IMG/VR virus record: IMGVR_UViG_3300032315_001694
From: a virus
Lineage: Duplodnaviria; Heunggongvirae; Uroviricota; Caudoviricetes
Strand: one strand, 5' to 3'
Length of the DNA stretch: 64,000 nucleotides
Shown piece after piece: positions 1 to 64,000 of the stretch (positions within the stretch are counted from its first letter, which is position 1; the number at the start of each line of letters is the position of its first letter). Made by a program: the position numbers and the translations under genes. Under the pieces are notes generated by a model. The model was not told the origin of the DNA, made no database searches, and saw nothing but the letters and a program-made list of their open reading frames with translations.

Positions 1-94
1 TAGGACTTTGTTCTCTCATTTTGTTATCTGTGGAAGAATCTATGTCTATTTCTTCGTTCACTCGGAAATTTTCGAATAATTCTAAGTATTTCAT
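1..94 (-). CDS. 5'-proximal part of an N-motif family paralog; start codon at 94, gene continues leftward past the window edge. Predicted N-terminus MKYLELFENF
   Basis: Reverse-complement translation from 94 gives MKYLELFENFRVNEEIDIDSS with no stop before the window edge; matches the family N-terminal signature. Confidence 0.4.
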   Translation of the reverse strand, partial: MKYLELFENFRVNEEIDIDSSTDNKMREQSP

Positions 95-112
95 AATAAA
101 TTTTTATTTTCT

Positions 113-835
113 TTATATATTATAATTTAAAATCAAATATTCTGTTCCTAAATTATGTTTCTTTGAAACCATTCTATAATCTTTATACCATTCTTTCATT
201 ACCGGAAAATCATAATAACTTAGGATCCAAGATGATTTAAGATTAAATAAGTTATCACGGAGTTCGATATGCTTATCATCATTCCAATTATGATTTGTAT
301 AATACGATTCATATCCTCTATAAATCGGGTCACAATAGAAGAAAACATTTGTTCCATTATCATATTTCTGAAATATTTTTTTATAATCCAAATTCTCTAT
401 CTCTAACCTCTTGAAGTATTCTATATATCTTGGTAATTTATATTTGAGAACTTCAAAAGAAGCATTACCTCGGTAGTTTTTAGACATAATATCTTTCAAA
501 TCACCACAAACTAAAATAACTAACCAAGAAATGGCTTTCAATTCTTTTGATTTTGATGTTAAATTATCAAAACATTCTAAATAAAAAGATTCAGTCACTT
601 TAGTTGTTAAGACCTTTTGAATGAACTTTTCCTTCTTTAATTGTTCAAACAAATTACAATTAAGCGGATTGATATCATTGTAAATAAACTTTGTATCTGG
701 ATACTCCTTTAAATTAAGAGTAAAATAAAGTCCCATCATGCCACCAAAAGGTTCAATCCAATACTCTGGATTTTTAGGACAATGTGGTAAGATAAAGTCT
801 GAAAGTGTAGATTTATTTCCGATGTAGCTAATCAT
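113..835 (-). CDS. dam: N6-adenine DNA methyltransferase, Dam/D12 class
   Basis: N-terminal Y-x-G-N-K; EPFGGMMG (FxGxG AdoMet motif); DPIY (DPPY-type catalytic motif). Confidence 0.65.
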   Translation of the reverse strand: MISYIGNKSTLSDFILPHCPKNPEYWIEPFGGMMGLYFTLNLKEYPDTKFIYNDINPLNCNLFEQLKKEKFIQKVLTTKVTESFYLECFDNLTSKSKELKAISWLVILVCGDLKDIMSKNYRGNASFEVLKYKLPRYIEYFKRLEIENLDYKKIFQKYDNGTNVFFYCDPIYRGYESYYTNHNWNDDKHIELRDNLFNLKSSWILSYYDFPVMKEWYKDYRMVSKKHNLGTEYLILNYNI

Positions 836-1044
836 TCTAAAATAGAATCGATTTTATCATCTCTTTTTTTAGAGATGTAATTACTGACCAAATCTTTGAA
901 TTGTTGATTCATTATTTGACGATTTTCTTTTGTATCAAACTCAAACACCCATCGTGTTTTAAGTTCATCAATTTGCTCTTTTAACTCTGGATTTACATCA
1001 TACCATTTCTGAAAATCTGATTCATCAAACCATTGTGACACCAT
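832..1044 (-). CDS. hypothetical protein
   Basis: 70-aa ORF in same-strand operon context, 4-nt overlap with downstream gene. Confidence 0.35.
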   Translation of the reverse strand: MVSQWFDESDFQKWYDVNPELKEQIDELKTRWVFEFDTKENRQIMNQQFKDLVSNYISKKRDDKIDSILE

Positions 1045-1096
1045 ATTATTTAACCTCTTTTATTAATATTGATAGTAATCAATTAAAAATTGGATA

Positions 1097-2215
1097 TTAT
1101 TTGCCACTATTCTGAAACTCTTTTTTATCATTCGAAATGTAAAACTTAGAGAAATCATAATTATCTTCATAGATATCTTTCAAATCCTTTAATTTGATAG
1201 TATCTAATATATCATATACAGACCAACCCTTTGGTGTAAGATATTGACCGATATTTTTATATCTTAGTATTTCTTCTTTCTCTCTTCGAGTCATATAGTA
1301 ATCTTTAACCAAGTTAAATCTATCTTTTGTTAAAAACTTGTCTTTTTCTTTTAATACCTTCTCAACAGAATCAATTACCTTATTGACATTCTTATTATTT
1401 GTCAAAGTAGAAATATTAATGATACCTTGTAAATTATGACGAGATTGATAACAATGGATGAAATAGACTAAACCCTGATTCTCTCTTACTTCTTGATAAA
1501 GTGGTGATTTTAATCCAAGAGATAACATAGCATTTAAGAAATGAATTTCAGCATTTTTTTCTTCAACTACCGGACTTAACATAATTAAGCTTGTTTTATC
1601 TTTAAAAGAGTTGCCTAATTCTAAAGGAACTTTATTATTTCCAAAGGAAATATTTTTTACAATTGTTCTGTCAGAGAATTCAATATCTAAGTTTTTCAAT
1701 TTCTTGGTTTTAGAAATATTGATAATTTTACTTGGTTTCATATATTGCAACTCAAAAAAATTAAGACAATCCATAAATTTAAGATTTTCTAAATCACTTC
1801 TCAATCCAATAGGATCATAATCATTAAATAACTTTCTCATTAAATTTAGATTATGTGATTGTGATTGGTCATTAAAGCAATCCTCATACTCAGAAAGAAC
1901 AATATTTCTTTCATTTTCAAATTGTTCTTTAGTGATATCAAATGAAGAAACAGATTTCAATATTTTATTACGGTACTTATTTAATTTAGATTCAAGTCCG
2001 GTAAAATAAAAATTAATGATGTTATTATCAGTGTAGGCATTCCAATCAATAGAATCCCTATCAAAATCTTCAAGCAAATCAAAGAAAGTTTTACACATCA
2101 AATGTTCCATTAAATGTGATATACCGTAATTACCTTTCTTTTCTAAATTTGTAGATCCTTCATAGACAATATAGAATCCAGATAGGTCGTTTTGTGATTT
2201 AAGATTTATAATCAT
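1097..2215 (-). CDS. M16 (pitrilysin/insulinase)-family zinc peptidase-like protein
   Basis: GISHLMEHLMCKT contains the inverted HxxEH zinc-binding motif of the M16 family; 372 aa. Confidence 0.45.
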   Translation of the reverse strand: MIINLKSQNDLSGFYIVYEGSTNLEKKGNYGISHLMEHLMCKTFFDLLEDFDRDSIDWNAYTDNNIINFYFTGLESKLNKYRNKILKSVSSFDITKEQFENERNIVLSEYEDCFNDQSQSHNLNLMRKLFNDYDPIGLRSDLENLKFMDCLNFFELQYMKPSKIINISKTKKLKNLDIEFSDRTIVKNISFGNNKVPLELGNSFKDKTSLIMLSPVVEEKNAEIHFLNAMLSLGLKSPLYQEVRENQGLVYFIHCYQSRHNLQGIINISTLTNNKNVNKVIDSVEKVLKEKDKFLTKDRFNLVKDYYMTRREKEEILRYKNIGQYLTPKGWSVYDILDTIKLKDLKDIYEDNYDFSKFYISNDKKEFQNSGK

Positions 2216-2260
2216 GATGTTGCATGTATTTTGAATTTATATATTCTTTAACTACATTTG

Positions 2261-3181
2261 TTATTCATGAAAGTGAAAATAATCTCCAGAATCTTGAATT
2301 TTTATCACATCTTTTATTTCTCGGAAACACTCCATAATTAATTTCTTTAAAAGTTCCTCAGTTATAATACCACCAAAATCACCATGATTTTCAATTATAT
2401 CATTCTCCATCTCATTGTAATAAACAATGAAACCATCATCATCGACCTGGATGAATTTTGACCAGTCGAAATCATCAATATCTCCTTTATCAAAATCATA
2501 AGGTTTTTTAATTTTTGTTAATTCGTAAGCAAAGTTACTCCTCATTTGATCGTCAAAATACTCTTTAATATTCATAAATGTGTATTCTACAAATTGATCC
2601 GGTGTTAAACCTAATTGTTTAATAAACAATTGTCCATATGGCGTTTTATGATACCCATAAGCATATTTAATAATCCATTCTTGAGCATCCATACTTTTAT
2701 CAAAACCTTGACCTCCTAAATCTATTTGATGTTCCACACCAGTCATTTTAGATATTTCCAACTTCTCGTTTATCATATAGAGATAAACATCTATATAACC
2801 ATTGATTATATCTAAACGATTTTGATGAATAAAGTAAGGAAAATACTCAGAAGTTAATTGACAAACTTTTTTATTGAAGAGTTTCTTAATAACATCTAAA
2901 GTAAATCCAGTTTTGTCAATTATCTTTTGCATTTCCTCAAAATCTTCTTCTGGATTACCATTAGAAGATGCCAAGTTCGAAAAATAAGATTCAAAGTATT
3001 CTGAAAGTCCGTTTATTTTGCTAGCAAAATCTTTTCTCATTCGATCCATATATGATTTTTCATGCTTCAATTCTGGAGTAAATTGATCAACCTTTTGATG
3101 AGAATCAATTCTTTGAAAATAAGTATCAAATTCTGTCTGTTTGACTTTCTCTAAAATAAATTGTTCGTATTTCTTAATCAT
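2261..3181 (-). CDS. N-motif family paralog (hypothetical). Start taken at the internal Met giving MIKKYEQFILEK
   Basis: Family signature MIKKYEQF at internal Met; the tracked ORF start at 3232 would overlap the upstream gene's stop. Confidence 0.5.
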   Translation of the reverse strand: MIKKYEQFILEKVKQTEFDTYFQRIDSHQKVDQFTPELKHEKSYMDRMRKDFASKINGLSEYFESYFSNLASSNGNPEEDFEEMQKIIDKTGFTLDVIKKLFNKKVCQLTSEYFPYFIHQNRLDIINGYIDVYLYMINEKLEISKMTGVEHQIDLGGQGFDKSMDAQEWIIKYAYGYHKTPYGQLFIKQLGLTPDQFVEYTFMNIKEYFDDQMRSNFAYELTKIKKPYDFDKGDIDDFDWSKFIQVDDDGFIVYYNEMENDIIENHGDFGGIITEELLKKLIMECFREIKDVIKIQDSGDYFHFHE

Positions 3182-3191
3182 AACATATATA

Positions 3192-3755
3192 TTAAAATCC
3201 TCTCGACAAAGATTGTTGAATACCCAAAACACGATGTTGAGCTTTTAGAAAATCTATATTAGCCAATACTTTATTATCTGATGACTCTTCTTGATCAGTA
3301 ATCGAATCTGTAACAAACCAGGTTTTTTGTGTATTTTGAATTACTGAAATAGTATCACCACTCGGATATTCTTTATTACAATAATTCATTCCACTTTCAG
3401 GCGTTGTATTGAAACTTCTTTTCTTAAACTTTAAATCTTCAATAAACTTGAAATGTAATTCATCTTTATATTTTGATTCTAACTCCTTAGTCATAACTAA
3501 AAACCAAAGACCAGTTTCATCTACATCATAAGATATTAATCTATAACCATTACTCATTAGCCTACTTTGACAATCTTCAATCTCTTTTATTTCAGGTTTC
3601 GAATAACAATCCTCAAAATATACAACCGCCACACCAACTGATAAATCATCCATCCATATTTTAGGAGTCGTATCACCAACATATTGAAGAATATCTAAAA
3701 CATCATCCAAATCAGTTTCTTCTATTCTTTCATTAAATCTTTTTAAGTATTTCAC
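3192..3755 (-). CDS. N-motif family paralog (MKYLKRFNERIEE)
   Basis: N-terminal signature; tandem same-strand array. Confidence 0.55.
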   Translation of the reverse strand: MKYLKRFNERIEETDLDDVLDILQYVGDTTPKIWMDDLSVGVAVVYFEDCYSKPEIKEIEDCQSRLMSNGYRLISYDVDETGLWFLVMTKELESKYKDELHFKFIEDLKFKKRSFNTTPESGMNYCNKEYPSGDTISVIQNTQKTWFVTDSITDQEESSDNKVLANIDFLKAQHRVLGIQQSLSRGF

Positions 3756-3765
3756 AAGTTATATA

Positions 3766-4536
3766 TTATTTATAAAATGGTAAGCAGAATTTATAAAATA
3801 TTCCGTATTTACCTTCTAAGATGAATACCGCACCAAAGTAAGATTCAAATCGTCGAATTAAATCACTATTATAGTTAATTGTTATATAGTTCCATCTATC
3901 ACCAAATATAGGAATCATTATAATATATCCTTTTGGATGGTCTAATGTCTTTGAAATATCAATCATTTTTGAAGCGAGATTTAGATAGTCACTTGTCACA
4001 TCTTCATATTCTGAATATAAGCAATCAATGATAAATTCTTTATCATCCTCTGTAAATTCTTTCTTTTCAGGTATATCCCAGATAGTACCTGAAATTAGAT
4101 TTTTAATAGTTTGTCCTACATATCCATATAAAATCTCTCGATATCCTTGTTTGTATAATTTCTGGCTATTTTCTTTTTTAAAATCATCAGTATAATTCAA
4201 ATAGTTGTCATCGAATTTAAAAGATTCAAGTTCTTTTTTAAACCTATTACCCCATCTGGACTCAGTGAAATACTCTGACCAAATAATAAATTGCTGAGCC
4301 ACCGCTGTAATAGATCCATTTGTTGAGTTATAGTCCAATCTATTAGCAACAATAAATATGGTTTTAATATCTAATATGGTATCATAACTAAATGATAAAT
4401 TCAAGTTACTAGTAGTGAATTTATTCACATCTCTAACATAAGTTTCTAAATAATGAGATAGATATTTAATCTTATCTACCAATTCATTTTTAGTTATGCT
4501 AGATTCAAATATTTTAAACGAATCTAAATACTTCAT
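3766..4536 (-). CDS. N-motif family paralog (MKYLDSFKIFESS)
   Basis: N-terminal signature. Confidence 0.55.
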   Translation of the reverse strand: MKYLDSFKIFESSITKNELVDKIKYLSHYLETYVRDVNKFTTSNLNLSFSYDTILDIKTIFIVANRLDYNSTNGSITAVAQQFIIWSEYFTESRWGNRFKKELESFKFDDNYLNYTDDFKKENSQKLYKQGYREILYGYVGQTIKNLISGTIWDIPEKKEFTEDDKEFIIDCLYSEYEDVTSDYLNLASKMIDISKTLDHPKGYIIMIPIFGDRWNYITINYNSDLIRRFESYFGAVFILEGKYGIFYKFCLPFYK

Positions 4537-4551
4537 AAAAGTATATATTAT

Positions 4552-5517
4552 TTAGAACTTTCGTTTTTGTAGATATTTCAAAAAGTCAAACGAATTGTCA
4601 TCTTTATCCTCTACCATTTCTTTAGTAATCTTAATCGGTTCTAATTGGTCAAAAGTTAATCCTCTTTCCCAAAAATGCTCACAAGCATCTTTAACTTCTA
4701 TTGAATGTATCGTTACCGATGGAATGCCCATCAAATTAAAAAACTTTTGCATAACCAATCCAGTTTTTAAGCCTACTCTATCATTATCACAAAAAATAAC
4801 TATATTCTTTGGATTCTTATCTACCAACTGATATAATTGAAGTCCGGACCACATAGCTGATGATGGTGAAACAGCCTTAATACCCATTTCTCTTAAACAT
4901 ATCATATCAAAAAGCCCTTCACATATCCAAACTTCTTCATCTTCTATATCATCTAATCCCCAAACCGGGGTGTCAGGAACAGCTAATGTATATTTTAGTT
5001 TACCCACATCTGATATCCTTCGAATTGAACAATTAACTAAGATACCATCTTTAAAAAGAGGTTCGACAATTCCACCTTCTTCAATCCCATCTTGTAAAAA
5101 ACTACTTAGTATTGGATGACAAGTAGCACCGATTCGTCTAAGATGTTCTTTATTAGTAAAGTTAGAAAGTCCTAAAAATCCCCATTTATTACAAACTTCG
5201 ATAGGTATTTTACGATTTATTAGGAATTCTTTTTCCTTCTCAGAATATTTTCCTATATTTGCATTAAAGAAATTGGTTAGTTCATCAAGTTGTTTAGGAG
5301 TGATTATTTCATCATCAGCTTCTGAATTAAGTAGTGAAAGATCAACTTCTACCATTTTTTCAAGATTTGCGTAGAGTGATTTGACCCAATCAAACTTTCT
5401 TTCAATACGAATTAATTTCATTGGATCCATTGATTTATCTAAAAAATTACTAATTGTTCCATTGACAGAACGGTTATTGTAAAGAATGAATCCTATTTCT
5501 TCGATGGAATATTTCAT
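4552..5517 (-). CDS. DNA primase, TOPRIM domain (DnaG/gp61-like)
   Basis: VWICEGLFDMICLREMGIKAV...NIVIFCDNDRVGLKTG matches the TOPRIM E...DxD pattern of bacterial and phage primases. Confidence 0.55.
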   Translation of the reverse strand: MKYSIEEIGFILYNNRSVNGTISNFLDKSMDPMKLIRIERKFDWVKSLYANLEKMVEVDLSLLNSEADDEIITPKQLDELTNFFNANIGKYSEKEKEFLINRKIPIEVCNKWGFLGLSNFTNKEHLRRIGATCHPILSSFLQDGIEEGGIVEPLFKDGILVNCSIRRISDVGKLKYTLAVPDTPVWGLDDIEDEEVWICEGLFDMICLREMGIKAVSPSSAMWSGLQLYQLVDKNPKNIVIFCDNDRVGLKTGLVMQKFFNLMGIPSVTIHSIEVKDACEHFWERGLTFDQLEPIKITKEMVEDKDDNSFDFLKYLQKRKF

Positions 5518-5547
5518 AAAATTATTTGTTTTTTAAAATTTATTTAT

Positions 5548-5555
5548 TATATTTG
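5548..5555 (+). promoter_or_regulatory. Bacteroidetes-type -7 promoter element TAtaTTTG, 9 nt upstream of the ATG at 5565
   Basis: Exact TAnnTTTG consensus; also supports 5565 as the start of the downstream kinase-like gene. Confidence 0.45.
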
Positions 5556-5564
5556 TATCTCTTT

Positions 5565-6242
5565 ATGAACAAAAATCTTTTAAGTATAGGTCTTACTGGT
5601 TGTCGATTCTCTGGTAAAGATGGAGTCTCTAAGTTGTTTCGACAGCTTGGTGTTCCGGTTTTTGATGCTGATGTAGTAGTAAAGTATTTACTTAATTATC
5701 GTGATAGTATGCCTGAATCTGTTCGTAAAGCATTTGGTCGTGAATATGTTTTTGGAGAATATATCAATCCGATAGCATTTGATACTGATGAAAAATTCTC
5801 CTCTCTTATTGATTTAATCGAATTTGAAGTATTTGAATCTTATGATAGGTTTTGTAAGAAACATAAAGATAATCAATACACAATTTTCCACTCTTCTATT
5901 ATCCACGAAAAAAATTGGTCAAAAAAGTTTGACCGAGTAATTTGTGTTTTCACCCCTAAAGATGTAAGAATCGAAAGGTATAAGAGAGAAACAGGTGATC
6001 GACTTGAAACTATCTGGTCAATTTTTAATAAAGAAATGAATGAAACTCACAAAAATCAAATGAGTGATTTTATCATTCACAATTATGAAGACGCTCCCGA
6101 TATCTTAAAACAAGTTAAAAATGTTGATGATAAAATTGTCGATGTTTATCTTGAAAAGTATTATCAATTAAAAAGAAAGATTGAAGTAGAAAAATCAGAT
6201 TTTAACAAACAATCAATTCACAAAAATATTTATACCGTCTAA
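5565..6242 (+). CDS. dephospho-CoA kinase (CoaE)-like P-loop kinase with atypical Walker A (GxxxSGKD)
   Basis: MNKNLLSIGLTGCRFSGKDGV...FDADVVV parallels CoaE IGLTGGIGSGKS...DAD. Start moved from the tracked 5526 to the Met following the promoter motif. Confidence 0.5.
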   Translation: MNKNLLSIGLTGCRFSGKDGVSKLFRQLGVPVFDADVVVKYLLNYRDSMPESVRKAFGREYVFGEYINPIAFDTDEKFSSLIDLIEFEVFESYDRFCKKHKDNQYTIFHSSIIHEKNWSKKFDRVICVFTPKDVRIERYKRETGDRLETIWSIFNKEMNETHKNQMSDFIIHNYEDAPDILKQVKNVDDKIVDVYLEKYYQLKRKIEVEKSDFNKQSIHKNIYTV

Positions 6243-6244
6243 CC

Positions 6245-6709
6245 ATGAACGCAAAAGTAAAATGTGTTGGAAGTCCAAACAATATGTTACAATATGTAAA
6301 AATAGTCAAGACTCATAGTGGACTTGGCCTAAAACAGGCTAAAGATTTCTGTGACGCGACCAGAGAAAATCGAGGAAAACAATTTATTCTTGAAATACAA
6401 ACTTCTGTTCAGGAATTTGAAAAAGAGATACGTGAGCATTTAGGCGATTCAATACAAGTTTGTAACCGTGAGAAAGAACGTCAAATTAAATTGCTTTCTT
6501 TAGGTTTAGGAGATAAATCTGATTTGATAGAACTACTGGCTGAAGAAATGGCTTCTGAGTTAGTTCACAAAACAAGAACAGATTTTGGAGCTAGTCTATA
6601 TACTGTTTTTACTGATTATATGGCTGATTTTTTAACAAATCTTAACTCAGAACAACTTGACGAATTATTTAATAATAAACTTATAAAAGAAAAAGAACAA
6701 AATGGCTAA
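6245..6709 (+). CDS. hypothetical protein
   Basis: 154-aa ORF tightly packed in the plus-strand operon. Confidence 0.4.
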   Translation: MNAKVKCVGSPNNMLQYVKIVKTHSGLGLKQAKDFCDATRENRGKQFILEIQTSVQEFEKEIREHLGDSIQVCNREKERQIKLLSLGLGDKSDLIELLAEEMASELVHKTRTDFGASLYTVFTDYMADFLTNLNSEQLDELFNNKLIKEKEQNG

Positions 6710-7103
6710 CGCTTGGATTCATTCTAAATCCTCTTCTCGTAAATTGGGCGGAACTCCCGAAGATTATCTTCCACTTCATGAAAAAATGGATTGCTCAAAG
6801 GCTTACATAGCTGATAACCGACATCGCACTCTTACTCACCATATGTTCTGGGTTGTAGAAGTTATGATACCGATTTTTGGTTATATGTATAAACGACCAT
6901 CAGATGGTGTTGAAGTTTGCACTAAAGATATTTGTGAGCAACATATCTTGGAAGATTTCGGTATGAGGTATATTCCAACCGCTCAAGACTATTTAGAAAA
7001 TATTGATTTTCAAGATTGGATGCAAAATGGTATCAAAGATTTTCCTTCCTCTTTTCGCAAACTTAAAGATAGAGAAAACATAAAAGCATCAATGAAAGAT
7101 TAA
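6702..7103 (+). CDS. hypothetical protein
   Basis: 133-aa ORF, 8-nt overlap with upstream gene. Confidence 0.4.
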   Translation: MANAWIHSKSSSRKLGGTPEDYLPLHEKMDCSKAYIADNRHRTLTHHMFWVVEVMIPIFGYMYKRPSDGVEVCTKDICEQHILEDFGMRYIPTAQDYLENIDFQDWMQNGIKDFPSSFRKLKDRENIKASMKD

Positions 7104-7115
7104 TAAGATTAATTT

Positions 7116-7841
7116 ATGAAAGTAATAAGCAAAAAAGATAGTAGGAAATTATTGAAAGGTTATGTATATGAAACTGACTTTTTCAATAACGACCAAACAA
7201 AAAGAACGACTGTTGGTGGACATTCTTATTCTTATTCTTATAAACGAATATCGATAAAGGATAAGGGGTGGTTTAATATAGTTGATTTTACTACAACTGA
7301 TGGTCAGCCTTTGCCAGAAATTTTTTACGATAAACAAGTAAAGAAAGAACCAACTAAAATCACCGATCTCAAAAAAGGTGATGTTTTGGTTTGTCTTTCT
7401 GACCAAAGATTTAAATACCTAATTAAAGGTGGTAAATATCGTATAGCTGATATACGGATTACTAATCCAAGTTCCAATTGGGTGGGTGGAGATGTTCGAT
7501 TAGAAGGATATAGTCGTTGGTTGATGTGGTCAACTTGGAATTTTCGTAAATTATCTCTACAAGAAAGTAGAGATTTAGCTCTTTCTCAAATATTTGATAA
7601 AGAAGAAAACTTCTCAGTTGAATTTAAACGGAAATTTGAACTTAAATCTGATAAAGATGTAGTTTTAGTAGAAACCTTAGCTAAATCAATACTTGATAAA
7701 AATCGACACGAATTAGATGTAATCGATTGGGGTATCCAAAAAAACGGAGGACACTTTAAACTAACTAAAGAAGATTTCAACCACTTAATGGACAAACCAT
7801 TAAAAGAAATTTTAGAAATGTTCGACAACTTATCGGAATAA
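7116..7841 (+). CDS. hypothetical protein
   Basis: 241-aa ORF. Confidence 0.4.
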   Translation: MKVISKKDSRKLLKGYVYETDFFNNDQTKRTTVGGHSYSYSYKRISIKDKGWFNIVDFTTTDGQPLPEIFYDKQVKKEPTKITDLKKGDVLVCLSDQRFKYLIKGGKYRIADIRITNPSSNWVGGDVRLEGYSRWLMWSTWNFRKLSLQESRDLALSQIFDKEENFSVEFKRKFELKSDKDVVLVETLAKSILDKNRHELDVIDWGIQKNGGHFKLTKEDFNHLMDKPLKEILEMFDNLSE

Positions 7842-7904
7842 ACATAACAATCCATATAAAATTATGGAGTGTGTTGTTTTTAATATATAAAATAAAAATT
7901 ATAT

Positions 7905-8516
7905 ATGAAACGAAAAAATGGTGATGTCGTAAATGGATTTACATTTATAGAAAAACTTCCAAAGTGTGGCTACTGGAAAGTTAAACATAAATGTGGTAGA
8001 ATTTTTGATTTTAGGGCGTGTTTAGTAAACAAACAAAATTATTGTAAGGGATGTTTAGATGAATATATTAAAAATAATCACGGTCATAATCACAAATCTT
8101 GGAAAGGTTTTGGTGAGTTATCATCCGACTTATTTACTACAATTAAGCTAAATGCTCGAGACAGAAAACTCGACTTTGATTTAGATTTAGAATATTTGTG
8201 GAATCTATTTCTTTCACAAGACAGAAAATGTGCTTTATCGGAACTTGATATTTATTTAAATGAAAAATGTGATGAGAAGAAATATAAAACAGCCACCTTA
8301 GATAGAATTGACAGTACAATAGGATATATAAAAGGTAATGTACAATGGTTACACAGAGACGTAAATAAAATAAAAAATAATTTACCTGAAGATTATCTTT
8401 TAAATTTATGTGGAAAAATTTATTTGAAAATGATTTCTAAACAAAATCAAATTCTAAATATAGAAGGTAATACATTTTACAAAAACGGAAACTTTTTAAC
8501 AAACAAAAACAAATGA
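7905..8516 (+). CDS. HNH homing-endonuclease-like protein
   Basis: C-x2-C...C-x2-C zinc motif plus TATLDRIDSTIGYIKGNVQWLHRDVNKIKNN, typical of phage HNH endonucleases. Confidence 0.6.
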   Translation: MKRKNGDVVNGFTFIEKLPKCGYWKVKHKCGRIFDFRACLVNKQNYCKGCLDEYIKNNHGHNHKSWKGFGELSSDLFTTIKLNARDRKLDFDLDLEYLWNLFLSQDRKCALSELDIYLNEKCDEKKYKTATLDRIDSTIGYIKGNVQWLHRDVNKIKNNLPEDYLLNLCGKIYLKMISKQNQILNIEGNTFYKNGNFLTNKNK

Positions 8517-9001
8517 TAGACGAAATTATTAAAGAAGTACAGGAAAAACAAAAAGAAATTAACAAACTTAAAAAAGAACTTCATAAAAAGTCGGAAGAAG
8601 TTTTCTTTAAAGGAGCTAAACAAATCATCGACTCTTGTCCTGAACTTGAATCAATTTCTTGGAATCAATACACGCCGTATTTCAACGATGGAGATGAAAC
8701 AATTTTCTCCTCTAACACCAATTATTTAAAAGTAAATGGTGAGTATGCTGATGAAAATAATACATTAAATCCGGTTATTGTTGAGAACTATGGAACTTGG
8801 AACCGTGAAAAACGTGTTTATGAAGGACGAGTTGAGAAACCAAATCCAAACTACAACAAGACTTTGTCTGATGCGGTTGACCAAATGTCTGAATTCTTAG
8901 GAATCTTTGATGATGATTTCTACAAATCACAATTCGGCGACCACGTTACGGTAACAATTAACTCTAATGGTGTAGATACCGAAGATTATGATCACGAGTA
9001 A
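8513..9001 (+). CDS. hypothetical protein
   Basis: 162-aa ORF, 4-nt overlap with HNH gene. Confidence 0.4.
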   Translation: MIDEIIKEVQEKQKEINKLKKELHKKSEEVFFKGAKQIIDSCPELESISWNQYTPYFNDGDETIFSSNTNYLKVNGEYADENNTLNPVIVENYGTWNREKRVYEGRVEKPNPNYNKTLSDAVDQMSEFLGIFDDDFYKSQFGDHVTVTINSNGVDTEDYDHE

Positions 9002-9058
9002 TTAAAATTTTTTACAATTAACAATTAACAATTTAACAAAAAAAAACAGTTAAAAACT

Positions 9059-10954
9059 ATGAGTATCGTTCAAACAATTCTGTCTTACTGGTGGGCTCTA
9101 CCTATTCTCCTTTCAGTAGTATTTTACAAATGGGTTTTCCGTCTTTTTGGTATCGTAATAGTACCCGAAGATAAAATCGGTCTTGTGACCAAAAAATTCG
9201 TTCTTTTCGGTGATAATAAAGAACTATCTGGTGACCGTATCATCGCCACCAACGGTGAAGCTGGCTACCAAGCAACGTATCTATCACCAGGCCTTCATTT
9301 CTGGTATTGGCCTTGGCAATATGAGATTGATATGCAATCTTTCGTAGTAATACCAGAAGGTAATGTTGGTCTTATAAATTCTAAAGATGGTCTTATCATC
9401 AAAACTGGTCGTATCTTAGCACGTAGAGTTGAATGTAATAACTACCAAGATGCACAAGCTTTCTTGAATAATGGTGGTCAAAAAGGTCGTCAATCAGCAT
9501 TCATTCCATCAGGTGTTTATAAAATCAATACACTCTTGTTTGAGATATCTGTTGTAAAACAAGCTCATATTCAAGATAATATGGTTGGTATTGTTACCAC
9601 TCTTGATGGTGAGCCACTTGAACATGGTACTATCGCTGGTAAAGTAGTTGATAACTCTTTACACAATAACTTCCAGGACTTCGATGCTTTCCTTGAAGCA
9701 GGTGGTAATCGTGGTTTACAACAACAAATCATACAGGCTGGTTCTTATAACTTAAACCCTTGGGCTGTTAATGTTGAAGAACTTCCAATGACCGAGGTTC
9801 CGATTGGACACGTAGGTGTTGTAATGTCTTACTATGGAGATGAAGGTGTTGATGTGACTGGTAAAGACTTCAAACATGGTAACCTTGTAGCTAAAGGACA
9901 AAAGGGTGTATGGGCTGAACCTTTAAACCCAGGTAAATACCCAATTAATAAATACACTACCAAAGTTGAAGTTGTTCCTACAACTAATCTTGTTCTTAAC
10001 TGGGCAACTGGTAGAAATGAATCTCACAATCTTGATAAAGGATTAAGCACTATTACAGTACGTTCTAAGGACGGTTTCACTTTCAATCTTGATGTATCTC
10101 AGATTATCCACGTTCCTATGAGTGAAGCTCCAAAAGTTATTGCTCGATTCGGAACTATGAATAACCTTGTATCTCAAGTTCTTGAACCAACAATTGGTAA
10201 CTACTTCCGTAACTCAGCACAAAGTTCAGATGCGATTTCATTCTTAACTTCTCGTGTGGAACGTCAGAACGAGGCTAAGACTCACATCTCTAGAGTTCTT
10301 GATGAGTATAACGTTTACGCTGTAGATACCTTAATTGGTGATATTACACCTCCACCAGCACTTATGGAAACCTTAACTTCTCGTAAGATTGCTCAAGAGC
10401 AAATCATTACTTTTGAAAATCAGAAGAAGGCTCAGGTACAACGTCAATCTCTTGAAAAAGAAACAGCTATCGCTGAAATGCAGAAAGAAGTTGTAAAAGC
10501 TGAACAATCAGTTAACATTGCTGAAAGAAACGCCGATGCTTCTGTTAAGAAACAAGAGGGTGAGTCTAAAGCCGTTAAAATCGCAGCTGAGGCAGATGCT
10601 CAAGCTACTGAATTAAGAGCTAAAGCTGAATCTACTCGTATCGCACTTACTGGTCAAGCTGAATCTGAAAAGATCCTGGCTATTGGTAAGGCAAACGCTG
10701 AATCTTACCGTTTGGCTGTTGATGCGATGGGTAAAGAAAACTTCACCTCTTACAAAATGACTGAGGAAATTGGTAAGAGTGGTATCAAGTTGATGCCAGA
10801 ACTTCTTATCCAAGGTAGTAACGGTGGTGGTTCATCTATCGATGGATTACTTGGATTACAAATCCTTGAAAAAATGGGTAAGAGTGTATCTCCAACTCAA
10901 GAAGTGCCAGCTGAGGAAGTTAAATCAGAAGATAAAACTTCTAAGAAGAAATAA
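9059..10954 (+). CDS. SPFH/band-7 (flotillin-like) membrane protein
   Basis: N-terminal TM helix, SPFH-like core, long C-terminal coiled coil (AEADAQATELRAKAESTRIALTGQAESEKILAIGKANAESYRLA) typical of flotillin/YqiK. Confidence 0.65.
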   Translation: MSIVQTILSYWWALPILLSVVFYKWVFRLFGIVIVPEDKIGLVTKKFVLFGDNKELSGDRIIATNGEAGYQATYLSPGLHFWYWPWQYEIDMQSFVVIPEGNVGLINSKDGLIIKTGRILARRVECNNYQDAQAFLNNGGQKGRQSAFIPSGVYKINTLLFEISVVKQAHIQDNMVGIVTTLDGEPLEHGTIAGKVVDNSLHNNFQDFDAFLEAGGNRGLQQQIIQAGSYNLNPWAVNVEELPMTEVPIGHVGVVMSYYGDEGVDVTGKDFKHGNLVAKGQKGVWAEPLNPGKYPINKYTTKVEVVPTTNLVLNWATGRNESHNLDKGLSTITVRSKDGFTFNLDVSQIIHVPMSEAPKVIARFGTMNNLVSQVLEPTIGNYFRNSAQSSDAISFLTSRVERQNEAKTHISRVLDEYNVYAVDTLIGDITPPPALMETLTSRKIAQEQIITFENQKKAQVQRQSLEKETAIAEMQKEVVKAEQSVNIAERNADASVKKQEGESKAVKIAAEADAQATELRAKAESTRIALTGQAESEKILAIGKANAESYRLAVDAMGKENFTSYKMTEEIGKSGIKLMPELLIQGSNGGGSSIDGLLGLQILEKMGKSVSPTQEVPAEEVKSEDKTSKKK

Positions 10955-10977
10955 TCTACACTGATTTAAGTAAAAAA

Positions 10978-11004
10978 CCCGACATCAAAAGTGTCGGGTT
11001 TTTT
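10978..11004 (+). terminator. rho-independent terminator (cccgaca/tgtcggg hairpin plus T-run), flanked by an A-run so possibly bidirectional
   Basis: Perfect 7-bp GC-rich stem, 7-nt loop, T6; 24 nt after the SPFH gene stop. Confidence 0.7.
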
Positions 11005-11020
11005 ATTTTATATATATATT

Positions 11021-11470
11021 ATGATGAAAAAAATACTAACTTATAGTTTATTTGAAAAGTTTAAAATGCCTTCTAAAGAAGAGATAACTCAGAAAATAAA
11101 ATATGAGTTTAACTCATTAGAAGATGCTAAAGCAGAAGTAGATATTTATATTGACTCAATACTGAATCTACAAAAATCAGGTGGTAAGGTTTATCGTTTG
11201 ATTTGGTTGAATAAAAAATCTGATTTAAAGACCAAAAAATTAGGACAACATTGGATTATGGATATCGGAGTTTTAGATAGATTTCAAAGTGGTTTAGAAA
11301 GTGGTGCAAAAGAAAATAGACCTGATTCGAAACCATTCCTAATTGAGGCTGAAATTGAACCAGGACAAATAGATTTGAGTAGTAGTTTAGGCCAGTTTTT
11401 AGCTTTACCACAAGAAAATGAAATCAATCTTAAATATCAACCAAAGAAATTTAAGATTGAAAATTGGTAA
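11021..11470 (+). CDS. hypothetical protein, possibly a divergent N-motif family member (MMKKILTYSLFEKFK)
   Basis: ORF 10991..11470; the first 10 codons overlap the terminator, so the Met at 11021 is preferred. Confidence 0.35.
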   Translation: MMKKILTYSLFEKFKMPSKEEITQKIKYEFNSLEDAKAEVDIYIDSILNLQKSGGKVYRLIWLNKKSDLKTKKLGQHWIMDIGVLDRFQSGLESGAKENRPDSKPFLIEAEIEPGQIDLSSSLGQFLALPQENEINLKYQPKKFKIENW

Positions 11471-11495
11471 TATTGGTTATTTAGATAAAAATTAT

Positions 11496-11503
11496 TATCT
11501 TTG
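11496..11503 (+). promoter_or_regulatory. TAtcTTTG -7 promoter element
   Basis: Consensus TAnnTTTG upstream of a small basic ORF. Confidence 0.35.
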
Positions 11504-11524
11504 TATTATCAAACAACAACGACA

Positions 11525-11692
11525 ATGAAAAACTTCAAAATAACTAAAGACGATATCCTTAAAATGGAAAGAGCTGGTCGTAGATCAGCTGAGATTGAAG
11601 CTGGATTATACGGTTCATTTACCAAAAATGTAGTTCATAAGTCTGTAAAGACTTACACTCGTAAAGATAAGCACAAGAAATCAATTGCCTAA
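11525..11692 (+). CDS. small basic hypothetical protein (55 aa)
   Basis: ATG-initiated version of tracked ORF 11501..11692; lysine/arginine-rich. Confidence 0.3.
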   Translation: MKNFKITKDDILKMERAGRRSAEIEAGLYGSFTKNVVHKSVKTYTRKDKHKKSIA

Positions 11693-11846
11693 TTTCTGTT
11701 TTAATATATAATATAATCAAGTTCCTGAATATATCAATGCACAATTTGGTAGAGATTACCAAAAGTTTCTTGACTTTTTAAGTTCTAAAGAAATAACATA
11801 CCAAATAAAATTTGGAGTTTTATCATACTGGAATTAAAATAAAAAA

Positions 11847-11876
11847 CCCTACTTATTCAGTAGGGTTTTCTTTTTC
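11847..11876. terminator. bidirectional rho-independent terminator (ccctact/agtaggg)
   Basis: 7-bp stem, A-run upstream and T-run downstream; lies between convergent genes. Confidence 0.6.
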
Positions 11877-12281
11877 TTCATCATCGTTAAACCAATCATT
11901 CATTTTCCAACGTCTTCCAAAATCTTTATCTTGTGGTGCGACATTATCAAAAAATTTTGAAATTTTGATTTGTAAATCAGAAGATAACCTATTTTTATAA
12001 GCCAATTCTAACTTATCAGCCCATTTTTTAGTTAGTTCATAATCTTCAAAAACCGATAAATCCTGCCATTGTCCAACTTCAATACAACTATTACGACAAT
12101 CAACAATAATTTGTAATGTTTTTGAATCGTTTAAACTATTGAGCGCCTTTTCTTCTGGGTATTTTAGACTAATATTGATGTAATAATGGCTGTATCCATA
12201 TTTCATTTTTTTATGGAATTCTATTCTTGGGTCAGATAAGTTCTCAAGAGCAAAGTTTAAAAATTGTTCTAAATCTTCCAC
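11853..12281 (-). CDS. hypothetical protein
   Basis: 142-aa ORF; 3' end overlaps the bidirectional terminator. Confidence 0.4.
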   Translation of the reverse strand: MEDLEQFLNFALENLSDPRIEFHKKMKYGYSHYYINISLKYPEEKALNSLNDSKTLQIIVDCRNSCIEVGQWQDLSVFEDYELTKKWADKLELAYKNRLSSDLQIKISKFFDNVAPQDKDFGRRWKMNDWFNDDEEKENPTE

Positions 12282-12301
12282 ATTAATACACTATTTTTTG
12301 A

Positions 12302-12334
12302 TAAAAAAAAAGCCCTGTAAAAACAGGGCTTTTT
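12302..12334 (-). terminator. rho-independent terminator after the S1-like gene (agccctg/cagggct hairpin; T-run on minus strand)
   Basis: 7-bp stem; a 9-nt A-run on the plus strand is a T-run for the minus transcript. Confidence 0.6.
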
Positions 12335-12339
12335 CTTCA

Positions 12340-13449
12340 TTAAGCAACTGTCAAGAAGATCTTACGATTCGATCTATCAACTGCTAAAACTTTGACTTTC
12401 AAATCTTGGTCAGCTTGAAACTTACGACCAATCTTTTCAAGTTCAGAGTTGTGAATCAAACCCATAGTTTCATCATCAAGAGAAATAAGAGTTCCGAATG
12501 CCTTGTTATCTTTTACTTTACCGTCGATAACTTGACCAATTTTGATATTATCCCAAAGAGATTCACGAAGGATTTGAGTAAGGATAATTTTATCCTTGAT
12601 AATTTCTTTAACATAGAAATTAATTTCCATGCCTGGTTTAATCTCAGAAAGTCTATCAGACCATTCTGGATTGATGTTAGCTTTGTGAATCATACCAGTT
12701 AAACAATCATTAAACTCAACGAAAACACCAAATGGAGTTGTTCCAGTAACGTGTCCTTCATAAACCGTATTTGATTTTAATTCATCAATTGCTTGAGGAA
12801 TTAACGTTCTCAAATACTTTCTACGACTTACAATATAAGTACCTTCATTTTCTGAGAATGATTCAATCATCACATTTAACGTCTGACCGACAATTGAATT
12901 TGGATCGTGTAACTTATTGATACCAGCTAAAGTATTTGGCATAAATCCTGGTAGGGTTACACCATCGTGTAGAATATCAATATCATATCCAGCTGGATTC
13001 ATACTACGAATAACTGCGGTTACAACTAAATTCTCATCAAGAGCCTTTAAGGTTGCATGTGCCTTAGATTCATAAATAGCTGCTATTGATCCTCTAATGC
13101 TATAGTTACTTTCATCAATATGAACCAATAAAACATCAATCTTATCACCGACTTGAGTGTTTTTTAAATATTTTGATTCAGATGGACGATTTTCTATATA
13201 AACATCATCTTTGAATCCTCTAACTGAGAAAGAGTACTGTTCAGATGAAATACCAAGGTAAATACCGGATACAATTTCGTTTCTAACGGGTTGTGAGATC
13301 AAAGAACTTTCAAGTAATTTTGCCATTGCTTGATACTCTGGCGTTTGGCGAATTGCCCCTTTTTTGTTTTTAAGTTTAGATTCTTGGAACATTAGTTCTT
13401 CCCAGAAATCATCATCATTTTTTTCTACTACAATTTTTTCTTCTATCAT
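12340..13449 (-). CDS. ribosomal protein S1-like protein with multiple S1 RNA-binding domains
   Basis: Repeated S1-domain signatures: GQVIDGKVKDNKAFGTLISLDDETMGLIHNSEL; YEGHVTGTTPFGVFVEFNDCLTGMIHKANI; GDKIDVLLVHID. 369 aa with about four repeats. Confidence 0.6.
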   Translation of the reverse strand: MIEEKIVVEKNDDDFWEELMFQESKLKNKKGAIRQTPEYQAMAKLLESSLISQPVRNEIVSGIYLGISSEQYSFSVRGFKDDVYIENRPSESKYLKNTQVGDKIDVLLVHIDESNYSIRGSIAAIYESKAHATLKALDENLVVTAVIRSMNPAGYDIDILHDGVTLPGFMPNTLAGINKLHDPNSIVGQTLNVMIESFSENEGTYIVSRRKYLRTLIPQAIDELKSNTVYEGHVTGTTPFGVFVEFNDCLTGMIHKANINPEWSDRLSEIKPGMEINFYVKEIIKDKIILTQILRESLWDNIKIGQVIDGKVKDNKAFGTLISLDDETMGLIHNSELEKIGRKFQADQDLKVKVLAVDRSNRKIFLTVA

Positions 13450-13502
13450 TTTATTTGATTTTAAAAGGTTACAAAATTTTATATGATTAAAAACTTGAAA
13501 GT

Positions 13503-13886
13503 TTAAATATTTTTATTTATATTATTGACTTTCATATAATCTCTAATCCTGGAAGCCTCTTCATAATTCTCATTTTGAATTGCTGTTTTAAGCTTCTCAT
13601 TTAATTCTATTTCTAATTCTTCTTTTGTTTTACGGCTTTTCAATCCTTCTAAGTCATCCAAAAGAGATTTATAATACTTTTTCATCTCCGATATAGAGTT
13701 GAAATGTAAATAATTATCCTTAATTCCATTATTAGCCATATCAGATAATTTATCTGATTCTGTTATTTTTTCTAAGAATTCTGGATTAAGAGCCTTATTT
13801 TCAATAAGAAAATTAGTTAAATGATGAGGTCTATTTTGAAATAATTTTAGAACAACTAATAGATTTTGATAAGATTCATCACTCAT
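13503..13886 (-). CDS. hypothetical protein with C-terminal UVR-like motif
   Basis: IQNENYEEASRIRDYM resembles the UvrB/UvrC UVR interaction motif. Confidence 0.35.
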   Translation of the reverse strand: MSDESYQNLLVVLKLFQNRPHHLTNFLIENKALNPEFLEKITESDKLSDMANNGIKDNYLHFNSISEMKKYYKSLLDDLEGLKSRKTKEELEIELNEKLKTAIQNENYEEASRIRDYMKVNNINKNI

Positions 13887-13895
13887 AGAATTATT

Positions 13896-14630
13896 TTATA
13901 TTTTTTCATAATAAAGTTTAAAGAAATAATCAAAACAATATTGTGTTGCATTTCTTTCTTGAGTAAAAGTTATAATAGTAGATGAAAAATCATACTCTGT
14001 TTGACTTTGAAATTTCTTTAATTGATATTGTGTTGTACCAACATCTGCTGGTAAAGATGCTGTTCTTGTCGGTTGTCCTATATTAGAAGTTCCCGCCCAT
14101 AAGTTATTATATTTTAAAACCGACTGATTTTGAATATCAACATACTTAACATAAAGATCTATCCTAACCAACTTATATCTATCTAAAACATTTTTAATAA
14201 TATATTCCTTGATAGCAAAGTCAACATCACCATTCTTTGTCATCTCATTCTTAACTCCTTCAAAAGTTCTCCATCTCTTTAGAGTCGCAAAAATAAAATT
14301 GGTTAAAATAGTTTTTAAATCAATAGTTAAAATCCAACGAGCATCCGTATCTTTTTGACTAACACCTTGTGATGGATCTAAAACCAATGTATGATTCAAT
14401 CTTTTATCTTCTGATGAAGAATAAGAAACCGGTGGTAAAGATGATTCAATGATTAAATCTAATTGTTCTTTATTCAAATTTTGAAAATAAACCAAACTCT
14501 GGTTATCAATATAAACACTATCTTCAATTTCCAACATTTTAGAACCAAATGGAGAAGATTGCTCCTTCATATTGTAAGTTCCATAAACTCTTGAATAATC
14601 AAATTCAGGTGATATGTAAGTCCTTCTCAT
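13896..14630 (-). CDS. hypothetical protein, likely virion/tail-associated
   Basis: Immediately upstream on the same strand as giant structural genes. Confidence 0.35.
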   Translation of the reverse strand: MRRTYISPEFDYSRVYGTYNMKEQSSPFGSKMLEIEDSVYIDNQSLVYFQNLNKEQLDLIIESSLPPVSYSSSEDKRLNHTLVLDPSQGVSQKDTDARWILTIDLKTILTNFIFATLKRWRTFEGVKNEMTKNGDVDFAIKEYIIKNVLDRYKLVRIDLYVKYVDIQNQSVLKYNNLWAGTSNIGQPTRTASLPADVGTTQYQLKKFQSQTEYDFSSTIITFTQERNATQYCFDYFFKLYYEKI

Positions 14631-14995
14631 TAGATACTATTATATTTTTTAACAATACTCTGAATATAAAGAGTTTGATAGATGTTCTGTAAAGTCGGAA
14701 CAGATGAAATATTTGGTTTATTTACCTCTAAATGATATTCAAAGTCCCAAGTGGATTTAAAAATAAAATAATCCGCAACCATATATCCATACTCATCCAA
14801 CATTGGATAAATTGAATCATATGTTGTATCATTCCTTAATTTCAGAATGTTTTCTTTTCTATTGATTTTAGATACCACTCTTTGCTTCATTACCCCAAAT
14901 AATGATAAACCATCGTCAAATGTGTAATTACCCAAACGCATTTGTAAAGATTGTATCGGAGAAGTTGTATAAACACTTTGTGAGAATATTGCCAT
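14630..14995 (-). CDS. hypothetical protein, likely virion-associated
   Basis: 121-aa ORF, start/stop overlap with neighbour. Confidence 0.35.
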   Translation of the reverse strand: MAIFSQSVYTTSPIQSLQMRLGNYTFDDGLSLFGVMKQRVVSKINRKENILKLRNDTTYDSIYPMLDEYGYMVADYFIFKSTWDFEYHLEVNKPNISSVPTLQNIYQTLYIQSIVKKYNSI

Positions 14996-15041
14996 AACTT
15001 ATATATTCAAATTAGAAATACTTCTAAGCAAAAGTCATAAT

Positions 15042-18000
15042 TTAAAATCCAAAAGCTTCAGAATATTGTGCATATTGTTCGTTACTGAAAACAAAATAAT
15101 TATTCTGATCACACCCTACTACTATACCATTAGTTAGAATAAAATCAAGTAGTTGTGTTCTCGAACCAATTGGAACTTGCATTATCTGTCCATATAATTG
15201 TAGTAGTAAACTAGGATCTCCATATTGTCCTATTCCTTTCGAGGTGTTCGAACCTAAAATAGGAGCTAACAATAAATAAGCATTATTGAAGTCCAAACTC
15301 TGAGATATTGTATAATCATTACTAACAAATGAGTTCCAAATGCGACTAATAGAAGCAGTTGCTGAAACAGGACAATTTACCTCAGGAAGTGAATTTAAGA
15401 ATGTGTGAAATGGTGTGTAAGGCCGATTTTGTATAGAATATTGTATATAACTAACACTCATTGGACCACAATCTGGACAACATAAATTAACTGAACTTTT
15501 TGAAATCGTGAATTCATTATCTGTCAGAGCCTCCTGAATTGATTCCAGGTTGTATTCATTTTGTTCAAAGAAGTATTGTAAGATATTCTTACAAGGATCA
15601 TTTTGAGATGCTGTTATTCTAACATCACATTTATCAGATTTATACTTAATTGAAAGAACAAAATAACCTGACTCTATTTGTGGGTGTATTAAAGTGTTAC
15701 CTGGTTCATATACATCTATTTCAAACCCTAAATCTGAGTAAATCGAAAGTGGTGATATTGTTGATGTTATCTGAGTGTAGAAATTTTCCCAAGATGTTAA
15801 AGAACTACTTGTAAATCCACCTACTGGTGGAAATAAATCTAATTCCATTTGTTCTAATAAATCACCTCTCCAAAAATCAAAATTAACAGGTTGATTAGGA
15901 TCAAATCCACTTAAAACAAATTGTACATCACACAAACTACCAACATCATATAAAGAAGAATCTCTAAATAATTCTACTTCATAGAAAATCGGCATATAGT
16001 AACCAGTGTGTCTGAAAATATGTTGAAAAATCTCAGTTTTTTGATTGTTATAGTTTGGTAATACCTGAGGATCTGATTTAACATTAGTGATTTCAACTCC
16101 CAATGGTACCTCATTATAGAAATCTATTTTTTCTAAATTATCAATTTCACCATTAACTAGTGAACGATAAGGTTTAAGTGTATTCTTATCTAATGTTTTT
16201 AAAGAATATCTAAGAGAATCATTTTTCAAATTTAACTCATCAGGTTCTTCACAAACTATATAATATGGTAAACTCTCAAGATTATTTCCAAATTTATACT
16301 TTTTAAATGTTCCATCTTCTTCAATAACAACATAAGATGTATAATCAGCAAATCCATAGATGGTATCCAAATCATTTATTTGTCTGATAAAATTAGCCGC
16401 AGTCAATCTACCATTTGTTTCAACATATAAATTGTCTCTCTCAATATTTCTAGTTTCATCCATAATTAAGGCATTACTCGAAATAGTATTATCATTGATA
16501 GCAATATTGACTAAAACATTCTTCCATTTCTTATTGATATAAATTGTAATTCCGTTGTCCAAAGTTATATTTGGATTGTATTGACAATAATAATAAGTAT
16601 CACCTATTTTTACAATAGAATTACTCATAGTACCATAGATAAATGATGTATCTGGCACAAAACTGTAAATTCTACCCCAGTTGGTTGAAACTCCTGGAAT
16701 ATCTTCATATGTTACCGAACTATTAGATAAATAAAGAGTCTCATTATAAACAACATATTTTGATGTTGAGTAACCTGAGTTTTTATCCCACAACTCAATC
16801 TTTTTCCAATTAAAATTTTGAGATGTAGAATCATCTACAACTACCTCTCTCCAATACTTATCTTCACTACTTGATTGTATTTTTCTATCTTGTGTTACTG
16901 GATGTACTCCGACTGGAACATAGCTTGAACTAAATGTCACGGCCGAGAAAAATCTGTTATCATAAATGACAGTATTTCCAATACTGTAAGTAGATGTAGA
17001 TGGATTCCAAAAACTAACAGTCGAACCACTATTATTGAATTGATAATATTCATCATAAATATAAACCCAAGAAGCAGTTGCTGCATAGTTCCAAAACTGA
17101 TTAAAGTTAGTAGCCACACTATAAGAACCAACTAAGTTGATTGGATTATCTAACGGATTAGATATTGTAACCCCATCAATTACCCGGAATGATACACCTT
17201 CATACATAACATAATCACCGACATTATAGGATTTATCATGCTCCCAATTTCTTATTACTTGCCATTGCATTTTATTTCTCCAGATTCCTGGTTGTTTTGG
17301 TGTACTTCTAACAAATGGTTTATCAGTAGTAAAACCATAACCGCCATAAGTAAAAATACCAACATCCCTAACCACTGATGCTGTCGCCTGATATTCAGGA
17401 GTTATATAAGGATAAAACTGGTCAATTTCAACAATATCACCAACACTAACATTAGATGGTGACATTCCATAAGAAGTTAAGAATCCAACATTACCATTAT
17501 AACTAAATTGATTATCAATAAAGTAATTCCAATAATATGGCTTATATAAAGTTGATTCATCAGAAACCATCCAATCATTACTACTCAATAAGATAGAAAA
17601 TTTGTAATCCTGGAATAGATTCGATGAAAATAAATTTATATTTTCAATAGAAGTTGGATTATTTTTTATACTATCAACTTCAAACAATCTAAATTTTAAA
17701 CCTCTAAATACGGTTGTATTTGGTTCTACTCTATCACCACCTTCAAAGTAGGAATATTTCTTTTTATTGTGAACTAATTCACCATCAATGAAAGATTGAG
17801 TTTGTGAAAAGAATAAATCAAAATAACTAAAAGTATATGTATATGGTTGTCCTAAGAAAGAAGCTGAACCAATTTCTAAATATTTATCTAATTCAAATTG
17901 ATAAGAACTATCTTGAGCATTTCCAATATTTTTCTCCACATGAAGTGAATGATGTAAATATGAAGTGGTTCCAGAATTTATTGTATAAAAATAATCTAGA

Positions 18001-19883
18001 TTTCTAGATGGTCTATAAGGCATCAAATTCTTAGTATCAACAGTTCTGTTATAATCCTCGTGAACATCATTGTTATTTAATAAGTAAGGATAATCATGAG
18101 CTGATAAAGAGTTTTGATATCCCCAACGACAGTAAACTGGATTTTTTCTCCAAAGATCCGTCAATTTATTGTTTTCAACTCTAAATGTTTCTAAATTAGC
18201 TGTATAATCAGAAGAAACGGGAACCAACTCAGTTTTACCTTTGAAAATAAAATCATCAAAATCTTGTGGAGATGATTTACTTCTTAAATCAGTTAAGTGC
18301 ATCTTAGTTTCTTCAGTTTTAGTTAGGTCATTTCTTTTCTCATATTCAAATCGAGACATCTCTGAATCTACAACTTGAGTGTCAAAATCTTTAACATCAG
18401 CAAATTTCAATCTATAAATTTTAAAACTCTTAGGAAGATTATTCTTTGTAATCAATAAATCCCAAGTAAAACTAAATCCATCTGCCTCGGCATTTGTATA
18501 ATAAGTGAAAGAATTCTTTTCAGAAAATTTAAATCCATAATCAGTTACTAAAGTTAAATATCCATTTTGATATTGAATATTGTGATAAATGCCATTAATT
18601 TCTATAATATTAACATCAGCAAAACCAATATCATTTATAATATAAGCACTACCATTTAACTTAACAATCTGATTTTGAGGGTTTATATAACACCCCCTTT
18701 GATTTAAAATAGGATAACCCGCAGTTGCACCAGTAGAACCGGATAAATTCAAATCAGAGATTATTCGATACTTAGTCACCACTGGATTTTTTACAGTATC
18801 AACTACTACTTTTTTAGCTTTACCTCCGATATTTTGAGCTACTACTGATAAATCAGATGTTTCTTCAAACTTCTTCACCAAGAAGAAATTGCCTTCGTAT
18901 TCAACCCACATATCAATGTCATCACGGAATCTGTCTTTAAATGGATCACCGTTAATTGGAGATGCTAATACATTACCTGAATAAATCACGACATCATCCC
19001 AAAGTTCAGCCATGCTATAGGGGGTAACTGCGTCAATCAATTCTAAATCTTCTAAATAAAATCCAGCATAACGATTAATTGACCATTTTCTTAGAGAATC
19101 AGGTGTAGCTGGTGTGTCATCAAATAAGTAACTCATATTCAAAATATGAGGAAAAACAACACGATTGACTCTATAACCATCTAAGAAAAATCTTTCAAAA
19201 TCAAATAAAGTATTTTCATTTTCAAGATTCTCACCTAAATAAAGCGGTTTATAAGTCCAACCACCACTATCATAATCTATTCCTATCCATTTAGTAAATT
19301 CCAAATCTCTGAAATCAACCTCAAGTGGAGCAATAGGAAAACTAACATTGTTTGTAAAATTATTCTCAAACCACTCACCCAGAACTGTATTCTTAGTTAA
19401 ATCAAAAACTTTAACAGTTTTTAAATTATTTAAAAATTCAGTCCTAAAATTATTTCTGGTTAGAGTATTCAAACCTGGACCATCTACTCTAAAAATGATA
19501 AAGTATTTTGGTAAACTGTGTTTAAAGACATAAAGAGGCGCAAAATATTCAAATTCTTCTGGATAATTTTTATTATCAAGAATATTTCTAGCACCTGCTA
19601 AATAAACATCATCATACTGAGTTGAGAAATCAGTTGACATATTATCATTATCTTTATCATATTTAACACTGAAAGCTATATCAACCGGAAAATCTTTGAA
19701 AAAATAAGGAACTAATTCATCAAGAAAATTATTCTTATTGAATTGAACTTTTTTGAATCTGGTTGCCGCCAATTCTGGAGCAGAATCAATACTCTCTAAG
19801 TATAAATTGTATTGACTATCTACAATAATTTTTACATTTGTTGATAATCCAGTATGTGTTCTTAATATGCTGAATGATTTCAT
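15042..19883 (-). CDS. very large virion structural protein (putative tail fiber / baseplate / host-recognition protein), 1613 aa
   Basis: Size; Asn/Ser/Thr/Tyr/Gly-rich beta-type composition; contiguous with second giant ORF; no enzymatic motifs seen. Confidence 0.45.
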   Translation of the reverse strand: MKSFSILRTHTGLSTNVKIIVDSQYNLYLESIDSAPELAATRFKKVQFNKNNFLDELVPYFFKDFPVDIAFSVKYDKDNDNMSTDFSTQYDDVYLAGARNILDNKNYPEEFEYFAPLYVFKHSLPKYFIIFRVDGPGLNTLTRNNFRTEFLNNLKTVKVFDLTKNTVLGEWFENNFTNNVSFPIAPLEVDFRDLEFTKWIGIDYDSGGWTYKPLYLGENLENENTLFDFERFFLDGYRVNRVVFPHILNMSYLFDDTPATPDSLRKWSINRYAGFYLEDLELIDAVTPYSMAELWDDVVIYSGNVLASPINGDPFKDRFRDDIDMWVEYEGNFFLVKKFEETSDLSVVAQNIGGKAKKVVVDTVKNPVVTKYRIISDLNLSGSTGATAGYPILNQRGCYINPQNQIVKLNGSAYIINDIGFADVNIIEINGIYHNIQYQNGYLTLVTDYGFKFSEKNSFTYYTNAEADGFSFTWDLLITKNNLPKSFKIYRLKFADVKDFDTQVVDSEMSRFEYEKRNDLTKTEETKMHLTDLRSKSSPQDFDDFIFKGKTELVPVSSDYTANLETFRVENNKLTDLWRKNPVYCRWGYQNSLSAHDYPYLLNNNDVHEDYNRTVDTKNLMPYRPSRNLDYFYTINSGTTSYLHHSLHVEKNIGNAQDSSYQFELDKYLEIGSASFLGQPYTYTFSYFDLFFSQTQSFIDGELVHNKKKYSYFEGGDRVEPNTTVFRGLKFRLFEVDSIKNNPTSIENINLFSSNLFQDYKFSILLSSNDWMVSDESTLYKPYYWNYFIDNQFSYNGNVGFLTSYGMSPSNVSVGDIVEIDQFYPYITPEYQATASVVRDVGIFTYGGYGFTTDKPFVRSTPKQPGIWRNKMQWQVIRNWEHDKSYNVGDYVMYEGVSFRVIDGVTISNPLDNPINLVGSYSVATNFNQFWNYAATASWVYIYDEYYQFNNSGSTVSFWNPSTSTYSIGNTVIYDNRFFSAVTFSSSYVPVGVHPVTQDRKIQSSSEDKYWREVVVDDSTSQNFNWKKIELWDKNSGYSTSKYVVYNETLYLSNSSVTYEDIPGVSTNWGRIYSFVPDTSFIYGTMSNSIVKIGDTYYYCQYNPNITLDNGITIYINKKWKNVLVNIAINDNTISSNALIMDETRNIERDNLYVETNGRLTAANFIRQINDLDTIYGFADYTSYVVIEEDGTFKKYKFGNNLESLPYYIVCEEPDELNLKNDSLRYSLKTLDKNTLKPYRSLVNGEIDNLEKIDFYNEVPLGVEITNVKSDPQVLPNYNNQKTEIFQHIFRHTGYYMPIFYEVELFRDSSLYDVGSLCDVQFVLSGFDPNQPVNFDFWRGDLLEQMELDLFPPVGGFTSSSLTSWENFYTQITSTISPLSIYSDLGFEIDVYEPGNTLIHPQIESGYFVLSIKYKSDKCDVRITASQNDPCKNILQYFFEQNEYNLESIQEALTDNEFTISKSSVNLCCPDCGPMSVSYIQYSIQNRPYTPFHTFLNSLPEVNCPVSATASISRIWNSFVSNDYTISQSLDFNNAYLLLAPILGSNTSKGIGQYGDPSLLLQLYGQIMQVPIGSRTQLLDFILTNGIVVGCDQNNYFVFSNEQYAQYSEAFGF

Positions 19884-19886
19884 CTA

Positions 19887-22800
19887 TTATTTAACTACGG
19901 TTGTATAATTTTTTGGTTTAGAAGCAAATGTTACTTTGTTTCTATTTAAGTTGAAAATCAAAGTAAACACAAATGGTTTATTTTCAGCCTCGTTTTCTAT
20001 GAAGAATTTTAACTTCTTGATGTGTTTAACTGTTTGTGTTTGTTTATTTAAGTTAATATACTCATAGTTGACACCAGTTTGTGTGTTATCTAAAGCATTC
20101 ATTTTAAAGTAAATATTAATAGGTAAAATAATTTCTCCACCACCATCAATAGAACGAACTTTATCTTGATTAGTCTCAACAATATTTGACAAATCGTTAA
20201 TAACCGGATGTATAGTGGTCAAAAACTTAGTAGTTGAACCAACTGATACCGAAACATCTTTCCACTTACTATTATCAAGAAGCGAACTATTACTTGACAG
20301 AAAAGATAAAGATTGATTTTCGTTATAACCAACATTGTATTCAGTCAAACTCAAAATATTTGTAATTGAGTTGTTATTAGCAGCAACAAAGTTATTACCG
20401 ATATTTTCAAAAAGTCTTGTCACCACATTTGATGAACTTGTTACTGCTTCATAGTTTACCAACCAGATAAACTGATTATTAACTTGAGTTTTACTAACAC
20501 CTGATACATCTGAGAATATTAATTGGTCTTGATTATCAACCCAGAATCCTTGTGGAACATTAGTATTATAAACATCACCATTATTAGCATAAGTCCTATT
20601 TGAAAGAAGTCCCAATACTGAATCAACTGATTTATTTTGAACACGAATAGCAAAATCTTTAATAACATAGATATTATTAGCATAAACTCTACCAGTTGGT
20701 ACACCAGTTCCAGTAAATGATTCTAAATAATCCTCACACTCAACATTAAATGTTGTTTCTGAGTTATTAGTAATCACAAATTCTTGATTATTTCTAATAA
20801 TAACAATTTGAAGTTCACCTTTAGCTCTTTTAATTTTCTCTTCTAAGGATTTAACACGAGTTTCTAAACCTTGTAAATACTCTAAAAGTGATAAAGCTAT
20901 ACTATTTGAATCTTTAAATCCAGATAATACAACATCAGAACTCATATAATATGTTTTATTATTTAGAGTTGCTTGTTGATCTAACAATCCATCTAAACCT
21001 CTTGAAGCCAATTCAGTTTGCATTGAAACTTTCAAATCTTCTTTAGAAGCTTCTTTTAAAATAAAGTCATTATCATCTAATACATTATTTAAATCATCAG
21101 GAAAATCCACTGATAAAATTGGTGACCAATCAGATTCAACCGGCGAATCTGGCCAACCAACTTCTGAAATCGATTTAATTCTTATTTCAACTCTTTCAGT
21201 CGGACCAAGTGGAATATCAAGTTGATTAATATTCGGAGTATCAGCATTTTCTAAATCTTCAATTTGCCAAGTATATTCACCAGTCGCCTTATTATAAGTT
21301 CTTTTTCTTACATCTGACTTAAATTCATTCCAATTTGAGAATGCCGCAGTTTTTTGTTGGGCATCTTGACTTATATTAAAAGTCTCAACTGCCGGTTCTT
21401 TACCATCTTTTGATAAATATCTATATTGAATACGGAATTGAATAACTTCCTGTGGCATTGTTCCTCTAACAATCACAGCTTCTGGCATATTCCAGAATCC
21501 CCTTAATCTATATTTAGGATCAATTTTAGTAGTATTAGCTCTTGATAAATCAATAATTTCTTGAACCGTTGTTGTTAATAATTTAGATTTAGAATTCTTC
21601 TTATTATTCAAATCATCAATCTCAATCTCAAATTTCTTTCTTTCAGATGCTGACGTAAACTTGGTTATTTTCAATTTCTTGTTTCTATCATCAAGCGCTT
21701 CCTGAATCTGCCTTACTTCATTTTTTAATGAAACTGTATAATTATGCTTATTCTTTAATAAATTAGCATCAGTTGAGTCAGTTAAGTGTTTATTAATTTG
21801 AACCACCTTAAAATTAGTAGCATCCAATACTGCAACATTTGGTGTTCCAGACAAACCGTTTGGTTTCTTTTTAGCAACTAAATCATTTAAAAGTGAACCA
21901 TAGTCATAAACAGTTGAGATGTAATACTGCTCCATTGTCTGTCCATTAGTTGAATCAGATGATGAAACTCTTAAATCATTAGTGTAGTAACCAACACCTT
22001 TTGACCAATCTTTCGCAATTAAATTACTATCAGCATTAACTGGTTTAATGAAAAGAACATTTCTTTCATTATATCCAATACTAATTCTTACTTTTTTAGT
22101 ATAGATAACAGGTGAATAAATTTTAAGTGTTCCAATTCCAACCGGAATCGGTTGTAATCCCTCAACTCTTTCAAATATAACTCTTGGATTAGATTCAGTA
22201 GTTGAAATCTCAATTACTTTATATCTTGTGTTCGAAATTGCTTGATTGATAATTAATTCACTACCAATTGATAATTGTTTTACTTCAGTAGTTTCATTAA
22301 TCAAATAATCTAATGTATTAAGATGATAATAAAGTTTTCTATTTAAAACATCTTCTTCAATCCTAATAACGTTAAAAACACCATCATATAGAACACTATT
22401 TGGTTGCAAATCAAACATCTGTTCATCATAATTAATATTAAGTGGCTCAACAATACCAGGTGTGGTTCTATACCAATTCTCAAATTCCTGAACATCTATA
22501 TTTGTATTGCCACGATAAAGATTGTTAAAACTTGTTAAAGCTGATTGACCCAATGTGGTTAAATTACCATTAGCATCATTTGCAAAATCAACAATATATC
22601 GTCTGACTAAACATTTTCTAACATTATTTTCTATTTTATCACTTAAATTGAATTCAATTTTCAAGATAGGATTCAACATTGAATCGAAAAACCAATTTTT
22701 TTCAACTTTAAACTGAGTAACTGTATCTAAAGTTGCAATTGGATTTGGCTCTCTATTTAAATCAACTGTAATGATTTTTTTAAACTGATTTTGAGAAGTC

Positions 22801-23060
22801 GTTTGTATCAAGGCACCAGTTGTATCAATCGAATAAAGAGAATTGATTGAATTATTTAATCTCTCTATTTCACTTTTTAAGAAAGTAAATGATGGTAGAG
22901 AGTATGTTGTTAAAACACCACTCGAATCAAATATCCTAACATCAACATTTGGGTTAGTTGTTGTTGATAGAGAGTTAATTTTTGATAAAATTTCTACTAT
23001 ATTTGAGTTAAACGATGCGATTTGCTCAGCTACCGTTGCGAAACTACTTTGAATTGGCAT
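19887..23060 (-). CDS. large virion structural protein (putative tail fiber/tail-associated), 1057 aa
   Basis: Size, composition, 3-nt spacing to downstream giant gene. Confidence 0.45.
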   Translation of the reverse strand: MPIQSSFATVAEQIASFNSNIVEILSKINSLSTTTNPNVDVRIFDSSGVLTTYSLPSFTFLKSEIERLNNSINSLYSIDTTGALIQTTSQNQFKKIITVDLNREPNPIATLDTVTQFKVEKNWFFDSMLNPILKIEFNLSDKIENNVRKCLVRRYIVDFANDANGNLTTLGQSALTSFNNLYRGNTNIDVQEFENWYRTTPGIVEPLNINYDEQMFDLQPNSVLYDGVFNVIRIEEDVLNRKLYYHLNTLDYLINETTEVKQLSIGSELIINQAISNTRYKVIEISTTESNPRVIFERVEGLQPIPVGIGTLKIYSPVIYTKKVRISIGYNERNVLFIKPVNADSNLIAKDWSKGVGYYTNDLRVSSSDSTNGQTMEQYYISTVYDYGSLLNDLVAKKKPNGLSGTPNVAVLDATNFKVVQINKHLTDSTDANLLKNKHNYTVSLKNEVRQIQEALDDRNKKLKITKFTSASERKKFEIEIDDLNNKKNSKSKLLTTTVQEIIDLSRANTTKIDPKYRLRGFWNMPEAVIVRGTMPQEVIQFRIQYRYLSKDGKEPAVETFNISQDAQQKTAAFSNWNEFKSDVRKRTYNKATGEYTWQIEDLENADTPNINQLDIPLGPTERVEIRIKSISEVGWPDSPVESDWSPILSVDFPDDLNNVLDDNDFILKEASKEDLKVSMQTELASRGLDGLLDQQATLNNKTYYMSSDVVLSGFKDSNSIALSLLEYLQGLETRVKSLEEKIKRAKGELQIVIIRNNQEFVITNNSETTFNVECEDYLESFTGTGVPTGRVYANNIYVIKDFAIRVQNKSVDSVLGLLSNRTYANNGDVYNTNVPQGFWVDNQDQLIFSDVSGVSKTQVNNQFIWLVNYEAVTSSSNVVTRLFENIGNNFVAANNNSITNILSLTEYNVGYNENQSLSFLSSNSSLLDNSKWKDVSVSVGSTTKFLTTIHPVINDLSNIVETNQDKVRSIDGGGEIILPINIYFKMNALDNTQTGVNYEYINLNKQTQTVKHIKKLKFFIENEAENKPFVFTLIFNLNRNKVTFASKPKNYTTVVK

Positions 23061-23150
23061 GATACGACTTTAATTTTGTATTATATATTATTTTGTAGTT
23101 TTTTCTCAACCGGATTTTGAAAATTAAAATAAAATTAGTAACTTTATAAT

Positions 23151-23384
23151 ATGTTACAAATTTGGAATGTTACCTTTAATGATGGTGGTTGGCACCAAAG
23201 CCTACCAACTTTTACTATTGTTGCTGAAAATAAGTCTAAGGCTATAGAAATAGCTAAATCTGAGAATAAACACTATTCAAATTGGGATGTCTGGGCATCT
23301 GAGTTTAAAATAGAAGGATATGTGATTGAAGTATATGATGAAAAAACATACCAAAGAGAAAAAAATCTTGATAAATTATTATGA
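23151..23384 (+). CDS. hypothetical protein
   Basis: 77 aa. Confidence 0.35.
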   Translation: MLQIWNVTFNDGGWHQSLPTFTIVAENKSKAIEIAKSENKHYSNWDVWASEFKIEGYVIEVYDEKTYQREKNLDKLL

Positions 23385-23611
23385 GCCTTTTCAAAAAAGC
23401 AAAAGATAGAGAAAAATATCTTGGAATAAAATTATGTTTATATTGTCAAGTAGAGTTTAAACCGGACACAAGAAATACAAAAAGAGGATGGGGACTATAT
23501 TGTTCTAAATCTTGTGCAACAAAACACTATAATTTAATAGCATCTTTACCAAAAGAAAAAAAAATATCTGAATTGAGAAATAAAAGATTAGCTCAGTTGG
23601 GAATTCAATAA
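23381..23611 (+). CDS. small zinc-ribbon protein
   Basis: CLYCQ...CSKSC paired cysteines. Confidence 0.35.
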   Translation: MSLFKKAKDREKYLGIKLCLYCQVEFKPDTRNTKRGWGLYCSKSCATKHYNLIASLPKEKKISELRNKRLAQLGIQ

Positions 23612-23619
23612 TAATTTAG

Positions 23620-23627
23620 TATATTTG
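23620..23627 (+). promoter_or_regulatory. TAtaTTTG -7 promoter element 5 nt before the ligase ATG (leaderless-type spacing)
   Basis: Motif tagtatatttgtag is repeated verbatim at 29411..29424. Confidence 0.45.
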
Positions 23628-23631
23628 TAGA

Positions 23632-25464
23632 ATGATTGGAGAACTCGTAAACAAAATTAAACAAGCTAACGAAGCTTATCGTGTTGGTAAGCCTATTATG
23701 TCAGACTCTCAATATGATATTTTAGTTGATGAACTAAAATCTCTTGATCCACAAAATCCAATACTTACTCAAGTTGGTTATACTGTTACCGACGAATCGC
23801 GTAAGCGTAAACTTCCTATCGAAATGGCTTCGATGAATAAGTGTAAAACAATGGATGAAATTTCAGATTGGTGTCGTCTTAAAGGCATCAACACTTCTCA
23901 AAATGTAGTTATTACTCCTAAATATGATGGACTTTCTCTTTGTGTTAATGAGTTAACTGGTGAATCTTGGACTCGTGGTGATGGTCAATTTGGTCAGAAA
24001 TCCGATGAACATTATAAATTAATCGGCAACCACTTGAATAATCCTGGTGGATTTCACTTCACCTATGGTGAGGTGATGATGCCTAAAAAGGCATTTGTTG
24101 ATAAATATTCAGTAGATTACGCTAATCCTCGTAATCTTGTTGGTGGCCTTCTTAACTCTAAAGAAGTTACCGAACCACTCAGAGATACCGTTTATATTAA
24201 GTATGGTGCTCTACTTCAATCAGAATTTGAAGGACAATATGCAACTAAAAGCGACTTGATTAAGGATTTGAACTCTGGACAAGAAATCCAAGTTCCTTTC
24301 AAAGTTATTTCTACCAAAGATTTAAATCACGAAATCCTATTTGACCTTTTCAAATCTTGGTCAAAAGATTTTGAAATTGATGGTCTTATTATAGAGATAG
24401 ATTCTTTACAAATACAAGATCAATTAGGTCGTGAAACTTCTTCTAATAATCCTGTTTGGGCACGTGCTTACAAATCCCCTGATTTTGAACAAGTAGCTGA
24501 AACTACTATTACTGGCATTTCTTGGAATATATCTAAACAAGGTTACCTTAAACCAACTCTTCACGTTGATCCAATTAAATTAGATGGTGTTACTATTTCT
24601 AATGTTACCGGAAACAATGCTCGATTTGTAAAAGATTTAGGACTGGGTGCCGGTGCTAAAGTACTTATTAAACGAAGCGGAATGGTGATTCCCATAATTT
24701 ATGATGTAGTAGAAAAAGTAGATTTTCAAATGCCAAATGTTTCAAATATTGATTGGAATGAAAATGGTGTTGAGTTAATGACTCTTACTGAAACTGATGA
24801 ACAAAGATTCAAACAAACCGTTTCTTTCTTTGAAATCTTAGAAGTTGATAACGTAGGAGAGGGGGTTGTAAAACAACTTTGGGATGCTGGTTTTGATTCA
24901 GTTAAAAAAATCTTAGAACTAACACCAGATAAACTTTCTAAATTAGAAGGATTCGGTAATCGTAAGGCAATGATTGTTTATAATTCAATACAATCTAAAA
25001 TAAAAGATGTTCAACTTTCTAAGTTGCAGCACGCCACTGGATTCTTCAAGGGACTTGGTTCTAAGAAACTACTTCTACTTGAACATTTCGAAACTAAACC
25101 ATCTATTGATGAAGTTGTTAGTATAGAAGGATTTGCTGAAACTTCTGCTGAATCTTATTTGGAATCTTATGATAGATTCTTTACTTTTGTTAAAGAGTTG
25201 CCGGTAACTATTGCCAAAAAATTAGAAGCTGTTAAAGTATCAAGTGACTTAGATGACATGACATTTGTTTTCACGGGTGTTCGTAGGGTTGACCTTGAGG
25301 CAGTTATCGAATCTCGTGGCGGTAAAATTGGTTCAGGTGTTAGTAAAAACACAACTCACTTAGTGATGAAGTCAGTTGGTTCTGGTTCTTCTAAAGAAAA
25401 GAAAGCAATCGAACTGGGTGTGAAAATTATGACGGTATCTGATTTAGAAAACTTATTAAAATAA
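23632..25464 (+). CDS. ligA: NAD-dependent DNA ligase (LigA family)
   Basis: Adenylation motif KYDGLSL; TRGDGQFGQ; HhH region; C-terminal BRCT (FVFTGVRRVDLEAVIESRGGKIGSGVSKNTTHLV). Confidence 0.8.
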   Translation: MIGELVNKIKQANEAYRVGKPIMSDSQYDILVDELKSLDPQNPILTQVGYTVTDESRKRKLPIEMASMNKCKTMDEISDWCRLKGINTSQNVVITPKYDGLSLCVNELTGESWTRGDGQFGQKSDEHYKLIGNHLNNPGGFHFTYGEVMMPKKAFVDKYSVDYANPRNLVGGLLNSKEVTEPLRDTVYIKYGALLQSEFEGQYATKSDLIKDLNSGQEIQVPFKVISTKDLNHEILFDLFKSWSKDFEIDGLIIEIDSLQIQDQLGRETSSNNPVWARAYKSPDFEQVAETTITGISWNISKQGYLKPTLHVDPIKLDGVTISNVTGNNARFVKDLGLGAGAKVLIKRSGMVIPIIYDVVEKVDFQMPNVSNIDWNENGVELMTLTETDEQRFKQTVSFFEILEVDNVGEGVVKQLWDAGFDSVKKILELTPDKLSKLEGFGNRKAMIVYNSIQSKIKDVQLSKLQHATGFFKGLGSKKLLLLEHFETKPSIDEVVSIEGFAETSAESYLESYDRFFTFVKELPVTIAKKLEAVKVSSDLDDMTFVFTGVRRVDLEAVIESRGGKIGSGVSKNTTHLVMKSVGSGSSKEKKAIELGVKIMTVSDLENLLK

Positions 25465-25500
25465 ATTTAAACGAACTATTAAAATAAAAACAGAATTAAT

Positions 25501-25884
25501 ATGTTATACATTTTAGCACTAATAAGTGGATTTTTTATAGGATTAGGTGTAACACTATATTTTAAGAAATCTATATCAACACAAAAACCTAAATATCTTA
25601 GGAGAGGTATTTATAATCACACATTTGAAGTAACTGATACTTTTGGTCACAAAAGTGATATTCATGTCCAGTTTGAAGTGGGTGAGATAGAAAGAACTGT
25701 TAATAATTCAAAAATAGAAGTAATCAATATTGTTCCAAATACAACTGTATATTCTACGGAAAGTTACAAGAGGAAAATGATTGGTTTAGTTAACCATACT
25801 TGGGTCGATTCATCTAGTTTTGATTGGATTGAAGATGATATGAGTGAAAAAAGAAATAAGAAAATTGACCAAATTTTAGGTTAA
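25501..25884 (+). CDS. hypothetical membrane protein
   Basis: N-terminal TM helix. Confidence 0.35.
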   Translation: MLYILALISGFFIGLGVTLYFKKSISTQKPKYLRRGIYNHTFEVTDTFGHKSDIHVQFEVGEIERTVNNSKIEVINIVPNTTVYSTESYKRKMIGLVNHTWVDSSSFDWIEDDMSEKRNKKIDQILG

Positions 25885-25900
25885 TATATATTAACAATTT

Positions 25901-26197
25901 ATGTTTAATGAAATTTTAAATCTTATTTTGTCACTACCAAGTTTTAACCCTTATGGGTTAAGGTTTATTGATTTTAATTCTAAATTACAATGTAAAATCA
26001 ATAACAAAATTCTAGTTTCTTCTTATACTCACCAAGAAGAAACTTGGTCTATTCAGCTATTGTCTCGTGAATGTCATTCTAACTATGAGGAATTTAATTA
26101 TGTCGATCATAAAACTTTTGACTATAAACCCAATATAATCCAACTTATAATAACCACTAATAAATTAATCACTAAATATTTACAAAATGAGCACTAA
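25901..26197 (+). CDS. hypothetical protein
   Basis: 98 aa. Confidence 0.3.
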   Translation: MFNEILNLILSLPSFNPYGLRFIDFNSKLQCKINNKILVSSYTHQEETWSIQLLSRECHSNYEEFNYVDHKTFDYKPNIIQLIITTNKLITKYLQNEH

Positions 26198-26390
26198 AAA
26201 ACTGCTGAAAAAACTTGGTTACGGTCATTCTATTCATTACAATTTATACCGTAAGAAATTTGAAGTTTACAAGATTGGTGAATGGGCACCTGGAACAGAA
26301 ATTACTACTGAGAGTAGAGTTATGACAAGTTGTCATGCAAATAAGGCCATAAAAAAATATATTAAAAAATTTAGATTTACTCAAAAGTAG
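26187..26390 (+). CDS. hypothetical small basic protein
   Basis: 67 aa. Confidence 0.3.
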   Translation: MSTKKLLKKLGYGHSIHYNLYRKKFEVYKIGEWAPGTEITTESRVMTSCHANKAIKKYIKKFRFTQK

Positions 26391-26506
26391 TAAACTTTTT
26401 TAGATATATATCATATAATACTTAATTATGCTTCGGTATAATTTTTGTGTAAATTAAACGGCAATTATTACGCTTAAAGGCATAACAAAAAAATTAACGG
26501 CAAACA

Positions 26507-27124
26507 ATGGCAGTAGAAAAGAAAGCAATTTTCTTCCCTGAACAAGAAGAATTATTCAAAGAAAGAACAGGTAAAGATTTCACATTTTTTTACAAAAAGT
26601 ATTATCCAAAATTACTTTATTACACATCTAAAATGTGTCAGTCGGCAAGATTAGACCTGACAAAAGCAGAAGACATTTCGACAGATTCATTCTTAATCGC
26701 ATTCGAAAAAATCGATAAATACGAAAAAGAGAAATCACAATTCTCAACTTGGCTTTTCACTATTGCCAAAAATCTCATGCTTCAAGAGATTAAAACTAAT
26801 CAGAAAACTCTATCAATGGATGTTGAAGTTGATGAAGAAGGAACTACTATGAAAGATTTTCTTCAAGAAGAAGAATCAGAACAATATATCCAAGATTTGA
26901 TTCAAGTAAAAGCAGAAATAATGATTAAACATATTTCTGAATTGAAAGAACCTTACAAACAAGTTATCGAAATGAGAGAAGTTCAAAAAATGGCTTATAA
27001 AGATATTGCCGAACAATTAGGTAAAAATTTAAGCACTATCAAGTCACAAATTAGGAATGGTAGGGCTATTCTAATTTCTGAAACTGAAAAAGAGTTTTTA
27101 ATACTCGATGAAATGTATAAGTAA
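26507..27124 (+). CDS. phage-encoded sigma-70 family (ECF-like) RNA polymerase sigma factor
   Basis: Region-2-like FSTWLFTIAKNLMLQ; region-4 HTH YKDIAEQLGKNLSTIKSQIRNGRAIL. Confidence 0.55.
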   Translation: MAVEKKAIFFPEQEELFKERTGKDFTFFYKKYYPKLLYYTSKMCQSARLDLTKAEDISTDSFLIAFEKIDKYEKEKSQFSTWLFTIAKNLMLQEIKTNQKTLSMDVEVDEEGTTMKDFLQEEESEQYIQDLIQVKAEIMIKHISELKEPYKQVIEMREVQKMAYKDIAEQLGKNLSTIKSQIRNGRAILISETEKEFLILDEMYK

Positions 27125-27164
27125 AACTTTATAATCGTTTAAGATATAAAAAATAAAAATTATT

Positions 27165-27476
27165 ATGGCAGTAAAAGTAACAGATGCAACTTTCAAAGAT
27201 TTCACAAGTAATGGAGTATCTTTAGTTGACTTCAAAGCTGAGTGGTGCAATCCTTGCAAGGCACTATCTCCAATAGTTGAAGAACTATCGAATGAATATG
27301 ATAATGTTAGAATTGGAAAGGTTGATGTGGATGAAAATCCAGAAACATCAAAACAATTAGGAATTCGTTCTATCCCAACAATTTTAATCTATAAAGATGG
27401 TCAAATTGTTGAGAAACACGTAGGTGGAGCATCTAAGGCACAATTAAAGTCTTTGATTGATAAACACCTTAACTAA
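27165..27476 (+). CDS. trxA: thioredoxin
   Basis: WCNPCK active site (variant of WCGPCK); 103 aa. Confidence 0.75.
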   Translation: MAVKVTDATFKDFTSNGVSLVDFKAEWCNPCKALSPIVEELSNEYDNVRIGKVDVDENPETSKQLGIRSIPTILIYKDGQIVEKHVGGASKAQLKSLIDKHLN

Positions 27477-28060
27477 TGAATTTACTTGAAAAGATTCAAA
27501 AGTCCAATACTACACTTATTGGATATGACGCTCAGAATGAAATCTCAGTCGAAAAACTGCTGAGATTTCTTCCGAGCGTTACTCTTTTTGAGAACACTTC
27601 TGATAAAGAAGTCTTAGAACATTTTAATTCTCTTTCACATTTTCGAGATTATAAATTAGATTCATTACTTGGTGAACCAGTTAATTTTGTAATTGTTGAT
27701 CTTTCAACAATTTCTTTTGAATCAGAAATAATCAGCAAGTCTAAGATGTATAAAAAATTCATTCAAGAATTACAATCTTTACTTTATACACTTTCAAATT
27801 CAGATAGCATAATAAAGTTTAAGTTAATTTTACTATCAAAGCTTTATGTCTCTATGATACAACTTCAACCACCATTAATACATTTTGGTGTTAGTGATAC
27901 AGCAATTTATATTTCTGATTTAGTCCTAAAGTTTTCGGGAGATATGGTGATTATTGAAAAGGATAGAATATCTACCGATACTTATGTAAATAATATAAAG
28001 CAAGAATTAAGAGAGATATCAATAAATTCAATATTCGATGAAATTACCACAACGACATAA
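27476..28060 (+). CDS. hypothetical protein
   Basis: 194 aa. Confidence 0.4.
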   Translation: MNLLEKIQKSNTTLIGYDAQNEISVEKLLRFLPSVTLFENTSDKEVLEHFNSLSHFRDYKLDSLLGEPVNFVIVDLSTISFESEIISKSKMYKKFIQELQSLLYTLSNSDSIIKFKLILLSKLYVSMIQLQPPLIHFGVSDTAIYISDLVLKFSGDMVIIEKDRISTDTYVNNIKQELREISINSIFDEITTTT

Positions 28061-28715
28061 AGAAGAACTTCTAAAAGAAAAAGAAAAAATCCAAAATTCC
28101 GTAATGACTACCTTCAAAGGCGGATATGATTGGATTAATCCAGAATATAAAGATGTTATAATTGAGAATCTTCAAGTAACAGAATTTACTCAAATGTATC
28201 CTCATATTATGGTTATGTTACATGATGAAGGATTGATTGATATTCCAGAAGAATCAGATAAAATGAAATGGTTTTTTCAAAATGTAAAAAATTTAAAACT
28301 TGCAGGTGATGGTGAGTATTATAAATGGAAAGGTTGGGTTAATTCACTTTATGGTTTGTTTTGGAAACAACCCAAGGGTCTTTTAATCTTTGGTTTAATA
28401 TCTAAATATCAATATCTATTATTTGATGAAATATTGGAAAATAATCCAGAACATATAGTTTATATTGATACTGATATGATTTTATCAGTTAATCCGGTAA
28501 ACTTAGGAGATTGTCCTTTTCCACACTCAACCGATACTTTAACACTTGGCATCATAAATGAAAAGAAGAGGTATATAGTTCATGATGGCAATGAGTTAAA
28601 GATTAAAGGATATCCAACTAGAAAACATGAAGAAGTTAAAAGAGAAGTTCAGTCACGAATCAGACAACTTCAATTAGAAAAATTGGGTATAGGAGAACAA
28701 TTAACATTATTTTAA
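28038..28715 (+). CDS. hypothetical protein
   Basis: 225 aa. Confidence 0.4.
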   Translation: MKLPQRHKEELLKEKEKIQNSVMTTFKGGYDWINPEYKDVIIENLQVTEFTQMYPHIMVMLHDEGLIDIPEESDKMKWFFQNVKNLKLAGDGEYYKWKGWVNSLYGLFWKQPKGLLIFGLISKYQYLLFDEILENNPEHIVYIDTDMILSVNPVNLGDCPFPHSTDTLTLGIINEKKRYIVHDGNELKIKGYPTRKHEEVKREVQSRIRQLQLEKLGIGEQLTLF

Positions 28716-28716
28716 T

Positions 28717-29001
28717 ATGAGTATTTGGAATTGCCCAAAATGTAACTTTAATAATGCGAAAGGATGGAACGAGTGTAATTCTTGTCGAACTTCTAAACCA
28801 ATCTATAAGACAACACAAGAAGATAGAATTAAAACTCTTGAGAAGTTCAAATCTTTCTTAGTAACTATGAAATCAATTAATGCAGAACCAAGTGAGATTT
28901 CTTGGTTTGAAGATAAAGTAAAAAAGCAAGAGGATGTCGTCAAAAAACATCAAAGAGAATATAATCTATCAATATTGTTAAATGAAAAAGATAGTTTGTA
29001 A
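28717..29001 (+). CDS. zinc-ribbon protein
   Basis: WNCPKCNFNNAKGWNECNSC. Confidence 0.35.
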   Translation: MSIWNCPKCNFNNAKGWNECNSCRTSKPIYKTTQEDRIKTLEKFKSFLVTMKSINAEPSEISWFEDKVKKQEDVVKKHQREYNLSILLNEKDSL

Positions 29002-29206
29002 AACAAATTCAATTAATACACTAACTAAAGGTTCTGTTTATGATATAATATCAGGATCTTGGGAAGCTTGTCGATTTTGTATTAAAGATGACTTTGAAAA
29101 TGAACAATGGTATTATTCAGAACATTTTTATACTCTGGAAGAAATGAGAGAAGAAAAAATAGAATGGTTATTGAGAGATTCACGATTAAATGATTTAGGA
29201 ATATGA
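28982..29206 (+). CDS. hypothetical protein
   Basis: 74 aa. Confidence 0.3.
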   Translation: MKKIVCKTNSINTLTKGSVYDIISGSWEACRFCIKDDFENEQWYYSEHFYTLEEMREEKIEWLLRDSRLNDLGI

Positions 29207-29415
29207 AAGATAAATTTTGTAAAAATTGTTTTTACCTAACTTCTAAAGAATCTAAGGATTTTCCATTAAGTGACTATCATACTAAGTATGTATGTGAATT
29301 ACATAAACTTTACAATGATGAGGTAATGTGGCCATCATCACAAAGATGTGATGATTGGACTTCGATTATATCTGGAAACAGAAATTTAAAATTAGAAGAA
29401 TTGGGAATAATTTAG
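29203..29415 (+). CDS. hypothetical cysteine-containing small protein
   Basis: 70 aa. Confidence 0.3.
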   Translation: MKDKFCKNCFYLTSKESKDFPLSDYHTKYVCELHKLYNDEVMWPSSQRCDDWTSIISGNRNLKLEELGII

Positions 29416-29423
29416 TATATTTG
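29416..29423 (+). promoter_or_regulatory. TAtaTTTG -7 promoter element 5 nt upstream of smpB
   Basis: Same tagtatatttgtag motif as upstream of ligA. Confidence 0.45.
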
Positions 29424-29428
29424 TAGTT

Positions 29429-29857
29429 ATGAAAATAGTTAATAAGAAGGCATATTATGACTACTTTGTAGTTGAAGAATACATCTGCGGACTTGTGCTT
29501 CAAGGATCAGAAGTGAAATCTTTGAGGCGAGGTGATGTAAATTTTAATGATGGTTATATCATCTTCAAAGATGGGGAGTTATTCATTAAGAATATGCGTA
29601 TCGCTCAGTATAAAGAAGCCACCTACAATAATCACGAAGAAATGCGTGACAAGAAAATACTTTTAACTAAAAAAGAAATATCGAAGATTTCCAAATCCTA
29701 CGATGAAAAAGGAATTACCGTAATTCCACTTGAAGTATTTATACTTAAAAATCGATTCAAAATTAAATTAGGTGTTTGTCGTGGAAAAAAGAACTGGGAT
29801 AAAAGGGAAAGTATCAAACAAAAAGATATAGAAAGAGAATATCAAAGAAAATTTTAA
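29429..29857 (+). CDS. smpB: SsrA-binding protein SmpB homolog
   Basis: NKKAYYDYFVVEEYICGLVLQGSEVKSLRRG...KILLTKKEISK...GITVIPLEVFILKNRFKIKLGVCRGKKNWDKRE follows the SmpB family consensus throughout. Confidence 0.8.
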   Translation: MKIVNKKAYYDYFVVEEYICGLVLQGSEVKSLRRGDVNFNDGYIIFKDGELFIKNMRIAQYKEATYNNHEEMRDKKILLTKKEISKISKSYDEKGITVIPLEVFILKNRFKIKLGVCRGKKNWDKRESIKQKDIEREYQRKF

Positions 29858-30017
29858 TACATAAAATATGACTGATAATGATAAAATTTCATATATTCTA
29901 AAACATGAGGCAATTATTACCTATGCTGTAATTGATGGTCATAAATCTCATGATAATGATAAGTTTAAAGAAATTAGAAAAAAAATAAAAAAGTTCAGAA
30001 AAGAATTAACTTTTTAA

Positions 30018-30025
30018 TATATTTG
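30018..30025 (+). promoter_or_regulatory. TAtaTTTG -7 promoter element 12 nt upstream of the tRNA-like ncRNA
   Basis: Exact consensus; no protein-coding gene follows. Confidence 0.45.
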
Positions 30026-30036
30026 TAATAGAAAAA

Positions 30037-30202
30037 CAACTCGAAGGCTCTGTGAAGAGCTAGGCCGTCGCATAATAACGGGGTAAGTATCGGTTAGATA
30101 CTACTGCAGAAATGCTATACGTGAGATTGTAACCCGTGGCTGATTCCCTGTTGTAATTCAGAAATGAATTATTGGATGTAGGTTCAAATCCTACCGAGTT
30201 GA
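30037..30202 (+). ncRNA. tRNA-like structured ncRNA, about 166 nt (candidate reduced tmRNA or insertion-containing tRNA)
   Basis: 7-bp acceptor pairing caactcg(30037-43)/cgagttg(30195-201); D-arm gctc-tgtgaa-gagc; T-arm gtagg-ttcaaat-cctac; 6-bp stem with 8-nt loop at 30153-30172; about 90-nt structured insert between the D-arm and the 30153-30172 stem-loop; sits directly downstream of smpB. Confidence 0.4.
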
Positions 30203-30616
30203 CTAAAATTGTGGTAGTAGATGAAACGATATACTCTACACAGCCAGTAAATAAGTTTATCTCCTTGATAAACCTGGTCAACCACCGTTAATTATATACT
30301 ATAAATAAGGAGGTTAATTTTAATATGAGCAACTGGATCGTATTAGGGTTAAAATATACTAGATGAAACCAGTACCCATTTTATATAGTGGTATTAAAAT
30401 GGATTTATGAAATGAACCATTAAATTGAAGAATTAATCTCAATAGTGTGAAATGTTGAGAGAGGCAGAATGGTAACACTGCCAATAAAAAATTAGGAGTA
30501 AAATCCGTAATTTTTTAAGATATAAGTCCAAGTGGTTAGTCCACAAAGTTTTTGTTATAGGTTTTAGGCTTTAGACCTGATAAAGACAGAAGTTCCAAAT
30601 CTTCAATTTTTTTTAT

Positions 30617-30624
30617 TATATTTG
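30617..30624 (+). promoter_or_regulatory. TAtaTTTG -7 promoter element upstream of the yqeY-like gene
   Basis: Consensus match 25 nt before ATG. Confidence 0.4.
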
Positions 30625-30649
30625 TAGAAACAATTAAAACTGATAAAAA

Positions 30650-31054
30650 ATGTCTCTTAAAGAAACAATCAATGCTGACTTCATGAAGGCCTTCAAAGCG
30701 AAGAAGATGGAGTTAAAATCTTTTCTTGGAACCTTGAAAGGTGAAATTCAAAATATTGAGAAAAACTCAATGGTAGAAAACCTTTCAGATGAAGAAGTTA
30801 TCAAAATCTTAAACAAATTTGCTAAAAACTGCAAGGAAAATATCCGTTTAGCTAATGATGAAAAATCAAAAGTTGAATTGGAAGTAATAGAATCATACTT
30901 ACCAAAACAACTTTCAGCTGAAGAAATTCAATCTAAAATTGAAGCTTTAGTTGCCTCTGGTGTTAAAAACATTGGTCAAATCATGAAAGAGTTTTCAACT
31001 CTTCCAGCTGACAAGAAAATTGTCTCTGAAATGGCTAAAAAGGCACTTGTTTAG
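30650..31054 (+). CDS. GatB/YqeY-domain protein
   Basis: MSLKETINADFMKAFKAKK...LSDEEVIKILNKFAK...ESYLPKQLSAEEIQSKIEALVASGVKNIGQIMKEF closely parallels bacterial YqeY (MSLKE..., EEYLPKQLSEEE). Confidence 0.65.
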   Translation: MSLKETINADFMKAFKAKKMELKSFLGTLKGEIQNIEKNSMVENLSDEEVIKILNKFAKNCKENIRLANDEKSKVELEVIESYLPKQLSAEEIQSKIEALVASGVKNIGQIMKEFSTLPADKKIVSEMAKKALV

Positions 31055-31078
31055 TATAAAAAAATGAGTTAAAAAATC

Positions 31079-31101
31079 CCGGATGTTTTCCGGTATTTTT
31101 T
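31079..31101 (+). terminator. rho-independent terminator (ccgga/tccgg plus T-run)
   Basis: Hairpin followed by tatttttt, 25 nt after the yqeY-like stop. Confidence 0.55.
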
Positions 31102-31104
31102 ATA

Positions 31105-32973
31105 TTATTTAACGAAGAATCTATCTAATTGTTCTAATCTAGACTTTAGATTATTAATTTTATCTTTTTCAGGTTTATCATACTCTTCACCAAATGAAAG
31201 ATATAATTGCTTAGAATTCATAACTTTCTCAATGGATTTTTTCAGTTTATCAATAAGATTTACATCTTTCAAATCCTCAGTGTAAGACCAAGCATCTGAA
31301 GTTTTAGTTTCATCTTCTATTTCAATACCTAATAGTTCAGCATCCATTTTATGAATCCATTCAAGTGTCATAACATCATCATCTTTCACTATATCAATTG
31401 GTGATTTCATCTTATGAAGTGTTATTTTGAACTTGGTTATAAACCAATTACCAGATTCATCTTTACTCAAAAGTTCTTTTAAAATACCACCGTGTTCTTC
31501 CCAGTATCTATTTTTCTTAACTATATTTTGATACCAAACTAAATCTTTTAATTTATAGAAATCTACATAGTCTCTATCATCTCGGTGAAAATAATCACTA
31601 CCACACTCACCGGTTTTACCATTCACGGAAATAACAATACTAATAGCATCATCATCATAAATATAATAACCATAAGCATCTGAGTAAATAGCATCTTCAA
31701 CGTGTAAAAACTCATCATTCCACTCACTAAACACAATATTCTCATAATCCTCCGGATACCAACCACGATTTCCTCTACCTCCTGTTCTTACTTCGACAGC
31801 TCTATTTCTCCATAAGTAATCACTGAGTGGATCAGACCAAACTGCTTGATCCTCTGGAATTGGCTCATCATAATATTCAGAATACATCTCCTCTTCATCA
31901 GATATCTCTTGATATCCACCACCAGTATCTTCTAAAATGTATTGACCAGAATGATCGTCTTTATCATCATCATTGTAAAGATTACCATTAAATGGATTAT
32001 ATCTTTTAAATGTATCCATATAAGGATATCTTCCATATTTTTCTTTTTTTAATTCAATTATGATTCCAAGTATGTGATTTTTACCATTAAAGGTAAATTC
32101 ACTAAGACTATAATGGTTATTATTGGCTTTAAAAGCCCAACCTTCAGAAACGGCATAATCTCTCATTTTTTGAACTATCGAATCATCAATTGCATATTGT
32201 CTGTCCATTAAATATTCAAACTTTTCCGGATTTGGCACAGAAACAGATCCTTTAATCGTGTCGATTTTCCAAACAAGAGCTCTGCCTTTTAATTTTTCTT
32301 TACCATCATTCTCATCTTCTTCTACTAAACAAAGCATTTGACATTTATCAGGATTCTTTACATAAATATCGAAATATGAACTAGGTTTTTCTTTCATACA
32401 AGAATTACCCAGTGTATAATATTGAGACCAGTAATTTTCACTTTTATACCAAAAAGCAATATCGTCACCTTTTACAAGTAATATCCTTTCACCTTTCTTT
32501 TCTAAAGCTGCTTTAAATTTATTTGTAAATTCTTCAATTTGAGTTGGTGTGAATTTTCCTGGAAATACTTTATTTAAAAATCTTCCAATTTTAAGAGGAC
32601 TTCTGGATTTAGTCCAAATTTCATTTCCTAAATCATGAAGTTGGTTAGATATACTCATTTTTGGATCATCTTCAAACATAGGATAAATATGAGAGTATTT
32701 ACTTTCAGGATATTTAATGTTTAGATTCTTTCTGGCATTTTTAGCTGTTGTGAATGATATATAACCAGGATCTTTATCGAAATCAATAAAGGTTATATCA
32801 TCTTTTAAGTTTTGAAATTCCAAATCTACTAAAGAATCAGCCACTTCACCAGTTGAACCTTCTATATTTACTAATCTTTTAAATAATTTTCTGAGTTTTG
32901 GTGAAAAATAAACAATAGATTCTGAAATAGAATCTAATTGACTTTCTAGTAAAAACTCATCATATCTAAACAT
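31105..32973 (-). CDS. N-motif family paralog, large (MFRYDEFLLES), paralog of 47472..49016
   Basis: N-terminal signature; shares IVYFSPKLRKL, GNSCM...GRALVWK and YPYMDT segments with 47472..49016. Confidence 0.55.
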   Translation of the reverse strand: MFRYDEFLLESQLDSISESIVYFSPKLRKLFKRLVNIEGSTGEVADSLVDLEFQNLKDDITFIDFDKDPGYISFTTAKNARKNLNIKYPESKYSHIYPMFEDDPKMSISNQLHDLGNEIWTKSRSPLKIGRFLNKVFPGKFTPTQIEEFTNKFKAALEKKGERILLVKGDDIAFWYKSENYWSQYYTLGNSCMKEKPSSYFDIYVKNPDKCQMLCLVEEDENDGKEKLKGRALVWKIDTIKGSVSVPNPEKFEYLMDRQYAIDDSIVQKMRDYAVSEGWAFKANNNHYSLSEFTFNGKNHILGIIIELKKEKYGRYPYMDTFKRYNPFNGNLYNDDDKDDHSGQYILEDTGGGYQEISDEEEMYSEYYDEPIPEDQAVWSDPLSDYLWRNRAVEVRTGGRGNRGWYPEDYENIVFSEWNDEFLHVEDAIYSDAYGYYIYDDDAISIVISVNGKTGECGSDYFHRDDRDYVDFYKLKDLVWYQNIVKKNRYWEEHGGILKELLSKDESGNWFITKFKITLHKMKSPIDIVKDDDVMTLEWIHKMDAELLGIEIEDETKTSDAWSYTEDLKDVNLIDKLKKSIEKVMNSKQLYLSFGEEYDKPEKDKINNLKSRLEQLDRFFVK

Positions 32974-32983
32974 ACTCTATATA

Positions 32984-33895
32984 TTATTTATTGATGATGA
33001 AATCACTAATGAAAGAATCATAAACCTCTTCAATGTCATCTTCTTTTTCAGTTTTTCCAATATAGTAAATTAAACACTCAGAATCGGTCCAAAACTCATA
33101 AGAATGCCATCTATCTAAATTAGATAGATATCTCCAATCCATTACATGAAATCCTTCTAAATCATCTAAATCAGTTCCACAAAATCTATCAGGTGTTAGA
33201 AAGTGATTAAATCCATCTTCAACTCTTTTGAACTCTCCTTCTTTAAATTTCCTGAATAATTTATTTATTTTTATCGCTCCTAATGATACACTTTTGATAG
33301 CTGAGAATGAATCTTTTAACCACTCATCATATTGTTTTTGTAAATCAGACATCATCTCTGAATAAGAATTATCTGAAATTTTATTCACAATCATTAACTC
33401 AGAAAACTTATCATTAAATGAAATCAGCACGGGCAGTTGGCCAGGTCTTCGTGAAGTATTTGGAAAGCCATCAGTTATATGAACTTGACAACTCCATAAA
33501 TCTGATGAAGGAGCTACTCCAAATTTAGCACCATCAAAAGGTATGATTAAGTAACGATGAAATCCAAATATAATTCTCCGGTCAATACTTGTTAGTCCGA
33601 TAACTGATTGACTTCTTTTCGGAAATTTTGACCAACTCGGTAGATTATCCATTAATAAAGTATGATGTCTTGATTCTACACCATCAGTAAATCTATCGGA
33701 TTTCTTTAAAGGAGATCTATCAAAAGATTTTGGATTGATATAGGAAAATATCGGACCTTCAGATGATTTACTTCTTTGAAGTAGTTTTGGTGCCTTAACA
33801 AAATCTTTACACTTTTCATGTAAGATTTTTCTAAACTCTGATTCGGTCAATTCAGAAGTCCTACTCTCAAACATTTTGAATAATTGAAATCTCAT
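32984..33895 (-). CDS. N-motif family paralog (MRFQLFKMFES)
   Basis: N-terminal signature. Confidence 0.5.
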   Translation of the reverse strand: MRFQLFKMFESRTSELTESEFRKILHEKCKDFVKAPKLLQRSKSSEGPIFSYINPKSFDRSPLKKSDRFTDGVESRHHTLLMDNLPSWSKFPKRSQSVIGLTSIDRRIIFGFHRYLIIPFDGAKFGVAPSSDLWSCQVHITDGFPNTSRRPGQLPVLISFNDKFSELMIVNKISDNSYSEMMSDLQKQYDEWLKDSFSAIKSVSLGAIKINKLFRKFKEGEFKRVEDGFNHFLTPDRFCGTDLDDLEGFHVMDWRYLSNLDRWHSYEFWTDSECLIYYIGKTEKEDDIEEVYDSFISDFIINK

Positions 33896-34536
33896 ATAAA
33901 ATGTTGAATTAATTTTTGGTTATCCGTCAAATCCCAATTATTCATAGGTCGTTCTTCGATTAATTGAGCCATTTTAATATATTCCTCGTCTGAACAATTG
34001 ACTAATAAACCTGTAAATCCAAGCTTTTCTTCTGTTGTTGAATATCCTGGTCTTATCCAATCCTCTGTCCATAAATCACCATATGGTCGAAATCCTTCAA
34101 CATGATAGAATCTTTTCAAACACTCAATTAAAAAATCTAACTTTGGTTTAGAAAATAGAGTATCGGCAAATTGAATCATTAAATGTTTATAAGCTTTGGC
34201 ACCACCTTTTATAGAATTTAAAGCAATTTCACTACCAAAATGATTTGAAAAATTGATACTCTCTATATTACAATAATTAGTACAAAATTTTAATCTTTTA
34301 TCAGGAATATCAGTATTAAGTATATCTATAAAGTTTGATTTTTTTGATACTATATTTTTAAGATTCTCACCACCTGGATGTGGTTTTAGATAAAATTTAA
34401 AACCAGATTGATAACCATATAATTTACTATCAATTTCATCAGTGAAATCATAAAAGTAATTTTCAACCTGACCAAAAGTTGGAAAATCAAAATCATTGTC
34501 AAATGACTCAAATTGTTTGAATTTTAAAATATTCAT
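33892..34536 (-). CDS. N-motif family paralog (start at internal Met: MNILKFKQFESF)
   Basis: Signature appears at internal Met; the tracked start at 34653 would run antisense through the divergent neighbour. Confidence 0.45.
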   Translation of the reverse strand: MNILKFKQFESFDNDFDFPTFGQVENYFYDFTDEIDSKLYGYQSGFKFYLKPHPGGENLKNIVSKKSNFIDILNTDIPDKRLKFCTNYCNIESINFSNHFGSEIALNSIKGGAKAYKHLMIQFADTLFSKPKLDFLIECLKRFYHVEGFRPYGDLWTEDWIRPGYSTTEEKLGFTGLLVNCSDEEYIKMAQLIEERPMNNWDLTDNQKLIQHFI

Positions 34537-34552
34537 ATTAATATATATTAAA

Positions 34553-35674
34553 ATGAGACACTTAAAACCATATAAAATATTTGAATCTTCAGAAGGATTA
34601 ACACCTGAAGAGTTTTGTGAGAAATATCTTTCAGGTAATTTTAAAATTACCAATGGTGAAATCCATGTTGAAGGTGATGTTTACCTATTTAATAAAGAAT
34701 TGTCTCAAATTCCAAAGTTTGGTTCAGTCAGTGGTCTTATAGATGTGAGAAAAAATAAACTTAAAACATTTGAATTCCTACCAGAAGAATGTGGTGGTCC
34801 TTATGTTATTCATATGAATCCATATGAAGGAGAATTAAAAAGAATTGTAGAAATCACACAAAATAGAATTAGTGATGGAACTCTCAATATCTACAAAAAT
34901 TTATTTGATAAATTCATTAAAAGATGTTTAGAAGATGGAGTTTGGTTTGAAGGACAATCTAATGAATTTGGCATCAAAGATGCTTGGCATGATATTAAAT
35001 TAGATGATTACAAACAAAATAAAGATGCCTTCTTTTTTGGTAAATCTGAACTAATTGATTTAGATGATACTGAAATTTTAAAAGAACAATTTGACCTTGA
35101 TATGGATGGTGGCTGGATAATGGATTTAGTAAATAAAACAATAGAAAAAATTAAATCGGATGATGAATCTACCAGAAGATTTTATTTTCTATTTCTTATT
35201 AGTTTGTTAAAGTCAGATGAATCTGATAGAATTCGTGAGGTGGTCGAAGGCACTTATGATTTAGGCGATGTTTATAATAGAATTGATAGTTTCAAATCGA
35301 TGCAAGAAAGAGATTTAGATAAAGCAATTCAACTACTATCTAAAAAATTAGTAAGAACTGATTCAGAAAGAAGTAGAGATGACTCTCACGACCTTTTTGT
35401 TTTTATAGGTAGAGATAAATTTGTAGAAAAAGAAGATGGTTTATATAGAAAATCATTAGAAGTTGAGAATTTCCTCAAAATTAATATTTACAACACAGAA
35501 GATTTGCAGATGATAAATATGATGAAGCTAAGAGCTAGATACCAGGGTGGATCTGAGGTCTATATGATATGGATTCCTAAAGACTTCTTCGATGAGGAAA
35601 AAGATTCCTATACTGAAGAAGAAATATCAGATTTTATTGATGTAATCAATCAAAAGAAAACTAGAATAGGTTAA
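34553..35674 (+). CDS. N-motif family paralog (start at internal Met: MRHLKPYKIFESS), plus-strand member
   Basis: Signature at internal Met; divergent from 33892..34536 with a 16-nt AT-only spacer. Confidence 0.45.
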   Translation: MRHLKPYKIFESSEGLTPEEFCEKYLSGNFKITNGEIHVEGDVYLFNKELSQIPKFGSVSGLIDVRKNKLKTFEFLPEECGGPYVIHMNPYEGELKRIVEITQNRISDGTLNIYKNLFDKFIKRCLEDGVWFEGQSNEFGIKDAWHDIKLDDYKQNKDAFFFGKSELIDLDDTEILKEQFDLDMDGGWIMDLVNKTIEKIKSDDESTRRFYFLFLISLLKSDESDRIREVVEGTYDLGDVYNRIDSFKSMQERDLDKAIQLLSKKLVRTDSERSRDDSHDLFVFIGRDKFVEKEDGLYRKSLEVENFLKINIYNTEDLQMINMMKLRARYQGGSEVYMIWIPKDFFDEEKDSYTEEEISDFIDVINQKKTRIG

Positions 35675-35724
35675 AAAATTATTTAGTTTTTTAATAAAAA
35701 AAACCTAAAACAAAATAAAAGTTT

Positions 35725-36099
35725 TTGTATATTAGCTTAATGAAAGATAAAATCGGAATTTGGACTTCAATTATTTGTTTAATACATTGCTTGGTTTTTC
35801 CAGTATTAGCAACTACTTTTCCTATTTTTTTAGAAATAGATATTAAAGTTGAATTATTCCTTATAGGAATGGCTCTCTTTATTGGAACTTTATCATTTAT
35901 GGATAATGCAATAAAGCATAAATATTATACATCTTTATTGTTTTTTCTTTCAGGATTTTTAGTTATGTTTGTTGCTGTTATTCAAAATTATGAACCTTTA
36001 CATATTTTAGGTTTATTAATTTTGATAGTAGCACATTATTTAAATTATAAAAAGATTAAACAGAGTGATGGGTGTCACCCTCACGGATGTAAACACTAA
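35725..36099 (+). CDS. small polytopic membrane protein with paired-cysteine motifs (CLIHC near N-terminus, GCHPHGC at C-terminus)
   Basis: 3-4 predicted TM helices; the Cys-pair arrangement is reminiscent of MerC/MerF-type metal-binding membrane proteins (weak). Confidence 0.35.
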   Translation: MYISLMKDKIGIWTSIICLIHCLVFPVLATTFPIFLEIDIKVELFLIGMALFIGTLSFMDNAIKHKYYTSLLFFLSGFLVMFVAVIQNYEPLHILGLLILIVAHYLNYKKIKQSDGCHPHGCKH

Positions 36100-36102
36100 A
36101 CT

Positions 36103-36513
36103 ATGCACGCAATATCAGTATATCTACTTAAAGTAGAAGATTTAAGAGACGATAAACTTAATTCTCTTTTAGAGAATAAAGAGACTTCATTCAAAATTAA
36201 AAACGGAGAAATCAACTGGACGCTCTTAGGCGAAGGAATAGTTGCCACAACTAAAATTCCTAAGTCAAAAGAATGGCAAAGTGGCAAACTAATCTGTAAA
36301 ATAGAAACAGATTACTTCGGTGGGTTCGGTGATAAAAGTTCAAAACTATATCGAGATAACCTCATACTAATGAATGAAGATACCAGAAAAGACCCAGATT
36401 CAAATCCTATCAACCAGGCACTTAAAATGATGGGTGTTAAGGCTAAAACAGGTATGGATGAATTTGATACAATCAATCTGAGTAGGTATCGAACAAATGA
36501 AGATTTTAAATAA
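36103..36513 (+). CDS. hypothetical protein
   Basis: 136 aa. Confidence 0.4.
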   Translation: MHAISVYLLKVEDLRDDKLNSLLENKETSFKIKNGEINWTLLGEGIVATTKIPKSKEWQSGKLICKIETDYFGGFGDKSSKLYRDNLILMNEDTRKDPDSNPINQALKMMGVKAKTGMDEFDTINLSRYRTNEDFK

Positions 36514-37088
36514 TGACTAACGACTACGAAAATTACGCTAAAGGACTCTACAAAAAACTAGATAAGTCTCAATTAATTGAGAAAGACAATGAAGAGTTTA
36601 GTAAACACTTCAAACTTTGGAACTACTTTGATTATGATGATACTCTTGAAAGATTAGATGGTGTTGTTGCTAAATCAACTAAATTATGGACACCGGGAAA
36701 AGTATTTCTATATGAAAAACTGATAACTGATTATACAACTGGTCAAAAAAAATTATATTATCCAAAGATCGGACTTTATCTTAATTCACTTCCTTGTGAC
36801 CAAACCGTAGAAGTTGAATGGGTAGATTGGCGAAGAACATGGGAATATAATAGGACTTATGAGTGGACTAATGATAAAGGTGAAATTAAAACCACTGGTG
36901 ATTTTTCCCTTCTACCAACACAAGTCCAAAGTTTGCCAATTTGGCATGATTATCTTTTAATCTATGGAGTTTGGGATAAACTTCCTAGTTGGAAAGAACT
37001 TCGTAAACATTACGATAGAACTTGGTGGTTTCATAAAACAATTCAAGATAAAAGAGATATAACAATCAATAAATTAATAAATGGCTAA
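36513..37088 (+). CDS. hypothetical protein
   Basis: 191 aa, Trp-rich. Confidence 0.4.
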   Translation: MTNDYENYAKGLYKKLDKSQLIEKDNEEFSKHFKLWNYFDYDDTLERLDGVVAKSTKLWTPGKVFLYEKLITDYTTGQKKLYYPKIGLYLNSLPCDQTVEVEWVDWRRTWEYNRTYEWTNDKGEIKTTGDFSLLPTQVQSLPIWHDYLLIYGVWDKLPSWKELRKHYDRTWWFHKTIQDKRDITINKLING

Positions 37089-37608
37089 AAAATTCGTAAA
37101 AAAAGAACGAAAACACAAAATAAACGGTGAGGTCCGTTTTCCTGAGGTGAGGATTATAGGTGAACACAATGGACAACTTATGTCTTCATTAGAAGCATTC
37201 AAGATTGCCCAAGAACAAGGACTAGATTTAGTTCTTATCAATGAGAATGCCAATCCACCAATTGTTAGAATTGAGGATTATGGTAAATTCATTTATGATC
37301 AAGAAAAGAGAGAAAAAGAAGCTAAAAAGAATGTTCACAAAACTCAATTAAAAGAGATATCGCTTTCTTTAAATATTACCGACCATGATTTAGGAACTAA
37401 ATCTAAAAAGGCTTTAGAGTTTCTAGAAGATGGTGATAAAGTTAAACTCTCACTCTTGATGAAAGGTCGTCAAAACGTCATGCGAGAGAATGGTGAGATA
37501 GTTATGTTAAAGTTTGCTCAACTTGTTGAAAATTTTGGAATACCAGAAGCTTTGCCCAAGCTAGAAGGAAACAGATGGAACATGACAATCAAACCAAAAA
37601 AGAAATAA
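37081..37608 (+). CDS. infC: translation initiation factor IF-3 homolog
   Basis: INGEVRFPEVRIIGEHNGQLM...GLDLVLINENANPPIVRIEDYGKFIYDQEKREKEAKKN...EISLSLNITDHDLGTKSKKALEFLEDGDKVKLSLLMKGRQ matches both the N- and C-domain of IF-3. Confidence 0.8.
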   Translation: MAKKFVKKERKHKINGEVRFPEVRIIGEHNGQLMSSLEAFKIAQEQGLDLVLINENANPPIVRIEDYGKFIYDQEKREKEAKKNVHKTQLKEISLSLNITDHDLGTKSKKALEFLEDGDKVKLSLLMKGRQNVMRENGEIVMLKFAQLVENFGIPEALPKLEGNRWNMTIKPKKK

Positions 37609-37627
37609 TTTTTTAACCTTTTATATT

Positions 37628-37972
37628 ATGAACGAATTAAATCTTGATAATCCGGTTTTTGTAGTTTATTTGAATGTTGAAGGAATGTCCCGTGCAGTTG
37701 CTCAAGATTTAATTCAAAGCTATAAAGCGTATCTCAAATATGATAATTGTACTTTCTGGATTGTTGCTGTTCAAGACCAGCAAACTAAATTTGAAATGAT
37801 TTGGAAAGGTCAGAAGTATGATACTCCACCATCAGAAGACAACACCAATAAAATTAAATTTGCTTATAAAAAAATGTCTAAATTGATAGAACTCCTTTCT
37901 GAAGGAACAACAGATGATGTTTTAAAACAAAAATTGAGAGATCTCACTCTTACAGAAATTTTAGATGAATAA
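37628..37972 (+). CDS. hypothetical protein
   Basis: 114 aa. Confidence 0.4.
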   Translation: MNELNLDNPVFVVYLNVEGMSRAVAQDLIQSYKAYLKYDNCTFWIVAVQDQQTKFEMIWKGQKYDTPPSEDNTNKIKFAYKKMSKLIELLSEGTTDDVLKQKLRDLTLTEILDE

Positions 37973-38046
37973 AGATACTAATAGAATCCGAAGGAGATTA
38001 CTTTGAATGGATTAACACTTTAAATTGTTTCATTCGGAGAAATTCA

Positions 38047-38370
38047 ATGGGTGCTTGGTGTGGTTATACCATAATACCAAAATCGTTTCCATTAGATTTT
38101 GAACAAGAAATCAATCTGAATTGCCATGGTGGTATAACCTTTCAATCAATAAATACCGATGGAAATTTAGTAGTTGGTTTCGATTGTGCTCATCACGGAG
38201 ATTTAGTACCAAAGTTAGGAGTACCGTTGTTTAAAATGGACACCATTGATTTTTCAATTTATCGAGATAAACAATATGTAATTGATGAAGTTAATCATAT
38301 GGTTGAACAAATTCTAAAAATAGTTCAGGTTAATAGATATTTAAGAATTAATGAAATTTTGAATAATTAA
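38047..38370 (+). CDS. hypothetical protein
   Basis: 107 aa. Confidence 0.35.
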   Translation: MGAWCGYTIIPKSFPLDFEQEINLNCHGGITFQSINTDGNLVVGFDCAHHGDLVPKLGVPLFKMDTIDFSIYRDKQYVIDEVNHMVEQILKIVQVNRYLRINEILNN

Positions 38371-38380
38371 TAATTTTTTG

Positions 38381-38388
38381 TATCTTTG
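38381..38388 (+). promoter_or_regulatory. TAtcTTTG -7 promoter element
   Basis: Upstream of an unlisted 44-codon ORF. Confidence 0.35.
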
Positions 38389-38404
38389 TATAAATAATCA
38401 AACA

Positions 38405-38539
38405 ATGGTAGAAAATATAGAAACAATCCGCGAGAACTTTCAGTTTGAATCAACTGAGCAATATTTAGCATTTGACCAAATGGCTCAAGAATTTCTAGTA
38501 CGTGAGCTCATGGAAGAAATAAATAAAGAAAATTAAAAT
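38405..38539 (+). CDS. small ORF (44 aa, MVENIETIRENFQFESTEQYLAFDQMAQEFLVRELMEEINKEN), absent from the ORF track
   Basis: ATG 17 nt after the promoter motif; acidic helical peptide. Confidence 0.2.
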
Positions 38540-38543
38540 AATT

Positions 38544-38861
38544 ATGATACCTATCTCCCTCGATGCTGTTAAAACAACTCTTGAATTCATGCCTTTAGAT
38601 AGTGAATTAAGAGATTCTCTATTAAAAAATGTTGAAATCCTAATCGAATTTAGGTTTCATTTGACTCAGAAATATTCTATTAAAGAATCAAAAGCTGAAA
38701 CAATGATTAAAGATCATTTACAATCAAAATTCAACGGTTCTGCTGATGTGATTGCTCAACTTGCTAGTGAATATGCTAAATCACAAGGATTTGAAAAGTC
38801 AGATGAATTGGAATCTGCCATAACCGAGTTAGTTAAATTCCAAAAAAGATTAAATTGGTAA
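38544..38861 (+). CDS. hypothetical protein
   Basis: 105 aa. Confidence 0.4.
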   Translation: MIPISLDAVKTTLEFMPLDSELRDSLLKNVEILIEFRFHLTQKYSIKESKAETMIKDHLQSKFNGSADVIAQLASEYAKSQGFEKSDELESAITELVKFQKRLNW

Positions 38862-38912
38862 TTAAATGAATAAAAAATTCAATAGTATATTGAATAATTA
38901 AAATTATTTTCC

Positions 38913-38920
38913 TATCTTTG
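38913..38920 (+). promoter_or_regulatory. TAtcTTTG -7 promoter element 5 nt before the RNA-ligase ATG
   Basis: cctatctttgtgatATG. Confidence 0.4.
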
Positions 38921-38924
38921 TGAT

Positions 38925-39563
38925 ATGAAATATAATTCTTACCGTTATATCTATCCTCCGAGACCACGTAATCCCATAATGTCGGATGAACTGAATTTCT
39001 GGGATAATGGAACACTACTTGGCCAGCCTAAACTTAATGGTTCTAACTGTGTTATTTTCATGGATGGAACTCGCAATATGATTATGAATCGTCATAATCA
39101 ACGTCTAACTAATTTCGAATTATCAAAAGCTGAATTAAACTCACTTTATAAATGCAATCCCGGTGAGTTGATGGTAATCAATGGTGAATACCTTAACAAA
39201 TCTAAACAAGATGAACGTGGTGTAACATTTAACCACAAACTGGTTATTTTTGATATTCTTGTTTTTAAATCTGATTATTTAGTTGGCTCTACTTTTTCTG
39301 ATAGAATTACACTTCTTGATGAATTATATGGCACCAAAGATTCTGAAAAGCCTTATCTATATTCTATTTCAGATAATGTCTATCGTGTTAAAAGTTATGA
39401 AACAGGATTCAAACAAATCTATGATGATCTAACTAAAATTGATATGATAGAAGGTCTGGTACTGAAACGTAAATCAGCTAAATTGGAAATCGGCAACACT
39501 GAAAACAACAACACTAAAAGTCAATTGAAGGCTCGTAAGCCAACTAAGATGTATAAATATTAA
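38925..39563 (+). CDS. minimal ATP-dependent RNA ligase, Rnl2-like nucleotidyltransferase domain only
   Basis: Motif I KLNGSN (Rnl2-type KxHGxN); motif III LMVINGEYL; motif IV EGLVLK; motif V K-x-K region; 212 aa, no OB domain. Confidence 0.5.
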   Translation: MKYNSYRYIYPPRPRNPIMSDELNFWDNGTLLGQPKLNGSNCVIFMDGTRNMIMNRHNQRLTNFELSKAELNSLYKCNPGELMVINGEYLNKSKQDERGVTFNHKLVIFDILVFKSDYLVGSTFSDRITLLDELYGTKDSEKPYLYSISDNVYRVKSYETGFKQIYDDLTKIDMIEGLVLKRKSAKLEIGNTENNNTKSQLKARKPTKMYKY

Positions 39564-39925
39564 TCCTCAAAAGTTAAGATTTCTTTAGTGACTAATTGTA
39601 AATCACTCCAAACACTTTTATAAGTGACTCCACGAACTTTACGATTGTCAATCCAAACATATTCATCATCCGGATTCATACATCTTGGTTTTCCCATAAC
39701 TAAACCATGATATCTGAATCCTTTTTCTTTTAACCATAATTCAGTTACTTCCCTATCCTTTTCTTCACGAGCGGTAAAAAAGGTGATATGATCACCTTCA
39801 TCATACCATTTATTAACTTGTTCCAAAGAACCAGGAATAACTTCAGCAGTAGGATAAAGATGAGAATCCTCATTTTTTATATCGGTGCAAATCGTTCCGT
39901 CAATGTCGCATAAAATAATTTTCAT
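39560..39925 (-). CDS. HAD-superfamily phosphatase-like protein
   Basis: N-terminal MKIILCDIDGTICTD (DxDGT motif I); GKPR... motif IV-like; 121 aa. Confidence 0.5.
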   Translation of the reverse strand: MKIILCDIDGTICTDIKNEDSHLYPTAEVIPGSLEQVNKWYDEGDHITFFTAREEKDREVTELWLKEKGFRYHGLVMGKPRCMNPDDEYVWIDNRKVRGVTYKSVWSDLQLVTKEILTFED

Positions 39926-39953
39926 AAGTTGTAAAGTGTATCTTTTTTTATTT

Positions 39954-39961
39954 TACATTTG
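39954..39961 (+). promoter_or_regulatory. TAcaTTTG -7 promoter element
   Basis: 5 nt before ATG at 39966. Confidence 0.35.
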
Positions 39962-39965
39962 TGAT

Positions 39966-40139
39966 ATGAAAAAGTTTTTATTTATTACTAATCTATTGAC
40001 ACTCTTATCTTGTGGATTTCTTATTACTCAAGTTAATCCATTCACTCCAGATGGATTAATAATTCGTTGGATTTTGACTATTTGTTTTATGACATCTTTT
40101 ATAGTCGGTCTTTTTCAAACAAGAAAATTACTCCGATAA
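39966..40139 (+). CDS. small membrane protein (58 aa, MKKFLFITNLLTLLSCGFL...)
   Basis: ATG-start version of ORF 39885..40139; two hydrophobic segments. Confidence 0.3.
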   Translation: MKKFLFITNLLTLLSCGFLITQVNPFTPDGLIIRWILTICFMTSFIVGLFQTRKLLR

Positions 40140-40188
40140 TAAACTTTTTAGCTTCTTTTCCATAAAAAATCCACTAAATAACTTACAA

Positions 40189-40917
40189 ATGAATTACGGA
40201 AAAGACTTTAAAAAATTCGCACTTAGTCAAGGCATCTCTTCTACATCACTTGATGCTTTTGAAAACTCAATGACACCGCAAATCATCGAGGAAAGAAAGC
40301 TAAATGCTATATCTATGTCAGTTTTTGACAGATTGATGATGGAAAGAACAATATGGATTTGTTCACCAATCAATAGTCAAATGGCATCAATTATTCAAGC
40401 TCAACTAATTTATCTAGATTCTTTAGAAAAAAAAGATATTACAATACATTGTGATAGTCCGGGTGGTTCGGTAATGGCGGGATTGGGAATAATAGATGTG
40501 ATGAATTATATTAAATCCGATGTTGCTACAATAAATACAGGGTTATGTGCTTCGATGGGAGCAATGATACTTTCAGCCGGACAAAAGGGTAAAAGGAGTT
40601 CGTTATTATTTTCAAGAACAATGATACACCATGTTTCTTCATCTACATCCGGAACAGTAGATGATCAGAGAATTTCTTTAATGGAATCTGAAAAATACAA
40701 TTTTCTTTTAATGAAAATGTTAGCTCGAAACTGTGGTAAAACTTTTGATGAAATACACGACTCTTCAAGAAGGGATAAGTGGTTGAATTCTGATGAATCT
40801 TTAGAATTTGGCATAATTGATGAAATAATCGGACTTGATAAAAATGAAAGTATCACTAAGACGATGGAAGGGTTTGATGAATATTATCAAAAGGAAGTAA
40901 TGATGAGAAATAACTAA
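40189..40917 (+). CDS. clpP: ClpP-family (S14) serine protease
   Basis: ICSPINSQMASIIQAQLIYL...HCDSPGGSVMAGLGIIDVM...INTGLCASMGAMILSAGQKGKRSSLLFSRTMIHH aligns with the ClpP Ser-His-Asp core. Confidence 0.7.
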   Translation: MNYGKDFKKFALSQGISSTSLDAFENSMTPQIIEERKLNAISMSVFDRLMMERTIWICSPINSQMASIIQAQLIYLDSLEKKDITIHCDSPGGSVMAGLGIIDVMNYIKSDVATINTGLCASMGAMILSAGQKGKRSSLLFSRTMIHHVSSSTSGTVDDQRISLMESEKYNFLLMKMLARNCGKTFDEIHDSSRRDKWLNSDESLEFGIIDEIIGLDKNESITKTMEGFDEYYQKEVMMRNN

Positions 40918-41071
40918 ATCTCCCTAATTCTTATCAAGAAAATCTTTCCAATTTGTCCATCCTTTATTTTTATATAAATCAATTAAAGGAAAAATTGAAT
41001 AAAGAAACATCAATTAAATCATTCATAGAAAACTTAATTAAAAATAGTTTTTAACTTTTTATATATAGAGT

Positions 41072-41638
41072 ATGCAACAATTTTCTAAGTTAAAAGATAA
41101 AAATGAAATTAAACCAGATAAAGATGATGTCGTTTATGATGGTGGTCACTTATCAGTAATCAACTACGAGGACTGGACAATTATAAAAGAACCAGACTTT
41201 GTAGTTTGTATTATTTACTTAATTGAAGAAAATCAATTCATACTTAGAAATGAATATATACCAACTTTTAAATATGTTGATGGTCAAGAATATCATATGA
41301 CTGTTTTAAGCGGAACTATGAACCAAGGAGAAACCCCAGAAACTACACTTCTTAGAGAAATAGAAGAAGAAGCTGGAATTGTTATAAGACCAGATTTCAA
41401 AATTGAGTTTATGAAGCCCTTTTTTATATCTAAAGGTCACTCTTCTAAATATCACCCAGCTATTATCACTTTAACTGAAAGAGATTTTCATGAGATAATT
41501 GCCAAGGGAGATGGTTCTAAAGCTGAGAAGATGAGTCAAACTGTTAAATTAGATAAGAAGTATATTAACTCGGTCAATTCTTCTGACTTGATTACAGAAT
41601 ATATGATGTTGAAATTTAAGGAATACTTAAATATGTAA
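41072..41638 (+). CDS. Nudix hydrolase
   Basis: Nudix box GTMNQGETPETTLLREIEEEAGI (Gx5Ex7REUxEExGU). Confidence 0.65.
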   Translation: MQQFSKLKDKNEIKPDKDDVVYDGGHLSVINYEDWTIIKEPDFVVCIIYLIEENQFILRNEYIPTFKYVDGQEYHMTVLSGTMNQGETPETTLLREIEEEAGIVIRPDFKIEFMKPFFISKGHSSKYHPAIITLTERDFHEIIAKGDGSKAEKMSQTVKLDKKYINSVNSSDLITEYMMLKFKEYLNM

Positions 41639-41648
41639 TTTTTTTTAC

Positions 41649-41656
41649 TATATTTG
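41649..41656 (+). promoter_or_regulatory. TAtaTTTG -7 promoter element
   Basis: ctatatttgcaatATG. Confidence 0.4.
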
Positions 41657-41660
41657 CAAT

Positions 41661-41846
41661 ATGGAACTACAAGAAAAACTCGAACTAAATAAAAAAGTCA
41701 GAAAATACGAAGGAGAAAACTATTTTCTTATTTCACTTAAAAAGAACTTAGCTTCTAAATGGTGTCAAAAAATCGAAGTCGATGGAAAAACACATAAAGT
41801 TCTTTCTGATAAACAATATGAAGTTGCTAAAGGATTGTTAGGTTAA
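41661..41846 (+). CDS. hypothetical small protein
   Basis: 61 aa following the promoter motif. Confidence 0.3.
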   Translation: MELQEKLELNKKVRKYEGENYFLISLKKNLASKWCQKIEVDGKTHKVLSDKQYEVAKGLLG

Positions 41847-42235
41847 TTCCAAACAATATAAATCCTGGTAACATCTTCATGAGGAAATTCTAATTTTCTT
41901 CCAGATTTAGAAGGTTTATTCGGTGTATCTGAAATAAGATGATAAATTGACAAACCATTCATTTCCATAAATTCATTTAGATTTTTAAGTAAAGGAAGAA
42001 TATCATTCACTTTAAAGGTTTCTAGATGTCCATTTGAACCCATCTTTACACTCTTAATCCAAAGAGAAATCATATAATTAGTACCTACAACTCCGAATTG
42101 AGAAATCTCAGTCTCGAATTCAATATCGTCAAATTCATCTTGTAAATATTGCACTTTATCTTCTAAATCAAGATAAATATCTTGTATCATTTCTTCTGTT
42201 GCTTCAAATAGTTTAAACTTTTTTAACCTTTTCAT
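41843..42235 (-). CDS. N-motif family paralog (MKRLKKFKLFEATEE)
   Basis: N-terminal signature. Confidence 0.5.
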   Translation of the reverse strand: MKRLKKFKLFEATEEMIQDIYLDLEDKVQYLQDEFDDIEFETEISQFGVVGTNYMISLWIKSVKMGSNGHLETFKVNDILPLLKNLNEFMEMNGLSIYHLISDTPNKPSKSGRKLEFPHEDVTRIYIVWN

Positions 42236-43560
42236 TACTTCAAATAATTTTTCAAGATAGCTCCAATCTCTTTATTTAGAGCTTCATCATCACAATCACC
42301 GTAATCGGAAAAGTAAGGATTTAATTGATTATCAAAATAACAATCTGAAGCCCATTCACCAAATACATTACCTAAACTATAACCATAAAGTGCTTTACCA
42401 TAATCTTCAATCCACCTATCTTCGAATTTCAATTTATAGAACCAAACAATTTCATCGTAATAAACCTTTTCTTTTCTATCAGTTCCCGGAATTTTACGAT
42501 AGTAAAATCTTTTTCCTTCTTTTCTTTCTTTAGTATATTTGATACCTTCTCTTTCAATTATTTTATCAAATGCTTCTTCTAATTCTTCTTGATTTCTTTC
42601 AACATGAGCTCCAACTTCCCAATCGGCAATTGTTTGTCTGATATCACCAATTATCTCAGAATCTTTACAAAGAGGTTCTAATGTGCTGTGAGAATTTTCT
42701 TTAAGTAAGAAATTAATCACTTCTTCCTCTGATTTATCTTCTAAATTTTCATTATCACATTCTTTGATAAATTCTTCCAAACCACCCAATTCTTTGATTA
42801 GAGCTTTAACAGCTAGAATCTCATTTTCTTTTTTCAAAGAATATCTAAATAAACTATCTATTTCTGGTTGGTAATAATGTCTATCATAATTACTCTCATC
42901 AATTCCATTAACTAATGTATCTTTCCAACTTGATTTACTTGATAACATCATATCAGCCATATCCTCAATATCAAACTCACAATAAATATTTCCAACACTA
43001 TCTGTTGTATAATCAGACCAGTTATAAATCTCCGCTAAATCTTTAGCCACTATATCAACTTTTTCTGGTTGATGACAATAAACAACCAATCCAGCTGATG
43101 ATATGTATAAATCACCATCTACCATGTCTTCTTGTTTAGTGGTAAATGGTTTTCCAGGAGTCTCAGGAATCCAAGTTATGATAGAACCTTTATAAAGATG
43201 AATATTATACGGAGAAGTATTACCATCTTCATCCCAAACATCTTGAATAATATATCCCTCACTCTCTAAGTATTTTAAGGAAGATTGAAAATCAAGTGTC
43301 AAATCTCCGGTTTTTTCATTTGATTTATAGATAACAATACGATATCCAAAGTAATATTCGTTTTTCAAACTGATAATATCATCTTTTGGATTTAACCATT
43401 CGAACCTTTTTGAATTATCTTTCATTTCTAAAAAAACGGCCTTCTCGACTCCTATTTCATAACCTTCATCTTTAAGAGAAATAAAAGCATAGTCAATGTC
43501 TGTTGGATCTAACCAATATTCAACAGATTCTTTAATAAATTGAAGCCAGGTTTTAATCAT
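42235..43560 (-). CDS. N-motif family paralog (MIKTWLQFIKES)
   Basis: Signature variant with W. Confidence 0.5.
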   Translation of the reverse strand: MIKTWLQFIKESVEYWLDPTDIDYAFISLKDEGYEIGVEKAVFLEMKDNSKRFEWLNPKDDIISLKNEYYFGYRIVIYKSNEKTGDLTLDFQSSLKYLESEGYIIQDVWDEDGNTSPYNIHLYKGSIITWIPETPGKPFTTKQEDMVDGDLYISSAGLVVYCHQPEKVDIVAKDLAEIYNWSDYTTDSVGNIYCEFDIEDMADMMLSSKSSWKDTLVNGIDESNYDRHYYQPEIDSLFRYSLKKENEILAVKALIKELGGLEEFIKECDNENLEDKSEEEVINFLLKENSHSTLEPLCKDSEIIGDIRQTIADWEVGAHVERNQEELEEAFDKIIEREGIKYTKERKEGKRFYYRKIPGTDRKEKVYYDEIVWFYKLKFEDRWIEDYGKALYGYSLGNVFGEWASDCYFDNQLNPYFSDYGDCDDEALNKEIGAILKNYLK

Positions 43561-44128
43561 TGCTATTTTTTGATTTTAATTCTATCTCAAATTGAACAAT
43601 TGTTTTATGATAATTTGTGAATTCACATCTCACCAATTTTGTTTCATAATCTGGACTTTTCAATCTATATAAGTACTTATTAACATCTTCGGAATATTTT
43701 ATAAACTGAGGTAAATCCACTTGTGACCACTTGTTCAACTTTATTGTATATTCACTTTCTGTTGAATAAATCATAAAAGTGAAATCTTCCAAATCTATAA
43801 AATCTGAAAATATCTCCTCTATTTCAAATGCTTCTGGGAATATCTCTCTTTCTTCCCTAATTCTATGATAAATTTGGATCATTTTATCAGTCAATTCAGG
43901 ATTATTCTGACACATATTGAGCAACTTTTTAATCATCTCTTTCATATCATCATATCCAGTTTCATACATCATAAAAGTATCATCATGTCCGATATAAGAG
44001 TAAAAGTCATCAGCTATTTCTTTGGTTGGATTTGAATCCTCTGAGACATAATACACTAATTCCTGAGCCATTTCTTTGGTTAGTTTGTTAGATTGTGATT
44101 CGTTAAATTTATGCCAAGATTTAATCAT
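43553..44128 (-). CDS. N-motif family paralog (MIKSWHKFNESQ)
   Basis: Signature variant. Confidence 0.5.
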   Translation of the reverse strand: MIKSWHKFNESQSNKLTKEMAQELVYYVSEDSNPTKEIADDFYSYIGHDDTFMMYETGYDDMKEMIKKLLNMCQNNPELTDKMIQIYHRIREEREIFPEAFEIEEIFSDFIDLEDFTFMIYSTESEYTIKLNKWSQVDLPQFIKYSEDVNKYLYRLKSPDYETKLVRCEFTNYHKTIVQFEIELKSKNSND

Positions 44129-44196
44129 ACATCTATATATAAAAAAAGAGGAACCAATTATGATTCCTCTTTTGTAGCTGTCCTTAAAGTTTTCTA

Positions 44197-45138
44197 TTAG
44201 ATTCGAGCTAATAACTCTTTTTTCTTTTCTTGAAATTCTTCTTCTGTAATGATTTCAGCGTCCTTTAAGTCCTTTAACTTAATTAATAAGTTAGTGGCAT
44301 CATGACTTACTTTTAAATCCTTTTTAGTTTCAACTTCCACCGGTTTTCTACTCTCTGGAAGTAATTGATAAACAATCGAATGAATATAGTTTTTTTCAAA
44401 ATCCATATCAACTTCACTAAATTGTTGATTAGATTTTTCACCCTTTTCAATTCTACCAGTTTCTAGTGAATTAGAAATTGGAATTGAATTACTTGAAAAA
44501 CAATTAGTTAAATTCATCTCACTATTTGTTGTGGAGTTATAAACAGAATTAACCGTTGTTCCACCAAATGAACCACCACAAAAAGTTGAACCGATGTTAG
44601 TTGTACCATAATTACCGTACCAAACTGGATAAGGCCTATAATAAGGATATCTATCAACATAGATAGGATAATACTCTCTTATTACTACTTCTCTTAATTT
44701 GTCAGACCAATTTTTTAAACTTTGAGCTTCTTCTTTGTAGAAAAATACCTCCATTAAACCATTGTTTTGGATAGCTTCTTCTACCTCACCTGTCATCTCG
44801 ACTTCATAAGTTTGGAAAATGAATTTCTTTTTATCATCTACAAAGCAGTCGAGGTAAACTCTTTGGCCGGGTTTAATAACAAGACCGGTTTTAGAAATTG
44901 ATTGGTTGTTTAAACGAATGTCAGCCAATACACATTCTTTGAGTGGATTCCAAATTTCAATTTGAAATTCTTCATCATTTTCTAAGTAGATATTACCACT
45001 TTTAATTGACTTTCTACCTTTATCTTTAGGGTTAATAACCCATGCACCAGGCAGATTGGCGCCTTTTACTTCTTTAGTTTTCATACTATTCTTTTTTGTT
45101 TTTGTCCTATATCTTTGAATTCCTTTAGAAACTCTCAA
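44197..45138 (-). CDS. hypothetical protein
   Basis: 313 aa; Tyr/Gly-rich central region. Confidence 0.4.
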   Translation of the reverse strand: MRVSKGIQRYRTKTKKNSMKTKEVKGANLPGAWVINPKDKGRKSIKSGNIYLENDEEFQIEIWNPLKECVLADIRLNNQSISKTGLVIKPGQRVYLDCFVDDKKKFIFQTYEVEMTGEVEEAIQNNGLMEVFFYKEEAQSLKNWSDKLREVVIREYYPIYVDRYPYYRPYPVWYGNYGTTNIGSTFCGGSFGGTTVNSVYNSTTNSEMNLTNCFSSNSIPISNSLETGRIEKGEKSNQQFSEVDMDFEKNYIHSIVYQLLPESRKPVEVETKKDLKVSHDATNLLIKLKDLKDAEIITEEEFQEKKKELLARI

Positions 45139-45212
45139 AGTGTCACCTGAACACTCGACATAAGATGGTGTAGAACAGCTACATATTATGTATTAAATTA
45201 TAATCTCTTTGT

Positions 45213-46139
45213 TTAATTATCAATTATAAAGATATCCTTCCAAGTCATATCTACTAATCCTAACTCTTTCAACTTCTCATCTGTTTCTTGAGCAATTGAA
45301 TGACCTCTTAATCTATCTGACCTAGTTACACTTCTCTCATCATATATTGAAATTTTTAATCTAAAAATCAAACCTGAAGCTTTAAATACTTTATCTAAAA
45401 AGATAGGAGTTATATCAGTAATAAACTGATCACTTAAATTATAAGGTAGATTTATATCTCTTTTTTTAACAGGTGTTATTAATTTATCCACCTTATCAGA
45501 AAAAACTGATAGTATATTAAAATCTATATCGTGAGACCTTTTACAATAATATTGAAATAGATTCTTAATTGTAGTATCAGGACTCAATCCTTTTAATAAG
45601 TCCTTATCTTGTGGATTTTTAATAATCCAATCGAATACCGGAAAAACATTTGCCTTGAAATTGATATGATATTCATAAATGGGTCGAGATAGCGGTGTCC
45701 AACTCTCTCTAGGGTCAGGTAAAGTTTGTGGATATTTCTTATAGACAATAATATCAGTTAATTCTGGAAATTCTATTTTGACAAACTTTTGTGAATAATA
45801 ATCAGCACCAACTCTAAAATCTTTTCTCAACTTAACCAACTCAACCAATTGATTGTGAGTATGAACAAACTGACCAATATCTACTATTTGTTGAATAAAC
45901 CATTTGTAAATATCTTCATCTTTCTTATATAAAGCGCCTATCCACTCTCTACCAGTAAAAATAAAAGATATTATTTTATCACCACCCATACTGGAATCAT
46001 CTTTAACTTTTAGTTCCTTGAACTCAAAATTGAATTCATCTTCAACCACATTGATTAAATCTTTGATATCCAACCATTCTGTGATTTCCGAACTTTCAAA
46101 TAATTGATATGACTTTAAATGTTTAAACATAAAGATCAT
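45213..46139 (-). CDS. N-motif family paralog (MIFMFKHLKSYQLFESSE)
   Basis: Signature after the 3-residue extension. Confidence 0.45.
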   Translation of the reverse strand: MIFMFKHLKSYQLFESSEITEWLDIKDLINVVEDEFNFEFKELKVKDDSSMGGDKIISFIFTGREWIGALYKKDEDIYKWFIQQIVDIGQFVHTHNQLVELVKLRKDFRVGADYYSQKFVKIEFPELTDIIVYKKYPQTLPDPRESWTPLSRPIYEYHINFKANVFPVFDWIIKNPQDKDLLKGLSPDTTIKNLFQYYCKRSHDIDFNILSVFSDKVDKLITPVKKRDINLPYNLSDQFITDITPIFLDKVFKASGLIFRLKISIYDERSVTRSDRLRGHSIAQETDEKLKELGLVDMTWKDIFIIDN

Positions 46140-46698
46140 TAACCTTTAACTTTGAAATTAACTTTTTGTAATCAGATTGATACCTTTCAAATTCTTCCTC
46201 TGAATATTCCCAAGTGAATTCAGACCTTAAATCTAAATTCTTTAATACAGAAATAATTTTCATTACATCTTTCCTGTTCTTAAATTTAAGTAGTTTCAAA
46301 TCATAAAGTTCTTCCATAGCCTCTTCACTGTAACCATATAATTCTACTTTATCTTTATTTGTATCATATTCAAAAGATATTGGACAGAAAATAGTATCAC
46401 CATCCCATTCTTCAGGAAATTGAAAGAATAAAGGCACAGTAAGATTTTCATAATCATTATCTAAGTAAGTGTCCCAACTCATTCCAAAATCAAATCCAGC
46501 AAACTTAGCTTTAACTTCATTCTGAAATTCAACTTCACCAATTCCATATTTTTCCGACTCACGAACTATCATATCTTCAGAATGTGAAAATAGTTTCTTT
46601 GCTCTTTCACCGTGACCCATTTTTTTTAGTTTATAACTAGCACTTCTATAAGTATTAGGTTTTAACTCTTCATTAAATTGTTGCCATCTTTTAATCAT
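46123..46698 (-). CDS. N-motif family paralog (MIKRWQQFNEEL)
   Basis: Signature variant. Confidence 0.5.
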   Translation of the reverse strand: MIKRWQQFNEELKPNTYRSASYKLKKMGHGERAKKLFSHSEDMIVRESEKYGIGEVEFQNEVKAKFAGFDFGMSWDTYLDNDYENLTVPLFFQFPEEWDGDTIFCPISFEYDTNKDKVELYGYSEEAMEELYDLKLLKFKNRKDVMKIISVLKNLDLRSEFTWEYSEEEFERYQSDYKKLISKLKVNDLYV

Positions 46699-46772
46699 AT
46701 CATAAATTTCATTTTTATTATATATTAAACTTCTTATCTAATTTTTAATAGAAATAAAAAATATACTCTAAA

Positions 46773-47189
46773 ATGATTAAACAAGGAAATACCGTAAAGG
46801 TACATTACACAGGTAGATTAGAAGATAATTCAGTATTCGATTCTTCTAACGGCAGAGAGCCAATTGAGTTTGAAGTTGGTACTCAACAAGTAATCGAAGG
46901 ATTTGAAACAGCAGTTATCGGCCTTAACAAAGGCGAAAAAACTACTGTGACTATTCCTTCTGATAAAGCTTATGGAGAGTCAAGAAATGAACTTATCCAA
47001 CAAATACCAAGAAGCCAAGTTCCACAAGATGTAACAGTTGGTTCACAATTACAAGGCGTAGATCCTCAAGGACAACCATTCACGGTAACCGTAACTGATG
47101 TTAATGAGAGTTTTGTAACTATTGATGCTAATCATCCACTAGCTGGAAAAACTCTTATATTCGATCTAGAGGTAGTTGATTTCGTGTAA
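46773..47189 (+). CDS. FKBP-type peptidyl-prolyl cis-trans isomerase (SlyD/FkpB-like)
   Basis: GNTVKVHYTGRLEDNSVFDSS...EFEVGTQQVIEGFETAVIGLNKGEKTTVTIPSDKAYGE plus IF-domain insert. Confidence 0.7.
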   Translation: MIKQGNTVKVHYTGRLEDNSVFDSSNGREPIEFEVGTQQVIEGFETAVIGLNKGEKTTVTIPSDKAYGESRNELIQQIPRSQVPQDVTVGSQLQGVDPQGQPFTVTVTDVNESFVTIDANHPLAGKTLIFDLEVVDFV

Positions 47190-47415
47190 TATGAAGAAAA
47201 GCAATTGGCAAGATTGGGCTTCAGTAGTTCTCCTACTAATAGGTGCCACTCTATTAGCTTTGAATATATCATCAACTAAATGGGCTTTTCCCATACTAGG
47301 AGTAGCCAGAGTTTGGTTATCATACTTAATGTATAAAAGAAGAGATTGGCCTCTTTTTACAATGAATATATTCTATGTTATTGTTGATATTATAGGAATA
47401 ATAAGATGGTTTTAA
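47176..47415 (+). CDS. small two-TM membrane protein
   Basis: 79 aa, two hydrophobic helices. Confidence 0.3.
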   Translation: MISCNMKKSNWQDWASVVLLLIGATLLALNISSTKWAFPILGVARVWLSYLMYKRRDWPLFTMNIFYVIVDIIGIIRWF

Positions 47416-47471
47416 AGATGAATATAAAAAAACCTCTGATTTCTCAGAGGTTTTTTCTTTTAATATTATAT

Positions 47472-49016
47472 TTAGTTACAATCGTAACAACTAATATTAC
47501 CTCGACCGTCACAATTTCCACATTCAAAATTACCTCGACCACGACAGTCAGAGCATTCTATTTCTCCATTTCCATTACAGTCTTCACAATTGTTATTTCC
47601 GTTTCCTGAGCAATCTGGACATTCTATTTCATTTCCTTCTTCATCTTCAATGTTTCCTGATCCATCACAGTTGCTACATTCAATATCACCTGATCCTGAA
47701 CAATCATTACAACTAATTTCACCTGATCCTGAACACTCATCACAATCAACTTCACCATTTCCATAACAATCGCTACATTCAATCTCACCATTACCACCAC
47801 AAGTTTCACAAGATGATGAGTGACCACCACCAGTATCTTCTAATGTTACATAGTCTCCTCTTTGTTGTTCACTACTTAATATTCCTCTACCTTCTTGAAA
47901 ATATTTCAAAGTATCTAAGTAAGGATAGTTTGAGTAATCTTTTTTATCTAAATTTACAGTTAAATCTAAATTAACATTTGATCCATCTGGAGCATAAGCT
48001 TTATTATTACCACCACTATTGTTATAGTATTTAGAATACCAACCATTTTCTTTTGCATAATCTCTAAATAATTGAACATCTGAATCATTTATTACATAGA
48101 TTCTATCCATGAATTTTTTACCATCAGTTAGAGTCCAAAGTAAAGCTCTTCCTGTTATTTTATCTGGATCATCTTGTGATTTGAATATAACTAAACTAAC
48201 TTGTTCTGGATTAGCAGTATAAATTTCTAACCAACTCTTTGAGGCAACTGCCATACAAGATGAACCTAAAGTACCAGATCTTTGGTAATATCTATCATAA
48301 TGATACCAATAAGCTATATCAGATCCTTTTACTTCTTCAAAGAAAGAAAACTTATCATTTAATTTATCAATAGTTGCTTTGTAAAGATTTACAAATAATT
48401 CAAGATCTTTATCCGTAAACGCGCCAATTAGAGAAGGTGTAGTAACAGCAGCAGCTTTTAAAAGAGCTCTTACACCTCTACCTACTCCAATTTCTTGTCT
48501 GTTTTTAGACCATACTTGTTTTAACTTCTCATCAACACTTCTTAATTTTTCTACATTATAAACACCTTGTCCATCTGTAAATTTAATCCAAGCATAAGTT
48601 TTACCTGATGTTTCAGAAGTTATTTTTTTAATAACCTCACCTATTTCAGTTGAGTTTGGTGTATAAACATCACCTTCAGGTACATATCCTAGTTTATCAA
48701 ATAATTCTTGATTAGACTCAGAGTGTTTTAACCAACCACCACCAGATCCTACGAATCTAACAGTTTCTTTAGTATCACCAAGTATTTCTTGTGCCTTTCT
48801 ATCTGGTGTGAATGATATTTTATCATTCTTACTTAAATCTATATCAAAATAGTTTGATTGTGTAGTAATGTCTTTATTTTCAGTATCTAATAAAGCTTTA
48901 GAAATTGGATGGTCTATTTTAGTAAGTGCTTTTCTAAATTTATCAGAGAAAATCACATCAGATTCTAGTACTAATTCCAATGATTCATTAATGAAGTCTG
49001 AATATCTTTTTAACAT
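47472..49016 (-). CDS. N-motif family paralog (MLKRYSDFINES) with C-terminal array of about 12 CxxCxGxG zinc-finger-like repeats
   Basis: N-terminal signature; body homologous to 31105..32973; C-terminus CETCGGNGEIECSDCYGNGEVDCDECSGSGEISCNDCSGSGDIECSNCDGSG... is DnaJ-type CxxCxGxG periodicity. Confidence 0.55.
   Translation of the reverse strand: MLKRYSDFINESLELVLESDVIFSDKFRKALTKIDHPISKALLDTENKDITTQSNYFDIDLSKNDKISFTPDRKAQEILGDTKETVRFVGSGGGWLKHSESNQELFDKLGYVPEGDVYTPNSTEIGEVIKKITSETSGKTYAWIKFTDGQGVYNVEKLRSVDEKLKQVWSKNRQEIGVGRGVRALLKAAAVTTPSLIGAFTDKDLELFVNLYKATIDKLNDKFSFFEEVKGSDIAYWYHYDRYYQRSGTLGSSCMAVASKSWLEIYTANPEQVSLVIFKSQDDPDKITGRALLWTLTDGKKFMDRIYVINDSDVQLFRDYAKENGWYSKYYNNSGGNNKAYAPDGSNVNLDLTVNLDKKDYSNYPYLDTLKYFQEGRGILSSEQQRGDYVTLEDTGGGHSSSCETCGGNGEIECSDCYGNGEVDCDECSGSGEISCNDCSGSGDIECSNCDGSGNIEDEEGNEIECPDCSGNGNNNCEDCNGNGEIECSDCRGRGNFECGNCDGRGNISCYDCN
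47480..47830. repeat. about 24-nt periodic repeats encoding CxxCxGxG modules
   Basis: Reiterated tg(t/c)...gg(a/t)aatgg / gattgtga motifs visible at DNA level. Confidence 0.6.
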
Positions 49017-49222
49017 ATTAAAAATTTAATTTTATTTATAAGGTTATATATTAAATATATAAAGTAGTGATTTTATGGCTGAAATAACAAGAGCCGCTTA
49101 TTGATACAAAAGTGAATTTGCCATATTATGACGAATTCAATCTTCACATAAATATCAACTGACGAATTGGGCGACAATCTTCAAAAAATATAAAAATATT
49201 AGGATAATTTAAAACTTATTCC

Positions 49223-49230
49223 TATATTTG
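49223..49230 (+). promoter_or_regulatory. TAtaTTTG -7 promoter element at the head of a 750-nt noncoding region preceding the tRNA array
   Basis: cctatatttgtaatac; a second TAtcTTTG lies near 49376. Confidence 0.35.
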
Positions 49231-49571
49231 TAATACAAACCTCAATTCGGTTTACGGAGTCCTAAGATAGAAATATCGGAAAAGATACGCAAGACCTCGT
49301 GAAAGTAAAGGCGTAAATTGAATTGATTTTTAAAAAATATTTACAAAAAAGTTTGGTGGTGTAAAAAATCCACCTTATCTTTGTAAAAGAAATCAAAATT
49401 AACAAAAAGGGACTTAAATCCTATAATATATACTGAAATGAAAAATCTAAATCTAAATATGAATAATCTCTTGAACATGGTGAATACGTTATGTATTAGA
49501 ACCAAGAGTTCGGGTTATGCCAAATTTAGATTTATGTAAATGACTGTACACAAAAACTAAACCTAACAAAA

Positions 49572-49607
49572 AACCCGAACTCGTAAAAAAGTTCGGGTTT
49601 TTTTGTT
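49572..49607 (+). terminator. rho-independent terminator (aacccgaac/gttcgggtt plus T7)
   Basis: 9-bp stem followed by tttttttg; upstream copy of agttcgggtt at 49509-49518 could form an alternative pairing. Confidence 0.55.
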
Positions 49608-49765
49608 TTAAACAATATTAAAAAAATAACAATGAAAATTATAATGATAAACGGTAAAGTTTTCGCTAAAGTTAAAATGACTTCTGAGAATATTGAAAGA
49701 TGTTTTCCAATGGCGAAAAAAATCATAGAGATTCCAGGGGGATGGAATATCGTGATATAAAAAGA

Positions 49766-49855
49766 GGTCCTGTGGCGAAAATGGCAGAAACGCATCAGAC
49801 TTAAAATCTGATACCCAAGAGGTAAACGTTGTGGGTTCGACTCCCACCAGGATCA
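49766..49855 (+). tRNA. tRNA-Leu (anticodon TAA), type II
   Basis: Acceptor ggtcctg/caggatc; Leu-type D-arm gtggcgaaaatggcagaaacgc; anticodon stem tcaga/tctga with loop cttaaaa; 19-nt variable arm; T-arm gtggg-ttcgact-cccac. Confidence 0.65.
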
Positions 49856-49920
49856 CAAATGTGAGAGACCGTTTTTAGTTTTTAACAGGACACAAGAGTG
49901 GAATCGTAGAAAACTAAATT

Positions 49921-50003
49921 GGCCGAGTGGTGTAATGGCAGCCACGCCAGTCTAAGAATCTGGTGTCCGTGAGGACGTGAGAGTTCAAGTCTCTCCTTGG
50001 TCA
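49921..50003 (+). tRNA. type II tRNA (Leu/Ser-like); anticodon loop ctaagaa, assignment ambiguous
   Basis: Acceptor ggccgag/cttggtc (two G-U pairs); long variable arm with gtcc/ggac stem; T-arm gagag-ttcaagt-ctctc; anticodon stem has a T-T mismatch. Confidence 0.45.
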
Positions 50004-50021
50004 CAGAGTTGTTTTAAAAAT

Positions 50022-50100
50022 GCACCCGTAATCGAGGCTTCCTTCTAAGTTGCTAATCGTAGCGGAATTGAAAACGTGGGTTCGAATCCCTCCGGGTGTT
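50022..50100 (+). tRNA. tRNA-like element with canonical acceptor and T-arm but interior that does not fold into a standard D/anticodon cloverleaf by eye
   Basis: gcacccg/cgggtgt acceptor pairing 79 nt apart; T-arm gtgggttcgaatccctc. Confidence 0.3.
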
Positions 50101-50110
50101 CAAAAAATAT

Positions 50111-50191
50111 TGGTGGATAGCATAGCGGTTCATGCATCAGACTGTTAATCTGAGACTTAGGTCAACGTGGGTTCGAATCCCACTCCATCAG
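50111..50191 (+). tRNA. tRNA-Asn (anticodon GTT) with 13-nt variable region
   Basis: Acceptor tggtgga/tccatca; D-stem gcat/atgc; anticodon stem tcaga/tctga, loop ctGTTaa; T-arm gtggg-ttcgaat-cccac. Confidence 0.6.
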
Positions 50192-50200
50192 CTGAAAATA

Positions 50201-50282
50201 CGGCAAATACCAGCACATCCTGATAAGATGTAGAACTGTAATTGGTAAGTTGAAAATGTGGGTTCGAATCCCTCTTTGCCGA
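50201..50282 (+). tRNA. tRNA-like element, noncanonical interior (same architecture as 50022..50100)
   Basis: cggcaaa/tttgccg perfect 7-bp acceptor; identical T-arm gtgggttcgaatccctc; shared ttgaaaa motif before the T-stem. Confidence 0.3.
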
Positions 50283-50291
50283 CAAAAATAT

Positions 50292-50362
50292 TCCTCAGAA
50301 GCTCAGTGGCGAGCAACGTTCTGTTAAATCGTAGGAAGTCGGATCGTAACCGGCCTGGGGAG
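50292..50362 (+). tRNA. tRNA with anticodon loop ctGTTaa (Asn-like), imperfect anticodon stem
   Basis: Acceptor tcctcag/ctgggga; D-arm gctc-agtggc-gagc; T-arm gtcgg-atcgtaa-ccggc. Confidence 0.4.
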
Positions 50363-50369
50363 CAAAAAA

Positions 50370-50454
50370 GCATAGATGTCCGAGTGGCGAAGGATACGGT
50401 CTGCAAAACCGTAAGTTTAAATACTCATCGGGGGTTCGAGTCCCTCTCTATGCT
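50370..50454 (+). tRNA. tRNA-Cys (anticodon GCA) with unusual 17-nt variable region
   Basis: Acceptor gcataga/tctatgc; anticodon stem acggt/accgt, loop ctGCAaa; T-arm ggggg-ttcgagt-ccctc. Confidence 0.5.
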
Positions 50455-50462
50455 CAAAGTAT

Positions 50463-50548
50463 AGTCCTGTAGCTCAGTTGGTTGAGAGCGCTTGTTTTAC
50501 ACACAAGAGGCCACAAGGTTAACATCGGTTCGAATCCGGTCAGGACTA
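50463..50548 (+). tRNA. tRNA-Val (anticodon TAC) with 16-nt variable region
   Basis: Acceptor agtcctg/caggact; D-arm gctc-agttggttga-gagc; anticodon stem cttgt/acaag, loop ttTACac; T-arm atcgg-ttcgaat-ccggt. Confidence 0.55.
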
Positions 50549-50554
50549 CAAAAT

Positions 50555-50627
50555 TGTCAGTTAGCTCATTTGGTAGAGCACCACTCTGATAAAGTGGAGG
50601 TGCCGGGATCGTAACCCGGACTGACAA
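50555..50627 (+). tRNA. tRNA-Ile (anticodon GAT)
   Basis: Acceptor tgtcagt/actgaca; D-arm gctc-atttggta-gagc; anticodon stem ccact/agtgg, loop ctGATaa; 5-nt variable; T-arm ccggg-atcgtaa-cccgg. Confidence 0.7.
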
Positions 50628-50633
50628 CAATAA

Positions 50634-50714
50634 GCCAAGGTGGGACAGTGGTTGACTCCACCTCACTTGTAATGAGGAACACAAACATCGTCGGTTCGAA
50701 TCCGACCCTTGGCT
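50634..50714 (+). tRNA. tRNA-Thr (anticodon TGT) with 12-nt variable region
   Basis: Acceptor gccaagg/ccttggc; anticodon stem cctca/tgagg, loop ctTGTaa; T-arm gtcgg-ttcgaat-ccgac. Confidence 0.55.
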
Positions 50715-50721
50715 CAAAAAT

Positions 50722-50795
50722 AGTTCTGTAGCTCAGTTGGTTAGAGCGTTTGGTCGACATCCAAAAGGTCACTGGTTCGAATCCAGTTAGGACTA
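50722..50795 (+). tRNA. tRNA-Val (anticodon GAC)
   Basis: Acceptor agttctg/taggact; D-arm gctc-agttggtta-gagc; anticodon stem tttgg/ccaaa, loop tcGACat; T-arm actgg-ttcgaat-ccagt. Confidence 0.65.
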
Positions 50796-50803
50796 CAAAA
50801 AAT

Positions 50804-50876
50804 GCTGAGGTCGTATAAATGGCTATTACACACCGTTGGTATCGGTGCGACACCGGATCGTTACCGGTCTTCAGCT
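50804..50876 (+). tRNA. tRNA-Thr (anticodon GGT)
   Basis: Acceptor gctgagg/cttcagc; anticodon stem caccg/cggtg, loop ttGGTat; T-arm accgg-atcgtta-ccggt. Confidence 0.6.
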
Positions 50877-50881
50877 CAAAT

Positions 50882-50953
50882 GCTCTTGTAGCCCAATGTA
50901 GAGGCATACGCCTTAGAAGCGTAGTAGTATCGGTTCGATCCCGTTCAGGAGCA
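50882..50953 (+). tRNA. tRNA with anticodon TAG (Leu codon CUA) but short variable loop (class I body)
   Basis: Acceptor gctcttg/caggagc; anticodon stem tacgc/gcgta, loop ctTAGaa; 5-nt variable; T-arm atcgg-ttcgatc-ccgtt (one mismatch). Confidence 0.45.
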
Positions 50954-50958
50954 CAATT

Positions 50959-51034
50959 GCAGAAGTGGCGAAATTGGTAGTACGCGCTGAGCTCAAACCT
51001 CAGTTTTTTGTGGGTTCGAATCCCACCTTCTGTA
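50959..51034 (+). tRNA. tRNA-Leu-like (anticodon CAA) with Leu-type D-arm but short variable loop
   Basis: Acceptor gcagaag/cttctgt; D-arm gtggcgaaattggtagtacgc; anticodon stem ctgag/ctcag, loop ctCAAac; T-arm gtggg-ttcgaat-cccac. Confidence 0.5.
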
Positions 51035-51072
51035 CACGGTTAATGGAGTTCGAATGTTTTATATATACTATT

Positions 51073-51591
51073 ATGAAAGAAAAAATACTTGAACTGAGAA
51101 AAAATGGATTGAGTTATGTTGAAATACAAAAACAACTTGGATGTTCTAAATCAACTATATCCTATAACTGTAAAAAAAATGGACTGACTGATATAGGATT
51201 AAAAGATAAAAAAAGAAAATTAAGAGGAACAAAGATTTGTGAAAATTGTAATATAGAGTTTAGCTTAACTGGTATATCTAAAGATAGGATATTTTGTTGT
51301 AAAGAGTGCTATAACAAAAGTGAAAAGAAAAGAAAAGAGGGTAGAAATTTCGGATTATATTCATCACAAATACAAAAAGAAAGAAGAAGAAGTAAAAACG
51401 AAATTTATTTTTTTGAGCTGTGTAAGGAAAAATATGAAGAAGTGTTAAGTAATGAAGCAATTTTTAATGGGTGGGACGCTGATGTAATAATTGTAAATTA
51501 TAAAGTTGCTATTTTATGGAATGGAAAATGGCATTATGAAAAAATAAAAAACAACACTCTGTTAAGCAAGTTCAGAACAGAGATTCTTTAA
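51073..51591 (+). CDS. HTH plus Vsr/DUF559-like endonuclease (freestanding homing-endonuclease-like gene inside the tRNA array)
   Basis: N-terminal HTH (LSYVEIQKQLGCSKSTISY); Cys4 region; C-terminal DADVIIVNYKVAILWNGKWH resembles the Vsr/DUF559 core. The tracked ORF start at 50965 overlaps a tRNA, so the Met at 51073 is used. Confidence 0.5.
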   Translation: MKEKILELRKNGLSYVEIQKQLGCSKSTISYNCKKNGLTDIGLKDKKRKLRGTKICENCNIEFSLTGISKDRIFCCKECYNKSEKKRKEGRNFGLYSSQIQKERRRSKNEIYFFELCKEKYEEVLSNEAIFNGWDADVIIVNYKVAILWNGKWHYEKIKNNTLLSKFRTEIL

Positions 51592-51690
51592 AAATTAAAG
51601 AAATAAAATCTTGTGGATATTTACCATATGTTATTAAAGATATGGGTCGAGAAAATAAAGATTTTGTTAAAAGTGAATTTGAAAAATTAA

Positions 51691-51767
51691 CCGGATATAT
51701 ATCCTCGCTCTCATAAGGCGTAGAAAGATTAGTTGGCTTCACGGTGGTTCGATTCCACCTATCCGGA
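51691..51767 (+). tRNA. tRNA-like element with canonical acceptor and T-arm, noncanonical interior
   Basis: ccggata/tatccgg perfect acceptor; T-arm ggtgg-ttcgatt-ccacc. Confidence 0.3.
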
Positions 51768-51772
51768 CAAGT

Positions 51773-51843
51773 GGTTCCATAGTTTAATGAAAAACCTCTC
51801 GGTCCTAACGAGAGATATACGAGTTCAAATCTCGTTGGAACCC
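51773..51843 (+). tRNA. tRNA-Arg (anticodon CCT)
   Basis: Acceptor ggttcca/tggaacc; D-arm gttt-aatgaa-aaac; anticodon stem tctcg/cgaga, loop gtCCTaa; T-arm acgag-ttcaaat-ctcgt. Confidence 0.6.
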
Positions 51844-51866
51844 CTCGATAACAAAAAATAAAAATT

Positions 51867-52121
51867 ATGGAAAAACGAATCGACATTGTTAGAGATAACA
51901 CTGCAAAATTCCTACACGCAGTAGGAGGAGTCTTGTATTACAGGATTGAAACACAAAAAATGGTCTATATCTTCCCAATAGATATGAATGATAAAGAAGA
52001 TGTAGGATCAGCTAAATTTGAACCAGAACATAAGGCTATTTATCTTATGAGATATTTAAATAAAGCTATAGAAAATAACTCATTAATTTCTTATGAAAAG
52101 AAAAATACAGTATCTTTGTAA
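51867..52121 (+). CDS. hypothetical protein
   Basis: 84 aa between tRNAs and the synthetase genes. Confidence 0.35.
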   Translation: MEKRIDIVRDNTAKFLHAVGGVLYYRIETQKMVYIFPIDMNDKEDVGSAKFEPEHKAIYLMRYLNKAIENNSLISYEKKNTVSL

Positions 52122-52200
52122 AATGAAACAAATTGTAAACAGAAATAGAAATAACCGAACAGATTCCGTCTGATTAGGATATTTTTGCTCTAAAAAATAA

Positions 52201-52236
52201 CCCCATCAGATAAACTGATGGGGTTTTTTATTTTTA
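52201..52236 (+). terminator. rho-independent terminator (ccccatcag/ctgatgggg plus T-run)
   Basis: 9-bp stem, 5-nt loop, tttttt. Confidence 0.6.
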
Positions 52237-52258
52237 AAAAAATTAAAAAAGAAAGAAC

Positions 52259-53434
52259 ATGAAAATAGATATTAATAAAATTAAATTGACACCAGAAAAT
52301 TTAGGATTCAATTTTTGCCAATTTGGAAATCTAACAGATGAAATTTCAGAATGGGTTAACTATTGGGGATTTAAAACACAAAATTCAGTACAATTCACCA
52401 ATATATTAATTGATGAATCTACTAATTTTGATGAAATATTTAATTTACCAATTCAATATGAATGGATTGATGGGTTTAGTCCGAATCTAAACAAACATCT
52501 TCATATTGGACATTTATCAAATCTTGTAATAGCAAATGCTATTCAAAAATTAAATATTGGTAATAAATTTATAGCAATATTAGGAGATACTTTGGATGGA
52601 AATGTAAAGAAAACAGACGCGTTAAACTCATATTTAAACCATTGTAAAAACTTTGGATATCAAATAGATGAAACAGTATATGCTTCTAGTATGAAAATAA
52701 AGAATGATATATTAAAAGAAGGTGAAGGTGATTATTTAGGATCCAAAGTTTTTGATTTAGGTGATGAAAAAATTGTTGGAATTAAAAGTTCAGGAATGAC
52801 AACTTATTTCTATCAAGATGTTGCTTTAGCTGAATATCTTAATTCATCAACTCTATATCTAACAGGATTTGAACAAGATAATCACTTTAAATCTTTAAAG
52901 AAATTATTTCCTCAAACAAACCATATTGGATTAGGATTAGTCCAATTAGGTGGTAAAAAAATGAGTAGTAGTGAGGGGAATATAATTTATTTAGACGATT
53001 TTATAAATCATCTATTACAACTATTTAATAATGATATTCACTTGGTTTATAATATTTTAGCTGGTCAGATTTTAAAATCATCACCCGGAAGTAATAAAAC
53101 AATTGATATGAATTTAATTTCAAATCCGAAATTGTCATTGGGACTTTATTTAAGCTACACATTAGCACATATTAAGAGTTGTGGAGTTGAAACTAAAAAT
53201 ATAAATCAATACGAATCAAAAGAATTACAATTTGCTCATTTAAAATCCAAAATAAACTTAACACCAAATATTCTTTTTGAATCTTTGGTTAAACACTCAA
53301 AAAAAATTAATAAACTATATGAAACGCATTATATAAAAGACAATCAGGACAATATTGAATTGTTTTCAAATCTTATCTCAGATTTGGAATTTGGAATGAA
53401 AAATCTTGGAATGTTTTCAATAAAAAAAGTATAA
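52259..53434 (+). CDS. class I aminoacyl-tRNA synthetase catalytic core, arginyl-tRNA-synthetase-like (truncated; no obvious anticodon-binding domain)
   Basis: DGFSPNLNKHLHIGHLSNLVIANAI matches the ArgRS signature (SPN-x-AK-x-x-H-x-GHLRS-x-x-IG); KMSSS (KMSKS-like) at GGKKMSSSEGN; only 391 aa. Confidence 0.5.
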   Translation: MKIDINKIKLTPENLGFNFCQFGNLTDEISEWVNYWGFKTQNSVQFTNILIDESTNFDEIFNLPIQYEWIDGFSPNLNKHLHIGHLSNLVIANAIQKLNIGNKFIAILGDTLDGNVKKTDALNSYLNHCKNFGYQIDETVYASSMKIKNDILKEGEGDYLGSKVFDLGDEKIVGIKSSGMTTYFYQDVALAEYLNSSTLYLTGFEQDNHFKSLKKLFPQTNHIGLGLVQLGGKKMSSSEGNIIYLDDFINHLLQLFNNDIHLVYNILAGQILKSSPGSNKTIDMNLISNPKLSLGLYLSYTLAHIKSCGVETKNINQYESKELQFAHLKSKINLTPNILFESLVKHSKKINKLYETHYIKDNQDNIELFSNLISDLEFGMKNLGMFSIKKV

Positions 53435-53439
53435 AAATT

Positions 53440-54621
53440 ATGAAAGGCTGGATAAAATCAATAAGACAATCAAAAGGTTTAACCTTTATGACTATTACCG
53501 ATGGTAAAATGGACCATCAACTAACCTTAAAAGAAGGCGAATATTTAATGACTGGTGATTTAAAAGTCGGAGCCTCATTTATATCTGAAGGCACCGATTC
53601 AACTACACCTAGAGGATTACCCGAATTTGTAGTTTCTAAAATAGAAATTATAGGTACATCCGATGATGAATACCCAATACAACCAAAACATCACACACCT
53701 GAGTTTCTAAGAAGTATTCCACATCTAAGGGGTAGAGCTAAGGCTTTACAATCAACTTGGAAGGTCAGACACTACCTAACACAAGGAATTCATAGATTCT
53801 TCGAAGATGAAGGATTCTTCCAATATTACACTCCTATTATCACACATGCTGATTGTGAGGGTGCTGGTGAAACATTTGTGGCTAAATCAGATTGGATGGA
53901 AGAAAAATTAACCGTATCTGGACAATTACATGGTGAGGTCGGAATGATGTCACTGGGTAAGATTTATACCTTCTCTCCTTGTTTCAGAGCTGAAAAATCG
54001 ACCACTAAAAAACACTTATCTGAATTTTGGATGATTGAACCAGAAATGGCATTTTATGACTTAGATGAAACTATTAAGTTAGCAGAAAAGATGGTAAAAG
54101 GAGCTATATCTTATGTTATTTCTAAATCAGAATATGACTTCAAACAATTAGGTGTTGATTCATCTTTATTAACTACAATCGTTGAGAAAGATTGGATGAA
54201 AGTTTCTTATTCTGAAATAGTTAAATCATTTGGTGTAAAATGGGGTGATGATATTTCTTCAGAAATAGAGCAGAAAATTGTATCACATTACGGTGTTCCG
54301 GTTTTCGTTACACATTATCCGAAAGAATTGAAACCGTTTTATATGAAGAAAGGAGAATTTGTGGCTGATTGTTTTGATTTAATCTTTCCGGTGGTTGGTG
54401 AAATCATTGGAGGTTCTCAACGAGAAGAAGATTATCAAACTCTTAAAACTGAAATGGAAAGGTCTGAATTAGATATTGATAAAATGCAATGGTATTTAGA
54501 TACTCGTAAGTGGGGTTCTGTTCCACACTCAGGTTTTGGTTTAGGATTTGAGAGATTGCTAATGTTTATTACTGGGGCTACAAAGATTCACGATGTGATT
54601 CCTTTTCCAGTAAGCTATTAA
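53440..54621 (+). CDS. asnS: asparaginyl-tRNA synthetase (class IIb)
   Basis: N-terminal OB region (GWIKSIRQSKGLTFMTITDG); motif 2 FSPCFRAE; AsnRS-specific FWMIEPEMAF; motif 3 GSVPHSGFGLGFERL. Confidence 0.75.
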   Translation: MKGWIKSIRQSKGLTFMTITDGKMDHQLTLKEGEYLMTGDLKVGASFISEGTDSTTPRGLPEFVVSKIEIIGTSDDEYPIQPKHHTPEFLRSIPHLRGRAKALQSTWKVRHYLTQGIHRFFEDEGFFQYYTPIITHADCEGAGETFVAKSDWMEEKLTVSGQLHGEVGMMSLGKIYTFSPCFRAEKSTTKKHLSEFWMIEPEMAFYDLDETIKLAEKMVKGAISYVISKSEYDFKQLGVDSSLLTTIVEKDWMKVSYSEIVKSFGVKWGDDISSEIEQKIVSHYGVPVFVTHYPKELKPFYMKKGEFVADCFDLIFPVVGEIIGGSQREEDYQTLKTEMERSELDIDKMQWYLDTRKWGSVPHSGFGLGFERLLMFITGATKIHDVIPFPVSY

Positions 54622-54641
54622 AACAAAGGTAGTTGTTAATA

Positions 54642-55001
54642 TTAAAAGTATTTAGAAAACTCCTTGGATTCTTTGAACCAGGAGTTTTCTTTTGCCATTA
54701 ATTCGAAAATATTATGATTCTTTTCACACAATTCGAGAAATTGTGTAACTTGTTCTAACTCTAACTTAAACCATTCACCTTCACAACGCCATTGATTATA
54801 GTAACGATGTAAACTCGACTCTATTCTTGGTCCCCATTTAGATTCGAAAACATCAACAAGTTCTAACTCTTGTGAGTTACCAGTTTTCAATTCTTTAAGT
54901 CGTTTATTTGGATCTCTTTTAGTCCAACCGATTTTATAATAAGGACCATCTGTGTGATGAGCAGAGATTAAGTAAATCTTATACATGAAGTATATATTCA
55001 C
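54642..55001 (-). CDS. T5orf172/MUG113-type (GIY-YIG-like) domain protein
   Basis: YKIGWTKRDPNKRLKELKTGNSQELELV matches the T5orf172 domain signature. Confidence 0.55.
   Translation of the reverse strand: MNIYFMYKIYLISAHHTDGPYYKIGWTKRDPNKRLKELKTGNSQELELVDVFESKWGPRIESSLHRYYNQWRCEGEWFKLELEQVTQFLELCEKNHNIFELMAKENSWFKESKEFSKYF
54657..54694. terminator. hairpin plus T-run downstream of asnS, between convergent genes
   Basis: aactcc.../...ggagtt stem followed by ttttcttttg; overlaps the 3' end of the minus-strand ORF. Confidence 0.4.
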
Positions 55002-55016
55002 TTCATGTTCCTCTTT

Positions 55017-55766
55017 TTAATAAACCACTGAATAAGATAAATTTATAACTTTATAACCCATATTAGAAAGACGCGGGGTTATAAGTCGAGATATTTTAGG
55101 ATTACGAATTATTAAACAAAAATCAGGTAGATTGAATATACCAGTAGGTGGTTTCTTTCTAACAGCTTGAATTTGTCTCCAAGTCAATTCGCCATTCTTA
55201 GTAAGATAATTTTTCAAACCAGTATAGAAATCAACATCACCATTATATTTTTTGATATAATTGATTACTTCTTCATCGGTTAGTCGAATTATCCCTTCGC
55301 TAACTAAACTTTTTGAAGAAATAGTAGAAAAATCCACATCGATATCAAATTCTCGATCATAATCTAATTCACCATCTTCAATAACTTCAATAAAATCTTT
55401 TAATCTATCTAAATTATTAATATATTTCTCAGCATCAGATTTCAATCCTAAATTGGTAATTAATCTTAACTTTTCAACATCTAACCAACCTTCTACGCTT
55501 TGTTTTTGATTGAGTGTTTTTTCTATTCTATCGATTAAAAATGAAGGAGATTCTTTGGTAAATTGGCCGCCACCACCAGTTAATAAGTATGAGACATCGC
55601 CGTGCCAAACTGAGGACATATTAAATTCAATTACACTTCTGTATAAAGTATAATATCTTGATAATTTAGGTTGCTCTGTAAGAGAATCAGGATAAGAATA
55701 CCAAGGAAAGTATTCAAAAACAGGCACTCCGAAATGTTTTTCTCCGTAATTTGACATGATGATCAA
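55017..55766 (-). CDS. hypothetical protein
   Basis: 249 aa. Confidence 0.4.
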   Translation of the reverse strand: MIIMSNYGEKHFGVPVFEYFPWYSYPDSLTEQPKLSRYYTLYRSVIEFNMSSVWHGDVSYLLTGGGGQFTKESPSFLIDRIEKTLNQKQSVEGWLDVEKLRLITNLGLKSDAEKYINNLDRLKDFIEVIEDGELDYDREFDIDVDFSTISSKSLVSEGIIRLTDEEVINYIKKYNGDVDFYTGLKNYLTKNGELTWRQIQAVRKKPPTGIFNLPDFCLIIRNPKISRLITPRLSNMGYKVINLSYSVVY

Positions 55767-55777
55767 ATATATGAAAA

Positions 55778-56068
55778 TTATACCTCAAAAAGAAATACTC
55801 CGTTAGAATTAAATATAATCTTTTGACAATCACCATATTTTTTTAATTCACTAACAACATAAGGATCTAAGCTAAATAGATTTTGATAAATTTTATAAAC
55901 TTTTTTGAAATGTTCTTGTTTATCACAATTACAACCATTGATGTAAATATTCATAGAATCACGGAATTTTATCAAATCTGTTGATAAATCACTAATGTGA
56001 TTTTTATCTCTAATAAAATTATAGAAATCTATTGGTGAATTAATTAACAGACTTTTAGAAACTATCAT
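55778..56068 (-). CDS. hypothetical protein
   Basis: 96 aa. Confidence 0.35.
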   Translation of the reverse strand: MIVSKSLLINSPIDFYNFIRDKNHISDLSTDLIKFRDSMNIYINGCNCDKQEHFKKVYKIYQNLFSLDPYVVSELKKYGDCQKIIFNSNGVFLFEV

Positions 56069-56075
56069 AACTTAT

Positions 56076-56384
56076 TTATAAAAATTTTAACAATCGAAAT
56101 ATTGTATAAGATAAAATATATCTAAAAGCAAAATGTTCAAATCCATAATATACACTAAAAGCAACCAAAATCCAAAAAAGCAAACAAGGCTGACAACTCA
56201 ATAACTTTGTCCAAAAATTTGTTTTTTTTAAGTTAATAAAATCTGTAAATGAAATATCTGGATTAACAAATTTATAAGATTCAAAATCTTTAACTATTTT
56301 TAAATTTGGGAAATATTGACAAAAAGCATCAGTTTTAAACCAAATAAAAAGAATAAAAACTGACCAGAAAATACTATCTATCAT
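56076..56384 (-). CDS. hypothetical membrane protein
   Basis: 102 aa, three hydrophobic segments; 4-nt overlap with the GT gene. Confidence 0.35.
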   Translation of the reverse strand: MIDSIFWSVFILFIWFKTDAFCQYFPNLKIVKDFESYKFVNPDISFTDFINLKKTNFWTKLLSCQPCLLFWILVAFSVYYGFEHFAFRYILSYTIFRLLKFL

Positions 56385-58264
56385 ATAATGAAATTACTTT
56401 TTAATATCTCAATTTCTGGTACCGGTATATCATAACCCGGAGTCCAAATATAATTTACAGATCCTTCCATCTCACCAAATCTACTTTCAGCTGAAAGAGG
56501 ATTATTAGGATTATGATTAAAAGCCCAATCTTCGATTCCTAATTCTTCAAATCTATCTTTTATTTGTTTATTATAGAAATTTGATATAGTTCTTACTCTT
56601 CTTTGAATATCAGCTCTTGTTGAATTTTGAGTATTGTTTAAGGTATCAGAATTATGGAAAAATTGTAAGTAACATAATTGTCTTACTCCAACAAATCTAG
56701 TTTTTAAGAAACTACGAATAATCAATTCATAATCATCAGCAATCGTCAATCTACGATTATGACCACCAATAGAATGATAGAATTCTCTATCCCAAGCTCT
56801 AAAGTGATTCGGAACTCCTACAATGTGTCTTATAGTTTTTGGATTAATATTTTGACAAATAGCCACTTGATATTCACGACCTCGATAAGTTTCTTTTCGA
56901 TACTTTCCATATCCAAAAGCAAATCCATCTCCATAAGTCAGAGAATTCCAATTCTCATCAATTTCAGCACAATCCGAAAAAGCAAATTTACAATCTGGAT
57001 AAAGTTTAAAAGCCTTAACCATTAACTCACCAGCTTTGTCAGTCAAAACATCATCATGGTCTAATTCCATAATCCACTTTCCACTACAAAGTGATGCCGC
57101 TCGATACTTTGATTCACCAATTATACCTCCTGATTTTTGTCTAAAATCATATAATTTAATTCTTGAGTCATTTTTAGCTAGACTCTCAGCTATCTTTAGA
57201 GTTTTACCTTCATCACTTGAATCATTAACAATTACCCATTCCCAATTAGAATAAGTTTGTTCTTTCAATGATTGATAAGTTCTCAATAGTTTATTACCAG
57301 TATTATAGATTGGTGTGAAAAAACTAATCAAAGGATTCTCTGAATCATTGGGACTTAGAATATAATTCATAGAAGCTAAGTAAGCAGATTCACCTAAATT
57401 TGGGTGATTTGAATCAACATGGATCCATCTTCTACGAACATCTAAACTTTGAATTGATAGATTTGGGAAATTATAAAAGCTTTCACCAATAGAGACAATA
57501 CTATCCGGATTAAAACTTGATAAGTATTTATTAATGTCAGTATCATCTACAAATTTTACATTTAGTCTATCATCTTCATAATCAACTAACTTTTTAGATT
57601 TTAGTTCATGATTTTCACCAAGTAGTAAAACTTTAGGAAGTGATGGCGGCATTTTTGAACCAGTTAGATAATTATAATAACAGAGTACTTGATTGATAAA
57701 GAAGAAATCTTCTGGGTTAGATTTATAAACATCTTCAATAAAATAACCATCTGCTTTATAATCTCCCGATTTTAATCTCATTTCTCCAATCAAATCTCGT
57801 CTAAGTAAAAACTGAGCCATATCAATATGTCCAACTCTCATATTTTCAGGATTAGCCACTCTTATATCAACTCCACTAAAATCCTTACCACCTACTTTTT
57901 GGTCAAAAATAAAAGCTCTTTTATCAGGACTTTCTATGATCTTAGAAGTTAGAGTTTGAATGAAATCTTCGTGTAGAATATTATCATCATCTAAAACATA
58001 AATCCAACCATCTTGAATTAAATCAATAGCATCATTTATAAATTGATGACCATAATCACCAGGAATTGATTTCTTAAAAGTGATTTTGATATTTGGATCT
58101 TGTAATTCGGTTAATAGGTCAGCATCAATATCTTTTAAATGTAGAGTGTCGAAATAGACATACCACATCACATTAAGAGATTGATTAAAGATAGAATCTT
58201 TAACACTTAGTAGATTTTTAGTTCTACTACAACGAGTAATAATATTAAATAGAGGCTGTTCCAT
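56381..58264 (-). CDS. two-domain glycosyltransferase (C-terminal GT2 family domain)
   Basis: ISFFTPIYNTGNKLLRTYQSLKEQTYSNWEWVIVNDSSDEG is a GT2 N-terminal signature; the N-terminal half has a second nucleotide-sugar-transferase-like region. Confidence 0.6.
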   Translation of the reverse strand: MEQPLFNIITRCSRTKNLLSVKDSIFNQSLNVMWYVYFDTLHLKDIDADLLTELQDPNIKITFKKSIPGDYGHQFINDAIDLIQDGWIYVLDDDNILHEDFIQTLTSKIIESPDKRAFIFDQKVGGKDFSGVDIRVANPENMRVGHIDMAQFLLRRDLIGEMRLKSGDYKADGYFIEDVYKSNPEDFFFINQVLCYYNYLTGSKMPPSLPKVLLLGENHELKSKKLVDYEDDRLNVKFVDDTDINKYLSSFNPDSIVSIGESFYNFPNLSIQSLDVRRRWIHVDSNHPNLGESAYLASMNYILSPNDSENPLISFFTPIYNTGNKLLRTYQSLKEQTYSNWEWVIVNDSSDEGKTLKIAESLAKNDSRIKLYDFRQKSGGIIGESKYRAASLCSGKWIMELDHDDVLTDKAGELMVKAFKLYPDCKFAFSDCAEIDENWNSLTYGDGFAFGYGKYRKETYRGREYQVAICQNINPKTIRHIVGVPNHFRAWDREFYHSIGGHNRRLTIADDYELIIRSFLKTRFVGVRQLCYLQFFHNSDTLNNTQNSTRADIQRRVRTISNFYNKQIKDRFEELGIEDWAFNHNPNNPLSAESRFGEMEGSVNYIWTPGYDIPVPEIEILKSNFII

Positions 58265-58688
58265 ATTGAAAATCTAAGTAAAATAATTTACCACTTGGAC
58301 CTGACATAGGAGTAACACCCCTTTTCATCAAATCTTTATATTCTTGGTCTTCTTCTAATTTTTTTTCTGTAAAAGGTTTATCATCGATAATAGATTCGAT
58401 TTTACCATCACGGTTTTCTTGAGTAATTCTATTTTTAACAGAATCAATTTCTTCTTTTGATGCAAATCCACCTATATCTTGAGATATTGTTTTAGCGGCA
58501 ACTCTCATTACAATTGGTAAAAGTGAAGGAAAATCAGAAGAAGTATCTTCTGATGCTAAAGTATTTTCTACTAAGGTTTCAGTTTGTTTATTGGCGTATT
58601 CTGCCACCCAATCGGCTTTTGAGCCTGTGAGTCCCATAGAATCTAAAATAGGAGCCCACTTTTTCAGTGTTTTTTCTTCATTATCCAT
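58245..58688 (-). CDS. hypothetical protein
   Basis: 147 aa. Confidence 0.4.
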   Translation of the reverse strand: MDNEEKTLKKWAPILDSMGLTGSKADWVAEYANKQTETLVENTLASEDTSSDFPSLLPIVMRVAAKTISQDIGGFASKEEIDSVKNRITQENRDGKIESIIDDKPFTEKKLEEDQEYKDLMKRGVTPMSGPSGKLFYLDFQYGTASI

Positions 58689-58710
58689 GAAGATTATATT
58701 TTAGAATAGA

Positions 58711-59292
58711 CTAATAGTTTAAACAATCATATTCAGATTTGATAGCATCAAATAATTCTGAATGGTCATCTATATTTAATCTTTTATCAAATTCTTTTTT
58801 ATACCAATTAATAATTTGATTAATAACTGAATCTTGAGCTTCTCCATTATTGTGATCTATATACCAATCATATTCTGATTCATAATCATCTTGCCAATCT
58901 GAATCTACCCATTCTAAAACTTCTTCATCAAACATTCCGATGACTTTATCTTCATCAAACTCTTCTTTGATTTTAGCCATAGCAAATTGAAGGTCAAAAC
59001 TTTCAAGGTTTTCTTTTAACATACTATTTTTATCAATCCAATTCTTAATAGCCTTTCTCAAAGATGGTTCGTGTAAATCCATAACTTCTGAAGTTACGTC
59101 ATAGTAAATCTTATCTGTTAATCTACCTTTATTAAATTGGAATCCAGTTAAGTAATAAGGCTTATCATCAATTAAAATAAGTTTATCACCTCTAAAATCT
59201 TTTATTTCATATCTAACATTTAGATACTTCTCTAAATCTGTAACTGAGGATTCATCCGGTTGATATTCATTAAACTCTTTGATATATTTCAT
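58711..59292 (-). CDS. N-motif family paralog (MKYIKEFNEYQ)
   Basis: N-terminal signature. Confidence 0.5.
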   Translation of the reverse strand: MKYIKEFNEYQPDESSVTDLEKYLNVRYEIKDFRGDKLILIDDKPYYLTGFQFNKGRLTDKIYYDVTSEVMDLHEPSLRKAIKNWIDKNSMLKENLESFDLQFAMAKIKEEFDEDKVIGMFDEEVLEWVDSDWQDDYESEYDWYIDHNNGEAQDSVINQIINWYKKEFDKRLNIDDHSELFDAIKSEYDCLNY

Positions 59293-59305
59293 AAGTTATA
59301 TATTA

Positions 59306-59860
59306 TTAATTTGATTTCAAAATCACATTGATTTTTTTTGATACCGTCCAGTTTACCTTGCAATCCAAGTTTAATGTTTTTAATCTTTTTGTCACCATTG
59401 ATATCTTTGTCCAAATATTTTCAATAGCAAATTGAGTGTAGTGTGGTAAAAGTCCAATGTAAGTCAAATCATCCACGTCTTCATTTAAGAATATTTCAAC
59501 AGATAATTTAAAAGCACTTGATGGTGCATTAGAATCATACAATTTATATTTAATTTCTTTTATGAAATCTACATCATCTTCAATATCTTGAAATATGTCT
59601 TTTACATCTTCTAATAAATCTTCCTTTTCTTTCTTTATTTCTTCGATTCTCTTTTTACCAAACTCGATGATACTTTCTAAAAAATCAGAATCTAATTGTT
59701 TCTTATAATAGTCATCAATACGGTGATAAAAGTTTTTCCAAACTTCATCATTTAAAAGTATATCATTATACTTATTGATTTCTTTCTGAAGTTTTACACA
59801 CTCAGGATCCCACTCATAATCAAACTTTAATTCTTCATTAAAACTTTTTAAATGTTTCAT
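59306..59860 (-). CDS. N-motif family paralog (MKHLKSFNEEL)
   Basis: N-terminal signature. Confidence 0.5.
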   Translation of the reverse strand: MKHLKSFNEELKFDYEWDPECVKLQKEINKYNDILLNDEVWKNFYHRIDDYYKKQLDSDFLESIIEFGKKRIEEIKKEKEDLLEDVKDIFQDIEDDVDFIKEIKYKLYDSNAPSSAFKLSVEIFLNEDVDDLTYIGLLPHYTQFAIENIWTKISMVTKRLKTLNLDCKVNWTVSKKINVILKSN

Positions 59861-60225
59861 TAGTGATATATAATTTTAATTAAATTGCCATTATAATTTT
59901 TACTAATATAATCCTCAAGTAGATTTTTCATAATTGACTTGTTAAGATTTTCACAATATTTGAAATCTAATTCCTCTATATCATCTTCTTCATCAAAATC
60001 TTTTGGAATAACTTGCCCCTTATGAAAAGGTGATGAGTAATCTTCCTGGCTATACTTATCACCACTACCAATATAGGCAGTCGCGCTAAAATACCCATCA
60101 AGTAATCCAGTTTTTTTAGAGACTATATCATTTCTATATCCTATAATAGGACTATAATTCACCTCTGATAAGATAACATCAAATGGTGATTCTTCACTCT
60201 CATTAAATTTCTTTAAATATTTCAT
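59860..60225 (-). CDS. N-motif family paralog (start at internal Met: MKYLKKFNESEE)
   Basis: Signature begins at Met 11 of the tracked ORF. Confidence 0.45.
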   Translation of the reverse strand: MKYLKKFNESEESPFDVILSEVNYSPIIGYRNDIVSKKTGLLDGYFSATAYIGSGDKYSQEDYSSPFHKGQVIPKDFDEEDDIEELDFKYCENLNKSIMKNLLEDYISKNYNGNLIKIIYH

Positions 60226-61166
60226 TATTTTAATTTTATATTTATATAAACCCAAAATCTATCTGGATTAACATTTATCATCACCTTTTCTGACCATTTA
60301 TATTTTGATAAAAATGTTCTTAAATTATTTTTGATATTCATTAATTCACCTTCATCTAAAACTCCATTATCCCATTTCCCAACACCATAATATCCAAAAG
60401 AAATTACTTTATCAGATACTTGTGGTGTTGATTTTTGTTCAAAATATCCCGGTTGAAACTTATCCATCTCTACTTTAATTTTACCCATTAAAATAACATC
60501 CTCTAAGTTAAGATTAACTAATAATTTCTTTAAACCAGAAGTAGCTTTCAAATCTGAAAGTTTTAATGAATTAAAAGCTGATTTATTTAATTTGAATTGA
60601 CCAATCGAAATTAACTCATCATAGTAATATCCATATTCAAATTGACCATCATTTCTAATACCAAAATAAAGTCCCATTTGTGGTTGTGAATAATCAATTT
60701 GAATAGATTGAAGTGATTTGAATCTTTTAAATACCAATTCTATTTTAGAAGAATCAATACCACTAAACTTAAAGAAAAGTAAAAACTCTGATGGAACTTC
60801 CTTAGACTCTGGTGTATTATCTTTAAATCCAAGAGCTGTTAAACACTTCATAAATGTAGTTAAAACATTCTTACCATAAGATTCTTCTAATAAATCAACT
60901 GGAGTAGAAGTTCCTACACTCAATTCACCTTCAACACCATTTAAATGATTTTCAACTCTTTTCAACAATTCTACTTTATACATATCATCTAAAACATTAA
61001 TAGCGTTAGAAACACTAATTGACGCATCGACTTCTTTAGTATATTCACCAATAAGCATTTGAATATATTGGTCATCTTTTGATAACTCTTCAATATATTC
61101 ACCTAAAGAATGGTGTTCTTCTTTGTTGAAAGATTCTTGTATGAAATCATTATACTTCTTTATCAT
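60225..61166 (-). CDS. N-motif family paralog (MIKKYNDFIQESF)
   Basis: N-terminal signature. Confidence 0.5.
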   Translation of the reverse strand: MIKKYNDFIQESFNKEEHHSLGEYIEELSKDDQYIQMLIGEYTKEVDASISVSNAINVLDDMYKVELLKRVENHLNGVEGELSVGTSTPVDLLEESYGKNVLTTFMKCLTALGFKDNTPESKEVPSEFLLFFKFSGIDSSKIELVFKRFKSLQSIQIDYSQPQMGLYFGIRNDGQFEYGYYYDELISIGQFKLNKSAFNSLKLSDLKATSGLKKLLVNLNLEDVILMGKIKVEMDKFQPGYFEQKSTPQVSDKVISFGYYGVGKWDNGVLDEGELMNIKNNLRTFLSKYKWSEKVMINVNPDRFWVYINIKLK

Positions 61167-61177
61167 AATGGTATATA

Positions 61178-64000
61178 TTATATTTCTATAATTGAAACCA
61201 TAATATCTCGAACTCTTGCCGTATTTGTTCCTGCACCAACACTTGCTAAACTAATATCCACCCATATTGCAGTTCCAACAGATAGTCCAGATACAATACC
61301 ATTCAAAGTAAATGGAAAAATCTCGCCCGCATCCCGATTGAACATCCGAATTAATGTTCCAACAGTTGTACCTGTTAAAGCCGCCCCATTTGCAGGAGCA
61401 GCTCCGGTACCATATCTCATTTGGACATTAGCACCTCGACTATTTGTAGCATTATCACCATCTCCAGATAAAATTATCATTATCTTTCCAGTTCTTGTTG
61501 GTGTAAAACTTACTGTACTACCAAGACCCATCATAACACCAGCAGTCGATGTTGTTGTATTTGGATTTGCTGGTAAGAAATATCCAGTTGTATTAACTAC
61601 AGATCCTGTTGGACCTTGGAATCCTTGATTACCCTGGAATCCTTGATTGCCCTGGAATCCTTGTGGTCCGGTTGGACCTTGAATACCTTGTAAACCCTGG
61701 AATCCTTGAGGACCTGTTGGGCCTTGGAAACCTTGATTACCTTGGAATCCTTGTGGACCAGTTGGACCTTGACGGCCTTGAAACCCTTGTGGTCCTTGGA
61801 ATCCTTGATTACCTTGGAACCCTTGAGGACCAGTTGGGCCTTGAATACCTTGTAAACCTTGTGGTCCTTGGAATCCTTGATTACCTTGGAACCCTTGAGG
61901 ACCAGTTGGTCCTTGAATACCTTGTAAACCCTGAGGACCTTGGAATCCTTGATTACCTTGGAACCCTTGAGGACCAGTTGGACCTTGAAGACCTTGGAAA
62001 CCTTGAGGACCTTGAAAACCTTGATCACCCTGAAATCCTTGTGAACCTGTTGGTCCTTGAATACCTTGTAAACCTTGAGGTCCTTGGAACCCTTGATTAC
62101 CCTGGAACCCTTGAGGACCTGTTGGTCCTTGAATACCCTGTAAACCTTGAGGACCTTGGAAACCTTGATCACCTTGAAATCCTTGCGGACCAGTTGGGCC
62201 TTGGAATCCTTGGTTACCCTGGAATCCTTGAGAACCTTGAGCACCAACAGCACCCACAGCACCAGCTAGATTTATAGTCCAAGATGAATATGTTTTACCA
62301 CCTGAATATGTTGCTGATGTGGAATCTATAATTATCTCACCAGAATTAGAATTATATGAAACTACTGAACCTTGGAAATAATTATCCACATCATAAGATG
62401 TAATTGTTGACTGGTTTGTAGTATAAGATAAAGCTGTTCCGATTATTAATGAAGCAGTTGTGCCTACATCTGGAATCTCAAATGTAGTTGTACTTGTTGA
62501 TTGATATCTATCACTTACACCTTGGAAACCTTGAGGACCTACTAGACCTTGTGGGCCTTGATCACCCTTTAAACCTTGAAATCCTTGAGTACCAGTTGGA
62601 CCTTGAACTCCTTGGAATCCTTGGAATCCTTGATCGCCTTTTAAACCTTGGAATCCTTGAGGACCAGTTGGACCCTGAACTCCTTGGAATCCTTGATTAC
62701 CTTGGAATCCTTGAGGGCCTTGAACTCCTTGGAATCCTTGAGGACCTTGAACTCCTTGAGGACCAGTAGGACCTTGGAATCCTTGATCACCTTTAAAACC
62801 TTGGAAACCTTGAGAACCAGTTGGACCTTGAACTCCTTGGAAACCTTGATTACCTTGGAATCCTTGAGGGCCTTGAACTCCTTGGAATCCTTGATTACCT
62901 TGGAATCCTTGTGGACCAGTTGGTCCTTGGAAACCTTGATTACCTTGAAAACCTTGAGGTCCAGTTGGGCCTTGAACTCCTTGGAACCCTTGATTACCTT
63001 GGAATCCTTGAGGACCAGTTGGACCTTGAAACCCTTGATTACCTTGGAATCCTTGAGGACCAGTTGGACCTTGGAAACCTTGATTACCTTGGAAACCTTG
63101 TGGACCAGTTGCACCATTAATACCAATTGTACCATTGGTACCTTGAGGACCAGTCGGACCTTGAGGACCTGTATTAACTGGTTGAATTTGCCAAGTAGCA
63201 CTTGTAGCAGAAATAGCTACTAAGGTTTGACCAATACTTGGAGTAGATCCTGTTATAATTACTGGATTTCCCGCAGTTTTTAAGGCGTTTGCCTCAACAT
63301 AGTTAGATGACCCAGTAATTGTTTTATTTAATATAGAAGCTGTAGCTACTAATAACGTATCTAATTTTATTTTATCTGAAGCATCCATAAATCCAGCTGA
63401 TACTTGAGATGCGGTAGCATGTAAACTACCACCACTCAAATTACCGTGAGCGTGAATGTGATCCATTCTAGCAAAAGCATTCTGAACACCAATTAAATTA
63501 GTAGTTCCAATTGTTGATGGTGTTCCAGTTGTTAAAGCATCTAATCCAAGTGGTAAATGCCTTGAAGCATGTGTTGATATATTGACACCATTAATTGTAC
63601 TAACTCCAGTAATTGAATTACTTGCCATAATTAGATTACCTGACATACCTCTATTACCATTAACAAGTAAATATTGTGTGTGATCATCCTTATCAAGATT
63701 TAGTAATGATGAGTGATCCGCTGAGGCATTTATACCAGTAGCTTTGAAACCAATAACAGGTCTCTGATCTCTTATTTCAACTATATTTGAATTTCCCTCT
63801 TGTACTATAATACCTGCAACTAATGTAACACCTTCTATAAAATAACTTGGTGGAGTTGGTATATTACCATCTTGAGCATCAATTAGATTCTGATGCTGTT
63901 CTTGAGCATATACCATAAAGTATTTTTCTTCTGCATTATCACCTATGACATATAATGAATGTTTGGCATAATATGATGATGATAATCCAATTAAAGAATT
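61178..64000 (-). CDS. collagen-like triple-helix-repeat protein (putative fiber protein); reading frame stays open past the window edge, so likely 5'-partial
   Basis: Two long Gly-X-Y blocks (GPQGFQGNQGFQGPTGPQ...) separated by a non-collagenous segment; no in-frame stop between 63917 and 64000 on the minus strand. Confidence 0.7.
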   Translation of the reverse strand, partial: NSLIGLSSSYYAKHSLYVIGDNAEEKYFMVYAQEQHQNLIDAQDGNIPTPPSYFIEGVTLVAGIIVQEGNSNIVEIRDQRPVIGFKATGINASADHSSLLNLDKDDHTQYLLVNGNRGMSGNLIMASNSITGVSTINGVNISTHASRHLPLGLDALTTGTPSTIGTTNLIGVQNAFARMDHIHAHGNLSGGSLHATASQVSAGFMDASDKIKLDTLLVATASILNKTITGSSNYVEANALKTAGNPVIITGSTPSIGQTLVAISATSATWQIQPVNTGPQGPTGPQGTNGTIGINGATGPQGFQGNQGFQGPTGPQGFQGNQGFQGPTGPQGFQGNQGFQGVQGPTGPQGFQGNQGFQGPTGPQGFQGNQGFQGVQGPQGFQGNQGFQGVQGPTGSQGFQGFKGDQGFQGPTGPQGVQGPQGFQGVQGPQGFQGNQGFQGVQGPTGPQGFQGLKGDQGFQGFQGVQGPTGTQGFQGLKGDQGPQGLVGPQGFQGVSDRYQSTSTTTFEIPDVGTTASLIIGTALSYTTNQSTITSYDVDNYFQGSVVSYNSNSGEIIIDSTSATYSGGKTYSSWTINLAGAVGAVGAQGSQGFQGNQGFQGPTGPQGFQGDQGFQGPQGLQGIQGPTGPQGFQGNQGFQGPQGLQGIQGPTGSQGFQGDQGFQGPQGFQGLQGPTGPQGFQGNQGFQGPQGLQGIQGPTGPQGFQGNQGFQGPQGLQGIQGPTGPQGFQGNQGFQGPQGFQGRQGPTGPQGFQGNQGFQGPTGPQGFQGLQGIQGPTGPQGFQGNQGFQGNQGFQGPTGSVVNTTGYFLPANPNTTTSTAGVMMGLGSTVSFTPTRTGKIMIILSGDGDNATNSRGANVQMRYGTGAAPANGAALTGTTVGTLIRMFNRDAGEIFPFTLNGIVSGLSVGTAIWVDISLASVGAGTNTARVRDIMVSIIEI
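61600..63170. repeat. DNA-level tandem 9/18/27-nt periodic repeats encoding the collagen Gly-X-Y blocks
   Basis: Reiterated ccttggaatccttgattaccttggaa units; explains spurious all-frame ORFs on both strands. Confidence 0.8.

Follow-up and report, generated by a model that had tools for sequence, protein, structure and literature searches.

Huge phages carry tRNAs, aminoacyl-tRNA synthetases, IF-3, S1 and SmpB; their tRNAs differ from those of the host, and some of these phages have genes that re-ligate tRNAs cleaved in defence (Al-Shayeb 2020). The same gene categories are found in the window, by which is meant the whole 64,000-nt stretch of DNA analysed here (IMG/VR record IMGVR_UViG_3300032315_001694). 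A phage origin is supported by its nearest records, which are 635-kb uncultured 'huge phage' genomes along with IMG/VR viral contigs of up to 676 kb; the phage is related to the largest bacteriophages known. The original prediction had listed six translation-related genes elsewhere in the window, all of which are confirmed by Pfam:

12340–13449, minus strand: S1-domain protein
29429–29857: SmpB
30650–31054: YqeY
37081–37608: IF-3
40189–40917: ClpP
46773–47189: FKBP

It had also regarded this complement as unusually rich for a bacteriophage. The description is apt in comparison with ordinary phages, but for huge phages such richness has been published as normal, and the combination of tRNAs, synthetases and translation factors is already known in them. 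The region at 49766–54621 is probably a supply and charging module for tRNAs, encoded by a huge phage of the Mahaphage type, and its miniature arginyl-tRNA synthetase would be a working enzyme.

The limits of the locus are exact, running from the start of the first tRNA (49766) to the end of the AsnRS stop codon (54621), with an array of tRNAs all on the plus strand (49766–51844) followed by two co-oriented synthetase genes which are separated by 5 nt. The features are:

49568–49603, plus strand: terminator-like hairpin and T-run, readable on both strands (terminator scan; 14–15 bp stem)
49766–49856, plus: tRNA-Leu(UAA), 91 nt, long variable arm (ARAGORN; Rfam 56.7 bits)
49921–50004, plus: tRNA-Leu(AAG), 84 nt, long variable arm (ARAGORN; Rfam 43.9 bits)
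50022–50101, plus: tRNA-like element X (ARAGORN -ps90 only, 8-nt 'gcta' loop; fold; relatives)
50111–50192, plus: tRNA-Asn(GUU), 82 nt, structured long variable arm, U1-A72, G73 (ARAGORN; Rfam 59.3 bits)
50201–50283, plus: tRNA-like, GAU anticodon loop, long variable region (ARAGORN -ps90 only, as 50192–50283)
50292–50362, plus: second tRNA-Asn(GUU), 72 nt, ordinary short variable loop (Rfam 42 bits; ARAGORN -ps90)
50370–50455, plus: tRNA-Cys(GCA), 86 nt, long variable arm, U73 (ARAGORN; Rfam 53.7 bits)
50463–50549, plus: tRNA-Val(UAC), 87 nt, long variable arm (ARAGORN; Rfam 64 bits)
50555–50628, plus: tRNA-Ile(GAU), 74 nt (ARAGORN; Rfam 58.9 bits)
50634–50715, plus: tRNA-Thr(UGU), 82 nt, long variable region (ARAGORN; Rfam 57 bits)
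50722–50796, plus: tRNA-Val(GAC), 75 nt (ARAGORN; Rfam 65.9 bits)
50804–50877, plus: tRNA-Thr(GGU), 74 nt (ARAGORN; Rfam 42.1 bits)
50882–50954, plus: tRNA-Leu(UAG), 73 nt, short variable loop, A73 (ARAGORN; Rfam 52.5 bits)
50959–51035, plus: tRNA-Leu(CAA), 77 nt, short variable loop, A73 (ARAGORN; Rfam 57.4 bits)
51043–51591, plus: 182-aa ORF inside the array (Pfam HTH_38, HTH_23; PHROG 2308, 3.9e-10)
51691–51767, plus: borderline tRNA-Met(CAU)-like element, long variable region, poor D-arm (Rfam 29.5 bits; ARAGORN -ps90 as 51679–51768; fold)
51773–51844, plus: tRNA-Arg(CCU), 72 nt (ARAGORN; Rfam 54.9 bits; alignment with 22 related phage tRNA-Arg)
51867–52121, plus: 84-aa ORF, no assigned function (ORF list; PHROG 20427, 1.2e-9; called on metagenome scaffold)
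52199–52225, plus: strong terminator-like hairpin and T-run (11-bp stem, six GC pairs)
52259–53434, plus: miniature ArgRS, 391 aa (structure model; Foldseek; profile-profile; NCBIfam)
53440–54621, plus: compact AsnRS, 393 aa (NCBIfam NF003037, TIGR00457; Pfam tRNA-synt_2)

The first hairpin closes the upstream unit some 160 nt 5′ of the array, while the second, beyond the 84-aa ORF, comes between the tRNA unit and the two synthetase genes; the locus is most likely two transcription units. Weak Rfam 'Thr_leader' matches at the first hairpin were rejected, being the terminator-like hairpin alone. The 182-aa ORF has an N-terminal helix-turn-helix, weak matches to HNH-endonuclease and transposase families as well, and is called as a gene on an identical metagenome scaffold; it could represent a mobile gene of a DNA-binding or endonuclease type.

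Sixteen elements had been predicted for the array. The array itself is real and lies on one strand, but that number is reached solely when ARAGORN is relaxed to -ps90, since default settings give 12 tRNAs and the Rfam tRNA model (gathering score 29) gives 14, that is the same 12 plus the second tRNA-Asn and the Met-like element. The two elements which the relaxed search adds, at 50022–50101 and 50192–50283, each have a perfect acceptor stem of 7 bp and a T-arm but lack a normal D-arm, and neither matches the Rfam tRNA model. The array therefore comprises 13 solid elements, one borderline and two tRNA-like or degenerate. Element X, with its U.U mismatch in the T-arm and the motif CTTCTAA, is probably degenerate, and its slot is the position of tRNA-Arg(UCU) in two relatives (L013 and L035). 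The GAU-loop element, whose acceptor stem falls at 50201 in the RNAfold structure, has the 3′ half TTGAAAAYGTGGGTTCGAATCCCTC in common with element X, and may be compared with an 86-nt tRNA-Ile(gat) in L035 that passes ARAGORN defaults.

Several of the tRNAs are oddly built and are undescribed variants. Across the window and related loci, 21 of 149 distinct tRNAs are of 81 nt or more and yet are not Leu, Ser or Tyr species, and half of the tRNA-Leu genes (12 of 24) are 78 nt or shorter. A short variable loop is atypical for a bacterial tRNA-Leu. Orthologues of the long tRNA-Asn, of 87–90 nt, occur in five relatives, where the variable arm is maintained, given that its stems covary; long counterparts of tRNA-Thr (85–88 nt) are found in L002, L013 and L035, and of tRNA-Met (83–93 nt) in L013 and L023. 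Short and long tRNAs with the same anticodon are paired in several loci, for Asn in the window and for both Asn and Arg(tct) in L001. This clade-wide combination of long variable arms outside Leu, Ser and Tyr with short tRNA-Leu was an unexpected extra.

Conserved class-II-like bodies with non-class-II anticodons raise the question of whether SerRS, LeuRS or TyrRS could read the variable arm and charge the long-arm Asn, Thr, Cys and Val tRNAs, with Ser, Leu or Tyr inserted in consequence. This would be akin to bacterial allo-tRNAs and to nematode nev-tRNAs, the latter a precedent (PMC3333845), and would agree with the original suggestion that the phage recodes translation. It is nevertheless very improbable, since in the tRNAs examined the identity elements match the anticodon (A20 in tRNA-Arg, the discriminator in tRNA-Asn, with U1-A72 and G73 in four of six long tRNA-Asn, and U73 in the 86-nt tRNA-Cys), and the stems of the long arms are of just 3–5 bp. 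Moreover, the code-11 ORFs are long and continuous, their standard translation gives strong full-length family matches with conserved Arg and invariant Asn positions read normally (N48, N76 and the AsnRS motifs), and the gene for a cognate AsnRS lies close by.

The same odd tRNAs (class-II-bodied Asn, Thr, Cys and Val, short Leu and an odd tRNA-Arg) might instead serve mainly in counter-defence, evading host anticodon nucleases or tRNA-depleting systems, with miniature synthetases needed to charge them where host enzymes handle them poorly. The biochemistry overlaps with that of a supply and charging module; the purpose differs. Such a purpose would suit the numbers of long and short tRNAs, their pairing under shared anticodons, the maintained arm of tRNA-Asn, and the distinct tRNAs and re-ligation genes of huge phages, but it is unlikely: the anticodon loops look ordinary, nothing in the analysis links the variable arms to nuclease resistance, and the retention of both the A20 nucleotide and the enzyme's A20 pocket suggests ordinary recognition rules. 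In this regard, A20 is kept in the related phage tRNA-Arg genes near the miniature ArgRS, as aligned for 22 of them.

As predicted, the array contains tRNA-Asn(GTT) (50111–50192) and ends in tRNA-Arg(CCT), and both synthetase genes adjoin cognate tRNA genes. The tRNA-Arg(CCU) lies 415 nt 5′ of the ArgRS gene and keeps G and A at the 18/19-20 positions. It is atypical in its short D-loop and C73, and serves a minor codon (AGG, 10 % of Arg codons), which counts against the reading as a supply and charging module.

The product of 53440–54621 is, on its sequence, a bona fide AsnRS, as had been proposed. It passes both asnS equivalog cutoffs (NF003037, 433.3 bits against 414; TIGR00457, 414.6 bits against 342.6), matches Pfam tRNA-synt_2 at 9.6e-65, combines an OB-fold domain for anticodon binding with a class II core, and contains the sequence FWMIEPEMAF. 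It belongs to a conserved family of ~392 aa on contigs of up to 723 kb. An AspRS identity was rejected, the aspartate--tRNA(Asn) ligase score of 216 bits being below its cutoff.

The neighbouring 391-residue protein, an undescribed variant, reproduces the entire ArgRS in miniature. The high-confidence structure model (pLDDT 91.8, pTM 0.91) gives a Foldseek top 20 consisting entirely of ArgRS (E 7e-16 to 1.5e-11), with CysRS next (2.6e-10); profile-profile alignment to canonical ArgRS is end to end at a probability of 99.9 %, and argS is the best NCBIfam family for all 30 aligned family members, such that its derivation is from ArgRS and not from another Rossmann protein. The protein had been thought a bare catalytic core. 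This is not the case, since comparison with canonical ArgRS finds both a reduced Add-1 (~1–65, with F46-x-N48) and a shortened DALR domain (~285–391) around a core with HIGH at H82–H85 and K234-M-S-S-S; Pfam DALR_1 is passed by the compact family members P0173 and P0190. Some 30 % of the canonical chain has been lost, including the N-terminal part of Add-1, the ~65-residue catalytic-domain insertion after the GDWG strand and several loops, and catalytic competence is therefore not guaranteed.

Conservation was scored on a sample of 30 aligned family sequences. The five residues that contact arginine in E. coli ArgS (PMC3956977) are invariant in all of them (D118 as D71, N123 as N76, Y313 as Y183, D317 as D187, Q341 as Q206), as are H82, H85 and K234-M235-S236, and the A20-pocket motif Y/F-x-N of ArgS corresponds to F/Y46-x-N48. 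The protein is most likely a working arginyl-tRNA synthetase. Could it be a non-canonical paralogue that has given up charging tRNA for translation, acting as a decoy or activating arginine (or a similar compound) for some different acceptor, on the model of the truncated synthetase relatives GluQRS and MshC? It fails every curated membership cutoff, far short of it in TIGR00456 (41 bits against 262) and with 21.6 against 23.3 in Pfam tRNA-synt_1d, the large insertion is lost, and four arginines of the canonical set, three of them invariant there and R324 conserved, are replaced in all 30 members: R134 by S87 after HIGH, R383 by S238 (KMSSR to KMSSS), R466 by H304 in DALR, and R324, which props D118, by L194. 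Such a role seems quite improbable all the same. Unlike GluQRS, the protein keeps an anticodon-binding domain and the A20-pocket motif; the tRNA-binding decoy of the original prediction is unlikely because the tested catalytic and arginine-binding residues, which a decoy would not need, are invariant; and the gene is recurrently adjacent to tRNA-Arg genes, being the sole ArgRS homologue detected in two complete relatives (LR745206 and LR756504), where several tRNA-Arg genes lie nearby and no canonical ArgRS was detected.

As a supply and charging module, the locus would work as follows. The first unit, between the two terminator-like hairpins, would provide tRNAs for Leu, Asn, Ile, Val, Thr, Cys, Met-like and Arg(AGG), and the second would provide the two synthetases. 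The miniature ArgRS would bind L-arginine through the five residues that E. coli ArgRS uses, recognise tRNA-Arg by the retained A20 pocket of its reduced Add-1 and by its shortened DALR domain, and charge the tRNA-Arg species of the phage itself, perhaps those of the host too. AsnRS would charge the two tRNA-Asn(GUU), serving an AT-rich genome in which Asn makes up 6.6 % of codons. The analysis shows that the genes are present, what fold they encode, which motifs and residues are conserved, how the genes lie relative to cognate tRNAs, and how large the family is. We infer expression, aminoacylation and substrate range in this scheme, as well as its physiological reason, namely that the module, with IF-3, SmpB, the S1-domain protein and YqeY, would sustain phage protein synthesis when host tRNAs or synthetases are limiting, degraded or attacked.

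The miniature ArgRS family is large and metagenomic: grouping at 90 % identity gives more than 626 clusters, and at 50 % identity there are 1047 representatives (E<=1e-3), full-length members being nearly all of 380–420 aa on contigs of up to 676 kb. Of 43 related loci, 23 have no tRNA closer to the gene than 5 kb, and AsnRS adjoins the gene in just two other distinct relatives (L001 and L013), observations which count against the module. Among the 20 distinct tRNA-bearing loci, 13 have a tRNA-Arg within 5 kb, at about 100–600 nt in some 10 of these. A ThrRS without an editing domain adjoins tRNA-Thr genes in L002, and both L013 and L035 have it next to the same tRNA array.

The 391-aa protein encoded at 52259–53434 falls short of the curated family thresholds for arginyl-tRNA synthetase, although every sequence and structure test available upholds its predicted identity as an ArgRS. 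It scores 41.1 bits on TIGR00456 argS, for which the cutoff is 261.65, and 21.6 bits on PF00750 tRNA-synt_1d, for which it is 23.3 (the orthologue in the uncultured phage LR745206 has 26.4 bits on this model). Pfam gives no direct match of the window protein to DALR or to Arg_tRNA_synt_N, and PHROGs contain no family that matches it past a 25-residue stretch. Sequence searches of the PDB return marginal ArgRS matches confined to the HIGH region, with E values of 0.14 for the single sequence and 5.7e-4 for the family profile. argS is the best NCBIfam family for 30 of 30 aligned relatives, in each case far under the cutoff, and some members are labelled ‘arginyl-tRNA synthetase’ by JGI automatic annotation. 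The compact family comprises at least 626 clusters (90 % identity) at E ≤ 1e-3, the best 120 of which are almost all 387–413 aa in length and are found on contigs of up to 640 kb. Searched exhaustively with the family profile, a set of 1.84 billion representatives yields 1047 matches at E ≤ 1e-3, mostly of 380–420 aa, with canonical ArgRS (~528–558 aa) appearing only at E values of ~1e-14 to 1e-17.

Profile–profile alignment to canonical ArgRS runs end to end at a probability of 99.9 %, the E value being 2.3e-34 for a set of metagenomic canonical enzymes and 4.5e-32 for one that also contains E. coli ArgS. The AlphaFold2 model of the compact protein, built with 30 family members, has a pLDDT of 91.8 and a pTM of 0.91, and its top 20 Foldseek matches in the PDB are all ArgRS (E 7e-16 to 1.5e-11), followed by CysRS. 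ArgRS is the closest fold match among solved structures, MetRS and CysRS scoring 21.6 and 20.9, respectively, in the fold comparison. The original prediction had the protein as a catalytic core apparently devoid of an anticodon-binding domain. This has to be given up, since residues 280–390 align by hhalign with the canonical DALR domain, the last part of the end-to-end alignment, and two members of the compact family, P0173 and P0190, pass Pfam DALR_1 over their C-terminal 80–110 residues (44.9 and 34.9 bits; gathering score 22.3). Indeed, the comparison with bacterial ArgRS that had been proposed for DALR and Add-1 finds both domains, DALR shortened and Add-1 reduced, the latter still carrying the A20 pocket, together with a Rossmann domain that has HIGH and a KMSK-type loop. 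In other words, as judged from its sequence, the 391-aa protein is a scaled-down copy of an entire ArgRS and not a bare core.

Functional residues of the compact ArgRS, mapped by hhalign to E. coli ArgS; roles are from PMC3956977 and conservation is over the alignment of 30 family members
Guanidinium binding: E. coli D118, Y313, D317; window D71, Y183, D187; invariant in 30
Main-chain binding: E. coli N123, Q341; window N76, Q206; invariant in 30
HIGH: E. coli H129..H132 (HVGH); window H82-I-G84-H85; H82, G84 and H85 invariant in 30
KMSK-type loop: E. coli FKTR(383); window K234-M235-S236-S-S; K234, M235, S236 and S238 invariant in 30
A20 pocket, Tyr/Phe-x-Asn: E. coli F82-I83-N84; window F46-T47-N48; position 46 is F or Y in 30/30, N48 invariant

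In the A20 pocket, F46-T47-N48 pairs with E. coli F82-I83-N84 at high posterior confidence in hhalign. The E. coli residues are printed as ‘Y84-N82’ in PMC3956977, unlike the E. coli K-12 translation, which reads G-P-G-F82-I-N84 at this point. Four arginines are replaced in all 30 family members (R134 by S87, R324 by L194, R383 by S238 and R466 by H304), three of which are invariant in the canonical set and the fourth, R324, conserved. S87 is the residue that follows HIGH, while L194 takes the place of a second-shell residue that props D118 and whose mutation in E. coli ArgS, R324A, lowers arginine affinity about 4-fold (PMC3956977).

Compared with canonical ArgRS (E. coli ArgS of 577 aa, T. 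thermophilus 1IQ0, yeast 1BS2), the compact protein has the same fold and the same order of domains, Add-1, Rossmann core and DALR, and has in common with them the arginine-binding residues, HIGH, the Y/F-x-N motif for A20 and the C-terminal hallmarks YxxYxxA and, at the very end, LGhxxx. It differs in being ~30 % shorter (391 aa against ~530–600) and in the sequence of its catalytic loop, which is KMSSS as opposed to FKTR in E. coli and to MSSR or MSTR in the remaining canonical sequences of the comparison. What is missing comprises ~36 N-terminal residues of the E. coli Add-1 domain, a stretch of ~65 residues that follows the GDWG strand (E. coli ~164–230) and several loops of 10–20 residues in the core and in DALR. 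The ~65-residue segment is presumably the ‘Ins-1’ of Cavarelli's nomenclature. We know of no smaller ArgRS, and a limited search of the open-access literature returned no domain-reduced ArgRS architecture.

GluQRS/YadB and MshC are small Rossmann enzymes of class I that have arisen from synthetases, and the 391-aa protein could in principle be a non-translational paralogue of this kind or, as originally suggested, a tRNA-binding decoy. Both are disfavoured, since the active-site and substrate-binding residues are invariant in 30 of 30 aligned members and the tRNA-recognition domains are retained. GluQRS has no anticodon-binding domain, whereas the compact protein keeps one, and what is conserved here, in distinction from GluQRS and MshC, is the arginine pocket. 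The balance of evidence therefore favours a catalytically competent, arginine-specific enzyme that would read A20 and the anticodon. If active, it defines a minimal ArgRS, would reveal what an ArgRS can do without, and is a compact candidate for the engineering of synthetase/tRNA pairs.

The second synthetase gene, 53440–54621, follows after 5 nt. Its assignment as AsnRS and not AspRS holds, the 393-aa product passing both asnS equivalog models, NF003037 (433.3 bits; cutoff 414) and TIGR00457 (414.6 bits; cutoff 342.6), as against 215.8 bits on the best AspRS model (cutoff 353) and 83 bits on LysRS. It has a class II core (PF00152, 9.6e-65) with the class II motifs and an N-terminal OB-fold anticodon domain, the latter at 23.8 bits on PF01336, slightly below the 27-bit gathering score; precomputed PF01336 matches exist for most of its close relatives. 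Residues 2–391 align to positions 22–444 of the 451-position asnS profile, the phage protein being ~50–60 residues shorter than the profile, and it belongs to a tight phage-borne family of ~392 aa on contigs of 444–723 kb. By these measures the phage AsnRS is an ordinary, though compact, member of its family.

No close relative of the region at the DNA level is present in the phage collection, in which megablast finds only a 56-nt fragment. At the protein level (tblastn), the nearest genomes are those of two uncultured phages, LR745206 (634,780 bp), with 72 % identity for ArgRS and 67 % for AsnRS, and LR756504 (636,363 bp), whose ArgRS has 51 % identity. The nearest relatives are, in other words, huge phage genomes that have the gene order of the locus, a tRNA array and then synthetases, in common with the window. 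In LR745206 an array of 19 tRNAs ends in Arg(cct), and downstream of it the adjacent synthetase genes come with AsnRS first and ArgRS second, opposite to their arrangement in the window; in LR756504 the compact ArgRS comes after tRNAs that include Arg(acg) and Arg(tct). With canonical ArgRS as the tblastn query neither genome gives a match, such that, at tblastn sensitivity, the compact form is the sole ArgRS homologue detected in them. These two are presumably the Mahaphage genomes of more than 634 kb. The huge-phage survey places genomes above 634 kb among the Mahaphages and predicts that they infect Bacteroidetes (Al-Shayeb et al. 2020, PMC7162821). Related IMG/VR contigs extend to 676 kb, and a metagenome scaffold of 73.9 kb in ENA carries an identical copy of the locus.

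In neighbourhoods of ±5–6 kb around the compact ArgRS gene at 43 IMG/VR loci, tRNAs lie within 5 kb of the gene in 20 and are absent in 23. A tRNA-Arg is found in 13 of 20 distinct tRNA-bearing loci, which are mutually related and include LR745206 and the window, and in ~10 of those 13 it lies about 100–600 nt from the ArgRS gene. The linkage of ArgRS and tRNA-Arg is frequent, then, but not obligatory. The tRNA-Arg genes near the compact ArgRS keep the G18-G19-A20 signature of the D-loop; that of the window has a shortened D-loop, still with G and A there, and an unusual C73. A strict linkage of AsnRS to ArgRS is ruled out, since the two are adjacent in just two other distinct loci of 45, the window's closest relatives (L001 and L013), where their order is reversed.

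Some relatives also encode a compact ThrRS, at 3207–4367 of the LR756504 locus (L002), 2123–3244 of L013 and 3638–4750 of a further related-phage locus, L035. The LR756504 enzyme, of 386 aa, scores 476 bits on TIGR00418 and matches profile positions 171–559 only, and therefore lacks the N-terminal TGS and editing region; a ThrRS without editing would be expected to mischarge serine. Its gene is surrounded by tRNA genes, with tRNA-Thr(ggt) directly in front of it and tRNA-Asn and tRNA-Thr(tgt) behind.

With default settings, ARAGORN finds 12 tRNA genes, all on the + strand.

tRNA array and accompanying features of the window
49568–49603: strong hairpin with T-run, terminator-like
49766–51844, + strand: Leu(taa), Leu(aag), Asn(gtt), Cys(gca), Val(tac), Ile(gat), Thr(tgt), Val(gac), Thr(ggt), Leu(tag), Leu(caa), a 740-nt gap, Arg(cct)
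51043–51591, + strand: 182-aa ORF (N-terminal HTH, CxxC pairs) that interrupts the array after tRNA-Leu(CAA), ahead of the final two tRNAs
3′ of the last tRNA: 84-aa ORF
52199–52225: strong hairpin with T-run, terminator-like

The same 12 are supported at 42–66 bits by the Rfam tRNA covariance model (RF00005; gathering threshold 29 bits), which adds a second tRNA-Asn(gtt) at 50292–50362 (42 bits) and a borderline element with CAT in the loop at 51691–51767 (29.5 bits). The array of 16 elements originally described is obtained only with ARAGORN relaxed to 90 % of its threshold, as against 12 with its defaults and 14 with Rfam (29.5–65.9 bits). The remaining two, at 50022–50101 and 50201–50283, are not recognised by the Rfam tRNA model; relaxed ARAGORN places the second at 50192–50283, its real acceptor beginning at 50201. 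Both have perfect 7-bp acceptor stems, no normal D-arm and a common T-arm and 3′ half, TTGAAAAYGTGGGTTCGAATCCCTC, in which the T-stem has a U.U mismatch. They are probably degenerate tRNA-like elements, and could be pseudogenes or unusual tRNAs without a D-arm. The first of them contains CTTCTAA and occupies the slot of the relatives' tRNA-Arg(UCU).

The terminator-like sites at 49568–49603 and 52199–52225 suggest that the tRNA block is transcribed separately from the synthetase pair, and the region as a whole has 8 terminator-like hairpins against 2.6 expected by chance. A sigma-70 scan gives 25 sites against a chance expectation of 28.1, Bacteroidota-type promoters being outside the models of the tool. 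Weak Rfam matches to Thr_leader, the trpB motif, plastid UTR models and a tmRNA 3′ fragment, all far under their gathering scores, were rejected as terminator hairpins or tRNA T-arms. Among the PHROGs, the 182-aa ORF weakly matches families of HNH endonucleases and of transposases; L013 and L035 have gaps of ~1.1–1.3 kb at the same position of the array, filled in L013 by the compact ThrRS. Immediately after the AsnRS gene, and convergent with it, 54642–55001 (− strand) encodes a GIY-YIG-like protein with a T5orf172/MUG113 domain and PHROG matches to endonuclease and homing endonuclease families, possibly another mobile nuclease flanking the module.

The tRNAs themselves are unusual in their variable arms. 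Long variable arms in bacteria are generally held to occur only on Leu, Ser, Tyr and Sec tRNAs, which makes the mixing of long and short arms across this clade unusual.

tRNAs with atypical variable arms in the window and in related-phage loci
Window, long arm, + strand: 50111–50192 (Asn), 50370–50455 (Cys), 50463–50549 (Val UAC), 50634–50715 (Thr UGU)
Window, short tRNA-Leu, + strand: 50882–50954, 50959–51035
L001: 2321–2410, 2664–2750
L002: 4374–4554
L013: 690–779, 1801–1885
L035: 353–439, 584–669, 1468–1642

Among 149 distinct tRNAs in the window and related loci (ARAGORN defaults), 21 that are not Leu, Ser or Tyr are at least 81 nt long (six Asn, four Thr(tgt), three Met, two Cys, two Trp and one each of Arg(tct), His, Ile and Val(tac)), while 12 of 24 tRNA-Leu genes do not exceed 78 nt (73–78 nt). 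The long-arm Asn, Cys, Val(UAC) and Thr(UGU) tRNAs are of 82–90 nt, those of the window score 54–64 bits on the Rfam tRNA model, and in relatives long arms are also seen on Ile, Met, Trp, His and Arg(UCU) tRNAs. Several loci hold one short and one long tRNA with the same anticodon. In long tRNA-Asn orthologues from six genomes the variable-arm hairpin is kept, its stem varying in sequence while staying complementary (GAC/GTC, GAAT/ATTC, GAGC/GCTC, GAGGG/CCCTC and GTC/GAC), as read by eye from the alignments with no formal statistic; pair counting in the alignment, informative for the acceptor and T helices only, gives 100 % pairing with compensatory changes in these. The literature searched contains no description of such a pattern.

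Two known groups of tRNA come close. In bacterial allo-tRNAs a class II body goes with an anticodon for an amino acid other than Leu or Ser. Nematode nev-tRNAs (PMC3333845) similarly combine a long, structured variable arm with the anticodon of an amino acid normally carried on a short-arm tRNA. The phage tRNAs differ from both in that their discriminator and acceptor features fit the amino acid of the anticodon and a cognate synthetase is encoded nearby, for which reason standard decoding appears more likely than recoding. The recoding suggested in the original prediction might proceed through synthetases that read the variable arm; it is disfavoured because the identity elements track the anticodons and because translation with the standard code yields full-length family matches. 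Taken together, what the original prediction observed stands, as does its reading of the two proteins as an AsnRS and an ArgRS derivative, whereas its proposal of domain loss does not, and those of a decoy and of recoding are disfavoured. Another possibility is counter-defence, in which the atypical tRNAs would evade tRNA-targeting systems of the host; the data are compatible with this without supporting it specifically. In any case, long-arm Asn, Thr, Cys and Val tRNAs alongside short tRNA-Leu run against the textbook class II rule, and such phages offer a natural test bed for the role of the variable arm in identity, processing or defence evasion.

As a whole the module belongs to an already described class. 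The huge-phage survey reports up to 67 tRNAs and up to 15 synthetases per genome, IF-3, S1 proteins and SmpB, and phage tRNAs distinct from those of the host (Al-Shayeb et al. 2020, Nature 578:425, PMC7162821). It proposes that the synthetases serve to charge the tRNA variants that the phage itself encodes. The gene categories given there for huge phages such as the Mahaphage clade match those of the window, which is thus one more example of a published pattern and leaves the picture unchanged. Most probably, as Al-Shayeb et al. propose for huge phages at large, the phage supplies its own tRNAs, along with synthetases able to charge some of them, and this supply would sustain translation of AT-rich phage genes. 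What is new is the miniature ArgRS and, possibly, the architecture of the tRNAs; neither the reduced ArgRS nor long-arm tRNAs are described in the text of the survey available (PMC7162821). Synthetases there were found by annotation and confirmed with TIGRFAM HMMs, such that an enzyme with ~41 bits against a 262-bit cutoff may have gone uncounted; as the compact ArgRS illustrates, threshold-based annotation undercounts phage synthetases.

A more far-reaching reading, which we consider improbable, is that the module forms a partly private translation channel, in which miniature synthetases have co-evolved with re-engineered tRNAs, the pairs preferring each other and being insulated from host nucleases or synthetases. 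The synthetases would be the 391-aa ArgRS, the ~392-aa AsnRS and, in relatives, the ThrRS without an editing domain; the tRNAs would be class-II-bodied Asn, Thr, Cys, Val, Ile, Met, Trp, His and Arg, class-I-bodied Leu and the elements poor in D-arm. Were this so, the phages would hold natural, compact, quasi-orthogonal aaRS/tRNA pairs.

The other translation-related genes originally named are all confirmed by Pfam.

Translation-related genes elsewhere in the window
12340–13449, − strand: S1-domain protein
29429–29857, + strand: SmpB (175 bits)
30650–31054, + strand: YqeY-like protein, a free-standing GatB/YqeY domain (63.7 bits)
37081–37608: IF-3, both domains
40189–40917: ClpP
46773–47189: FKBP isomerase

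ARAGORN finds no tmRNA gene in the 64-kb window, though SmpB is encoded there, from which its partner RNA would lie elsewhere in the genome or be supplied by the host. In some GlnRS enzymes a fused YqeY domain assists in tRNA binding; that the free-standing protein serves the domain-reduced synthetases in trans is pure speculation. In 68 ORFs (18,389 codons), codons are used as is typical for a genome of 30 % GC. Asn makes up 6.6 % of codons, 80 % of them AAT, and Arg is encoded by AGA in 59 % of cases and by AGG in 10 % only. The array provides tRNAs for codons of Leu, Ile, Val, Thr, Asn and Cys and for the Arg codon AGG; for AGA, the main Arg codon, there is no convincing cognate tRNA within the window.

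Four further genes, at 9059–10954, 23632–25464, 26507–27124 and 27165–27476, comprise a NAD-dependent DNA ligase with BRCT and an SPFH/Band 7 protein (both by Pfam), and a sigma-70-like factor and a thioredoxin (both by eye). The gene at 47472–49016 (−), which directly precedes the tRNA array but lies on the other strand, encodes a 514-aa protein whose C-terminal ~120 residues consist of repeated zinc-finger units of CxxCxGxG type, with weak matches to the DnaJ central domain, Anti-TRAP and BSD2 and no PHROG match. Finally, a 912-aa ORF at 61178–63916 (− strand) lies in the GC-richer stretch at 60–64 kb (0.34–0.40 against ~0.30), where many overlapping ORFs in alternative frames, their translations being repetitive (‘KVSKV/KDSKV’), suggest that the coding sequence is built of triplet repeats, of collagen-like or another type.

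What the first reader, a model, noticed from the sequence alone, without database searches (positions are those of the whole stretch)
50022..51767. Non-standard tRNA architectures: extended variable regions in normally class-I tRNAs, Leu-anticodon tRNAs with class-I bodies, and three tRNA-like elements with unfoldable interiors
Read by hand: tRNA-Asn(GTT) has a 13-nt variable region, tRNA-Cys(GCA) 17 nt, tRNA-Val(TAC) 16 nt, tRNA-Thr(TGT) 12 nt. These species normally have 4-5 nt. Conversely, elements with Leu anticodons TAG (50882..50953) and CAA (50959..51034) have short variable loops although bacterial tRNA-Leu is always type II; the latter keeps a Leu-type D-arm. Three elements (50022..50100, 50201..50282, 51691..51767) have perfect 7-bp acceptor stems and canonical T-arms, but between them I cannot fold standard D and anticodon arms. 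Two of these share the same T-arm and a ttgaaaa motif. These could be pseudo-tRNAs, tRNAs with noncanonical cores, tRNA-derived decoys against anticodon nucleases, or carriers of altered identity. Hand folding may have misplaced arms.
Basis: seen in the sequence. Interest (0 to 1): 0.65.

Follow-up and report, generated by a model that had tools for sequence, protein, structure and literature searches.

The report
Phage tRNAs with rearranged body plans
A huge phage carries a row of 18 tRNA genes, several built on body plans that break textbook rules, including three from a widespread, apparently undescribed tRNA shape in which the D arm is rewired around the anticodon arm.

Summary
ARAGORN and Rfam confirm variable regions of 13, 17, 16 and 12 nt in tRNA-Asn, Cys, Val(UAC) and Thr(UGU), and class-I-sized tRNA-Leu(UAG) and Leu(CAA).

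The three "unfoldable" elements are not junk. They belong to a conserved tRNA family: at least 120 metagenome contigs, 41 IMG/VR viral contigs, and one cultured phage (Maribacter phage Panino). Only 4 hits occur in 185,579 species genomes, all on MAG contigs.

- These tRNAs have no D hairpin. Three nucleotides after U8-A9-N10 pair with three nucleotides located after the anticodon arm (helix X). A D-loop-like U-A-R-Y-Y-G-G segment and a linker to a normal T arm follow.
- Covariation supports every helix. It also supports a Levitt-pair analogue (R15/Y48: 78 of 79 sequences G-C or A-U).
- Family anticodons are only Ile, Arg or CAU. Element A is Arg(UCU), B is Ile(GAU), C is CAU.
- ARAGORN default finds 0 of 85 members.
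- Related phage arrays are syntenic and often carry two body plans for the same anticodon.

Most likely these are working phage tRNAs. Why the shapes differ is inferred, not shown. Literature searches found no description of this architecture.

The parts
49568..49603 (.). Bidirectional intrinsic terminator that closes the upstream unit. It is followed by a sigma70-like promoter match at 49618-49645.
   Evidence: 14-15-bp stem plus T run; promoter match TTAAAA-16-TATAAT, 10 of 12.
49766..49855 (+). tRNA-Leu(UAA), ordinary class II, 90-91 nt.
   Evidence: Rfam 56.7 bits.
49921..50003 (+). tRNA-Leu(AAG), ordinary class II.
   Evidence: Rfam 43.9 bits; 98% identical to L131 Leu(AAG).
50022..50100 (+). 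Element A: transposed-D tRNA-Arg(UCU).
- Acceptor 50022-28 with 50093-99.
- Helix X: CGA 50033-35 with UCG 50057-59.
- Anticodon stem 50037-41 with 50049-53, with two U-U mismatches.
- Anticodon 50044-46.
- D-loop-like UAGCGGA 50060-66.
- Y48-like C at 50075.
- T arm 50076-92.
   Evidence: R1 model 57.2 bits, E 1e-13. Aligns with the Arg subfamily in A3. Covariation. No Rfam tRNA hit at E<=10. ARAGORN default misses it.
50111..50191 (+). tRNA-Asn(GUU) on a class-II-like body: 13-nt variable arm (GAC/GUC hairpin) and G73.
   Evidence: Sixteen long Asn orthologues have covarying V stems.
50201..50282 (+). Element B: transposed-D tRNA-Ile(GAU).
- Acceptor 50201-07 with 50275-81.
- Helix X: CAG 50211-13 with CUG 50236-38.
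- Anticodon arm 50215-31; anticodon 50222-24.
- D-loop-like UAAUUGG 50239-45.
- Y48-like U at 50257.
- T arm 50258-74.
- A73.
   Evidence: R1 88.3 bits. Covariation in A2. RNAalifold predicts the same fold. No Rfam tRNA hit.
50292..50362 (+). Second tRNA-Asn(GUU), normal length. T loop is AUCGUAA (A54/U58).
   Evidence: Rfam 42 bits. ARAGORN finds it only with relaxed settings.
50370..50454 (+). tRNA-Cys(GCA) with a 17-nt variable arm, a class-II-type D arm and U73.
   Evidence: Orthologues of 84-89 nt.
50463..50548 (+). tRNA-Val(UAC) with a 16-nt variable arm (GGCC-ACAA-GGUU) and A73.
   Evidence: It is 93% identical to the L067 88-nt Val(UAC). Its next nearest relatives are class-I Val tRNAs.
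50555..50627 (+). tRNA-Ile(GAU), cloverleaf, with T loop AUCGUAA. It shares its anticodon with element B.
50634..50714 (+). tRNA-Thr(UGU) with a 12-nt unpaired A/C-rich variable loop.
   Evidence: It is 94% identical to the L094 82-nt Thr(UGU).
50722..50795 (+). tRNA-Val(GAC), canonical.
   Evidence: Rfam 65.9 bits.
50804..50876 (+). tRNA-Thr(GGU), normal length, T loop AUCGUUA.
50882..50953 (+). tRNA-Leu(UAG) without a variable arm (72-73 nt). It has A73, a Leu-type 3-bp D stem, and a shortened D loop lacking GG.
   Evidence: A family of class-I-sized Leu tRNAs appears.
50959..51034 (+). tRNA-Leu(CAA) without a variable arm (76-77 nt). It has a Leu-type D arm and A73.
   Evidence: Its nearest relative is a class-II Leu(CAA) of 82 nt at 79% identity.
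51073..51591 (+). 172-aa ORF with an N-terminal HTH domain that interrupts the tRNA array.
   Evidence: Pfam HTH_38 and HTH_23. It is absent at this position in related arrays.
51691..51767 (+). Element C: transposed-D tRNA with anticodon CAU (Met or lysidine-Ile2).
- Helix X: AUC 51701-03 with GAU 51727-29.
- Anticodon 51712-14.
- D-loop-like UAGUUGG 51730-36.
- Y48-like C at 51742.
- T arm 51743-59.
- A73.
   Evidence: R1 39.6 bits, E 1e-8. Rfam tRNA 29.5 bits, against a gathering score of 29. Orthologues at L050:1477-1552 and L051:708-784.
51773..51843 (+). tRNA-Arg(CCU), canonical.
52199..52225 (.). Bidirectional intrinsic terminator that closes the tRNA unit.

Best explanation
Window 49766-51843 is one transcription unit of 18 tRNA genes in an AT-rich (30.5% GC) huge phage. 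All the oddities are conserved gene families rather than decay. They fall into three departures from the universal tRNA body plan.

1. Class-I amino acids on class-II-like bodies. Asn, Cys and Val(UAC) carry a 3-4-bp variable-arm hairpin. Thr(UGU) carries a long unpaired variable loop.

2. tRNA-Leu without the variable arm (UAG, CAA).

3. A non-cloverleaf architecture, which I call transposed-D.
- A 7-bp acceptor is followed by U8-A9-N10.
- Three nucleotides then pair with three nucleotides that lie after the anticodon arm (helix X). The anticodon arm is therefore nested inside what replaces the D stem.
- Next comes U-A-R-Y-Y-G-G-N, the counterpart of A14, R15, G18, G19 and N20 of a D loop.
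- A 6-11-nt linker follows. Its last base pairs with 'R15', like the Levitt pair.
- A normal T arm completes the molecule.
- Element A is Arg(UCU), B is Ile(GAU), and C is CAU.

Shown: the families, their fold, their restriction to Ile, Arg and CAU anticodons, and their synteny.

Inferred:
- They fold into an L shape, with helix X stacked on the anticodon stem and the GG touching the T loop.
- They are cut out by RNase P and 3' nucleases, receive CCA (none is encoded), and are charged with the cognate amino acid.
- They read the phage's abundant A/U-rich codons. AGA is 63% of Arg codons and AUU+AUC is 72% of Ile codons.

More speculative: the phage keeps two body plans per anticodon so that translation survives something that recognises the tRNA body. 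That could be a host tRNA-targeting defence or a phage-inflicted attack on host tRNAs.
For: Fold.
- MAFFT alignments were made without structural input. In A2 (50 Ile-type sequences), 98.2% of cells are paired against 69.9% in shuffles. The covariation score is 0.73 against 0.18, and at most 0.14 when partners are slid.
- In A3 (29 Arg-type sequences), 93.1% of cells are paired and the covariation score is 0.73.
- Helix X pairs in A2: 13-38 is GC30/AU19/UA1; 14-37 is GC21/UA14/AU12. In A3, 14-37 is AU8/GC8/UG8.
- RNAalifold independently returns the same structure.
- The R15/Y48 analogue is GC41/AU8/other1 in A2 and AU22/GC7 in A3. It is never G-U. It also holds by eye in nearly all members that lack the search motif (one exception, L050:1477-1552).

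Identity.
- Distinct members carry only UAU, GAU, UCU, ACG, UCG, CCU, GCG or CAU anticodons.
- All 50 Ile-type members have A73.
- All 29 Arg-type members have A after GG, against 1 of 48 Ile-type members. A20 is the main ArgRS determinant in E. coli, and A73 plus the anticodon determine Ile identity (PMC9976931).

Distribution.
- 41 IMG/VR contigs, up to 476 kb.
- 4 MAG contigs among 185,579 species genomes.
- No model hit in about 400 kb of unrelated viral loci.
- Maribacter phage Panino carries one (47.6 bits).

Synteny and doublets. The array order is shared by six contigs, with A-type and B-type genes in fixed places. Pairs with the same anticodon but different bodies recur.

Long-V families. 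Orthologues keep the long arm, and the V stems covary.

Short Leu. E. coli LeuRS needs A73, A15-U48 and G18G19, not the V arm (PMC9976931).

Transcription. Terminators bracket the array.

Codon usage.
Against: - No expression, processing, charging or decoding data exist for any member.
- The window's element A has two U-U mismatches in a 5-bp anticodon stem. That is an outlier in its family (1 and 3 unpaired cells of 29 at those two pairs), so this copy may be weakened.
- Leu(UAG) lacks G18G19.
- Helix X is only 3 bp, and its first pair is invariant.
- Most family members were retrieved with a 22-nt motif covering the linker and T arm. Conservation of that part is therefore by construction.
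- Related sequences can inflate shuffle-based scores.
- A non-cloverleaf tRNA working on a bacterial ribosome has no natural precedent. PMC11551756 states that all known bacterial tRNAs are cloverleaves.
- Nothing in the 64-kb window points to a tRNA nuclease or a tRNA repair enzyme, so the 'escape' rationale has no local support.
Confidence: 0.72

Rival explanations
1. The odd elements are pseudogenes or decaying duplicates of tRNA genes, kept only because phage arrays tolerate junk.
For: - Element A has two U-U mismatches in its anticodon stem, and Leu(UAG) has lost GG in its D loop.
- ARAGORN and Rfam score these genes poorly.
Against: - Compensatory changes occur in the acceptor, helix X and anticodon stems across 79 distinct sequences.
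- The anticodon set is restricted to Ile, Arg and CAU.
- Synteny is fixed in six contigs.
- The family is present in hundreds of contigs from many environments.
Confidence: 0.04
2. They are non-translating decoys or sponges. They would be tRNA look-alikes that soak up host anticodon nucleases or other tRNA-binding defence proteins, without being charged or used by ribosomes.
For: - Anticodon loops are canonical while bodies are altered.
- Same-anticodon doublets exist.
- From my own knowledge, not tested here: phage tRNAs are known to counter tRNA-cleaving defences.
Against: - A decoy needs only the nuclease's recognition site. These RNAs also keep a full acceptor/T minihelix and amino-acid-specific discriminators (A73 in 50 of 50 Ile-type).
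- They keep an A20-like base specific to the Arg type and a Levitt-pair analogue.
- In this window and in phage Panino, the noncanonical Arg(UCU) is the only AGA reader found in the stretches examined, and AGA is the main Arg codon.
Confidence: 0.1
3. They are identity-switched tRNAs that recode sense codons. For example, class-II-like bodies would be charged by SerRS, LeuRS or TyrRS and insert Ser, Leu or Tyr at Asn, Cys, Val or Thr codons, as proposed for allo-tRNAs and nematode nov-tRNAs.
For: - Long variable arms sit on non-Leu/Ser/Tyr anticodons.
- The Asn form has G73, which is also the Ser discriminator.
- The D arms of the long Asn and Cys tRNAs resemble class-II D arms.
Against: - Discriminators follow the anticodon's own rules: G73 Asn, U73 Cys, A73 Val (PMC9976931).
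- V stems are 3-4 bp, shorter than Ser arms.
- The long Val is closest to class-I Val tRNAs.
- Standard-code translation gives canonical CxxCxGxG repeats at UGU codons. It also gives an AsnRS above the NCBIfam equivalog cut-off and a full ClpP.
Confidence: 0.04
4. They are private substrates of phage-encoded synthetases, forming semi-orthogonal pairs. The adjacent AsnRS would charge the long-arm tRNA-Asn, and the truncated ArgRS-like protein would charge the transposed-D tRNA-Arg. The phage could then translate independently of host charging.
For: - A bona fide AsnRS (433 bits against a cut-off of 414) and a 391-aa ArgRS-like protein lie 0.4-1.6 kb downstream of the array. The ArgRS-like protein scores 41 bits to argS, has HIGH and KMSSS motifs, and has only about 60 residues before HIGH.
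- The same arrangement occurs in LR745206.1.
Against: - The ArgRS-like gene occurs in only two other records among 50,697 phage genomes. The tRNA family is far more widespread, and phage Panino has the tRNA but gave no match to this protein.
- No IleRS is present in the window.
- The invariant A20-like base suggests recognition by an ordinary ArgRS.
Confidence: 0.1

Closest known systems
Canonical cloverleaf tRNA (Rfam RF00005), including ordinary phage tRNA arrays such as those of T4 and T5
   Same: - 7-bp acceptor stem.
- 5-bp T stem with a UUCGAAU loop.
- 5-bp anticodon stem with a 7-nt loop and U33.
- U8, an A14-like A, GG, and an R15/Y48-type pair.
- Tight polycistronic array without encoded CCA.
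   Different: - Elements A, B and C have no D hairpin.
- The partner strand of the D stem and the D-loop-like segment lie 3' of the anticodon arm.
- The other variants swap class I and class II variable regions.
Class II tRNAs (bacterial Leu, Ser, Tyr)
   Same: The Asn, Cys and Val(UAC) genes have a variable-arm hairpin of 3-4 bp, often with a GNRA loop. The Asn and Cys genes have a class-II-type 3-bp D stem.
   Different: - Their anticodons and discriminators belong to class-I amino acids.
- Conversely, two Leu tRNAs here lack the arm. According to PMC9976931, that is otherwise seen only in animal mitochondria.
allo-tRNAs and (8/4) tRNA-Ser/His of bacteria and phages (Mukai et al., PMC5389517)
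   Same: They are non-standard tRNA architectures discovered in metagenomes, some in phage tRNA clusters, and they are missed or mis-scored by standard finders.
   Different: Those change the acceptor/T split to 8/4 or 9/3 and keep a D hairpin. Here the split is the standard 7/5, and it is the D arm that is rewired.
D-armless mitochondrial tRNAs of metazoa (for example mt-tRNA-Ser(AGY) and nematode mt-tRNAs; review PMC7609411)
   Same: Only a short connector lies between the acceptor and the anticodon stem, with no D hairpin.
   Different: - Mitochondrial forms are shrunken, lack the D-loop/T-loop contact, and need adapted EF-Tu and ribosomes.
- The phage family is full-sized (76-82 nt). It keeps a canonical T arm, adds helix X, and keeps a relocated GG-containing segment with a Levitt-pair analogue.
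nov-tRNAs of nematodes (Hamashima et al. 2016, cited in PMC5389517; details from my own knowledge)
   Same: Long variable arms sit on tRNAs whose anticodons belong to class-I amino acids.
   Different: nov-tRNAs keep Leu or Ser identity elements and are thought to misdecode. The phage tRNAs carry the discriminator of the anticodon's own amino acid.
Phage tRNAs that escape tRNA-targeting defences, such as T5 tRNA variants and anticodon-loop variants (my own knowledge, not checked here)
   Same: The phage supplies its own copy of a tRNA the host already has, plausibly to keep translating under attack.
   Different: Known cases differ by point changes in the anticodon loop or stem. Here whole architectural elements are changed, and no link to a defence system has been shown.

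Membership tests
tRNA (functional definition) | 7-bp acceptor stem coaxial with a 5-bp T stem and a 7-nt T loop (UUCRANY) | tested here: met
   Acceptor pairs are 96.6-98.9% paired with 6-7 covarying pairs. The T loop is UUCGAAU or UUCGAUU. A and B have a U-U at pair 50-64.
tRNA (functional definition) | 5-bp anticodon stem, 7-nt loop with U33 and a purine at 37 | tested here: met
   In the Ile-type family the stem is 100% paired and all 5 pairs covary. B is perfect. C has 4 bp plus a U-U. A has 3 bp plus two U-U.
tRNA (functional definition) | Expressed, 5'/3' processed, CCA-tailed, aminoacylated, and active on ribosomes | not testable with these tools
   Only context is available: in-line position in a terminator-bracketed array.
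Canonical cloverleaf tRNA (Rfam RF00005) | D hairpin (3-4-bp stem, 7-11-nt loop) between position 9 and the anticodon stem | tested here: not met
   Only 7-9 nt separate the acceptor from the anticodon stem in A, B, C and in all family members.
Canonical cloverleaf tRNA (Rfam RF00005) | Score at or above the Rfam gathering threshold (29 bits) | tested here: inconclusive
   - A and B give no hit at E<=10, and C scores 29.5 bits.
- In 20 other loci, 10 of about 22 members reach 30-40 bits, against 45-75 for ordinary tRNAs.
- ARAGORN default finds 0 of 85.
Canonical tRNA tertiary core | U8-A14, R15-Y48 Levitt pair, and G18G19 for the elbow | tested here: met
   - Invariant U8, A9 and G-U-A.
- R15/Y48 analogue is G-C or A-U in 78 of 79 sequences.
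- GG is present in 48 of 50 Ile-type and 29 of 29 Arg-type members.
- Geometry itself was not tested.
Class II tRNA (Leu/Ser/Tyr) | Variable arm of more than 10 nt forming a stem-loop | tested here: met
   Asn 13 nt, Cys 17 nt and Val(UAC) 16 nt have hairpins. Thr(UGU) has 12 nt, unpaired. V stems covary among orthologues.
Class II tRNA (Leu/Ser/Tyr) | Anticodon and discriminator of Leu, Ser or Tyr | tested here: not met
   The combinations are GUU/G73, GCA/U73, UAC/A73 and UGU/U73.
Bacterial tRNA-Leu | A73, a Leu-type D arm (3-bp stem, A14, A15, G18G19, A20a) and a long variable arm | tested here: inconclusive
   - A73 is present in both short Leu tRNAs.
- Leu(CAA) has the full Leu-type D arm. 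Leu(UAG) has the stem but no GG.
- The variable arm is absent in both.
- E. coli LeuRS does not need the arm (PMC9976931).
allo-tRNA / (8/4) tRNAs | Acceptor/T split of 8/4 or 9/3 with a long V arm | tested here: not met
   All elements here are 7/5.
Mitochondrial-type D-armless tRNA | D arm replaced by a short connector with no replacement helix, reduced size, and loss of the D-T loop contact | tested here: not met
   The connector is short, but helix X and a GG-bearing segment are present. Length is 76-82 nt.
tmRNA / tRNA-like domain | Acceptor/T minihelix without an anticodon arm, plus an mRNA-like region | tested here: not met
   Anticodon arms are present. There is no tmRNA hit for A, B or C beyond an 18-nt T-arm fragment match of 10.9 bits, far below the gathering score of 47.

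The most novel reading that the evidence does not exclude
The transposed-D RNAs are a new, topologically rewired tRNA fold that works on bacterial ribosomes. Together with the arm-gain and arm-loss variants, they form a deliberately shape-diversified second set of tRNAs, with two body plans per anticodon. This set would keep phage translation running when a body-reading tRNA-targeting system, either host defence or the phage's own host shut-off, removes the standard shapes.
Probability: 0.2. Interest if true: 0.95.

Novelty: new variant of a known kind. Interest (0 to 1): 0.82.

Why it matters
The cloverleaf is treated as universal outside animal mitochondria. A 2024 paper states that all known bacterial tRNAs adopt it (PMC11551756).

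- A full-sized, covariation-supported tRNA family with a rewired D arm would be a natural counter-example. It is widespread in large phages and present in a cultivable one.
- It would test directly which parts of the tRNA core RNase P, the CCA enzyme, ArgRS, IleRS, EF-Tu and the ribosome actually need.
- These genes are invisible to ARAGORN and marginal for the Rfam model, so phage tRNA repertoires and codon-coverage analyses are undercounted. At least one GenBank record has a spurious ORF over such a gene.
- The recurring same-anticodon, different-body pairs suggest a selective pressure on tRNA shape in phage-host conflict that has not been described.
- Such scaffolds are also candidates for orthogonal tRNAs in genetic-code engineering.

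Tried and rejected
1. My first reading paired UACC (positions 8-11) with GGUA downstream. I dropped it because many members have GGG or GGA there. The covariation sits instead in the three bases just before the invariant G-U-A.

2. ARAGORN's relaxed calls are artefacts. They gave A as a 4-base 'gcta' anticodon (Ser|Pyl), B as a 92-nt Ile starting at 50192, and C as a 90-nt Met starting at 51679. They use wrong acceptor stems and ignore the perfect 7-bp stems.

3. An intron or a permuted-gene explanation does not work. The acceptor halves are at the outer ends, and no excision of a contiguous segment restores a D hairpin.

4. I considered an origin of the long Asn and Cys tRNAs from tRNA-Tyr by a one-base anticodon change. 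Nearest-neighbour comparison gave only same-anticodon long forms and then a mixture, so it is not supported.

5. A general link between the ArgRS-like ORF and the Arg-type tRNA fails. The protein is confined to two other huge-phage records.

6. RNAalifold on the long Asn family did not recover the V stem, because MAFFT scattered gaps there. The V-stem covariation therefore rests on reading the sequences.

7. Literature searches found no description of this fold or of class-switched phage tRNAs (reading). The library lacks most subscription papers.

Full report
WHAT IS THERE

ARAGORN with default settings finds 12 tRNA genes on the + strand between 49766 and 51844. The Rfam tRNA model adds a second tRNA-Asn(GUU) at 50292-50362 (42 bits). 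It gives a borderline hit at 51691-51767 (29.5 bits against a gathering score of 29).

Both tools put long insertions in the variable region of four tRNAs:
- Asn(GUU) 50111-50191: 13 nt
- Cys(GCA) 50370-50454: 17 nt
- Val(UAC) 50463-50548: 16 nt
- Thr(UGU) 50634-50714: 12 nt

Minimum-energy folds give a cloverleaf plus a variable-arm hairpin for Asn (GAC/GUC) and Val (GGCC/GGUU). Leu(UAG) 50882-50953 and Leu(CAA) 50959-51034 are 72-77 nt long with 5-6-nt variable loops and A73.

CONTEXT

- The window is 30.5% G+C.
- Its closest database relative over this stretch is LR745206.1, a 634-kb uncultured phage.
- The window encodes an S1-domain protein, NAD-dependent DNA ligase, ClpP, an M16 peptidase, an SPFH protein, a collagen-repeat protein and an FKBP isomerase. 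Just downstream of the array lie an AsnRS and a truncated ArgRS-like protein.
- Two strong bidirectional terminators (49568-49603 and 52199-52225) bracket the array. A sigma70-like promoter match follows the first terminator.
- Spacers between genes are 5-17 nt, and no gene encodes CCA.

THE THREE 'UNFOLDABLE' ELEMENTS

A scan for a 7-bp acceptor adjacent to a T arm recovered all three elements. It also found close relatives of element B in other phage contigs.

A 22-nt motif shared by A and B (linker plus 5' half of the T arm) was then searched widely:
- 41 IMG/VR viral contigs of 4-476 kb
- only four hits among 185,579 species genomes, all on MAG contigs

These yielded 85 distinct full-length elements. 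Their anticodons are UAU (34), GAU (21), UCU (15), ACG (10), UCG (3 after correcting one mis-parse) and CCU (2). That is isoleucine and arginine only.

MAFFT alignments made without structural input (A2: 50 Ile-type; A3: 29 Arg-type) show one common plan:
- acceptor (7 bp)
- invariant U8-A9 plus one base (two in most Arg-type members, including element A)
- three bases
- one base
- anticodon arm (5 bp stem plus 7-nt loop)
- three to five bases
- three bases
- invariant U-A, then R, one to three pyrimidine-rich bases, GG, N
- a linker (GUUGAAAAY in most)
- T arm and acceptor 3' strand

The two three-base segments pair with each other. I call this helix X. Its first pair is an invariant C-G.
- In the Ile type, the second pair is GC30/AU19/UA1 and the third is GC21/UA14/AU12.
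- In the Arg type, the second pair is GC22/AU4/CG2/UA1 and the third is AU8/GC8/UG8/CG1.

Over the whole structure, 98.2% and 93.1% of cells are paired, against about 68-70% in shuffles. Covariation scores are 0.73, against about 0.2 in shuffles and at most 0.14 when partners are slid. RNAalifold, run independently, returns exactly this structure.

A canonical D arm is impossible. Only 7-9 nt lie between the acceptor and the anticodon stem.

A TERTIARY-PAIR SIGNATURE

The purine after the invariant U-A covaries with the last linker base before the T stem:
- G with C in 41, and A with U in 8, of 50 Ile-type sequences
- A with U in 22, and G with C in 7, of 29 Arg-type sequences
- never G with U
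- the same rule holds by eye in nearly all members found without the motif (one exception, L050:1477-1552)

This is the pattern of the R15-Y48 Levitt pair.

With invariant U8, the A14-like A, and GG four to six bases further on, the segment after helix X reads like a D loop. It has been moved to the 3' side of the anticodon arm.

In chain terms, the strand after U8-A9 takes the place of positions 22-25 and runs straight into the anticodon stem. The strand after the anticodon arm takes the place of positions 10-13 and runs into the 'D loop'. The linker then replaces the variable loop.

The stacked length is 5 bp, an internal loop and 3 bp. That equals the length of the anticodon stem plus position 26 plus the D stem. 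This 3D reading is inference.

IDENTITY SIGNALS

- All 50 Ile-type members have A73.
- All 29 Arg-type members have A directly after GG, against 1 of 48 Ile-type members.
- In E. coli, A20 is the main arginine determinant, and A73 plus the anticodon determine isoleucine (PMC9976931).

These amino-acid-specific features argue for charging by ordinary synthetases.

ASSIGNING THE WINDOW'S ELEMENTS

A covariance model built from the Ile-type alignment (R1) scores B at 88.3 bits, A at 57.2 bits (E 1e-13) and C at 39.6 bits (E 1e-8). Each shows the predicted helix X.
- A aligns with the Arg type and has loop CUUCUAA, so it is Arg(UCU). Its anticodon stem GCUUC/GUUGC has two U-U mismatches, which is an outlier in the family.
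- B is Ile(GAU) with perfect stems.
- C has helix X AUC/GAU, UAGUUGG, a short linker and anticodon CAU.

C belongs to a short-linker subfamily that also contains GAU and UAU members. CAU orthologues lie at L050:1477-1552 and L051:708-784. In related arrays a Met(CAU) gene sits at the corresponding place. I therefore leave open whether C is Met or lysidine-Ile2.

The model found 152 hits in 100 metagenome loci, with anticodons limited to Ile, Arg and CAU. It found none in about 400 kb of unrelated viral loci.

A CULTURED EXAMPLE AND DETECTABILITY

Maribacter phage Panino (PP540027.1; host Maribacter halichondriae, Flavobacteriaceae) has an Arg(UCU) member between its tRNA-Val and tRNA-Met (L156 2464-2543; 47.6 bits). 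GenBank annotates no tRNA there and places a 'hypothetical protein' over part of it. The phage's description reports 20 tRNAs and does not mention it (PMC11590407).

ARAGORN default finds 0 of 85 family members. The Rfam model reaches its threshold for 10 of about 22 members in 20 loci, at 30-40 bits against 45-75 for ordinary tRNAs.

THE OTHER VARIANTS ARE FAMILIES TOO

Across all fetched loci, tRNA lengths are bimodal for many amino acids.

Genes of 80 nt or more:
- Asn: 16 of 52
- Cys: 6 of 22
- Thr(UGU): 10 of 23
- Val(UAC): 9 of 32
- Gly(UCC): 7 of 36
- Gln(UUG): 5 of 27
- Trp: 5 of 17
- His: 3 of 21

Leu genes shorter than 80 nt:
- UAA: 13 of 29
- UAG: 7 of 28
- CAA: 3 of 14

Each long-arm tRNA of the window has long-arm orthologues with the same anticodon: Val 93%, Thr 94% and Cys 81% identical.

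The long Asn variable arms are 3-4-bp stems that covary, often capped by GNRA loops. Observed stems are GAC/GUC, GAGC/GCUC, GGGA/UCCC, GAA/UUC, GAAU/GUUC, GAG/CUC, AGC/GCU, GGA/UCC and GAAC/GUUC.

The long Val is next closest to class-I Val tRNAs, which points to arm gain. The short Leu(CAA) is closest to a class-II Leu(CAA), which points to arm loss.

A class-I-sized Leu family shares a Leu-type D arm across UAA, UAG and CAA anticodons and always has A73. That fits a synthetase that ignores the anticodon and does not need the arm (PMC9976931).

SYNTENY AND DOUBLETS

Six contigs share the same gene order:

Leu(UAA) > Leu(AAG) > Arg*(UCU) > Asn > Ile*(GAU) > Val(UAC) > Ile(GAU) > Cys > Thr(UGU) > Val(GAC) > Thr(GGU) > Leu(UAG) > Leu(CAA) > Met(CAU)

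Asterisks mark the transposed-D type.

Genes with the same anticodon but different bodies recur, usually side by side:
- Arg* with Arg(UCU)
- Asn 88 with Asn 74
- Cys 89 with Cys 75
- Val 84 with Val 77
- Pro 87 with Pro 76
- Asp 90 with Asp 73
- Leu(UAA) 76 with Leu(UAA) 92
- Ile* with Ile(GAU)

In the window, Asn and Ile are doublets. Arg(UCU) and Cys are present only in the unusual form within this array.

HOW IT MOST LIKELY WORKS

Shown: conserved families, their folds, and their identity-consistent features.

Inferred: they are matured from one transcript and receive CCA. They are charged with the cognate amino acid and decode codons the phage uses heavily. AGA is 63% of Arg codons, AUU+AUC is 72% and AUA 28% of Ile codons, and UUA is 50% of Leu codons.

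The reason for the altered bodies is not shown. The doublets suggest non-redundant roles. I favour robustness against something that reads the tRNA body, but no nuclease, ligase or defence gene in the window supports this.

A private synthetase-tRNA pairing is possible for Asn and Arg in this phage. It cannot be general, because the ArgRS-like gene occurs in only two other phage records.

Recoding is unlikely. Discriminators match the anticodons. Standard-code translation also yields intact CxxCxGxG repeats, a full AsnRS and ClpP.

COMPARISON WITH WHAT IS KNOWN

- The long-arm and armless variants resemble class switching known from nematode nov-tRNAs and animal mitochondria. Here, however, cognate identity marks are kept.
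- The transposed-D family is not an allo-tRNA. The acceptor/T split is 7/5, not 8/4 or 9/3 (PMC5389517).
- It is not a mitochondrial-type D-armless tRNA either. It is full-sized, with helix X and a relocated GG loop (PMC7609411).
- A 2020 review of non-canonical tRNAs does not mention phages or this plan. The huge-phage paper says only that phage tRNAs differ from host sequences (PMC7162821). A 2024 paper states that all known bacterial tRNAs are cloverleaves (PMC11551756).
- Seven full-text searches found no description. The library omits most subscription journals, so prior description cannot be excluded.

CAVEATS

- Most members were fetched with a motif covering the linker and T arm, so conservation of that part is by construction.
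- Shuffle controls ignore relatedness. The slid controls and the many pair types are the stronger evidence.
- Helix X is short.
- Element A and Leu(UAG) of this particular window carry defects that may reduce function.
- No experimental data exist.

Noticed in passing
window 30036-30203 (+), within an ORF-free stretch of about 30020-30650: CAACUCG (30039-45) pairs perfectly with CGAGUUG (30194-200), right after a canonical T arm GUAGG-UUCAAAU-CCUAC. Together they form an acceptor/T minihelix that closes a roughly 150-nt structured interior (MFE -51 kcal/mol, z -3.0). There is no tmRNA or other Rfam hit; the tRNA model gives 21.4 bits. It may be a tmRNA-like or tRNA-like large RNA.
   Followed up: partly
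window 50292-50362, 50555-50627, 50804-50876; also five tRNAs in L001: Normal-length tRNAs (Asn, Ile, Thr-GGU) carry T loops AUCGUAA or AUCGUUA. That is A54 with U58 instead of the near-universal U54 with A58, an apparent swap of the reverse-Hoogsteen pair.
   Followed up: no
window 52259-53434 (+) and 53440-54621 (+): - A 391-aa protein has HIGH (HIGH) and KMSKS-like (KMSSS) motifs and weak ArgRS similarity (argS 41 bits against a cut-off of 262). It has only about 60 residues before HIGH, so it probably lacks the D-loop-binding N-terminal domain.
- Homologues occur only in the huge phages LR745206.1 (72%) and LR756504.1 (51%).
- The next gene is a bona fide but short (393 aa) AsnRS.
   Followed up: partly
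window 51073-51591 (+) and 54642-55001 (-): An HTH-domain ORF interrupts the tRNA array between Leu(CAA) and element C, where related arrays have no gene. A T5orf172/MUG113 (GIY-YIG-like) ORF lies after the AsnRS. Both look like mobile or homing-endonuclease-type insertions.
   Followed up: no
window 50882-50953: The class-I-sized tRNA-Leu(UAG) has a shortened D loop (CAAUGUAGA) without the GG found in its relatives (CAAUUGGUAGA). This copy may have lost the D-loop/T-loop contact.
   Followed up: no
L156 (PP540027.1, Maribacter phage Panino) 2464-2543; record 28066-28145: An unannotated transposed-D tRNA-Arg(UCU) in a cultured phage. The GenBank 'hypothetical protein' CDS 27999-28106 overlaps it and is probably spurious. 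A 1830-aa ORF annotated 'tRNA methyltransferase' starts 80 nt downstream.
   Followed up: partly
L122:1234-1326, L056:604-692, L050:3282-3372, L094:5604-5692: Some family members of 88-93 nt carry an extra hairpin inside the linker between the D-loop-like segment and the T arm, for example GGCA-UUUUU-GCC and UUGAGAUA-GUAUCAA. This amounts to a variable arm added on top of the transposed-D plan.
   Followed up: no
L029 12741-13241; L049, L094, L131, L001 arrays: Whole blocks are duplicated with one long and one short version. An example is Gln-Pro(87)-Asp(90) followed by Gln-Pro(76)-Asp(73). This suggests tandem duplication followed by arm gain or loss.
   Followed up: partly
window 12340-13449 (-), 40189-40917 (+), 47472-49016 (-): The phage encodes an S1-like protein with several S1 domains, a ClpP protease, and a 514-aa protein ending in about ten CxxCxGxG zinc-finger repeats (DnaJ / anti-TRAP-like). 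These indicate a broader investment in translation and protein quality control.
   Followed up: no
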